Part shown: positions 1 through 52,300 of the stretch, one piece after another | Position numbering within the stretch: the first letter of the stretch is position 1 | How the letters are laid out: each line of letters starts with the position of its first letter | Source: Catajapyx aquilonaris | Lineage: Eukaryota | Assembly: GCA_000934665.2 (NCBI GenBank) | Contig: JYFJ02002703.1 | Span: 1 to 52,300 of the forward strand | Length of the DNA: 52,300 nt | Direction of reading: 5' to 3' | Program-made: the position numbers and the translations under genes | The notes under the pieces: model-generated | What the model was told of the DNA's origin: nothing | Seen by the model: the letters and a program-made list of their open reading frames with translations, nothing else | Databases searched by the model: none

Positions 1-2
1 TG

Positions 3-48
3 GGGGCAAAGGTCAAGTGATAAGGGCAAAGGTCAACTGATTAGATAA
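3..48 (+). promoter_or_regulatory. Tandem nuclear-receptor DR1-like sites with GATA motifs
   Basis: GGGGCA-A-AGGTCA (3-15) and AGGGCA-A-AGGTCA (23-35); TGATAA (18-23) and AGATAA (43-48). Confidence 0.3.
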
Positions 49-1102
49 GCGTGCTATAGCTATTTTCCCAGTCTAAACCCGCATATTACCACTACTATTG
101 TCCCATGGAAAATGTGATTTATGGGTCATCTCAAACTTTCAAATGCGTTTTTCTCGAAATCAGTTTTGGGAGGGTTAGGGCAGTATTGCACCGACCCCTT
201 CAATTATACAATGCTTTGGTACAATGCTTTGGCTTACATGATCCTATCAGGACTACACTCGGCATGAAGCACAGATCTTGTACTGGTACTGTACTGTGTA
301 CTGTACAAGTACGAGTGTGTCGACATTAAACTACAACTCAACTAAACAACTCTCTAACCCCAAACCAGCAGCAACCGCAATCTAGAGTTCTATAGAACTG
401 ATAGAACTAGCACCCTAGACCTATACAGCCCTAGACCATCTGAGAGGATTTGTCAGTATGGTGCTCCACCGCTGTTAGGGACTATAGGCATATCCGAGGC
501 ATATTGGATTGAAAAATGAATCCACGTGATGGATCATAATTATAAGAAACTAGTGTACTGGTACAGTACGTATCATCAAGAAGTTGCTTCTCCCTCCGAT
601 GTAACCCTATGTTCCAGATGGCAACCACCTTCGCAAGCAGGTCACTTAGAGAGGGGAATAGAATTACAGTACAGAGTACACGAGGTTCGGTTATCAATTG
701 TTCCACCAATATGCGGCGTATTTTAAGCAATTAATTTTAAAATTGTTAAATTCGGGTTCCCTCCCCGTATCAACATCGGTAGCCCCGTGACGGAAGATAT
801 TCCTAAGCAACCAGTGTTTTTGTGCACCTTCATTATTTTATTCCTTATGCGTGTACTGTACATCTTTGAAGTTTGGCGAAGGGCAGCACTTACTGCAGGC
901 AACACGAAACGGTCGTTTTCGAAGGATTTTGAATTGCGCGGTCGGCCGTTCCGGTTCATCAGAGGAAACGTGATTGGCACAGGAACAAGTGGACTAGTTC
1001 TGCCGTTCCGATTAATTAGAACAGCCATTTTGGCAGACTCGACCCATTGCAAGATATAAGGTCCCATTGTGCATTTAGGTTGTTCTAGCAGACAGATCCG
1101 CG

Positions 1103-1351
1103 ATGGAGTCTACTATCGCAGACATCGTTCTCTTTATTTTACGAGAGGCGGCCGTAGTCACTTTCGGTCTCCTTGTGGGAATCTCTTTGAGGATGTTGGC
1201 CAAACACCTGATCAATGCCCCGAACATGATGAACGCTCTGGGCCGACGCTACATCTGGAATTCACCAGTCTCGTCCGACCAAGAACCCGGGGACGACACC
1301 ATCAAGGAGGAGATGGCTCATGACCGCAAATCAAAGCCTTCGGAGCATTAA
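1103..1351 (+). CDS. Possible small single-pass membrane protein (82 aa), unknown function
   Basis: GCGATGG start just after an acceptor-like TTCTAGCAG; hydrophobic stretch AAVVTFGLLVGISLRML; GTAAGG donor 12 nt after the stop. No recognisable family. Confidence 0.3.
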   Translation: MESTIADIVLFILREAAVVTFGLLVGISLRMLAKHLINAPNMMNALGRRYIWNSPVSSDQEPGDDTIKEEMAHDRKSKPSEH

Positions 1352-1857
1352 TAAGGAGATTTGGTAAGGTTAACAGAATTCTATTATTGGTAGGCCTATT
1401 GGTACTGGTTTTTCAGTGTCACATCGTTTGATTAAACAGATACCGGTATTGAATAAAAATCAATGCTGGTTAAACAATGTGACAATTCTGCAAGTGGGGT
1501 TTTGCAAAAAAATTTGCGAATCATGCATAGGGCCTATATGAGCCTTTCAATTTTATTAAAATTATTGGGCTGAATTTGCGTCGTTCTGTTTGCCACTTTT
1601 TACAAACCAGTACTGATGGATAGCCTTAGTCCCTAATAGTGACAAGTATGGAGCAGGGCAGGGCAGTATATCCTTGTAGGCTATGTGTGATTTCTAGCAT
1701 ACAAGTAGGTAGAGCTGGAAGATGTGTGATCGCACAGTGTAGGATGTATAAAAGATTGATTTAATACTAACATTGCCAAGAAAATCCTGGCAGCAATAAG
1801 CCCCGAACAATTGACCCCTCAAAGACGCAATATGGCTGGATAAGTTGCTGCTAATAC

Positions 1858-2091
1858 CAGGGGTCAAAATGTTCGGATGCAATGGTGCAATATGCACTCC
1901 CAAATTGCACTCCAAACTGAACCTTGGAAGGCAAAGTTTGCACTCCAGTAGGTCCTGCTTTTTAACATGGCTAAACCCAGTAATTAAAAATTAAGCACTC
2001 CAAATAGATAATTATTTGCACTCCAGATGAATGTTTGGGTTGCAAATTTGGCACATGGACAAAAAAATAAAAATTTAAGATTCGACCCCTG
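1858..2091. mobile_element. MITE-like element with CAGGGGTC termini (hAT-like)
   Basis: CAGGGGTCAAAAT ... ATTCGACCCCTG; five internal GCACTCC(A) repeats; no clear TSD. Confidence 0.5.
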
Positions 2092-2281
2092 CATTACTGA
2101 TGTCACATTAACACATGTCTTCATCAACATAAAGGGCGTTCCTAGTCCGTGGTGGGTCGTTTTTAGTTATCACTCATATCGCCCAAGGTAGTTATTTTTG
2201 TGTAGCTAGTTGTGTCCCTAACCAGGTGCCCTATTACTATCAGGTAGTCGAATGTAGTTGTGACTATAGTGCCTCAGGAGC

Positions 2282-2899
2282 TATTTGTCTCAGCTGAGTG
2301 CTAGTGGTATCTCTGAGTAGGCACTTGCATGGCTGATTTTCATGCAGAGTAGTAGTCAGTATGCATGTAGTGGGAAGGAGAGCATTTTATGCAAGTCTCC
2401 CATGGCTATGGATTCGTCCAAGCAGGCACAATTCACCATCATTCCTTTTCCTCATCAAGGAAGGAACTTCACCAGTGGACATTGTCCATTGGATGCCAAG
2501 GGCATGTGGGAAAGCCTGCTTCAACCACAACACCTGGGTGGACATATTGGTGCAGAAAAGCACTAAGGAAATGTTCTCTCGAAAGGTCCCCCATGCACAC
2601 ACGTTTGGACAGAAATTCCCTACACCTTTTGAAGAGAGTCTTGGGGTTAAAACTGACATTCCCATGGACCTTCTGCATCTGGTGGACAATGTCCACTGGT
2701 AAAGTTCCTTCCTTGATGAGGAAAAAGGATGATGGCTATAGTTGTGCATGTTTGGACGAATCCATAGCCCTGGGAGACTTGCATAAAATGCTCTACTGCC
2801 CACTATATGCATAGACTACTGACTACTAATACTCTGCATGAAAATTAGCCATGCAAGTGCCTACTCAGAGATACCACTAGCACTCACCTGAGACAAATA
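2282..2899. mobile_element. Foldback/MITE with ~230-bp inverted arms
   Basis: TATTTGTCTCAGCTGAGTGCTAGTGGTATCTCTGAGTAGGCAC... is mirrored by ...GTGCCTACTCAGAGATACCACTAGCACTCACCTGAGACAAATA; TA at both ends. Confidence 0.8.
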
Positions 2900-4014
2900 T
2901 ATTGAAACCTTCCAAGATTGATTTTGCAGTTAATCCCAATAAATTTTTTGGGAAGTTGTTCCTCATAATATTAGATCAAAAAGTGAAACTCAGATATCTG
3001 TCCCCCAAGTAGTGACAACCTGGGCTCAAAAGTCGACAATTTGCACATTTTTTTTTTTGCACTTGAAATGGCCACAGCAGGCACTAAAAAGCTGCCGGAA
3101 TTTTAATGTTAATTTTTCAGACACTAGTATGTTGATGATTGCCAATTTTTTGAGTCGTATCTTGTTCAAGAACGATAATTTTATTCAAATATTAATATTA
3201 TTAAATATTATTGCCAGGAGTTCGGGAGCCAGAAGAATGACCTTTGGATGCATTAGGATTAATATCACGGTCCAGAACAAACGCTGACTCTAGAAATTTC
3301 TGTCAGGTGATGACATCCCTTGATAACATGAAATCACATTTATTTCAAAACATTTCAGTTATTATGTGCCATAGAAAAGTGAGCCAGGAGTGTGACTGCT
3401 AAATGTGCTACATAACTTAATTTAATACTCCTTAATTTTTCAACCCACTAGGAGATACCTCTTGCACAGCAATCTGTAGTTAAATCAAAGTGTCATTGAG
3501 AAGCAGTGTTGCCAAATAATGGAGTAAAAAATTCATTTGTTTCAAGCTGCAAATTTAAAAATATATCCTGATACCGGAGAATAACATGAAAACTCTGGAC
3601 ACACTTTGGAGTGATGCAGCAGGGTCATGTCAAATCATTAAATTGTTTATAAAGTTTTGTTTTATACCTTCAAGTATGTACAATTTAATTGCAGTGGCCT
3701 GGCACGGGGTAAATTTAAAAAAAATTAATTGTAGTATTGGAATTTGTCTAATGGTAATGATAAAATTGTAAGAAAATAACGTACTTTAAAATAAGATCAT
3801 GACACGCCAGGACGAGTGATTTTAGGCCCTTAGACATTTTTTTGCAGTAAAAGATAATTTAATATTATTTTCTTTTGTTTTCATGCGGATGGCTAGGTGT
3901 CAAATGCTTCTACAAAAAGTGCTTAAAAATCAACTCTCTCAATCAATCCATTTTTGAGTTATTATGCTGGGACATAGTCTAGTATTGGTAAGTTTTTGGA
4001 GAATCACTCATTTA

Positions 4015-5318
4015 CAGGGTGTAACAAAAGTTTTGCCCCACCACATATTGTGCTTAATAATTTTTTTATTAACATGAGGTATATATGTGAATGTTAGACG
4101 TGTATTTGGACTTGGAAGGATGTAAGGCATGTCAAAATTCAGTATTCAGACCATTTCTCTCCCAATACTGAGCTTCATGGCTGCCAAAACTATCCACAAC
4201 TTTGAATGCATCCTCTTGTGTGACGCTTGCCCATTAGGACTGGTCAACTCTCTTAATTAACTGGCCATGATTTTTTGGACTGGCTTCCTTAAAGACACTG
4301 AATTACAACCTGGCACACAAGTGTTCAATATGCTGTAAGTCTGGTGAGTTTACAGGCCAGTCAAGCCACATCTTTCCACACGTCTTTGTGCTGCTGCAAT
4401 GGAACAGTGCAATGTGGCATTTTGCTTCATTTTGTATGAGAAGAATCAGGTTCTGTTTTAAGAAGGTCCAATGGTTCTTCATTGTCTCTCCATGCTTGGG
4501 CAACATTTCATCACTACAGTATAATATTCCCCGTTGGTTGTTTTCTTTCATCAACAATCAGCAATTCAGTGTTTTGTTCTGGAAAGACGGAGTTGCTGAT
4601 TGCTGACAAGGAATCCTGGACACGGATTCCTAGAAAAGTGAATCCACTAACCAGCACTGACATCGCCATCCTTTTTTCCCTTCCATCTCTTCTTATAGTA
4701 TTACCGAAACCTTTGTCGGTTTTGCTCCTTTTCTAATGGAATGCCCAGAGAGGCAATGGCAGAGACATAGGCAATGTCACAATGCTTGGATCTTGCACCT
4801 GATGTGCTTATCATTGTGAGAAGGCGCTTCTCTTAAAAGTGACTGAGAAAAGTACTGCATTTGATTAATATTACTGTAGTAACCACATTTGTCATTTGTC
4901 ATTTATCAAGTGTAACAAAAGTTTCTGCCTGGGCCAGTAACTTTTGTTACAGTGTAAACATCCATATTCCAGCATATTAAAGGTTTCTTTATGACTTTTG
5001 TTATGCACCTCAAATCTACCATTAATACTTAAGAGAACCTTAATAATCTTTGGCCACCTATCAGGTCTCGAGAACAAAGCACCTGCATGGGAGCCTCTTG
5101 ACAGACAACACTTGCATTGCACACCTCTCACTCATATGAGCACAAAATCAGGTCAGTCAGGAAATGGAAGGTAAAATGAGTCATACAGGTGACAGCACAT
5201 TCTGGAGCTTCTGAGAGTACAATGATATCAACAGAAAAGTTGAGGGTACCTTTAAAAAACAACTGAGAACTTCCACTTGTAAAATATTGACTGGGCCAGA
5301 AACTTTTGTTACACCCTG
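4015..5318 (-). mobile_element. Degenerate Tc1-family DNA transposon (~1.3 kb)
   Basis: TIRs CAGGGTGTAACAAAAGTTT / AAACTTTTGTTACACCCTG with TA on both sides. The minus-strand ORF remnant 4303-4557 has LIQNEAKCH...WLDWPVNSPDLQHIEHL, matching the Tc1 QDNAxxH...WPxxSPDLNPIE catalytic motif. Confidence 0.88.
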
Positions 5319-5496
5319 TATTATACTGTATACAAGTCGAACAGTTGTCACCGCTTCGGCCATTTCTTATGCGATGGGGTGACTTAGAGACGCCTCGAGG
5401 TGTCTCTCACTTCACTACTATTAACTACTCAGTTCTATTTTTAGCAGTGCCTAATCAGATGAAGCACGAAAATTTTCCATCTGCCCGAAGATAATA

Positions 5497-5802
5497 CAGT
5501 AGAACCCCGATTATCCGTCGCCCACGGAACTGGGGCATTGTCGGATAACAGAAAAAGTCGGATAATCCGAGGAGCAAAGGAAAACAACAAAAATCATTTA
5601 AAAAAATCATAAAATAATGTACAATATTACGCTTTTCTAAGAAATAGAGAAGTATTTATCTTTTACGTACACACTCTCCAGTTTAAAATTTAACTAAGGC
5701 AATACAAAACAAATTATTAGTAGGCCTACATTACGGTATTTGATGAGAAAACATTTATTGCTGGAGCGGATAATCCGAGGTTGGATAAAAGGGGTTCTAC
5801 TG
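5497..5802. mobile_element. pogo/Tigger-like MITE
   Basis: TA|CAGTAGAACCCCGATTATCCG ... GGATAAAAGGGGTTCTACTG|TA; internal CGGATAATCCGAGG repeats. Confidence 0.8.
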
Positions 5803-5827
5803 TAGTCAGAATCAAAACCTCTAAAGC

Positions 5828-6003
5828 CAGGGGTTCTCAACCTTTTCGGGACTCCTCACCCCTTTGAAGACTGCTGGTCCTTGTCGCACCCCCCTCCCCC
5901 TACCAGGCGTGATTGAAGTTCATAGTTAGACTAATAATTCCAGGGGTGCACCTTGCTCGCACCCCCAAGGAGGCCACATCGCACCCCAGGTTAAGAACCC
6001 CTG
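5828..6003. mobile_element. hAT (Charlie-like) MITE
   Basis: CAGGGGTTCTCAACC ... GGTTAAGAACCCCTG; flanks CTCTAAAG(C)/CTCTAAAC approximate an 8-bp TSD; internal TCGCACCCC repeats. Confidence 0.75.
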
Positions 6004-7240
6004 CTCTAAACAGTGACTAATTGTGAGAAAATTCCACCCATTGTTTGTGAACAATATGCGACTCAAAAAATTGGCCATAATCTGCAGTCATCATTAAAAT
6101 ATTAGTTAAAATTATTGCAGGTTCCTGGCAACTTTTGTGGCCATTTCAAATGATAATACATAGCATTTTCAACGTCAAGTCAGGCTTTCACTGCTTAGAG
6201 AACAAATTATACGTATTTAAAAACTGACTGTGATAATTACGAGGAATATTTTCACCTAATATTATCAAGAACAACTTCCAATTGTGGTATGCATCGTGGT
6301 ACAGTATACACCCCAAAATCAACCCTGAAAGGAATCATTTCGGACAGGTGACCTGTCACCAGACTTGTTAGGTAGACTAATTACTTACGTATACGTTGGG
6401 TGGAGGTATTGCTTTGTTACTTTTGGACATTTGGATGACTGATGGACTGTTTATTTTAGCAGAGATAAGGCTGTGCATTTTTAAATAGGAACAGTCATAG
6501 TCGAGTTTCAGTAATACCTGCTGCCTCTTCGCTAACTAACAACAGCAGATCCGATGTGTGTGTAAGTGTAACTGACCTCTCTCTTGTAACACATGTGAGA
6601 TGTACTTTTCCCATATTCTTAATGTAGTATTTCAAAAAGTCATTTGCATTCGGGAGTAAATTGCGCCGTCGTAAAATTTTAAGTGATGTCGTAATAAGCA
6701 CCAAAAAATGCGGAAAAATGAGGTGCTCCGGACCTGTGAAGCCGATTTTTATATTTAGCTATAACTTTTCGTCAAATAATAATTTTGTCAAAATTTGACT
6801 GATTTGAGAACTACTAGAAGTTGGGGAAACCCTAATTTTTGCGGTTTTTATTGTGCCTCGAGGGAATGGTCAACCCCAAACGCGACCTTTCGTTTGTGTA
6901 GGGAGGGTGGGATCCACTGTCTCCTCTTTCGGCCAGAGTTGGAACTCGAAGAAGTCCGGATTTTCGTTATCCCCCCCTTATCTTCGGCGCTGCTCATGGG
7001 TCTCAGAATTATGCCGAATCTTCTGATGATGCCTTGATCAATTCCTTTCATACAATAATAATGAAATATAGGGTGAGGATTTGACCTATCGTCGCTTTGA
7101 AGGATGATAGAGGGCTTCCAGGCGATCATTTTAAATGTAGGAATCGTGGGACTCCGCAGCATAGTTACGGGGACAATGTGCTTCAAACACAAGGTATAAA
7201 ATATCCTGACCTGTATGCGTCCCTCCACACGACCCTACCT

Positions 7241-7729
7241 TTTAGACTTTTTCGAGGAAAAAAGTATTATAGAACGGCTCTGTCTGTCTGTCTGTCTGTG
7301 GACATGTATCAGCCTGGCTGCCCCCCTCCCCCCACCACCCCCTACCCCTGGCAGCCCATTCCCCTCAGACCAGACAGACAGACAGCCGTTTTATAAGACT
7401 TTTTTTCGATTTTCGGGTTCCGGGTTCACTCTATCCGCCCCCTCCCCTGGCTGCCCCCTCCTCCTGACCGCTCCCTCCCTCAGATCACCTTGCCCCCTCC
7501 CTCCTCCTACCCACTAATACCTGATACCTGTCCACAGACTGACGGACGGACAGCCGTGCTATAAGTCTTTTTTCGATGGATGAGAAAAGGTCTAAAAGAT
7601 GGGTTTGCTAGGATAGATTTTTTAAGGGGGAAAGCGGCGGTCTGGGGGTAGGAGGAGGGAGGGGTAGGTGGAGGGAGGGGGAAAAGGGTAAGTCCACTTT
7701 TGGCCGAAAATGAGTTATGGGTGGTTTCA
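7241..7729. repeat. Interspersed repeat with (GTCY)n microsatellite, internal inverted arms and C/G-rich tracts
   Basis: 7241-7311 is inverted relative to 7520-7596. 7589-7729 is the reverse complement of 25776-25918. The core is also present at 26631-26745. Confidence 0.7.
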
Positions 7730-8198
7730 GTTTCAGTCCCAGTTCCGTGACGGACGTTGGGGACAATAGCAGTAAACATGAAAAAGTCTACTCAAATCAC
7801 GCTCACATGATTTGCCAATATTGTTTAATTTATTTTAGGTGTTACCATGTAATTTAATTTTAATTTGCGATCATATTTGGTATAGCAAGGAATGGCCTAG
7901 GGACCTAGGCGATGGAAGTATCGTAAGCAGTATCCGAACCCTCTTTATTTAATGATAATTTTCTATGCGGCGGAGACCCATGTTGCATATATAATACTCA
8001 AAGTGATCGCCTAGAAGTCCTTTATCATTTCCCAAAGCGACGGTAGGTCAAATTTCCGCACCCTGAATAGAACGAGAAGTGTCGAACATAATTATACAGT
8101 AGTATTCAATGTGAAACTTACCTGTTAGGCTACTTCGGCAGATAACTTTGGGTTGACAAAGAATCGCCTCAAAATCGCCTCATTATGAAAATGCAGGC

Positions 8199-8386
8199 AT
8201 CATCTTGAGTCGTCTCACTTTACAGCACCGGTTACAGAAGTACAGTATGTGCTTCCTGTGAAATGTTAGCAGAAATAATTTATGTGTAAGCTTCGACTAC
8301 ACGAACAAAAGCTTGCGCAAACTAAGAGTTAAGTTCGGGTCTCCATGCATGGTTATCAAAGAAAATAGTTGCTTGAGCAATAGTTA
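8199..8386 (+). repeat. Diverged local direct repeat, copy 1 (copy 2 at 10560-10762)
   Basis: Shared blocks ATCATCTTGAGTCGTCT...GTGCTTCCTGTGAAATGTTAGCA...GCAAACTAAGAGTT...CTTGAGCAATAGTTA. Confidence 0.8.
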
Positions 8387-8818
8387 CCGTGTTCGGACCA
8401 AAATCGCTTCTGTAGGCTAAAGCCTGTGTGATTGTAAAATTTTATACTTAGCCCATTAATCACCGTTCTGAACGAAGTAAAGTATCGCTCTGATGATGGA
8501 CATCCTAGTGAATCACAAACGTGTAAGCGAGGCGTGTTATAAACAAAAATCATGGCACCTTTTTCACGCTGCGATAATAAGTTACATTACTACAGTAGGC
8601 TATTTGAGTTCTAATGTCAAGTACTTACACTCCCTAACTTGCTACTGGCAGCTACTGGCAGCTTAATTCTATATGCTCACTTACTCATACAGCAGGACAT
8701 GATGGCAGCAATTTCATGATTTCCTGGTAGTTCCTCCGTTTTGGGGGGAAGGTTTTATCAGGTTAATCTCTGAAATGAATGTATACAAATTAAATCATTT
8801 TTTGCAATATTAAATATA

Positions 8819-9138
8819 CAGGGTGTCTCATCTTTTTTGTCCGAACAGTTATCGGAAAATTGCGCGTAGCTGCTACTTTTTAAGCAGTGACTTGCAACCG
8901 GTGATTTGTCGAAGGAATGGGGAATGGGGAAAAAGAGGGTCACACAAACCATGGCATGTGTGGCCCTCTTTTTTCCAGGCTTGACGCTCAATTTTCAGCG
9001 GGCAGCACATATGCCACTTCAACCTACGATTCGCAAGGAATATTCCCCGTTCCTCCGAAAAATCACCGTTTGCAAGTCACTGCTTAAAAAGTAGCAATTT
9101 TCCGATAAATGCTCGGACAAAAAAGATGAGACACCCTG
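8819..9138. mobile_element. Tc1/mariner-type MITE (~110-bp TIRs)
   Basis: TA|CAGGGTGTCTCATCTTTTTTGTCCGA ... TCGGACAAAAAAGATGAGACACCCTG|TA. Confidence 0.85.
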
Positions 9139-10324
9139 TATAATAAACGGAAACTAAAGCAATATTCTTATTCTTTAAGAATCATTAAACTATAAAAATA
9201 CTGTACATTCTTGAACTTTCTTAATAATAGTCGACTGCATAACTGAGTAACGTAATCATATAATATATTATGATTTATGAACGTATTTTCTAGCGAAAAT
9301 GGCATGTCTTAAAATATGTATTTTCCCCCTGATTTTGATACCCTGTGATACCTTTAATACAAAAGGTATGGACACATAACTTATTACCCCACATGTGACA
9401 CACATATCTAGCACTTTCATTTCAGGCACCGTGTCACTTCTAAAGTTCCAGCAATAGTAGTCAAAACTCAATTTTTGATTAAGTATTTCAGCTTTCAGAC
9501 CACTGTGGGGCGGGGCGAGTATGTGGCAAATCTGTGCTAAATTATTATCAATCTTGCTCACTTGTTTGCCGATGACCTTCAACTCTCACTTACCGTATAC
9601 TTCCTGTATACTTCTACAGTTTGCTGAGTTCATTCCCCGCCATGGTAACCGTGATCATCCGCAGAAGACTGCAGAAGGAGGAAGGCTCAGTAGAATACAA
9701 GTAGTATGCGGCAAGAAGACGAGAACTAAGCGTGGAACCCTGGCGTGGAATAATCAATTAAATGCTGTAACCTTTTTAAAAAGTTCATTCGTTGAAATAA
9801 ATACTTCATATGATGATGTGAAAGTGCGCCAGAAATCACTGCAACAGTTATTACAGAAAGTGCAACAAATATCCATGCAATTTTACGTGTCCAGTATAGA
9901 ACCCCTTGTGTACTGACTGTATTGATGGAAGTGTTACACACATTAATAGACATAATTATTTTATTCAGAGTAAGACATGGATGAGTATACAGTGGAACAC
10001 TATCATTGCATTTTAAATAATGGTGCTATGCTATTTGCATGAGATGAATGTAACTTCGGATTTGGACAAGTCTTGCCTTGAAGAACTTTGGTTTAAGATT
10101 CTTCAGTTGGAAGCCAATCGCATTCATACTTTGTGGTGAGTAGCTACAAGATTTGGTAATTTTTTAAATGGACCTTCACCAAGCCTTGGCAATCCGAAGC
10201 TTCAGAAAGCGTCACCGTAACTATTGTGTCTTCGGCAGGTATGCTATTATTTTATTTTATTTAAAAATAAAATCTGGAACCTTGTCTTGGCACTATACAG
10301 CCATCAGCATACTTGATATACATA

Positions 10325-10534
10325 CAGTCGACTCCGGATATAATAGAATATATTCAAGGAACTGCAGAAATCACTATCTCGACTATCCTGTAACCGAGGT
10401 CTCTTATTATACGTATCCCATAGATTAATCTATGTTATATTCAAATGAACAAGTCTTATGCCGCATGCCAGCCTTTCGAGTTGGCTATAACCGAGGTTGC
10501 TTATTTCCGAGGTTCTTATATCTTGAGCCGACTG
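10325..10534. mobile_element. pogo-like MITE
   Basis: TA|CAGTCGACTCCGGATATAA ... TTATATCTTGAGCCGACTG|TA; internal (TAA)CCGAGG repeats. Confidence 0.65.
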
Positions 10535-10559
10535 TACTGTACTAAATAAAAATTCAGGA

Positions 10560-10762
10560 ATCATCTTGAGTCGTCTTACGTTACAGCACCGGTTCGAGAG
10601 GTGCTTCCTGTGAAATGTTAGCAAAAATTGATGTGTAAGCTTCGACTACAAGACTACATGAACAAAAGCTTACGCAAACTAAGAGTTGGTTAGTTCGTGT
10701 CTCCAGGGTTAACAAAGGAAGGAGTATAGTTACTTGAGCAATAGTTACTTGAGCAATAGTTA
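10560..10762 (+). repeat. Diverged local direct repeat, copy 2
   Basis: Same blocks as 8199-8386, plus a tandem duplication of TAGTTACTTGAGCAA. Confidence 0.8.
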
Positions 10763-10779
10763 GCTTTAACCCTATAGAT

Positions 10780-10860
10780 CAGTGGTTTCCAACCTTTTAC
10801 CAACTGCGACCCCCTAAACATGTTTCCATAAATGTGCGACCCCCCCCCCCCCCCCNCCCC
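10780..10860 (+). mobile_element. hAT MITE left-end fragment
   Basis: CAGTGGTTTCCAACCTTTT followed by GCGACCCC repeats; no right end seen. Confidence 0.45.
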
Positions 10861-11713
10861 GGCCCCTTCTACAACTGACCCATTTCCAGAAAACATACCA
10901 CTCAAGGAGCAGTACCGTCGCGTCGGTCGTGTCGCCCACTCGTTGCACGTCCCAGCTTTTCCCTGCCTCAGGATGAGTTCGATGATTCCCTGTAGGCCAC
11001 GCCAAAAGAAGCTTGGCCAGGGACTTGAGCAGTGGCCGTAAGTACAGGTAGCAATATATTATATTGTTGGGTGATGTAACCTATACAATATAATCTCCCT
11101 TCTGTGTCGCAGGAATGTGCAAGGAGATAGTCCGCCTTTACTTGCCACGGCTCGTGGACCTCCACCTAACCTAACTACCAGCCTTATTGCGGATTCAAGA
11201 ATAAGATGGAAAATTAGTCTGGCCTCAACTAGAAGGTTAGATGTGAATTACATTTTTATGACCGATTAATAGCATCTACGATACCTCTGGATACTCAATG
11301 GCCGCTCTTTACAGATATTCCGCGAGCATAATTGTATATACCATCATCCCGGTCGGTGGAAGATGGCGAAGAAGAGACCCATGTGAAGACATTCTTGACC
11401 TGAGAGTCGTTGTTGAGCGATTAATAACATCGAGAGACCATGTCTGGCTATTTATTTAAAAAAATCTGGACAATATTTTTATATCAAAAAATCAAAGGTT
11501 TGACATAAAAATCTTACACATGATGGAGTATGTTCATTTGTGTATACAATAATATGTTAGTTGATCATCTGAAGAGTGAATATTGAAATTGATGCCGAGG
11601 CTTAAACAACTTAGCTAATAAAAATAAGAGTGGTGTTTTCTAAACGCGGAACGTACAGTTACAATGATTGCATCGAATTACTAATTACTGGAGGTGTAGG
11701 GGATAATACCGTA

Positions 11714-12152
11714 TTATACCTCACTTAAATTGGCATGCCGATATAAAACGAGGTCGACCAGTATGCCTGTATAACCCGGGGGTGGCCGGCATATGGCAAT
11801 AACCGAGGTAGATTTCTATAATTTTGATCCTTGAAATTTCTTTGGAATGCATCTTAAAAACTCGAAATTAGAGTACAACCGGCCAACTATTAGGCTGATT
11901 TAATTATAAAATACGCTAAAATGTACGGAACAGCGCAACCTTGAGAATCGTACCAGACGAATTTTCTGAAATCGTCGTATACTTTGCGAGTATTAATTTG
12001 AAATAATTAATACTTATTTGCGGATTTTTGACACTTCGCGAGAAACAAATCAATTTGGGAGTTTTCCGAAGTGTCAAAAATCCGCAAATAAGTATTAATT
12101 TATTTCTGGTCGACCTCGACTACACCTGCATGCTGCTTTAATTGAGGTAATA
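11714..12152. mobile_element. MITE-like element with ~45-bp degenerate inverted ends and an internal perfect hairpin
   Basis: TACCTCACTTAAA...CGAGGTCGACCAG mirrored by CTGGTCGACCTCG...TTTAATTGAGGTA; 34-bp perfect stem 12005-12038/12067-12100. Confidence 0.55.
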
Positions 12153-12764
12153 ACTTACGTATAACAACTGAAGAGGTTTAAATCCTGCGAGGGCCCGCTC
12201 ACCCAGGAGAAAGGGTCCCGGCTGAACCTGACATAATTATAATCGTGTTACAATAGTACGGTATAAAATAAAATTAGAAAATTTTGGGGACTTCTAGAGG
12301 TCACTATATACCAGCTTCAGAAGGAAGGGAAAATGCTGTCAGGTATAGTTTGTTGCTTATCGCCTGAGAGCCATCACCCACATAAACCTTGGAGGCCACT
12401 AGACACTACAGTTACCTGTACCGTGTGTTTCATGTGGTAGAGCACATTGATTTCGTATCGATAAAAATCTCGCGGATGCTAATTTTCACTTGCCCTGTGA
12501 CCTCACCTTTACGTTTATAGTGGAATCAATACATAGCCTACTGTTGGAACACCCATTAAAATTGCTTTCCAACGATGCATGTAACTCGTCAAATGAATGT
12601 GAGGCAAAAGGAGCGTAACTTAGGCGAAATTTTTTCCGATATGCGGATGTGACTTGACATATGAAACAAGTGGTATAAACTTTGTAGTTACCTCTGGCTG
12701 CCTCCAATGGCAGACATACGTCATTTAAAATATCCACCGCTTTATTCTTTGACTACGATGTGAT

Positions 12765-12920
12765 GGATTTTGATTGTGAAAGGAAACTGGAGAACCCCGA
12801 GAAAACCCACATGAACACTGAACTCTTTACGTGAAACTCATTCATGCGATCCGGGCATCAAACTTGGGACCTCAAAGGCGAAAGGTTGTGACACTAACCA
12901 TTGCACCACCGTTCTGTCCC
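12765..12920 (-). mobile_element. tRNA-derived SINE fragment with V/Meta-SINE-like central domain
   Basis: Minus strand: A box TGGTGCAATGG, degenerate B box AGTTTGATGCC, then GTGGGTTTTCTCGGGGTTCTCCAGTTTCCTTTCAC. Confidence 0.7.
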
Positions 12921-12923
12921 TGA

Positions 12924-12998
<75 letters not shown>
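12924..12998. repeat. (AAT)25 microsatellite
   Basis: Perfect trinucleotide run. Confidence 0.98.
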
Positions 12999-15900
12999 CT
13001 GAAAACTTTCCGTAAGAGTGGTTTGACACAGAAGTCCTGATTGGCAGCAATCATAATGAGCGGAGAAGAGCCTGTAAAGTAGATGTTTGTTTACCTTGGA
13101 AGCTCCATGTGTGTGGGCCAATGAAGCCGCGGATCTGGCCCAAAAAATCCCTGCCTGAATATTTTGCGGGTCTTGGATGTGACGCCTCAAAGACACCGCT
13201 CACCCTCATAAAATGTATATGTACAATATAACCCCTGACCCACCGGCTTCTTCCAAAAGGGGACAATCACGGGGGGTTCCCTATCATTTTATAAGAAAGC
13301 ACACGAGTTCTCGAGCCGAAAAAAGTGTGTGTCAGAGGAAAAAAAAAAACGGTTTTCAAAGCTGGACGGAAGTTGGGCAGAGGGATTAGGTCGGGACCAA
13401 ATGAGCCATAACCGTAGGCCTCTTCTTTCTTCGGCCCTTGCAAGACGACCCTTCCAGTAAACAGTCCAAATGACGCAGAACGGTGCAAATCTATCCGTAT
13501 TTCACCCCAAAATTGGGACGCCTATTAGTTAGATGGGCTGGGGCCATGTGGGTCCTTTGTCAGTCACTAAGATAGATTTTTCTTATGTCTCTCGAACCTT
13601 GTTATGCACTGTGGGGTCGTACTGAGTTGCCATCATAAGCACATTGGCTCAGTATGAGGTCATTAGGAAGGGATCCCATAACAGTATATGTTTGTGGTGC
13701 TTAGATCCCAAGGGACAAGTCGAGTTGACACGTGTTTGGTTGTATTTGATTTTTGGTGTGTTGTAGGGACAGTGGCAGGTCACCCACTTGAGAGGAGGGC
13801 ATTTTCCAAACCCTTAGAAAAATACCAAAGCTTTTCCCGAAAACCTTATCCCCTCGGAGGTCAAATTGGCCGCAAGATTTCTTTCCGCAGCTGCTTTTCT
13901 GTCGTGGCCCGTGACAACCTACCTCGGGCCTGCTTGATTTACACTCCTACACCCTACCCTGACCATGGTCACTGGTCAGTGTCTGGTAGGATGGACCCCA
14001 ATTATGGCAGGCTTCCGACGCGTTCAGGAAGTTATAAATAATTTTTTCTCCCAATGCCACTGAAGTGAAAATTGTTGGTCTGTAGGCTCATTATTATAAT
14101 TATAATTATAATTATAATTATTATTATTAATTTAAATTAATTACACTTGCACTGTGTAAGTATAGGATATAGGATTTGGTATTGGGTGACCCGTGATACC
14201 CATAAGATAAGTTGACTTGTGGGATTTTATGGTATAGTTTGTGGCTTGTTTCGTAATTTGTAAGCCCTTCTTTTTATCACTGACTTGTGAGTGCCTCTTG
14301 AGGAAATGCGATACTAACATTTGCTAATATAGAAAATTACAGAAATTTAGTGCCACTACTTACGTTCAGTGGTTCAGAAGATGCACATCACTAGCCAAGG
14401 AATCTTACCACCAGAGTAGTTATCCGTGAGCAATGATGTGTGCACCGTACAGTTGAGCCGGAGCCTGACGAACGACTAACACGGAATTCTGTGTAGAAAA
14501 TTCCACATGCCATACTAAACGGCAGTTGCCAAAATTTTCCCTTCAAAAAATGTTTCTCGGTCAGCTGGTAGACTATAATGTTGGAAGGCCCCAAAGTTCC
14601 GAGTTTGACACGACACATGCGGTTGTCTACTTCAGACCCAGAAATAGCCGTTCACAAACACCGCTACAAGCAGGAAACAAGTTAAACTATAATTATGCAT
14701 ACAATCTTCAGATCGACATGTCTGCTGTCATTACAGCAGTAGTTGTCATGATCGTGTGAACTTATAGTGTATGCCCCTTTTTTGTATGAATGATTAAACT
14801 GGGGTGTTTTATGTCATTCCCTAATTTAGACGACATTTTACATTATTACGATTTAATGAATGAATGTCTTGAGGTTGAGATAGGTATCCGGTGGCTATGG
14901 GATTGGTGGAGGAAGCTTCTGGTAGGAGGGCCTGTTGAATAGGGATTGGCTCCGCCCTGGTCCGTTTGGGGATGCTGCCAGGGGAGTCTTGCCTGCATCA
15001 TCCGGCTGCCAGCCCAAAAAGAAGACAACCGGCACGAGGAAATCAAAGAGCACAAGGTGTGACCGGCTGCTTCTTCATCTACAGGTGAGACTCCTCTCTC
15101 TCCACCCCCCCACCCAACAGTCCAACCCCCCCAAACTTTTTTCCACCCACTATATAGACCAGCCTCCGCACTTGCAGCTATTTCTGAGGCACCGCAATAT
15201 GTGTGCACATGCGGGACACAAATTTTGGTTGGCCCGGTGACACGTGTGGGACACTTGATTTGCGAAGTTTGGTGCACAGCATGTTGTCTAAGTTGCCAAT
15301 TCGGGGAAGTTGGGGCAGCACGTGGTAAAACTGAGGCACGATTATGGTGACACATTATGTGGTCTTAAGAGCGATGTGTGACAGATATGTTTCAAGTGCT
15401 TGTGGCGAAGACTAAGATTTTTGATTGAAGTAAGGGAAGTCAGGCAATAGATTGACGAAATAGTTTGGGATAGGGAAAATGCTTATTATTTTTTACATCG
15501 CAGCCGAAAGTGGTTACTGCTAACTGCTATTGACATATTAGCGATATTAATTGTGCATTAAATGATTTCCAAGTTTGAAATACTTTCACGTGTAAATTGA
15601 ATGTAATTAGCTTTGAAAGTGCAGTAATTCCAGCGCAGAGTGTTTTTGTGTTTCCGGATGAGACATGAAACACACTGTTTTCGTTTGCACTCCCATAACC
15701 AAAATTGTAGCTATGGCACCTAAACAGTTATAGACTCTATGTAATGCTCGTATCTGCAAATCTTACATCCACATGTTGACCTCGAATTACCTATTAGGCA
15801 TAACGGTAAGTATTGTTTAGTATAACGTCCACAAGCAAAACAAAATAATGTATACCCGGTATCTCTCATGCCACATAAAAATAATAAGCTTGAACAATTA

Positions 15901-16035
15901 TATTGCTGTCATATAAAAGCATGAACAATGTGCACACCGATAATTTTAGATAATAGTGCATTGTTACAAACTTGAGTGATACTGCATGTTTTGACTTAAT
16001 CAACATAAGCTGTTGTCATTTATTTATACCTCATA

Positions 16036-16074
16036 TTAGTGCTGAACCCCGCGATTGCGACAAGCGCAGGGGTT
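16036..16074 (-). mobile_element. Possible Helitron 3' terminus
   Basis: Minus strand: GC-rich hairpin AACCCCTGCG..CGCGGGGTT followed shortly by CTAA|T (CTRR-T); no 5' end identified. Confidence 0.3.
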
Positions 16075-17510
16075 GATATTACAGCATGCGTTACTTGGCT
16101 TGCCTGATAAATGTGTGGGGAAGTATCTGAATAAAATTCGATACGAGTAAAATGTAAATAACATTATAATTATACTGATAATACCTCGTTGTATTCTGGT
16201 CTGTTGGAGTGTCACGGCAGGATAAAAATGATATAGGCTTGCTGTTAATAATTTTTCGTGCGACTCTCACGTTAGTACAAAATGCAGATTGGCTTTTGTG
16301 TCAGTTCCATCAAATTAAGTTTAATTTAAGCGGTAAGAGACAGAACTATATGTAGGAGTAGTTGCGTCAAGTAAGTAGTGTTGAGCTGATATATTGAGCA
16401 ATCAGGTATACACTTTGTCGTGTAAGCAGGCATGATCACAAGTAGGCTGCAAGACTTCCTTACAGAAGATGGTTACGCGTAATCACGAGTTACCATGAAC
16501 AGGTGTACGCTTCACAGCGGAGTGGCCAACCCCTCGAGTGTGTCATTGAACCACAATGACTTCTCGATATCTGCCAGGTATCTGACGCTTTCTAATATTA
16601 TATTGGCCTGTAGGGAGGCCTAACTTTTTGATGATGGCATAGGAACTGCAGGCCTCGAGTCTGCACACTTTATGACAAACCGCAGTAGGCCCTCTCAGAG
16701 AAATAAATTATATTTCAGTAAAAAAGTTATCACGTCATGACCTTCATTATAATAACAGCCTACTGCATACCAGCTCCGCCTGAATCCACTTAATACTTTT
16801 TTCGGTAACTACAAACTGAAACTAACTTGAAAAGGTTAGACCTAAGTTATGTGCAAGATGCACTCTCTCGGATGCACTTGTATATGAAAAGCTTCGTAGT
16901 GGCAGTCAGTGTTTTACTTTTCATTTGTTGTAACCTGCAGGTTATTAATTATTTTAAAACACGGGATGAAAATGTGTGTAAAATTATTAAGCCTGTTCTA
17001 AAATACATGGTATTTCAAAATAGACTGATGTGATGATCACTTGTCAGTGTCTGATATCAAATTTTGCTAATGTATAGTGGTTCTGTATAAAGTTCTGCAA
17101 CCTACATGTGACGATGTGAGACAGAAGAATGTAGCGCACCCTTGAGACACAAATAGCACTACGAAGCAATCCCTTTTTTGTTACTACAGTAAATCGGTAG
17201 TTAATGCCCATAGATGGTGAATGTTCCGAGTGGTGATGTAATGAAGGCAAATCGTTGGAAACAATTCACTTGCCAAGACTGTACTTGTATAGTTTCTCTT
17301 GAGGTCTTGACACTACTTGTTGCCCTTCAATATAGGTCATAGCAGAGCTAGCCCACTGTTAGGTCTCTTCCACACTTTGTGACAATATAGCCGAGGATTT
17401 GTCTTCTAGTGAGAGAGAGAGCTGTCAAACCGTTTCGGCAGTCTCTGCCAACGACATTATACCGTCAGTGGAAAACTTAACAGAAGCTGTTCACATTTGA
17501 AATAACTAGT

Positions 17511-17611
17511 GGTGGAATTTTTGTCTCACTACTTGTTACTGCTAACTTAACCAGTTTTGGCACTGGTATTGCTAAGTTAGCAGTAACTACCAGTGGGACG
17601 AAAATTCCACC
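17511..17611. mobile_element. Small palindromic MITE (~100 bp)
   Basis: GGTGGAATTTTTGTCTCACT..GTTACTGCTAACTTA / TAAGTTAGCAGTAAC..AGTGGGACGAAAATTCCACC. Confidence 0.6.
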
Positions 17612-17911
17612 CTATATAGGACAATGAAACTGACCATTCTTTAACTTAATCCCACCGTAGACCGCATTTTTAGTCCTTTCTTGAAGACTTAACGTACATC
17701 TTTGACAAAAGCAAAAATTAATTAATTATTGAGACTTTATTAGCACATAATATGGAAGAGCGAATCTACAATTCAAAACTTCAAATGCCAGTTTATTGAT
17801 ATAATAGCAGGTTCAGGAGAGCAATTTTAAATAATTTCAACCTCCAACATACAGTATACTATATTGGTTTCAGGACAACAAAATTGGTTCCCACAGAGGT
17901 TTCAGATTGTG

Positions 17912-17970
17912 TGACATTGCCATATGATGTCATCATTAATAATTAATGATGACATCATATGGCAATGTCA
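17912..17970. repeat. Perfect palindrome, 29-bp arms, 1-nt spacer
   Basis: TGACATTGCCATATGATGTCATCATTAAT-A-ATTAATGATGACATCATATGGCAATGTCA. Confidence 0.95.
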
Positions 17971-18022
17971 ATTCTATTATCTAAAATCTAAATCTAAATC
18001 AATCGTGCGAACTTTGAGATGT

Positions 18023-18095
18023 CGCAAACGATGCGTTATTCGCAAGACACCTGACAATAATTGTCAGGTGTCTTGCGAATAACGCATCGTTTGCG
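18023..18095. repeat. Perfect palindrome, 36-bp arms, 1-nt spacer
   Basis: CGCAAACGATGCGTTATTCGCAAGACACCTGACAAT-A-ATTGTCAGGTGTCTTGCGAATAACGCATCGTTTGCG. Confidence 0.95.
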
Positions 18096-20379
18096 GATAT
18101 CCGTTTGCCAAATCCCATGTTATTCGTGGCATAAGCAAATAATTTGATTTTAGGACTATTCATGAAGTTGGCTTTTGACTACACCATGATTGGCATCACA
18201 GCGTTACATAATGCAGTTAGATAAACAGGCTATGGCATGGGGGAGAGTGAATCAGATCATGATTAGCGGCATCTAAATATTGTTACGAGTATTCTTAAGA
18301 GAAAATGCTTTAGTTAACATAGAAGTTTTGTACTCTATTATTCTTGTCGGGGAATGATGTGAGGTTCTCGAATCCGGCTAACAAGTAGGCCTATTATGTA
18401 AGTATTTTATGTTGTTTTATTTTTATTTTCTCCATGTGGACGGGGAAATTCATATCAATTACTGCATTTCAGAAGTAAAAATAATATCGTTTGATCTTAA
18501 AATTTGTTGAAATAATTTTTCCAAGATATTATCATAATTATCCACTTGACAGCATCAAGTGACTTTCACATGATATGTCTAAAAAGTATTTGGCAGGCGA
18601 GAATAAATGCATCCCTGACCAAGATACGAGGGAATATGTTGGGCAGGCTTTTCACATGCTCACAAGATCTGTCATCATTGTTCAGAGTAATGCTTTGATA
18701 GATATGGTCTTTGTGCGCAGTGGTGACTAAAGATTAGCGCCATCATGATGTGGCTGTGTGGAATTTTGTGGGAATATTGTTAAAGAACACATGGCAAAAC
18801 TTTTGGAATTATGTAATGCTTCTTAATAGCAGGGAAAACTGAATTGTCGGCAGTGCTGTGGGATGAATCGAATCACATAATTATCACTTAGGCCTATAGC
18901 TAATACTGTAGAACAAAATATTCTTGAATATGTTTATTATTGAGGGACACGAGATAACTACTGCCAGGAGGACTTGATGAAGGTGTTTCGATGTTATTTT
19001 CGTTTCATTACACACTTTTATACTGCATGTTTTGAATTCTCCGGTTTATTTTCAGAGCAAAACACAATAACTAGTCCAAATATACACAGAAAACTTTTTG
19101 ACCCAACAAAATGTGTCATTTTTTGCCCAAACCAGCACACTAAAACGTGTCATCTCAAATACAACACGAAAATACGAATCGGATGGCACTATACCGCAGA
19201 AGTCCCACATGTGTGCCCTGTGACACACACATATATGTCATCCTTCCACAAGTGTGTCACTTGACACGTTTTGGCATGTCTTTGCAGAGAACAGGATTAG
19301 GATATGTATAGTATGTCATGTGAAATGGCGCACAGTTTTGTGTCATTTGACAAAAAACGCCTTGAAGAAATTTCCTGACACGTTTTTGTGTGTCAGATAA
19401 CATGTATTATGTGTCGAAAGTGTGCCACCGTTTGGTGTGTAAGAGCTGATGTGATTGCAAATCTGCCAGATTTTTGGCATATTGGAACGTTGTAGTAAAT
19501 GTAGTAACCTACATAAAATTTAAATAACAGTTTATTTGTCTTTCAATGCAAGTTCAGAAACAATCCTTCCTTTCAAGTGACGTTTTTATAATTGCACAAA
19601 TATTTTTGTTCGTTGGATTAAAATGCACCAAACTCTCCCCATTCGGAGAAAACAATCTCTTGGGGACTATACGCAAATTATAATACCGAGAGACAATACT
19701 TTATGTACATGGCACTTCACGCGGTTGACAGAAATGTTGTTGGATAGTATTTATTGGGTTTGCTTTGTTCTGTAAAGTAAGAACTTTTCTGTCATGACGA
19801 TACATTTTAAAGCGTGCAATAATTTAGTGAGGTACCGGTACTTGATTTTTTCTGCAGGATAAAGGATTGCCACATAATTATGCTTGTCATATACCTGTCA
19901 CTGCTGCGTTAGAGAATGTCCGTTTGTCTTTCATGAAAGGCACACAAGGTAGCAGACCTTAGTACTTAATGGCGTTACGAATTTTATTAACGATGCCACT
20001 CCGGGAATCATATCCTTATTTTGAATTTTTCTGTAAAATCACAAGTTCGGGTACGTAATTCCAAATGATTATAATGTACGAGAAATAATATTACAGCCGC
20101 ACCCTGCTGTATGTCGCGTTGCTTGTACCGCACCACAAGAAATACCAAGAAGAAAATAATGTTTATTATTAAGCAGCTTATGTGCAAAGCAATAGCTGTC
20201 GTGTTCCTTCACCTTATTGAAACTCAGCTAAATAGCGGTCAACTAACCGCTGTCAAACGGCTTGCTTATTTGGCAAAACCTAACGTTAGTTATTCTGAAC
20301 AAGCCACAGTACTTGAACACGCATAAGACAATATTTTGATAATAGCACTTATAACAATTCTCATTGATTGTACAGACTG

Positions 20380-20667
20380 ATGCCGCGCAAGAGGAAGGAA
20401 AGCGGGAGCGGAAGCAGCAGCGGGAAGGAAAAGCCCGGCCAGCGCAACGCAGCCAACGCGCGAGAGCGTGCGCGAATGCGCGTCCTGAGTAAGGCTTTCT
20501 GCCGACTCAAGACCACCCTTCCTTGGGTCCCAGCTGACACCAAACTGTCCAAATTGGACACCCTTCGTCTGGCCACCTCCTACATCGCCCACCTGAGAAC
20601 CATCCTGACCGAGGAGGCCGCTGCGACACCCTCCGATGCCACCCCAAGCATCCATCCACTCAATCTG
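20380..20667 (+). CDS. MyoR: MyoR/musculin/TCF21-family bHLH transcription factor, bHLH exon
   Basis: [56 protein letters not shown] is near-identical to the recalled TCF21/MSC bHLH. Exon ends IHPLNL before a GTCAGT donor at 20668. An acceptor (TTGTACAG, ending 20375) precedes the ATG. Confidence 0.92.
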
Positions 20668-23300
20668 GTCAGTACACCCGGTTTGCTGGTTGGCAAAAGA
20701 CAACCGAGCACACTCATTAGGAATGTGGCAAAACTCAGTCCCTTCCCACAACTTCCACTCCGGCCCCCCTCTAATTTGCCCGCTAACTGGGTGCTGACAG
20801 GCCGCCGCTGAGACATGAGACCCATCTGTTTCGAAGTTCTGCCAAATTGCCCGTGCCACAGGGTTGATCACCTCTTCTCGTCATTTACAGCTGTGCTTGT
20901 GTACTGCTTCGGATGTTCAAAATGTATTGTTCGTCATTGTTTATTAAATGGTACTACAATTATGGTCAAGTTGTATATGGAGCAAGGGGGTAACCACTTT
21001 GGTACTCCGGTGTACACCTGCAAGTGGTACTCCAGTGTACTCTTTTCAGTCGAGTGGTTACCCCCTTGATAGGGAGCTATAGGAGAGGTTTTTTTTGCAA
21101 ACATTGAGCAAGCAGTGCGGTTTTTGTGTGGAAGAGGACATCAGCCCAGTAAGAACAAAAAAGTTATTGTAAGCTAGTGATGGTGTGCGGAGTTGGCGCA
21201 ACACCATCTGTTTACAGTAGTGTTTCTTGTTTTGTTTGATGGTATAGGCTACAGAGGTCCGCAGGAGCTTTGAGTCATCCTTCTTGATTGTGGTGACAGT
21301 CAAAATGTTGTCAGCAGCAGGCTTGTGATTGGCTCTCGCTCATATTACGTGTCCATAACTCCATATGATGTAGCTGGGTGGATGACTAAAGCTTACGATG
21401 GTTTTTCTCGGTATAGTTTGCAATTTTATGGAGAATGTTGTTATGTTTAACTACCGCAAAAGTGATTGATTTCTCGCAGTTATTGTAAAATACCAGAAAT
21501 TATTCCGATTAAAATGGCATATTTTACTCAAATGCTACTGAATCAAAAGGCTGAATACAGTCTAGCAAAAATATAATAAATAAATAAAATAAAATTGCTC
21601 ATTGCTAGGCACGCTTAAATAAGACAATTAACTGCTAAATTAACTTAAACTGTAATCCCTATTTCTATTATACGTCGTACTTCACGAATCAAATTGAATT
21701 TTACGTTTAAGAATTTTACTAATGTCTCACCAAATATTAAAATGGCATTAGTTGAACATGCAGTCGAATATAATAGTCGTTTCGCTCTAGTGCCTGCAAT
21801 TTGGTACACGTAAAGTATCCGAGCTTGAGAGCCTCGAAAGGTCCCCACCGACAACTTCCGGACGATGAAACCAAAGCCGGTAGTGGGATGAGGTGCGGAA
21901 AAGGAGAGATCGAGGCAGCTTCCTTATTCCCTCTCCTAATATCCCGACAGGAAGCATCCCGAAAGGAGGAGAGACACAAGCCACCTGTCTAATGGCGGCA
22001 GGGCTCGCGTCCTCACTCGCGCTCCAGGAGGAAGGATTTAGAATCAGCAAAGTTAAGTCGGGCTTACAGGAAGAGGAAGTTGCTTGCCTACACCGGCTGG
22101 CTGCTCCTGGTCGATCATGGGACAGGATGCCCTTTCTTGTCGAGTCACAATATGATGAGGAAGGTCAGTTGGTGACCACACTTCGAAATCATAGGTGGCA
22201 TTTCAACCACTACTTTTGATAAGGCACCTCTTGAGTGTTGGTAAACATACGTGGGAGGTCAAGCTGGTGACCAGCTAATTTTAGGCGCTGTCATCTTCCA
22301 GGGCGCCATCATTGTCAACATACAGCTCTTGAGTTGAAAGCGTCTTGTACGCGTATAGGTAAAAATACTGATGCTCTCTATTTTGCAAGGATGTAAACCC
22401 AGCGGGACAAGATGGTGATCTAGAAGTGTTGTTTTTGCGGATCTGCGTGGGCAGTAAGCGCCAGTCAAAGGCATAGGGAAAAGTACACAAATTCTTTAGC
22501 GTGTAGTCTCAAGTTAAACACGGATGGCAAAAAGAGTGTGGGAAGTCGGGCAAATGTCTAGGTAGGAGATGGAAATGCAGTTGGTCCGGTGCCTTCCACA
22601 CGTCGCGGCCACCCAAATAAACAAGAAGCCATTTTGCGCGACAAGCAGCACTCGAGACAGGGTGGGGGGTTGCGGGGGAGGGTTTAGCACACGACTGTTT
22701 CCAGCTGCTTATGTTTACCTCTCGCCACTACAAAAGGGCCCCTACGGGTTTATTTGACTCCGCAGCGGATTTATTGCTGACATCAACAAAAAAAAAGTGA
22801 GCGATACGTTCCTCTGATGTAAACAATATGAATATGGCCATATCATGTCTGGTTGCTTACACAAAGCATGAAGTGGACACCTGCGTGAGTTACGTGTGTT
22901 AGAGCCTAAAAGGAGCAGAATGACACCTGATACTGCGACATCCTCAGCGCTTTTCTTTGAAGTCTCTCTCAACTATTTTTTTAATTATTTCTTTTTTGGA
23001 GAGGCACTGCTTCGGCGTGTCCTTAGGGCAGACACGTCGCAGTATCTTGGCTCCTTGGATTTTCTCAGCACTTGGGTGTTTATTTTGCACTTGCATTACA
23101 CTTGGGTCTGATTGGCGGCAAGGGAAAACATAGGTCGTCCTTAACACTGATCCATTTTGGTCCCCCCTCACCACTTGGTTACACAATATTCTGGGAACAT
23201 TTGATGAGGACAAGCTGTGGTTTGGTGTGATTTGTATTACTACAACCAACCGAGCAACCAACTGACAAAATTTTAATCAAGAGTCTTCTTGTTCCAGCAG

Positions 23301-23507
23301 ACGTGGCCATTTAGCTTCCAGAGAACCAGCGGAGGAGAATGGAGCAGCACGGTCCATCCACCATCACCTGACTCGTTGTCGGCCGACGAACAAAGCGACA
23401 CTATGATTGCTGACACCCAGCATCACCACCAAGGATATTCATTTGCACATCATAATTCAGCCTATTTGGATCCACCTTACCCAGAAGCCCTCATGCAGCT
23501 TAGCTAG
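23301..23507 (+). CDS. MyoR: MyoR last coding exon
   Basis: TTGTTCCAGCAG acceptor then TWPF, completing the family motif HP(V/L)NLTWPF across the intron. Open to TAG at 23507; protein 164 aa from ATG 20380. AATAAA at 24258. Confidence 0.88.
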   Translation, partial: TWPFSFQRTSGGEWSSTVHPPSPDSLSADEQSDTMIADTQHHHQGYSFAHHNSAYLDPPYPEALMQLS

Positions 23508-25124
23508 ATTAGATCTGTCCCATTTGTTTAGTCCGTCCTATACTTTCTACAGTTTCGTCTCTTTTCTTATTTTTACGTCCATGGCGTGCTATCCATCACA
23601 CCATCACATAATGTTGTCCTGAGTATGTACAGAGAATGCTCTTAATGTTGATTTTTATGGCTTCCTTATATACTGTGACGATAAGGTGGGCATGATAACT
23701 TGATGTGGCATAGAAGAATTGCAATTTTTGGATAAAACATAGGCAGAATTTAGCACCATTTTTTCACCACAGCATTTCCCAACGTCAGCAGGTAGCACCA
23801 AGAGAGTAGTAGTGCTGTATGTTGCTGTTACGAAGGAGATGACATGTGAAGATGCTTATACGATATTTTACATGACAGCAAAATGCGAGGTGTGAAGTAC
23901 AGAACTGCAGATCTCGTCCGTATTCTCTTATATTAATGAGTTTGCTGTGTTCGTGAGCACAGTCGTTACGTTGAGCATTCCTCTACCATCATTATTATAG
24001 GCATGGATCAGTTACATGCAATTTAGAAATGGGCAGGAAAAGTCGTTCCAGGATTCTTGCCACGCCCGACATTTTCTCTTGTATTTATTTATATCTTTGA
24101 AACAGCGCTGGGATACGAATGCGATACGTACACGAAGGTAGATTAGGTTACCTTGATCTTTTTGTTAGTGATCTTGGTAAGCGTAGCACTGTGCTTCACT
24201 GTCCATTCTCACTCTCCCAGAAAAAATACAAGGTATTGTAAATAACATGACAGTGCTAATAAAATGCGACAGTGCCTGACGATATGCATTTTTTTGTAGG
24301 TTATATTCATACCAACTCCAGAAAAAGTAGGAACAGGGCAGGACATGTCTTATGAACCATGTATTTTACATAACAATGTACATATGTAAATGTGATTTAT
24401 TATACAGAGTCAAAATGTGTGGTCATGTAGGATGAGTCGCCGATGCCTCCATGTCTGGTCATGCTATATAAATATACTGAAGGTAATTGACGTGTTTACC
24501 TAAAAATACTTCAGGGACCAGCTCGGTGCCTACTTTTATTTAACTTTAGATTACTTGCGACTGTTTACGCGCAAGTATAGGGATTGGGACTCAAAACATT
24601 GTCGCGGGGAGTTGACTTTCAGGTCTGTGCAATCCGTATATACGAGATTTTACCACCTTACAGGAAAAGAGAAGATTGAGCAAGGGCGAAAATCCAGCAG
24701 GGTGAGAAAATAGTGGAAGAACTTTAAACAATTTGAGCCAAAACGACTTGCATTTACTTTACTGATATCCCCCACTTGATATAAACCTGTAAGGGCCATC
24801 AATACAATAAGATGGTGATATTAATCATTCCGATTCCATGAAGAAGTGTACTTTAATTGCAATTACTTAAGTCCTTGGAATGTAATACTTTGGACTTGGG
24901 CCAAAGGGAGTACTTCGATACGATCACAGATGCTTTTAAACGTCTGTCTGAACTATAGGATGTTGTCATATATCATTCTGTTGGACAGAAATGTTCACAA
25001 ATTGTCCTGCAGCGACAGAATACAATGTCAGAATGCGAGTGAGAGCTGGAAAGAAATTGCACTGGATTTTTAAAATTTTATTCAGCAACATTGCGCGTCA
25101 TTCCTATAACCTAACTACTTGTAA

Positions 25125-25452
25125 TTTTTTGTTTTGTTTACCCCATTAGCGGGAACGAAGCCCTTTTAGGGGGGTGGATTACCACCATCAGGACTGATTT
25201 TCTGTTTTTCTTCAATCACCGTGCAAGGACATTTAGGATGTAGGGTAAGGATGGGGGTAATTGGGAGGGGACACAGGTGCAAGTGCAATGTCTGAAAAGG
25301 GTCATGTGCAGTCCCCCAGGAGGCCGGTTGCCAAGACGCGGGCCAGAGACCCACTGACGCAGGCGAAAGGTAACTCCCTGGCGGGGATTAGAACCCGGGA
25401 CCTTTCGCACAGCAAGCCGAGACGTTACCATCTCGGCCACCACACCTTCCCC
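25125..25452 (-). mobile_element. Full-length tRNA-derived SINE with 12-bp TSD
   Basis: Minus strand: A box TGGCCGAGATGG, B box GGTTCTAATCC, A-rich tail. Flanked by the direct repeat AACTACTTGTAA at 25113-25124 and 25453-25464. Confidence 0.88.
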
Positions 25453-25464
25453 AACTACTTGTAA

Positions 25465-25665
25465 ATATTTATTTATTTATTTATTTTTGCTACCCCGTGC
25501 TAGAGCCATTGGCTCTCTCATTAGTGGGGTGGGACACCACCATAATTATTTTCTGTATTATTTTCCATTTTTCTTTTCGCAGGGGGAATCAAGGACGTTG
25601 GGTAAGAATATGGATTCTTGGGAAGGGGACACGGGTGCAAGTGCGCTGTCATTATGTGCGGGTCG
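25465..25665 (-). mobile_element. Older 5'-truncated relative of the adjacent SINE
   Basis: GGGACACGGGTGCAAGTGC matches GGGACACAGGTGCAAGTGC in the full copy; (TAAA)n tail on the minus strand. Confidence 0.6.
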
Positions 25666-25775
25666 CATTTTGTCGGTGTTATATACCATATATGACTTAT
25701 TACTGGGGAAATTGGTTATTTTTAGTAGATTTACGTATTAGTATAGTTTTGTGTAAACAGCGCAGCTTTATTACA

Positions 25776-25917
25776 TGAAACCACCCATAACTCATTTTCG
25801 GCCAAAAGTTGACTTACTCTTTTCCCCCTCCCTGCTCCTACCCCCACCTCCTCCTACCCCCAGACCATGCCTTTCCCCTTTAAAAAATCTGTCCTACAGC
25901 AAACCCATCTTTTAGAC
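25776..25917. repeat. Second copy of the 7241-7729 repeat family, interrupted by a hAT end
   Basis: TGAAACCACCCATAACTCATTTTCGGCCAAAAG...CCCATCTTTTAGAC, then CAGCGGTTCTCAACCTTTT (hAT left end) at 25918. Confidence 0.75.
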
Positions 25918-25977
25918 CAGCGGTTCTCAACCTTTTCTCAGATTGTACCCATTGGCCATGGATAAAGTCTAACTATA

Positions 25978-26401
25978 CAGGGTGTATCTGAACTCAGTGC
26001 CCCGACGTATATGACTGCCTTCCTAGCCACCAGAGGATCAATTTAAGTATAGGAGTCATATGTCTGGGCAGCCTCATTACTGAGATACACTCTTTAGCGA
26101 TTTTTGCCTAATCGCTCCTTCTGACTTTTAAATAGAATTTTCTGGTGTAACTAGCCAAAGAGGCCTTACCACCTGTGGGCAACAAACCAACAAAGTCCCG
26201 CCCCCAGACCTTCCAGAGCCTTCTGACTGGGGGAGGGTTCGATGGGTGGCCTAACCGACAGGATATTTTGTACTACATGTTTGCGGCCAATTATCTCCGT
26301 AATGCGGCGGCCAAACATAATGACTCCTATACTTAAATCGATCCTCTGGTGGCTAGGAAGGCAGTCATATACGTCGGGGCACTGAGTTCAGATACACCCT
26401 G
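25978..26401. mobile_element. Tc1/mariner-type MITE (young, >80-bp near-perfect TIRs)
   Basis: TA|CAGGGTGTATCTGAACTCAGTGCCCCGACG ... CGTCGGGGCACTGAGTTCAGATACACCCTG|TA. Confidence 0.9.
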
Positions 26402-26608
26402 TATACCCCCACGATAACATGTTCAAAAATAGTATGTTTTAACATTTTGTGACGACCTGGTGATTTTTTTTAGTCGGGCAGTTTTAATAAGTTATATTTA
26501 AAGAATCCCAAGTTTTTGCCTAAACAATATCGCTTATTGAAAATCGATATGATCAGTTGAAAATATAAAATGAAAATTACAATATTTTATTGTTATTTTC
26601 ATTTTATA

Positions 26609-26766
26609 TTAGCTTACGATGGACTATGAATTTTAGACTTTTTCGAGAGAAAGTCTTATAGAACGGCTCTGTCTGTCTGTGGACAGGTATCAGACAGAGA
26701 GACAGAGCCGTTCTATAAGACTTTTTTTCTCGAAAAAGTCTAAAATCCAAGTCCATCGTAAGCTAA
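26609..26766. mobile_element. Palindromic MITE sharing the (GTCT)n core with the 7241 repeat
   Basis: TTAGCTTACGATGGACT..TTTTAGACTTTTTCGAG..AGAACGGCTCTGTC / GACAGAGCCGTTCT..CTCGAAAAAGTCTAAAA..AGTCCATCGTAAGCTAA. Confidence 0.75.
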
Positions 26767-27530
26767 CCTTCAATTCAGTCATGCTTCAATTGACTTACCC
26801 TTCTTCAACAACCAGATAGCCTCTGAGATAGCCGATGCAGACCGAAACCGGTGTCATCAGACCTACTAAAAAAATTTTGACACCAGTCGCGCAGTGAGAG
26901 GAAATATGTAGCTACAGTATTTTCAAACCCTAATATGATAAGCTTATTATGTTCCCTGATAATTGTCAAAACCGCACATGCTTTGGCATACGAAATCTCT
27001 GGTCCTTACTGTAGGGCCTACTGTAGTGTGACAGCCTTTATTTTATATGCAGATCTGGGAGGTATTCCCTAATGAAAGAGCTTCTCCATAGCCATAGTTG
27101 CTTTGGCTTCTTCCTAATAAACCAAACCAAACCTAATGCTCACTAGCACACAAGTTCGAGACAATAAAAGGTATCATATGGACATTTTTGTACGCTTAAT
27201 ATCGAGACTGACCCAAAGTTAGAAGTCGTTCGGGCAATCCATGATGTCTGGTAGTCTTGCAATATTTCCGAGTAGACCTCACACATAAATATAAAACTAG
27301 GAACACACAATCATGTACTTGTTATAATTTATTATACAATCCATGTTGTCCGATGTTGTCTGTTCAGTTTTTATCCAACTTCCCGACGAGAAAGTGGGCC
27401 ATCTCGAATTTGATATCAAAATATGTCAGAATATTGACAAGTACGACACAGTGCTCGAGAAATTGAGACGTATGGGCTTGCTTATATTTGCTGGAAAATC
27501 ACAAGTATCCGAAATAAAACTACTGATGAG

Positions 27531-27713
27531 TAGAGTCGGGATTTTTAGGCACGAAAAAACCCCGAAATAGGCACACAATTTTTACTTTTTTGGGCATATG
27601 GAGGGTAATGTTAGAGAAAATAAAAAGCTATAATAATTTTATGAAACGGATAGAGCTCTTCACAAAACCATTGCAACTGTTAAGGAACCATTTGCCTAAA
27701 AATCCGGACTCTA
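27531..27713. mobile_element. hAT MITE immediately upstream of RidA
   Basis: TAGAGTCGGGATTTTTAGGCA ... TGCCTAAAAATCCGGACTCTA; 8-bp TSD CTGATGAG/CTGGTGAG (7/8). Confidence 0.8.
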
Positions 27714-27925
27714 CTGGTGAGCAAGTTGATTCTAACGAGGCCTGTGCTGCAATCTACTGAGTTTATCCTTGAACTAGAAGGACCGATAGCGGCAGGCGGC
27801 AGCCTTGACTTCCCTCAAGGTCTCCTGCCTTCATAACCATAAAGAGGCTGGGAGTGGATTTCCTCGTCCCATTACAACACGGACTTGGCACGAGAGTGAG
27901 TGCATCGTCCATCTACTTCACAACC

Positions 27926-28905
27926 ATGTCTCAGATCATCAGGAAAATTATCACCTCTCCCAACTTGCCAAAACCACTGGCGCCTTACAGGTATGTTGGA
28001 CGTAGCACAAGTTACCGGATGCAACTAAATTCAATTGTTGAAGTGAACATTTAATGGATACCATACGTGTAGTCAGGACGTTGATATTTTTGCAGTTTAT
28101 ATTTACTATTAAAGTTTGAGTCATTATACGATGTGGGAAGATTGTCTTGCATAATTATTGTGGTAATGTACTGTACAGTACCTTGACAGTACATATTTTA
28201 TTATTCCTTACAGCCCAGCTGTTTTGGTGGACAACACGCTGTATTGCTCTGGTCAAGTGGGGCTCGATGCCAAGACTATGAAGCTGGTAGAAGGAGGTGT
28301 TGAAGCACAGACTCGTAAGGCTATGGAAAACCTGGGGCACCTTCTTACTGCAGCTGGGACCACATATGACAATGGTACTACAGTAGTATAGTCCTTATTT
28401 CATCCGAATGTCACTTATTATCATGTCAGATTAGCGTTCCGGACATATGTGACTTTCTGGTGACCTATCCGTCTTATCGGCAATATAGGTTTATCCTATG
28501 GTAAAATGATTAGGAATTATTTGGGGAGTTACTACTCAACAGCTGCCTGATATGATGCATTGATATACCGTACTAATTGGTTCGTTCCAGTGGTCAAGGC
28601 TACTATTTTGTTGGCTGATATAAAGGACTTCGCGACTGTGAATGACATTTACAAGAATTGTAAGTGACCTGGGTTTTTATAATTTTGGAGCTAGTTAATC
28701 ACGTGACAGTTTGTTTGCAGACTTTAAGGAGATCTTGCCTGCCAGAACTGCTTACCAGGCAGCAGCACTGCCCGTGGTATGATATTTTTATTATGAAACT
28801 TTTGGGCTGTATGTAGTTAATAACATGTTTAAAATTTCACAGGGTGCATTAGTGGAAATTGAGGCAATTGCTGTGGTTGGAGTCGTAAAGACTACTAAAC
28901 TGTAA
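27926..28905 (+). CDS. RIDA: RidA/YjgF/UK114 2-iminobutanoate/2-iminopropanoate deaminase, 137 aa, 5 exons
   Basis: Exons 27926-27990, 28214-28374, 28591-28659, 28721-28776, 28843-28905 splice to MSQIIRKIITSPNLPKPLAPYSPAVLVDNTLYCSGQVGLD...[62 protein letters not shown]. Catalytic PAR arginine and EIEA motif present. AATAAA at 28971. Confidence 0.95.
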
Positions 28906-29643
28906 CATGGGCCAAAGAAACGATGTGAGCAGATCTTTGCTATATCACCATCATTGCAAGGATGTGGTAAAATAAATGTTAACAATGATCTTGCATTTCT
29001 TTTCAAAACGCTCCTGCACCTTCAGGTACTTAAATTTTAATTTCATCAACACAGTACGTCACAGAGTTCAAGAAAAGGAAAACACTGGATCAGTTGGCCA
29101 ACTTTTTTTTTATATGGTACAAAACTTTTAGCTTTATGTACAAATTTTTTTGCATTGTTAGGAAATATGTTTACAAACCTTTAGTCGCCTTTAGTACAAT
29201 ACATTTGCAATTATATCATGAATGTGAGTTGAATGAGAAAGACATTTTTTGGGGGGGAGGAACCGTTATTATGAGTGGAGACTAAAAAGTACTGCTTGTG
29301 GCCAGTGTGTGATACCTGCGAGGCAATACTTATTGACATCATTGTTGGTCGTTATGGCACTAGACAGTTAGTTTCTTTCATATAGGAACATATACGACAA
29401 GACAGTATCAACCAGCGGCAGTGAGTGGTTTTTTTTCGAGGACTGTACTGTACATAAGGCAAGATAGATAGAAATGAGCAGATATGGCAGTGATAATTGC
29501 AGACGCGACTTAGCACCAAACCCCCAAAACTTCACATTTACCTCAATTGGCGAATTGGAGACTCTTCTTAAATTACGTCAGTTCTTATTAGAGTAACTAC
29601 CTGCCTGAATGCATTTTTGGGGAAGGTATTTTTTTCGCCAATT

Positions 29644-32600
29644 TTACTTGCTAGGTCCCTTTTTGGTACCTCCGCTTGAAGCCACCGACTGAAAGAATTG
29701 GCCTCCAGGATAATTACAGAATTCGCAGAAGCCAGGAGGACCTTGCGGGCCGGGAGCACCTCGTAGACCTGGCATCCCTAGGAGAAAGAACAAACGAACG
29801 TAACACACCCAATTTACTATGCCCATAGATCTGTCAATATTATCCGATGAAAGGTTGATCATGTCAGATTTGACTCAATATTCTCTACAACACTGACCTG
29901 ATCTTCCAGGTTCTCCTCTTTCTCCAGCTCTGCCTGGAATGCCGATTCCTGGTGGCCCAGGTGGACCTGAAATGCGGAAATCCGTGTCACATGTTAATAT
30001 TATGTTAAAAATCCGATTTATACCTGGTAATCCTCTTGGTCCTACAGGTCCTTCGGTTCCTACACCCTCCGGGCCACGATCGCCCGGATCTCCTCTGTCT
30101 CCTTTAGAACCAAGGGCTCCTGGAGGTCCTGGGATACCTGGCATTCCCATGAAGCCTCGTTCTCCAGGTAAACCAGGGGGACCTGGATCACCTACATAAT
30201 GCAAAATTTATGAGAAAAGTGCCGAATGATATGTATCAGCACAGTACCTACAGCAGAAAGCGTGTCAAGCCCAGTTATCGTCTATATATGTTGTTATTTC
30301 AAAATTGTGAAATTATAATTTGACAATTACATTTGCTAATTTGATTTAGGTGTGGTATAGTTGGAAAACTACTCAAGAAAACAATACGTACTACTCATTT
30401 ATCTGCAGATAGAATGGGTTGACATAGCGTATACAGGTCGAAGTGGGTGTAAATGGCAAGGCAGGCTATGATCTACAGTGACTAACTGCCAATTAATAGA
30501 GGTATACTAAATAAAAGCACATGCGAATTTATGAAGAGGCTATAATAAATTTAAGGCTAGAATGTGCGTAGAAACAAAATTCGCTAGTTATGAATATAAC
30601 CTCTTGACTATGAGAGTGTAGCATATATCGCGCCAAAGGCCACTTTGATATGCAAAAGTTGACCAAAAGGCTAGATTTACTCTACATTATTGTGATTTCT
30701 CACACGAAAAGAGGCCAGTTCATTACACCCGCTTCTTGGACCAAACCTTTTGCTGGTACTGTGCATGTGGTCAAAGGCAACTTGAAACGTTCAAAGTGCA
30801 AATATTCACAAGTATCACACAAGCGATAAGTAATGCAATTATTAGTCATGCACATTCATGGTTTGAAGTTAATGCTGCAAAGGGTCTAGAGATTAATCAC
30901 ATGCAGAAAATAGGCATTGGGAATGGATTCCAAATTGTTGAAGGAGTAACAACTCTATTCTGCAATAGTGTGGTGGCTGAGGTAAGGCTACTGTGCAGGG
31001 ACAAAAGAAAATGAATTATTGGGAGAAGGCAACGAAGAAGAATGGCAACGTCACAAGTCTTCGATGCTAAACCCAAAGAGGCGAAACCGATTTTTATAAC
31101 GTAATAATTTCCCTTTCAACGTAGTGCTCTACCAATCTACAACACTGTGATGCTGTCGATTCTCTGAGTATTCTCTTCGGTGACGCAGGGTGAGTGTCAA
31201 AGTACATATACAGTATAGCAACGGAAAGAGGCCTCAGCCACGTTGGTATGAACCATTGTGGGAAGCAGAAAAAGTGAGGGAGAGAACATAACGTGAAATA
31301 AGAAATAGATGGAGACAAGAAGAGGAACAGACTATAGTTACGGATTGGCTACCTGGAATCCCAGGTGAGCCTGGGGATCCTGGACGACCTGGGCGGCCAA
31401 TTCCAGGCATACCCTGCGGACCTCTTAGTCCCCCCGTCAACTCCTCCATCCGTTCTGTGTGTGACCAAAAGCAATCATACAACAACTTTGTAAAACTCGT
31501 TCCTGCCTGCCTCAGCCCTTCCCAAAAATTAACAATACCGCGTGTGTCGTGTCTTTTCGTCATTTCAGTGTGTAATAGGAATAGGATGAGCACAGGCTTG
31601 GGGGACTGAAGATGCATGCCTATCTGCATTTGCCTTGGTCACGACTCACGAACATTATGCTTGAATACTGGGTCGAATAATTCCATGGTATAAGCGAGCT
31701 GTTCTAGATCATGGCAAGTGCAGATAAATATAATTATTCACGAACAAGGAGAAAGTGAAGAGTAGGGTGAATATCTCAAGCAGATAATGGGGATTGACTT
31801 GTGTATGATGGTCGGTAAGCTATGTTCAAGCAATGCTTCTTTACACAAGCTGGCCAAGGGAAAGTAATATCACACAAGGGACAGTCATTGAATTTGGGGG
31901 CAAAATCTGATCCTTCCTGCTGTGGGTTTGCCGAGACCGGACCTAAGTTGTGCCGAAACAGAACCAATCCAGTCAACAGGAAAGACAAGACGATGCCCAC
32001 GAAAGCTGTTAGTCAGGAAAAAAATTGGATCTGGCTTTGTCCATGCAGACCTGGAAGGCCCTGAGAGCCTGGAGGTCCAGGCCGACCCAATTTGCCTCTC
32101 CCTGGAGGACCTGGTGGCCCCATGAGTTTGGAGGTCAAATCTGCCAGTTGATCTGTGGATACAAAAATCTGCTCTCTGGAACTGTCGCCTCTACATCTCA
32201 TCGGTTTTTTTAAAACATTTACACATACTAGGCTACTATGTCATATGTTAGCGTGTGAGAGACACGGGCGGTCTGAAATGTTTGTGTTAGTTATGGTAAT
32301 GAGTGCAAATTGTGGATGATCTAAATACGCATATTTCAGGAACTAATGACACTCCTTTACAGCGATGTCCCTGAAAATAAATGATAGGAAAGCATGGCAA
32401 AAGAATGGGCTACTTAAGTTTGATAAAGATGACGTTGCAACAATTACAAAAAGCATACTAATCTGTCTTAGGCGGAAATTATTTTTCGCCTGATGTGCCC
32501 AAGGGCTGGAAACTACAGCAGAACATACTGATATGAAGCAATTGCCTGAAGGCTATTTACAGTGACATATTACCACCCACAATGTTCTTGAGTTTTACTA

Positions 32601-35600
32601 TAGTCTACTTTTACATGGTGTTTCATATAATTATTCATAACAACCTTTAGAGTGAAATATAGGCACAAGAGGATCACTTAATGCGACTTAATGTGCCTGA
32701 GCCATTTGGTCTCTGCACTCTCGGTACAGAGACACTGTAATAAATTAATCAAAGAGTGCAGTATACCACCTCCTTTGCGACGAACGCAGGGTGTGACACT
32801 TTCATCAATTCGAAGACTGCCTGCTACACCTAATGTGATAGCCGTTTACATTTTTTATTGCATCGAAGCACTTGGATTTTAAATACAGGTCGTCCCCTCC
32901 CCGGTTTACGAACGACCCGACTTACTGCGATCCGTACTTACGAACGGGCTCCCAAGTATCAGCATAAGAATAATTTATAGTTATACGCTTATACCTCCAC
33001 TTTCAGTCACTTGTGCGTATACGTTGACCGACACCAAGTTCAACATAAATACTGGAAAATTAATAAATAATTTGGAAATTACGTACTTCCGCGCATGTAT
33101 TACACAAACACACATGACGTAAGCGGTTCGTTGGGTTCGTTGGAGTAGCATCTGTACGCAATGCATATGATTTGTTCCTTAGGGATCTGAGTTACGTACA
33201 AATCTGACTTTATGGGCATTTTCAGGAACATAACCCCGTTCGTAGACCGGGGACTGCCTGTAATAAAAAGGCAAGGCCGCACGGAGGGACACATACCTGT
33301 CAAGATATTGTGTACTACTAGTGTTTGAAAATCTTGTTTCAGTAACGGGGCTTCGGAGAATACATATGGTAACATTCCTATACAGAGAGTGAGCCGGAGT
33401 GAGCCTTTGATTCGCTGGAGTTATTCTAGAAGTTCGTCTAACACCTTTTACATTGGTATGTATACAGTACCTGAATAATACTGAGAGATGGGCACTCAAA
33501 AACGGTTATAACAATCACCCGTGTAAAGCACATTCGTAATTTATATCCTGCTAATCTAAGTAATTTTGATTCTATAAATGGCAACAAATTGTGAAACGAA
33601 CTGTGCCATCTGACCCATATTGCAGACAGCCAAAAGCAACTAAATATAATTTTGCATTCTTTTAAGCTAATATACTCAGCTTCTCATTAATCTGCGATGT
33701 TTTCTTTGCGTTTCAAACTATTATAATGTCTATAGTACAATCCAGGAAAATATACCATGTGGAACGTTATTTTTCAAACGGATATTACTTATATCTTAAA
33801 GTTTAAAAATGTGATGTTATAAGATGAATCATCTGCAAAGTATAGCTTTGAAAAGAAGCAAACACCATACCTCTAAGAACAGCTGCACATATGTCCCTCA
33901 GTTCAGCTTCGCTAAAACTTCTTCCCTGAAAACCAGAACGTCCATATGAAACAACCCCATAACTTCTGCCAAAATCTAATCATCAGATGTGTATGCCACA
34001 ATAGTATTCACAGAAAAAAGAACTTACAGCTGGCCCTGGTAATCCAGGCATTCCTGCTTGCCCCCTTTGCCCAGGTCCTCCTGTTTGTCCCGGAGGCCCC
34101 GGATTTCCTGGCATTCCAGGATTTCCTGAACCACCTTCTGGCCCCCTCTCTCCAGCTGCCCCTCTTTCACCAGGCTAAATAATGGGAAATGTGAAAAAGG
34201 CAAGTGACTAGAATATACGCACATTACCAATCCAGGAGGTCCAGTCAATCCTCTCGGACCAGTAGCTCCAGGAATCCCAACTTCGTCTCCAGTAATAGTC
34301 TGTGGGATGATTGAAGATTCTCCTGGTGGTCCTGGTGGTCCAGGAGGGCCTGGAGCTCCTGGATTTCCCACGAACCCCGGAAGTCCTGTAGGGCCAATAG
34401 GACCAATAGGACCTATTTGACCCTGAGACAACGTGTACCTTATTACTCTGATCACTTGATGTTCATATGTGCTCACATACCACAGGTCCCGGAAGGCCTC
34501 GTGGTCCTGCAGGCCCTAAGGAGCCAATTTCCCCTTTATCACCCTTGGATCCTGATTTCCCCTGGTTTCCAGGAATACCCGGATGTCCCTGATTCCCAGG
34601 AGGTCCTTCTGATCCCTTCTGTCCTGCTTCTCCACGTTCTCCCTTGAATCCCCTTTCTCCATCGGCACCTGTGACACCTTCGCGTCCTGGAAGTCCGAGA
34701 GGACCGGAGAGTCCAGGCGGGCCAGCCGGACCTATGTCACCCTTTTCGCCGCGTTTTCCATCATCCCCAGCCGGCCCTGGAGGACCAGGTGGTCCAGGTG
34801 GACCTGGATCACCAGCTGCAGCAGCAGCCCCAGCAAGGCCTGGTTCTCCATCACGGCCAGCTTCACCCTTGGGACCAGGTGGTCCAGGGACTCCTGCTGG
34901 TCCCAATGCACCCTGCAACAATTACCCTCCACTTCATTTCCAAATGTTAAAATAGCATTTCGTTCTTCTTTTGTTCCTGGGATATTATTTTGTCCCCAGT
35001 CTTGGCCATCTTTCATTTGTGGGGGTGGGAGGGGGGGGGGACATTGTTACTGCATCTCTGCATCTCATTAAACTTGATGCTCTTGATGTTACGCCCGTAT
35101 CATACTGTCTTGCCGCCTTCACCCTGACAGGGCGGCAAACCTTCATATCCAGCGAATTTGCCTGAGGCAAAAGTCGCCTTTCAACACTATTACAAGGTTT
35201 CCAAACTGGTCCGAGAGATAAGCTGCCGCTAACTGTCATGTAAACTGACGGATTAGCGTTTAGATATATGTAATACTAACTACCTCCACCAGCACGTGAC
35301 CATGACTTCATTATCATTCTGGCTTGGGAATATTGTAGACGGGGATCCGGAAATCAATGTGCACGGGGCCTGCCAATTATTGAGGATATAACCTTTTTTA
35401 TATAAAACAAAACATAGATATAAAATGAAATATTTCAAAAGAAAATAGTAGTTTACCTTTAGCTGTATTCGCTTTTATGAAGCATCACGTTGTAAGGGGA
35501 GTTGACGGGAAGTAGAAACATATCTATTTTTTATGCAATCGGTAGTGCAGATTTTACTGGAAATATCCACTAGCGTGAAAATCTTCGAGAGAGTGTAGGC

Positions 35601-38600
35601 CTGCTGCATACAAACGTTAAGCTACCTTTGCAGCATGTCATATCCCTCTCCCACCTATTAGCATTCGACATGCACAATATTTTACACGCACTCTCCTGTT
35701 TATAATGTCAAGTTGTTAACTTATTGCCATCATTTTGGTCTTTATAATTTGGTACAACTTACATCAATATTCTATCGCTACATGGAAATCCCACAAGGCA
35801 TGCAAATGTGAGAAAACATCACCTGTTTACATGAATGTACTCTATACAAGGCGCGTACGTAGGAGCTGCAGGGGAAGAAAAAGAACGTACGTATATAACC
35901 ATGAAACTAACTCGTAAGAAGCTACCATGTGTCAGTGTGGAAACCTGGCGAGGGACGAAAAAAATCATGAACATAACAGCAACAGAAAAAGCATCCAGCA
36001 TATACACACGTATCTTAAGACATGAGCAGATAGCCACTGCATAAGGGGTTAAGGGCAAAGTTTATTAGTGCAGCAGATTAACAAATTACAAGGTCCATTA
36101 AGTAGGAACCCCAGTAAATTGAATATTACATAGCAGCCATACCATCCGTGCCCTCACCGGGAGTTGAACCCGGTACCTCCAGCTTTGACCCAAAAATTCT
36201 CCATTGCTCCCACCAGAAAATTTTGAGTCAAGCTGTCGCTCTTCCGTTGAGCTATGAGGACTATTCGTGGTAATCTGCACTACTTTTATTTCTGACTCAC
36301 AGCTGATGCAATCTGCTCCACTTATTGTTTTTCTTCTAACAGAATTGAACAAGTGCATCGTTTTACGCAAATGACTCACAGGCAGGCCGACCAGTCCTGG
36401 AGGACCTTGTGCTCCGGGTGGTCCCAATAGTCCCAGTTCCCCCTTTTCTCCAGGAAGTCCCTGCACCCCAGCTCTTCCTGATTCTCCTCTAGCCCCATCC
36501 ACGCCTGGAATACCTCGTATCCCACGTTCACCTGTCGTAGAAAACTTCAGTTTTATTTCCAGTACTACAGTTACTACGTGATGGCAGGACTGTCAACAAA
36601 AATGTAGTCGTAAAAGCTCAATAAACACTGCTTATAGGTTCTATGAACTAAAATAGCGGCTGGTTTTTTTTCCCGGAGGGACTCATCTTTTTTGTCGCTT
36701 TACGACCCTTTTAGTATACAACGACGAATTTCAGAAGAAGCCCCAACTCATGTCGTTTTATTAAGAAAGTAGATGAAAGATAATTTTTGTTGCAAAAAAT
36801 ACTAGGGGCGCAAAAAACTCGCAGTTTCTTTTTCTAACAAGGGGTCACAGTTGAAAAAAAAGTTGCAAAATATTTTTGGCTTGAAAATGAGGGTGCGCTG
36901 ATAAAGCGAGTAAATGCGGCATTTTGCCAACTTGAGTGAACTTATACCTTTGTCTCCCGCTCGTCCATCCTCTCCTTTCTCTCCCCTCTCTCCTCTGGCA
37001 CCCCTCTCTCCCTTTTGCCCTGACAACCCTGGTTCTCCCGGAGGTCCCTGAGGCCCAGGTGGCCCAGGAACTTCTGTTCCTGTGCCTTGACTTCCTGTCT
37101 GACCCGGAGCACCAGGAATTCCCTACAACAAGGAAACAGTCAGTGATTCAAGTGCGATAAAGTATTGAAGTAGGGATGCCTCACAGGAAGTCCTTGAGGA
37201 CCACGAGGTCCTACTGGTCCCGTTGAACCTAGTTCTCCTTTTATGCCTCTTGGTCCAGGTTGGCCTTCTCTTCCAGAGAGTCCTGGAAGTCCTGGTTCAC
37301 CTGGAAATCCTCGTTTTCCAGCCGGCCCTTCAGGCCCCTAAAGAACAATACTTATTGTATAAAAAACAAGAAAAAAATTATATGTTCTAATAGCGTTAGT
37401 GTTGTATGACCTGTGGTCCTATAGGACCAGGTGGTCCAATTGCTCCTTGACTCCCCGGAGAAGTGACTGCGGGTCCGGGAGGTCCCTGAGGCCCGGGAGT
37501 TCCAGGAGCACCCGGAAGTCCCGTTGCGCCTAATGCGCCGGATTCTCCCCTTGGACCAGGAAATCCAATTTCACCCTGTGCAGGCATAGGGAAAGAGTGA
37601 TATTAATGATCATATTTGTAGGCATTCTCTTAGCTTACACTATTCTTACCCTTTCTCCTTTGCTGCCAAATTCTCCTTTTGGACCTGGAAGACCTGGAGG
37701 TCCATCTCCTCCTAAAAGACCGGGAGCTCCTATTGGTCCAGGAAGACCCTGAAAATTATTTTATGTAAGTTAGTCATTATTTCTGGTTACACAAATTGAG
37801 AATGTACTTACTGGGCGTCCTCTGGAACCAGGCTCCCCTTTAGATCCTGGGAATCCAGGGATTCCTGGTTCTCCAATTGCTCCTACTAATCCTGGACGAC
37901 CGGGAAATCCTACAGGACCCTGCGTTTGTAAGAGGATGACATTAATGCGCTTTCATGCTAAATGTGCAAAAGGCACATCTTGTCGTTTCCCTTTTTTAAA
38001 AAAAAATCTCAGTGTCCACTCGTGGCTTTATTCCTTCCCCAGTGTCCAGTGAGAACAATTACTTACCATATTCTGCATAACCGGCGACATGGATAAGAAT
38101 GAAAAGTCCTAAACGTGTTTTTAAAAGACTGCCCGACTTCTTTTTGCATAAAAATGGTATACATGCGGCATTCTGTAGCAAACTTAAACGTAAGCTGTAG
38201 CGGCAACCAGTATGTCGCAGGAACCCAGACAAGAGACCTGTGTAGCAGGTGTAGTGTCCGCTTCAGGAAAGAGATGAAGTCAGTCAATTAGTTATGAAAC
38301 ACCCGCGCTTTCGGCTGGAACCAGGGTCCCTCATCAATCACGTTTGACAAAATGCCTGGGCCGAGTCGTCCTTGCCGACCGAAAAGAAGGAGACAAAGGG
38401 AGAAAGGACGCGGCTGCAGAGCCTTGATCTTCAACGTACAAATGGAAGATGATTAGTGCAAGGCAGCAGACGGACAGACAAGACGGAGGAACACCCAGAA
38501 GATGAGCGCCATTACAAAGGGGACAATTTGTATCTTGGGAGCCTACCAAGTTGACCATGATATTCATCTGGAGTGAGATGAATGGCAGCCGACTGCTGCT

Positions 38601-41600
38601 TTGCGACTGACAGCTGACGTAGGAACAGCATTAAAAGCAGCTCCCCTTTCACTTGTCAATGCACACCAAGAGTTAATCAAGGCGGGAAGTTCTTATGAGG
38701 CACGTGACTCACCTGAGTGCCGTTGTAACCTGGAGGACCCTCTGGACAAACTACTTCGCAGGTTGGGGGTGGAGTTGGCTCCACTTTTCGAGGCTATGTA
38801 GTGAATAGGGGATTATTATTAGTCCATGTGACATACAAACTATACTATTAATAGTTATTAATAATTATGTAGTCGAGCATATTATCTTCGTTTAATATTG
38901 GATATTTTGTCCCTGTTTACATGATGTTGTAATACGACATATAGCTCGATTTAAAATACATATATTTCCAATTTAGACCTTTGCTCTGATGATCTACTAT
39001 CTATACTTACAGGCAATTCGTCGCAGCGTTCTCTCTCAGGCCTGGTTGGATCGCAGCTGAGCACCATCCATTGAAGATCGACCTGGAGTGAAAGTCCGAT
39101 AGTACAAACTTGCACTCACATTGTAGTGGGCACGTTGAAAGGAATGTGTGTGAAAATGAAGTGCATTTGTGCGCGACAATTGAGTCGTGTAGTGTGGAAA
39201 CTAAATGTCTACAAAATAATTTTCCTGAACATGCGAGAATTAATAGTGAAAACGGTGAGTACTTACAAGCTGGGACCTTATTACTGGCTGCAAAATGAAA
39301 GGAACTTGTTATTACAATGCGAATCTCTCTAGCCGGCCCTGACTTCAGGACACGGGTATTCTATTATTACAACTAAAAAATGGCGAAACTAAAAAGTCGC
39401 CAGACGAGGGTGGGCGAGTAAAAAAAAACATTGCCGTGCAAACAGGATAATTATCGACGCAATCGTAGACCTTGTTCTTATTTATTAGGCATGAACAAGA
39501 TTGTGTGAGAAAAAAAGTGCATGCCGTTTATTTGTCCTGTGGAATGTTTAATAGCCCAAAGAAGCGTCGACCATCAATCACCATAAGGCTGTAAGAGTTA
39601 ACGCCGGGTATGAATTGCGACTAAGGCGTTAGTCATGCAAAGAAATTAATTATTGGGCCATTTATAATGATTATGCGCGAGATAGCCTCCCGCTGCTACG
39701 AGGTATTCAAAAAAATAATTTCTGTGTGCGTGTGATTGTGGACCTATCATCTGAAAACGCAGCTGAAAAAAGTGGACAAAAAGATGATGCGATGGGTGAT
39801 GAAAATGCTGTCCGAAACTCACGGGGACCGTGTTTCTTGAGGTGGCCACTTTAGCTAGGGAGATCTGGCCGTTCACGTCAATTGGCCCTCGAGGCTCCAG
39901 CAGCTCCTCGCTCAACTCTTGGCAGTCTATGTACAGCACCACCCTCTCCCGGAACACTCCAAAATGGAGCTTGTGCCACTTTTTGTCGAATACCTGCCGG
40001 GGAAATAAGGAAAAAAAGGGTTACTTTCCACGTTCCTGCCTTTTCTTACTCGTTTTTTTTTGTGCTACCGGCGCGGAGCCGGCTTGTGTCTCTGTAAAAG
40101 ACAAATGTCTGCTACTTGATCATATTTCAGATTAAATTATCGGTAGTTCTAATTGTCGTAGTTTTTCCCTCAATAAATCAATTCGAAAAACACTCAACCT
40201 TTTGCTGGCCATGTTGATATTGCCGCCTGTTTCTAATCAGTAGCCGCCAATGTCAACCGACTTATTAATAGGGATGCGCTTGTTATTATTGTGTGACACG
40301 CCATAAAACTGATATCAAATCTTAGCATTGCAACCACATATCCTGCCCCTAGATTGAACTTTACTGTAGTTGGGTTTAGTAGTCAAGCGAGTAGGTTCCC
40401 CCCCTGGGGCCGGACCCGGTGTGGTGCACATAATTGCGCCATTTGACTCCGGGTTTTATGGTCCCCAATTTTGGTTTGGACCCTGCAGCAAGGTGAGTAA
40501 TGCATGTTGTCGGTAGACGCGGGTCATTAGCGGAAATAATGAGAGGGGTGGCCAGTTTGATGGAAGCCATCCGCCTAAAGCCCTTGTAAACTAGCGCCTG
40601 CCCCATGTCCCTGAACTACACCACTTGTTATGCAACCCCTGCTTCCATACTCGATGTCAGGCATGGGTGGCACGCGGGGAAGCATAAGGAGCCAGGATGC
40701 CGGCGGAAGGTGACAAGCGCGCAGTCTGCTGTCGAAATAATCTAAGCTGGTTTGGACCAGCCCCATACAATGGGCTGGAAAAAGGCATGGGAGTGGAATG
40801 CTTTCCAACCTGATCCCGTTTCCCTTGGAGATGCGAATCAGAATGCCAATGAGTGCACGGGACAGGTCTCCCAACTGCATGCCTCCACTCACTCCTCTTT
40901 TCTTCACCACCGGGGTCTCCGCATGAGTCTTCCACCCGCCCACTGCCAACTGATACAAATGCGCCCTAGTGATGACCCTGCCAGTAGTGCAATGTTTCCG
41001 AAGGTGGCTACGGGGGGGCTTTTATGGAAATGAGCTCGCTCTAGTTTCCTGGCGACATAGACCTAGTGGGCACGAGAGATTCCTTATAAGGAAAGGTGAG
41101 TGTGAGACTGGCTCTAGATGCAACTATACAGATGACCTCTTCCGAAGCAGGGCGTGGAAGGGCGGGGGTCGAGTGGTTGTGGCTGAGGAGCACCCATGAA
41201 AAAAAAATGAGTGAAAAGAAAAGGGGAAAACCAGTCCGGGAAGATCGGTCGGAGGACCCTGGCAATGTCACCCTAAAGGTAGCAGGTGTCACGCCGAAGC
41301 CATTTTCTGGCCTGCTTTCACTCAGATCCCTAATTGGACCCTAGGTTGCCCTTTCAACTCTGTGCACACCTCTCCCGCATGCGGATGGGGTAAATATGCT
41401 TCAATAAATTGCCCAAGGACTGACCTCTGCCCTGCGAAACACGAGGGTCTGGGGACGACCTTCGTAGTTCGGTGTGGTGAACTCCACCGTCTCCTTTCGT
41501 GGGTTGAGGGTGATGGCAAATTGGACCTTGTCTTGCACGTCCGAAATCCGAATGAGATGCCATGGTGACTTGGGCACTTTCCTCGTCCGGAAGGTGGATA

Positions 41601-44600
41601 TAAAGCTGAACTGCTCCGGCAATCCCAATGGAAAGATCTCCCTGGAATTCAGCATACCAGCCCTCATACACTATACCAGGCAAAAATATTGTAGCAATTG
41701 TTCCATCATTCCTTAGAGGATGATTGGTTGACCTCAGCCCCTTCTGGCTGCGTATTTGACCACATCGATTGCCCCAATAATTTTTTCTGGTAGAGTACAT
41801 GGTGGCGACGTTTCGTGATTAATACTTGAGGTTTCCATGAAGCCCTTGGTCCTGAACCCACCCATCCCTATTTGCGATGAAAGGAACCGGTTGCGCTGGG
41901 TAATGAGGATTTTCAATAGGAAACTCCAGAATGATGTCAGGACGTAGGTTTATGATGGAGATGCTATCGTGCGTTTTTCAGGCGACATTAGTTCCTCTCG
42001 AGACCGGTCTTGGGAGCCAAAAACGATGGGTAGAAGCCAGTGCGCGAAATGAGTCTACAGATTGGATCCTGTCTGTCCTTCGCTGATTTCTACACCTGCC
42101 CTTGGCCTTGGGGTCAACCATGCCCATTTCCATACCGTATAGTTAATCTCTTGCAACCCCCCTCCAGTAGAGAGCCAAAATTCCAGGTAAATTCGGACTG
42201 ATTGGACCACGTTGCCGTGCCTTCATCATTAGACCCGATCCAATGATCCAGGTGTCGGCAGATCGAGTGACGGAAGACTAACAAAAGGCTCCAAGTTACA
42301 AGGGTCATGTCGCGAGTCCTGTGGATCTGGAGCCGCTTTTCGTGACCGGATTAAGGTAATAATTCATCGGTTTTTGTCACGGATAATGCGGCCGCTGTGG
42401 AAAAAGGCAAGCCCGAAGAGAGGGACCCCGGAAAGCACGAGCAAAGAATAATACTCCTTCCACCCGGATCACTAGGGGCACGTTTCTCGCCAATCCTCAC
42501 TTCATGCTAATCACAGGTTACTAACAACAGGTTTCATGGGGGAGGGCGGTAAATCGGCAGCCTTGGATCCCACAGTTTGAGTGAAATATTACAAATAGCG
42601 AGTGATTTTAATTGAAGGTTTCGTTAAGTGACAGTGGACTTGGCAAGACGTGTATATTTTGGAATGTGCTTGCCAGCTTGCCAGATGGGCTGCTTTTTTA
42701 TATACCTTACACTAGTATGTTAGTGTTAATTTGGCAGGAATCTACCTGGTGGGAATGGTGAGATCGGCGTTACGGTCCAGCCTGTAAGCCGTCTGCATCT
42801 CGTTGGAGCCCCGGACTCTAGACACTCCGAGGTATTGCGAGTCCAAGATGTCCAACTGGAACCTTCGAATGAAGTCGAAGGCCTGTAAATCGTCCTCTCC
42901 AGGCTTGTAGTCGGCACATGGCCCCACAACTTCCTCGATTCCATTGTACTCTGAAATGTCAACAATTTTCTCCAGGTGCTCAATCATTCAATGCGGTTTT
43001 CTCATGCTACCCAAAATGGCGCCGGTGCTTTCAACGCAGTCTAATTATGGCATCCTGCTGACAGCCTGCTTGTGACAGTGTCATGAAAAATTGGCTGATT
43101 TTTTTATATGGTTAAAGCTGTTCAAGCAACAGATTCGATTTTTGGACCCCGGATCGCAGGATCATTTGTCAAACCATATACGCGAAGTGTGGGAGGCTAA
43201 TATGGGGTCTTTGCTCATCTGTGAGGGCGCGTCCAATTTTCCTCCATTAATCCATGGGGCCAAGGGGATCATTTGCACGTCCAGGGGCGGCAAGACCAGA
43301 AAAAAAAGTTATGCCAAATAGTCTTGTAAATCGTTCTTAACCACCTGCTGGGGATGGTCATGGATCGAGACGAACAAGTCAATCCTACTCTATAGGTTTA
43401 CTTGTGCTCCTTGGGTCCATGATTCATTTTAGGTTTGTTGCCAGGCAGCAGTTTCTTTCCCTGCTGCGTATTTCACTGATCAGTTTTAACGATCAAATGC
43501 TGCGGGACAGGTACCGTAACTTAACAGACACGCTTATAATAATGAAAAAGTAATGGGCCTACTGTACATTTCAACGTCTTTACAACTCGAATAATTAAGG
43601 GCCTGAAAAAGGACGTAAAATGATTCTCTGACATTTCGAATCATGGGATCTACGTGACATAGCGCCTGATACACCATTAACAACAACGAATCACGGGACG
43701 TATCTTTATTGTGTAAATTGAGATTTTCGAGTAGCCATCGTGAACCGTAAATTGAGTGGCGTCATCAATGGCGCTTGGGCTCGCTAACAAGTAAGATTGA
43801 GAGGGCTGATAGGCATAAAAAGTTGAACTTTAAGTAGGAAATTTACTGTAATATTGTAATTATACCAGACAACTTTCTTTCCAGGTAAAAAAACGGTTAG
43901 TGGCTATGCTATTCAGGTATATATTCGTGCACAATTAATAATGGAAGGAAGCGTATTTATTCCCATTCTTCAAATCACCTTTGTAGTAGACATTCCTGAT
44001 GAATGTCCAATTCTGGGATATCAAGAAATTAGCATATACAGCCAACAAATGGCTATCTAGTCAACATCATCCCAGTGTACATTGCCCCATTCTGAAGCGA
44101 AGATAATTAAAACCAGGGAGGGATCCGTGTTACAAGCAGCTATCCAGCAGCCAAAGAAATCTTCTGTTACAATGAAGCTTGAAAGCTGGCCTGCCTACAC
44201 CCTAATAAATAATGCCTTTAAAAGCCCCTCGATATCATCAAGGCGGAGGGATAAGGCCTCCATTTTGCTTCCCAAGTCCATCACAAAACACAAAACAGGC
44301 CTCACCTGAAGTCAAACAGTACGGTAGCAAATCTCAACTCATCATTTCCATCTAATCGCCCGCCCACCTTATTAGCATACTGATTACTCAGGAGCAAAAG
44401 ATGATCCTCATTCAATCGGATTGGCAGTCGTGTTTACATTCTCCCCACCTCCTTCCAACCCTTACACTAACGCGTCCTGTCAAGATGCACCTAATGATTG
44501 GGAGTGCAGCTCATAGGCATCACTTTGATTGACTGGACTGACAAAAGACGGGAAATCTTCTCGGCATGCCTCTCTACCTGTTTGCCGGCAGGTAAAAAAA

Positions 44601-46981
44601 AATGGGCACAAAAACAGGTAGAAAATTGGCCTGAAACTATGGCTACTAAGTTACATGATGAGTGCACCTTAGGAACATCCGCCTATTTTCGCCCCCTCAC
44701 TCTTCTCGAGTGTGGATGTGATTACAATAACACTTGTGTGGCCTTCTCTCGTGAATGAATCGTACAAAGCAGACGTTGCCGAAGAAAAGAAAGCGGGAAG
44801 AGAAAGACAGATACGGTATGTATTTAAAAAACTTTAAGAAGGCGGAACTTTGTCAAGGGCGATAAAGAAGTGTCTGAAGAAGAGTGATTCAGATTCAAAG
44901 AGTGCCAGCTCCTCAAAGGTCAGCCGACTAGCAGAGTCATTTTTAATGTTGCGGACACAATGTGAACCCGACCTTATATCTGGGAACAACAAGCATGTAT
45001 GGTGGGAACGTCTCGGCAGGCTGTAGTTGCCTTTTTTCTAACAGACACTTTTGCTTGTGTTTTGAACTGACACCTAATGAGAGCTGCTGAGGGACTTTTC
45101 ATTAGGTTTTTTTCTGGCCCAGTGTTTCAAAATATTGTCTAGAGAACTGAAATTACAATAGCCTATAATATAAATGAACGGAAGTGTTGATTGGCAGGAA
45201 ATTTTGGTCAAATTAAGTTACGCATTGTGTAGTTTTATGCTGCAGAAATTAAATTCATCGAGAGGAATGGGTCAAAAAAATGCAACTCCTTAAACGATAA
45301 TGCAATCTGCAAGCTTCAAAACCTCATACTGTATATTGAAATCCATTGTGACCAGGCGGTTCAGGCATACACGGGACTCCGTGACTAAAATTACAAAATA
45401 AAATAAACAAGTAAACCGTACTAAAAAGGAGCGAATGACCTAATACACGAGCAGGGGGGCCCTCATTGTATTCCGAACCAGGGTCCTTCGTGGTTTTATT
45501 GTTCCGCCACTGATTGTGACTCTGTTAGTTCTGCAGTTCAGGTCTTCCAAATGAAACGAGAATGATGCTGCACCAAGGAACTGATATTAATCAGAAACAT
45601 ATGAATTCAACAAACTAACAGTGGCACAGAATTGCCCATCTAAATAGCACACTAATCATTACCCTCATACACCGCATATTACACGCAACGAGTCATCAGG
45701 ATTTTGCAGCCTTCTACTCAGAGACAAATTTTTTTTAAACTTGTCATGACCCGAAAGGTAGAGAAAAGGGTGTTTCATACCGTCTTCGTCATCTCGGAAG
45801 AAGAGATGGACTCTGGCAGGTTGATCCAAGTCCGGCTCCAGATAGCCATATCCACTCTCTAATGGAGTACAAGAGAACCATCCGGTTACAGTTCACTTTC
45901 TCGATTATTAGACTCTCTCTTGCTGACTTCAGTTTGTATATGAAAACAGCAATGAAAAGCAATGCAGATCTAATGATCAGACAGAAATGCCCATTGGATT
46001 GTTGATTATTCCTTCCAGAACGAGTATACTGATGAGGTATTCATGCAACTCGCCAGCATTGAAACCCGCAAAAGTTGCATGAATACCTCATCAGCATAAC
46101 TTACACCCCCCTTGTCTGTTCTGGACATGTATATCACATTGTTTTTCAGGACATGTTTAGAGTTGTATGCCATGCATTTTGCTTGCTCCCACGCTTGCAA
46201 GAACTGCTTTTTAGCAAAACACCCGACTTTTCCTCATATACAAACTGTACAGAGCAGCAAGAGATTATTGAAGTTGTTAACGGCTTTGCTTCCTGCATGT
46301 ATAGTTATGGTGTGTCACATGCATCCATAAATCGTCCTGCCGACGTGGATCATGCCATGCAAGCACGTGTCATAATAACTGATCGCAATATGTCTCGCAT
46401 TAAGAGGCCGCAAAATGCTGCTCGTCCTTATGATGACAAAGAAAGAAGATAGAAAAAAAAATTTGAAGAAAGAAAGAGTCAAACCAGTTCCGTTTTTTGT
46501 CCATATTTTTTTTTCTTTCTTCTTCATCCACGGGCGGCGGTGTAAGTGAGTTATGAGCAGCATGCTCTGGAAAGCTGTATGTGCGTCACAGAACATTTTG
46601 TGTGCAGCCCATCATCGCTTTGTAGTACGCACCGTAGGAAACCAACGACTGTTTTTCACTCTACAAATCCTTTCCACCCACTCTTAGTTTGCAGGTATGG
46701 TACCACTCACAATTCAAAGATTCACCAATTTTTTTCCCCCTTACAACTGGCACTTAATACCCCTGCAAACTAAGAGGTCGCAACCTGTTACATTGTTAGT
46801 CGACATCCGTTGACCGGGTTCCAAAGCGAAACAAGCATCACATCGCCCATGAGCCCGTGGTTGCATCGCTGTGAACTACTCACGTGCAAGAACTTGAGGA
46901 GAAAGAAGAGAGAGAAATGTAATTCCGAGCAGCAACAGCAGCAGCCTCCAAGTCCCAGAGCAAGACGAATGTGTTCTCCAC
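29644..46981 (-). CDS. Collagen IX-like FACIT collagen (signal peptide, TSPN, interrupted COL domains, NC2, COL1, Cys tail), ~1000 aa, multi-exon; first coding exon further upstream and uncertain
   Basis: Phase-consistent GT-AG exons in transcript order: 46981-46884, 42950-42746, 41641-41425, 39993-39823, 39082-39011, 38793-38713, 37919-37812, 37748-37650, 37575-37411, 37337-37185, 37122-36948, 36531-36380, 34912-34481, 34422-34228, 34174-34028, 33925-33871, [32152-32051 or 31454-31353], 30191-30024, 29966-29898, 29777-29644 (TAA). Long Gly-X-Y runs. NC2-like [20 protein letters not shown] imperfections in the last COL domain. Ends [11 protein letters not shown]...KKGPSK. Confidence 0.92.
31353..31454 (-). 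CDS. Collagen NC2/COL1 junction exon, variant B (102 nt)
   Basis: CACAG acceptor, phase 1-1, encodes [35 protein letters not shown]; weak donor GTAGCC. Colinear paralogue of variant A. Confidence 0.82.
32051..32152 (-). CDS. Collagen NC2/COL1 junction exon, variant A (102 nt)
   Basis: CACAG acceptor, phase 1-1, encodes [35 protein letters not shown]; weak donor GTCTGC. Confidence 0.85.
32886..33260. mobile_element. Tigger/pogo-like MITE in a collagen intron
   Basis: TA|CAGGTCGTCCCC..CCGGTTTACGAACG ... CGTTCGTAGACCGGGGACTGCCTG|TA. Confidence 0.75.
39011..42950 (-). CDS. TSPN (thrombospondin N-terminal/LamG-like, NC4) domain exons of the collagen (4 exons)
   Basis: Exons encode [11 protein letters not shown]...[15 protein letters not shown] / [18 protein letters not shown] / [24 protein letters not shown] / [24 protein letters not shown]. 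These match recalled TSPN motifs and the COL9A1 NC4 end ([23 protein letters not shown]). Confidence 0.88.
46029..46094. repeat. Perfect 22-bp stem, 22-nt loop hairpin in a collagen intron
   Basis: CTGATGAGGTATTCATGCAACT ... AGTTGCATGAATACCTCATCAG. Confidence 0.9.
46884..46981 (-). CDS. Collagen signal-peptide exon
   Basis: TTTTCAG acceptor and GTGAGT donor. Encodes [32 protein letters not shown]; its phase-1 end joins the next exon in frame to give VLA/QYNGIEE. Confidence 0.8.
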
Positions 46982-49900
46982 CTGAAAAGAAGGCCAGAGG
47001 AATAAATAACAAGCGCATCCAGTCGGTCACCGATGTCATAACAACTCGTTGGCACGGGCTTGGAGGATAGGATTCAACCTGCCTGCTGAGGTCACGTACT
47101 GCACACATGACTCATGTCCCACCACGTGGAGTTGTTTCCCCCGCACATGTCACCCCGTAGACATATGGTACGCGCTTTATGGAATTTTGAGGCCTTTTTG
47201 ACCGGTTTTCCTACAGTCGAATAAAAAAATATGCAAAAAAAAAAGAATGGGCGGAAAAGGTCTGAAAAGGCCATCAATGTCCATCAGTCAGTCGACATCT
47301 CGTTATCCAAATACAAATCAGGGGATGATCCGTCATCCTGTCGTCGGCAAGGGACTTGAGAGGCCAGCAAGTGAGCAAACATGATTCGGGAGCACCTCAT
47401 CGTTGTTCCCTTCATGTTTCTGTCGCTTTTTTTTGTACGCAAAGTGCACATTTGATTTCACCCCATACCTGCGAAAGTCTTGATACAAAAATGATGACAA
47501 TGGCTAGGTGTGGTCTTCTGTACTCGTCTTAATTCTTTTCTACCCACGCTAACGTTTTATTCCCCCATTACACATCACACATGGTTTGCGAAAGGCGCGC
47601 AACATTTCCACTCTCTTTTTCTGGAACTGCGGCGCAGACATGCAAAGGTGATCACTTCTCATAAAATCCTTAGAGTGAAGTCGTCTTAGTGCCGACTCGA
47701 GTCCATAAAAAGTGTGAATGGAGTTGGGAGAAGAGTTGTACCATTTTCCCCCTCGAGAGATACCCCCTTGTTTTTGTGCTCCCCAACCATTCTAGCTAAT
47801 CGTCTTCGCATTAAGAGGACCACCTTAAGTCAAGGATCATTACATATCCTAGTAATAGTACGTTCTTTCTATTTTTGAACCCTCCGCGCAGAAAAATGTC
47901 TGCCACGAAAATAGCATAATTTTGCAGAGTCGAAAGTGATTCCACTCGTTTCTTTTTCTTCCTCGTCTCATCCCGCACAAATTTGGAAAAGAACAGGGGA
48001 GCAATATCTAAATATAGGCCAGCAAGGCAGAGGGAAATACGGGCCTAGCGTACCCCTGAAATCTTCGCCTACGAAATCCTATTAGTAGGCGTGTAAAATA
48101 TCCAGCGCACGTGCTCCTGGCGGGCAAGCCATCTTCTGGCGGATTATTGGCGTCATTCCTGTTGCCATGCTTCTTCCGGTTCGCCATCTTTCATTGCTCC
48201 TCGTCTGTTGGCTGCCCACCCATGGAAACAGGTCCGAATATCGCATGCAATCCAAACACAAGGGCGTACGGAGGCGATGTTTTTGCCCATATACGAAACT
48301 AGTATGAGTTTTGGAGGCTCGGGTTTCATTCATTCAGGCCTTCACTCTTCTATATATGGAGGAGTGCGAGATCTCATTTAGCTGACAGTGGCCTAAGGGG
48401 CAAGTTTGCACGCCAAGTTTCATGCCGGACGTTGTCGATCAAGTTCATTCATTTGCAAAAATTAAAAGGGGTGTTGGGTGGTCATATGATTTGTTGTGTA
48501 TGGGTGTCGGCGGTATATACTGAATATCTGAAAGAATTGGGCAAAGTGAAAAAGTGGGCTCGACCCTGTGTTATATCGTTAGATCAGGCCACGAAGGCGC
48601 CAGACCAACGGGCGTCGTTAGTGGGGAAACGTGATCTCACATTTTTGGGGGGTTGCCACCTGTTTATTCACACGTATGTCCAAGCCTGGATCTCAATCAG
48701 GAAGACTTGGCTCAGTCCATTTGCACGTCGGCATCTTACCTTTTGGCAGGATTTCTCTCACTTGCACAGCCTTGACTTCCCTTCAGTGCCAAGGGCCTCG
48801 CCATTAATTATTACGTCACACGTCCGTTTTTGTGTACCGGTATACACCTTACGCCCAGATTCATTTCATGCATTGTCTCGCGCATTTTGCACCCGAGGGG
48901 GTTATAGGGTGGAACTTATATATATTTTCGTTTCGATTCGGATCAATTCGTGACGGTCAACTCATATTTCATTCGATCGTGTTCCATGTACGTTTAATTT
49001 ATTGGTTTAACGGATTTTTCATTCTGAAATATATTCGCCTACCGGGTTGCTGTTTATTTGTTCGCATGTAGAAATTGCGACCGTCCTGTTTCGCCACCAT
49101 ACGCATTATGCGAGCTCACGCTGAACTGATGCACGTTTGTTAGCATTTTGATTGCCCCTCGACGGATAGGCATTATGCATACTAGCAACCCTGATTATGA
49201 TGCAATTTCTTTTGGCGTCCCACATTTTTCTACACCGGAGCTATTGTTGCGGCAGCAAAAAGAGGCGCGGTTGTTGTTTGGCATCGAAAAGCAATTTCTG
49301 GATATTACCCCTCCCACGCCGAGTTGACCTCGGCCGTTAACAGGCGGGATGGTCCTCGACCTCTTCCGTCTTATTTACTTGCCATGTTTTGCGGTTTTTC
49401 CTGAGTAATGATCTAGCCGTGCCTGTGACGTCCAGCATCCACTTACATGGCACTACTCCAAAAAAGCCCACGTGTACATGTTGAACTTTGGATTTTGAGA
49501 TACTTTGGGCTTTTGTATGTGCTTTGTGAATGGTCCGCATGTTTTAGGCGAAGACTACGCGTGGTAGTTGGTATTGCTCCAAAAAATTATTTGTAACAAT
49601 TTATAATAAAATTCTCAAGTACCAAATTATTGGTGCCTTTCAAATGTTTAGGTGCCTGATTTTTTTACGTTTTTTTTTGTCCTTATAATCTAGACCAGGC
49701 TGTTGAAAACACAATGCACGTACACGTTCCCGCATTTTGTGGGTTAATACCAGAACAGCTCCCCAAACGTTAAAAAATTATGATCACTATCTAATCTCTC
49801 GGACCTAACGGTACACGTTGTATCTGGCGGAACACGTTCCGAAGTACCCATAAGTCGTCTGAATCCCAATATTGACTGTGTCCCATGTTGTTTTTTTTTA

Positions 49901-52300
49901 TAAGTGTCCGTTCTACAGGTCCTTCATGAGTCCGTAACGAACAACTTCCTGTTCTTCTTTTCTACCTTCAACAATACCAGTTGAATCACTCCACTATAGA
50001 TGCGCGTGTGAAACATTCAGAGTCTTCGTGACTCTATCCCATTTGTCTGGGCTATCAGGGTTGTGGGGATTGGGAGGGATTTGGTTCAAACCTGAATCGG
50101 AACAATTTGGTCTGGAAGGAGAGCTTCCAGATTCCATGGCGGATTGGTCCAACTAGAATGTGATGATAACACTTTCTAACACGCTAGAATTTCCAAATGA
50201 CATTGTTGGACTCTTAACAACCACAATCACAGTTGGAAGTAGTTGTCGGTAACTAGTACCTGATCAAAGACGAGGATCTTTGGTTTGCAAGCAGCAAGTC
50301 TGGAGCAACAATCCAAGTAGGTCATGCGCGAATTAAGAGGCTTGACCTTTTCTAAATCAGAATCAAGGGTTGCGGGCAAAAAGGCGGCGCCCAACTCCTC
50401 CAAATAAAGGCCCAGACATCAATCCAACCACAACAGGATTGAAAAAGAAAAAGAGGTTCCAAGGTTGGCACAGCTGCGCCAAATTCTTGGACACTTCCTC
50501 ATATCTGTTTACTCATGCTCCAATTCTCGAGGTTTGGCATTGTTGACGGACACTTTGTGCATATTTATTCGGCAATTGATGTTCTCGCGCATTGTGTCAA
50601 AAAAAAATGTGACATGTCATTGCTCGATACTATCCATTCATTCAAATTGTTGGGCAATTCATTTCCCAAGCGAAATTCCACGTGTTTGTAGTCATAAATT
50701 GTGCCAACTTACACCGTGATTAAAAAATAAAAATGCAAAACAGGCAAAGGTCAGGAGGTCATAACCAGAGGGGGATTGCAGTCATTGCAGGGGCGGGAAT
50801 ATAAAATCCCGCAGCCTTGTAGCCGTAAAACTTTGTAAGTTTGTGAGACAGTTAATGAGCGTCGCGCGCGCATCGCCTGAAAAATCAACAACCTTTTACG
50901 ACTATACAACGTATTTAACCTTTCGACCCTCGGCAAGTGTCCTTGAGCTTACAAGGTATCGCATTGGCGAGAATGAATTTTTATGAAGAAGACAGGTGAT
51001 TGCTGCCTTCTTATTTTTGACGAGCAAGGAAACAGGGCTCCCATCATCGATGCGGTTTTACATGACAACGGAAGGATTGGTATCACATGTCACGTGCTGG
51101 TTAGAACGAGGAGAATATGCAAATCCGGGATATCAGCTAGGGGCAATCGTCAGGCGGATCCATTGCGAACTGATGACTTGCCCAGAGACCGTCCAATTAT
51201 ATAGTGTGCGTGTTTGGAACGGGCTTGTAGTCAAGAAGGGTACAAGAAAGATGAAGTGTGTGACGTCATTTGCACAGGATGAACCAGTTGATCATTTTCG
51301 TCTCATAATATTCGCACGGTTCATTTGGCCACCCTGGTATGACTTATGCGCCAATCATAGCAAAATAAGGAAAAATTGGGTAAACTAGAGACGTTGATGC
51401 GATGTACTTAAAACAAGCATGTATATTAAATGTGGTGAAGGTTTTGAGGAAAAGGATTCATCTTCCTAGATCCTCGCTTGTGATATGGTAGCACGCACCC
51501 TTGTTATTGCGGCTCGGAACATGATAATGATGGCCACCACCACGACCATCGCGGGCCGATGCTGATTCTGGGATGGATCTGCCCTAGTTTTCCTCTTTTT
51601 TTGGCCAGGATTAATGCGTGAGATTCACGCCCCCCTGGCCGAATCAATCGTGACAACAATGCATTGTTGTAATGATGCATGGGGTCATGGTAGTTATCGT
51701 TGAATGGGCACACTCCTTGACGGTAAATTATGTAGATTTATGGTAAAATGATGTAAATCTCAATGAACACTTAAAATTGATGCATAATTTATCGCTATTT
51801 AAAATTCGAGACAATATTGGTAATTAATATTTTCACAATAAACGCGACATATTTAAAAATTACACGATAAAATTGAGCCACCGACACTGACAACTAAAAT
51901 GTGCATGTGGGAGGTGTACAAATACAATTAATACATTCGCCGGCATATTTTGATACGGATCGCAGCTGCTCTCCAGTACAAAGCAAATGCATATGAACCG
52001 ACAAATGTGGAAGCTTATATTCAGTAATAACTCTGCAGCATTACGGATGTCACAAACTCGTTTTTGACTTGTGGTTCACAGTCATGGAAGATTCTCAGAA
52101 ATCTTCTTAGTCGACCAAGCTTGAAAGAGTCTGCATATGGCGACCAGGAAGAGTAGGGGCGTACACAAAAAGCACTTCAACTTTTCCCTACATGAAGACC
52201 CAAATACTTGCTCTGATCTGAAAATATTGGGACACCCCCAAAAAATGGAGTGGTGGGGTTATACACAGGATGTGATAAAAAGTTTCCATTAAGATTATCT

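What the first reader, a model, noticed from the sequence alone, without database searches (positions are those of the whole stretch)
31353..32152. Duplicated, probably mutually exclusive exons swap the NC2 chain-selection domain of a single FACIT collagen
Seen: two colinear 102-nt exons with the same phase (1-1), both with CACAG acceptors and weak donors. Either follows the 55-nt NC2 exon ([18 protein letters not shown]), giving [26 protein letters not shown]... or [26 protein letters not shown].... Hydrophobic spacing, Gly-X-Y register and the GX imperfection are kept, while most other residues differ, which suggests both are under selection. Known: in vertebrate collagen IX the NC2 coiled coil determines chain selection and register of the a1a2a3 heterotrimer encoded by three genes. 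Inference: this animal may generate distinct alpha chains from one gene by alternative splicing, giving splice-encoded heterotrimers or tissue-specific homotrimers. I do not know of this being described.
Basis: partly seen in the sequence, partly recalled or inferred. Interest (0 to 1): 0.8.

Follow-up and report, generated by a model that had tools for sequence, protein, structure and literature searches.

The report
Conserved twin exons in arthropod collagen
An arthropod collagen IX-like gene carries two old, well-preserved copies of the small exon at the point where its three chains are joined and aligned, so the gene can probably make two versions of that joint, although no RNA data could be obtained to show how the copies are used.

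Summary
On the minus strand, a 55-nt exon (33925-33871) is followed by two 102-nt, phase 1-1 exons: A (32152-32051) and B (31454-31353). Both have AG/GT borders and weak donors.

The gene is a collagen IX-like FACIT. Its NC2 region aligns with solved collagen IX NC2 chains.

Each exon encodes only the last 11 NC2 residues plus the first 23 residues of COL1, not the whole NC2.

Both copies are old and constrained:
- The same order (NC2a, A, B) recurs in 10 of 11 metagenome contigs.
- It also appears in one hemipteran gene model.
- Against those contigs, synonymous sites are saturated, while replacement differences are 0.19 (A) and 0.23 (B) per site.
- 14 further unnamed database ORFs carry the B motif MEEL..GL.

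Use remains unproven:
- No RNA run was available.
- Spliced proteins from other arthropods show NC2a-A-next exon.
- None shows NC2a followed by a strict B exon.
- The only A+B tandem protein is a faulty gene model.
- Including both exons would stay in frame.
- I found no mechanism that enforces exclusivity.

Mutually exclusive use, with A as the main form, is the best reading (about 0.55). The scan noted a similar exon pair earlier in another genome. Four literature searches found no description.

The parts
42745..42975 (-). TSPN (NC4-like) domain exon 1; range is the tblastn match, so borders are approximate
   Evidence: tblastn of the Tenebrio fragment P0005 gives 56% identity and of Leptotrombidium P0031 43%. 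The ORF was listed.
41422..41652 (-). TSPN domain exon 2; range is the tblastn match
   Evidence: tblastn of P0005 gives 58% identity.
39817..39993 (-). TSPN domain exon 3 (WHKLHFGV...RGPIDVNG)
   Evidence: tblastn of P0005 gives 66% identity. Pfam Laminin_G_2 scores E=0.0092, below its cut-off. This exon was the query that found aphid, adelgid and beetle 'collagen alpha-1(IX)-like' proteins.
39011..39091 (-). End of the TSPN domain ([11 protein letters not shown]...)
   Evidence: tblastn of P0031 gives 59% identity. The same motif is present in Apolygus P0003.
36380..37919 (-). Several Gly-X-Y exons of the long triple-helical part; individual borders were not worked out
   Evidence: Gly-X-Y runs and ORF listing.
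34481..34912 (-). Large 432-nt Gly-X-Y exon, phase 0-0
   Evidence: Sequence read (acceptor gttgcag, donor gtatgt). Pfam Collagen E=1.9e-25.
34228..34422 (-). Exon holding a short non-collagenous break ([14 protein letters not shown]), NC3-like
   Evidence: Sequence read. Apolygus P0003 has a comparable break.
34028..34174 (-). Last exon of the triple helix upstream of NC2; donor gtaagt
33871..33925 (-). Constant NC2a exon (55 nt): [18 protein letters not shown], the first 18 residues of the NC2 region, including the conserved Cys
   Evidence: It aligns with the first half of collagen IX alpha1/alpha3 NC2 in solved structures. The same exon lies upstream of A in 8 metagenome loci.
32051..32152 (-). 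Exon A (102 nt, phase 1-1): the last 11 NC2 residues ([11 protein letters not shown]) plus 23 residues of COL1
   Evidence: It shares 25 of 34 residues with exon A of locus L001, with pN 0.19 against pS 0.73. A-type exons are spliced NC2a-A-next exon in aphid, rove beetle and mite proteins.
31353..31454 (-). Exon B (102 nt, phase 1-1): alternative last 11 NC2 residues ([11 protein letters not shown]) plus 23 residues of COL1
   Evidence: It is 59-71% identical to 17 B-type ORFs, with MEEL..GL invariant. It shares 24 of 34 residues with exon B of L001, with pN 0.23 against pS 0.78.
30024..30191 (-). First constant COL1 exon after the pair ([16 protein letters not shown]...), phase 1-1
   Evidence: The same sequence follows exon A directly in Leptotrombidium P0031.
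29898..29966 (-). COL1 exon (69 nt)
29644..29777 (-). Last exon: end of COL1, the Cys pair GFCEFC, a short NC1 and stop TAA
   Evidence: Arthropod relatives have the same C-x-x-C junction.

Best explanation
The window holds most of a collagen IX-like FACIT gene of an arthropod.

The short helical NC2 region is the part that brings three chains together and sets their register in vertebrate collagen IX. Here it is split over two exons. The exon for its C-terminal third, together with the first 23 residues of the following triple helix (COL1), was duplicated in tandem long ago.

I propose that the two copies are alternative exons used one at a time. Splicing NC2a to A to the 30191 exon gives the common chain. 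Splicing NC2a to B to the 30191 exon gives a rarer chain of identical length.

The rarer chain would have a different surface on the last three helical turns: R, E, E, G, G, R in place of Q, A, D, S, K, M. It would also have a different start of COL1.

That would change either which chains assemble together or how the helix bundle hands over to the COL1 triple helix.

Shown: the exon anatomy, the homology to collagen IX NC2, the age of both copies and the constraint on them, and the use of A-type exons in spliced products of other arthropods.

Inferred: that B is spliced in at all in this animal, that A and B exclude each other, and any effect on assembly.
For: 1. Anatomy: A and B are adjacent, homologous (18 of 34 residues), equal in length (102 nt) and phase (1-1), and have AG/GT borders and weak donors.
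2. Both copies are kept in the same order in other DNA.
 - 10 of 11 metagenome loci found with a B-type profile have an A-type exon 138-142 nt upstream of B, with AG/GT at all four borders. The eleventh, L006, has only 167 nt upstream.
 - 8 of these loci also hold the NC2a exon.
 - The Apolygus lucorum model KAF6200105 also holds A-like then B-like segments.
3. Purifying selection, window against L001: A has pS 0.73 and pN 0.19; B has pS 0.78 and pN 0.23. In the 11-residue head, B has pN 0.17 and A has 0.31.
4. In a search of 1.84 billion representatives, 18 of 135 extracted 34-residue segments carry the strict B motif MEEL..GL. Four of these 18 are the window's exon B and three metagenome loci that I added. 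29 of the 135 carry the strict A motif.
5. In the exon tree, all labelled A exons fall in one clade and no B exon nests among them.
6. The NC2 profile matches collagen IX alpha3 (9wxp_CL, E=7.7e-8), alpha1 (9wxp_CJ, 3.4e-6), 5ctd_C (0.018) and 5ctd_A (0.033), with the Cys aligned. The A/B head aligns to EQIAQLAAHLR and EHFAEMAASLK.
7. Spliced NC2a-A-next exon proteins exist in:
 - three Adelges cooleyi RefSeq isoforms;
 - six aphid species;
 - two cDNA-like Logan contigs (a 592-residue protein on a 2497-nt contig and a 593-residue protein on an 1872-nt contig);
 - two Dalotia coriaria isoforms;
 - Leptotrombidium.
8. None of the 150 listed hits to a profile spanning NC2a+A+B holds A and B in tandem, although such a protein should score highest.
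Against: - No protein seen in any search has NC2a joined to a strict B-type exon.
 - The nearest case, P0060 (715 residues on a 2903-nt contig, unnamed), has ERMMELSYTMK, which is only B-like.
 - A word-based search with exon B found nothing.
- The only protein with both exons has them in tandem. That model is fused to an RMI1 gene and runs into non-collagen sequence after B, so it is unreliable.
- Joint inclusion (204 nt) or joint skipping stays in frame, so nonsense-mediated decay cannot enforce exclusivity.
- The A-B intron (596 nt here, 138-142 nt in the other loci) is too long for steric exclusion, by my recall of that mechanism.
- I found no convincing competing RNA pairing and no intron motif shared between lineages.
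- I do not know whether the species that show A-only products have a B exon. One unnamed ORF (P0105) suggests the next collagen exon follows A after about 57 nt, with no B in that lineage.
- The exon tree rests on 34 columns. The B exons do not form one clade, and 88 of 135 segments fit neither strict motif.
Confidence: 0.55

Rival explanations
1. B is an optional cassette added after A. Transcripts would be NC2a-A-next or NC2a-A-B-next. The longer form would carry an extra 23-residue triple-helical segment followed by an 11-residue interruption.
For: Joint inclusion is in frame, since 102 nt is divisible by three. The Apolygus model joins A and B in tandem. I found no exclusivity mechanism.
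Against: The B head is homologous to the end of the NC2 helix and keeps its hydrophobic spacing. That is hard to explain if it never follows NC2a. None of the 150 listed profile hits has A+B in tandem. The Apolygus model is visibly faulty.
Confidence: 0.17
2. Both exons are constitutive and always spliced in tandem in this lineage.
For: The tandem form is in frame, and the Apolygus model has it.
Against: Relatives make NC2a-A-next products without any B-like segment. Both donors are among the weakest in the gene. No tandem protein is among the 150 listed hits.
Confidence: 0.05
3. B serves a different transcript, for example a short form started inside the intron upstream of B. This would resemble the short collagen IX alpha1 form made from an internal promoter in vertebrates (recalled).
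For: Only weak hints. Two unnamed ORFs (P0042, P0166) show a B-like exon joined to the next collagen exon but preceded by non-NC2 sequence. P0042 lies on a 16409-nt contig and P0166 on a 1670-nt contig.
Against: The sequence upstream of B in those ORFs is not conserved between them and looks like intron. The B head keeps the helix pattern expected of a continuation of NC2a.
Confidence: 0.05
4. B is an unused, decaying duplicate (a pseudo-exon).
For: No transcript-derived protein with a strict B exon was seen.
Against: B keeps an open frame, AG/GT borders, the Gly-X-Y register and an invariant MEEL..GL head in 18 sequences, while synonymous sites are saturated: pN 0.23 against pS 0.78.
Confidence: 0.03

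Closest known systems
NC2 domain of vertebrate collagen IX (alpha1, alpha2, alpha3; PDB 5CTD, 5CTI, 5CVA, 5CVB, 9WXP)
   Same: It is a short helical region between COL2 and COL1. A profile of the arthropod region aligns with the alpha1 and alpha3 chains over their whole NC2, including the Cys. In vertebrates this domain selects the chains and sets the stagger (PMC5126661 and PMC12562938, passages read).
   Different: Vertebrates get three different NC2 sequences from three genes. Here, one gene offers two versions of only the last 11 NC2 residues plus the start of COL1. Whether they co-assemble is unknown. The alpha2 chain was not matched.
C. elegans let-2 (alpha2(IV) collagen) exons 9 and 10
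   Same: A collagen gene with a pair of mutually exclusive, homologous exons (PMC2119826, search listing and abstract only).
   Different: let-2 is a basement-membrane collagen IV. As I recall, its alternative exons lie within the interrupted triple helix, not in a trimerisation domain. Use of the let-2 pair is shown experimentally; here it is not.
[quoted passage not shown]
   Same: Adjacent homologous exons of equal length and phase, ancient, that replace one structural element with a variant.
   Different: A term search of the main text of either paper found no occurrence of 'collagen'. In the human-Drosophila comparison of PMC5740500, 20 of 28 orthologous genes with validated exon pairs have frame-incompatible joint inclusion. 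That is not the case here.
   Same: An arthropod collagen IX-like gene with two look-alike neighbouring exons in the NC2 region, judged 'most likely used one at a time'.
   Different: It concerns different DNA. A sequence look-up with this window's region found no look-alike window. It is an unchecked AI note and gave no RNA evidence.

Membership tests
FACIT collagens (collagen IX-like) | N-terminal thrombospondin-N/laminin-G-like (NC4-type) domain | tested here: met
   Four exons align at 43-66% identity with the N-terminal domains of Tenebrio and Leptotrombidium relatives. Relatives are named 'Thrombospondin-like N-terminal domain-containing protein' or 'collagen alpha-1(IX) chain-like' by their sources. 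Pfam Laminin_G_2 on one exon alone scores E=0.0092, below its cut-off.
FACIT collagens (collagen IX-like) | Several Gly-X-Y domains separated by short non-collagenous breaks | tested here: met
   Gly-X-Y runs span 37919 to 29725. There is an NC3-like break in exon 34422-34228 and an NC2 region between 34028 and exon A or B.
FACIT collagens (collagen IX-like) | NC2 region of about 30 residues homologous to the collagen IX trimerisation domain | tested here: met
   Profile A1 against PDB sequences gave 9wxp_CL E=7.7e-8, 9wxp_CJ 3.4e-6, 5ctd_C 0.018 and 5ctd_A 0.033, with the Cys aligned. The profile included aphid and bug sequences as well as the window's exons.
FACIT collagens (collagen IX-like) | Two conserved cysteines at the COL1/NC1 junction | tested here: inconclusive
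   The window has GFCEFC, that is C-x-x-C, as do the arthropod relatives. The vertebrate spacing of four residues is recalled, not checked here.
FACIT collagens (collagen IX-like) | Association with the surface of collagen fibrils | not testable with these tools
   This needs tissue localisation.
Mutually exclusive exon pair from tandem exon duplication | Neighbouring exons that are homologous, equal in length and equal in phase, with usable splice sites | tested here: met
   Each exon is 102 nt, phase 1-1, with 18 of 34 residues identical and AG/GT borders.
Mutually exclusive exon pair from tandem exon duplication | Both copies conserved in other species | tested here: met
   10 of 11 metagenome loci have both in the same order, and so does Apolygus. 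pN is well below pS for both.
Mutually exclusive exon pair from tandem exon duplication | Mature transcripts hold exactly one copy; no A-B junction | not testable with these tools
   No run could be listed and no reads could be laid. Protein databases show A-only products in other species and no strict-B product.
Mutually exclusive exon pair from tandem exon duplication | A recognisable mechanism that forbids joint inclusion (frameshift with decay, steric hindrance, incompatible splice-site types, competing RNA pairing) | tested here: not met
   Joint inclusion is in frame. The intron is 596 nt here and 138-142 nt in the other loci. All sites are GT-AG. The pairing scans gave nothing above background: the fold z-score was +1.67, and shared intron k-mers were at shuffle level.

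The most novel reading that the evidence does not exclude
Arthropods may build defined mixed trimers of a FACIT collagen from one gene. A-chains and B-chains, differing only at the end of the NC2 helix bundle and the start of COL1, would co-assemble in a fixed ratio and register. A splice choice would then do what three separate genes (alpha1, alpha2, alpha3) do for vertebrate collagen IX.
Probability: 0.12. Interest if true: 0.85.

Novelty: new variant of a known kind. Interest (0 to 1): 0.55.

Why it matters
How collagen chains choose partners and set their one-residue stagger is understood for only a few domains. The collagen IX NC2 bundle is the best-studied small one, and it is used as a tool to build defined heterotrimers.

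A naturally occurring pair of alternative C-terminal halves of that bundle, conserved across arthropod lineages, would be a ready-made experiment on which residues decide assembly.

It would also show that invertebrates diversify a FACIT collagen by splicing rather than by gene duplication.

The claim is directly testable with RT-PCR and with short peptides.

Tried and rejected
No reads could be laid.
- Whole genome: none is held for this window. I could not count other FACIT genes or name the taxon.
- Word-based protein searches:
  - Exon A found only Apolygus KAF6200105.
  - Exon B found nothing.
  - The TSPN exon found 5 proteins.
- Isoform look-ups: the three Adelges isoforms, two Dalotia isoforms, the Glossina cluster members I read and four Tubulanus isoforms all differ elsewhere. 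None swaps the exon.
- Naming B-type ORFs: none of the 10 looked up carries an organism name.
- Competing RNA structures:
  - Inverted-repeat search of 30100-34000 gave only chance-level pairs.
  - A duplex scan of the three introns, here and in L008, gave top energies of -27 to -32 kcal/mol, with no outlier and no shared architecture.
  - The A-B intron of L001 folds worse than its shuffles, z = +1.67.
- Intron motifs shared between the window and L008: 6 exact 11-mers against a shuffle mean of 6.2.
- Intron conservation among the metagenome loci:
  - They are close relatives: alignable intron windows are mostly about 80-96% identical.
  - The 95% identity of the A-B intron is therefore weak evidence.
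- Structure or complex prediction was not run. A natural NC2a+B chain cannot be given without joining exons, and an A-only trimer would pass merely by likeness to 5CTD.
Full report
**Observation.** I read 30100-34000 on the minus strand.
- A 55-nt exon (33925-33871) encodes [18 protein letters not shown] and ends in phase 1.
- Two 102-nt exons follow. A is 32152-32051 (acceptor ccacag, donor gtctgc). B is 31454-31353 (acceptor acacag, donor gtagcc).
- The next exon starts at 30191.
- Either exon keeps the frame. A gives [11 protein letters not shown] then [24 protein letters not shown] gives [11 protein letters not shown] then [23 protein letters not shown].
- The two share 18 of 34 residues. 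They keep hydrophobic residues at positions 3, 6 and 10, and the two-residue break in Gly-X-Y at the same place.
- A Gly-X-Y scan found no third copy in these introns.

**The gene.** Gly-X-Y exons run from 37919 to 29725 on the minus strand.
- Upstream lie four exons of a thrombospondin-N/laminin-G-like domain. They align with Tenebrio and Leptotrombidium relatives at 43-66% identity.
- Downstream, the chain ends with GFCEFC, a short tail and a stop codon at 29646-29644.
- I worked out the exon borders of the 3' part: 34912-34481, 34422-34228 (with an NC3-like break), 34174-34028, 33925-33871, A, B, 30191-30024, 29966-29898 and 29777-29644.
- Relatives found with the TSPN exon are named 'collagen alpha-1(IX) chain-like' in aphids, an adelgid, a rove beetle and flies.
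- A profile of NC2a plus the following exon matched solved collagen IX chains: alpha3 in 9wxp (E=7.7e-8), alpha1 in 9wxp (3.4e-6), 5ctd_C (0.018) and 5ctd_A (0.033). The Cys is aligned.
- The A/B head aligns to the last 11 NC2 residues of those chains.

So the gene is a collagen IX-like FACIT. The duplicated exon encodes the end of the NC2 helix bundle and the start of COL1, not the whole NC2.

**Both copies are old and constrained.**
- A search with exon A found one protein, Apolygus lucorum KAF6200105. It holds NC2a, an A-like segment (EQLSELTSSLT...) and a B-like segment (DQWEELRSGLV...) in a row.
- A profile search of 1.84 billion representatives gave 166 hits at E of 0.001 or better, of which 150 were listed.
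 - Most are short ORFs that begin exactly at the exon's first residue and end after 34 residues. They look like single exons read from unnamed genomic assemblies.
 - I extracted 135 segments, including the labelled ones I added. Of these, 29 have the strict A motif QL.[ED]L[TS], 18 have the strict B motif MEEL..GL, and 88 fit neither.
- The window's exon B is 59-71% identical to 17 B-type ORFs, with M3 E4 E5 L6 G9 L10 invariant.
- A scan of metagenome contigs with that B-type alignment returned 11 loci in three sequence variants.
 - In 10 of them an A-type exon lies 138-142 nt upstream of B. The eleventh is too short upstream.
 - 8 also hold the NC2a exon, and one holds the next collagen exon.
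 - All four borders are AG/GT.
- Between the window and L001, synonymous sites are saturated (pS 0.73 for A, 0.78 for B), while replacement differences are 0.19 and 0.23 per site. In the non-collagen head, B (0.17) is better kept than A (0.31).
- In a FastTree of the 34-residue segments, all labelled A exons fall in one clade. The window's B groups with the metagenome B exons and other MEEL sequences. The Apolygus B sits with a second MEEL group.
- That tree has only 34 columns, and the B exons do not form a single clade.

I conclude that the duplication predates the split of the window's lineage from those of the metagenome hosts and a hemipteran, and that both copies are functional.

Unchecked notes of this scan describe the same genome as crustacean-type or springtail-like. 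I could not test this.

**How the copies are used.** This is the weak point, because no RNA data could be obtained.

For alternative use:
- Spliced proteins with NC2a-A-next exon exist in three RefSeq isoforms of Adelges cooleyi, six aphid species, two cDNA-like Logan contigs, two Dalotia coriaria isoforms and a Leptotrombidium model.
- None of the 150 listed hits holds A and B in tandem, although the profile covered NC2a+A+B and such a protein should score best.
- Both donors are among the weakest in the gene, and the A and B donors in the metagenome loci are also weak.

Against:
- I saw no protein with NC2a joined to a strict B exon. The nearest, P0060, is only B-like.
- The one tandem protein, Apolygus, is a gene model. 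It is fused to RMI1 and runs into non-collagen sequence after B.
- Joint inclusion is in frame, the intron is not short, and all sites are GT-AG.
- I found no competing pairing or shared intron motif.
- I do not know whether the species that show A-only products still have B. One ORF (P0105) suggests a lineage where the next exon follows A after about 57 nt.

**Mechanism proposed.** A-containing chains are the main product. B-containing chains are a rarer, regulated product of the same length.

The swap changes the solvent-facing and interchain positions of the last three turns of the NC2 helix, and the first triplets of COL1 around a register break. In collagen IX, the NC2 bundle selects the chains and fixes which is leading, middle and trailing (PMC5126661, passages; PMC12562938, passages).

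A different end of that bundle could therefore alter partner choice, stability, or the hand-over to COL1. None of this was tested.

**Comparison with what is known.**
- Mutually exclusive homologous exons in a collagen are known from C. elegans let-2 (PMC2119826, listing and abstract).
- Ancient tandem-duplicated exon substitutions are a known class. Term searches of PMC9741552 and PMC5740500 showed no occurrence of 'collagen'.
- I found no paper describing this arthropod FACIT exon pair. The searches were:
 - 'mutually exclusive exons' with 'collagen IX': 1 paper, irrelevant by its title and abstract.
 - 'FACIT', 'arthropod' and 'collagen IX': 1 paper, irrelevant by its title and abstract.
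 - 'FACIT', 'invertebrate', 'alternative splicing' and 'NC2', at least 3 of 4 terms: 28 papers, 12 listed, none on this by title and abstract start.
 - 'collagen type IX', 'insects', 'thrombospondin-like N-terminal' and 'basement membrane': 1 paper, irrelevant by its title and abstract.
- Subscription journals are not covered by these searches.
- The scan itself noted a similar exon pair earlier in another genome (e1-7468725).

**Verdict.** The finding is a real, conserved pair of duplicated exons at the NC2/COL1 junction of an arthropod collagen IX-like gene.
- Mutually exclusive use is the best-supported reading (about 0.55) but is not shown.
- The heterotrimer idea is speculative.
- I rate it a new variant of a known kind, with moderate to good interest.

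Noticed in passing
window 28167-28905 (+): Three ORF pieces of a RidA/L-PSP (reactive intermediate deaminase) gene on the opposite strand, converging on the 3' end of the collagen gene. Pfam Ribonuc_L-PSP scores E=1.9e-15 and 6.2e-5.
   Followed up: partly
window 20368-20808 (+): An ORF with a basic helix-loop-helix domain (Pfam HLH, E=1.8e-17). By eye it resembles the TCF21/musculin type (recalled, not tested).
   Followed up: partly
window 32898-32914 and 33237-33253: A 17-nt inverted repeat, 94% complementary and 322 nt apart, inside the intron upstream of exon A. It may be the ends of a small transposon.
   Followed up: no
P0003 (Apolygus lucorum KAF6200105), residues about 707-1408: The public gene model fuses the collagen to an RMI1-like protein (Pfam PF08585 and PF16099). 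The fusion sits between the B-like exon and the last collagen exons. An RMI1 gene probably lies nested in that intron in the bug.
   Followed up: no
P0168 (unnamed, 1960 aa): A collagen IX-like chain with about five tandem TSPN-like domains ahead of the collagen part. Its NC2 region is GRSFSDGDIRRICQGVLDNHFQEFIKDL. This is an unusual architecture, on a 7769-nt contig.
   Followed up: no
P0026, P0028, P0034, P0091, P0107 (unnamed ORFs): In some unnamed lineages the whole NC2 region is read through in one ORF, with no intron between NC2a and the following part. The intron that precedes the duplicated exon is therefore not universal.
   Followed up: no
window 2337-2815, both strands: Long ORFs on opposite strands encode similar peptides (FYASLPWLWIRP... 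and FYASLPGLWIRP...), which points to an inverted duplication of a few hundred bases.
   Followed up: no
window 12841-13199: A long trinucleotide repeat that reads as runs of Y, L or I in the three frames of the minus strand. There is also a single N at 10856.
   Followed up: no
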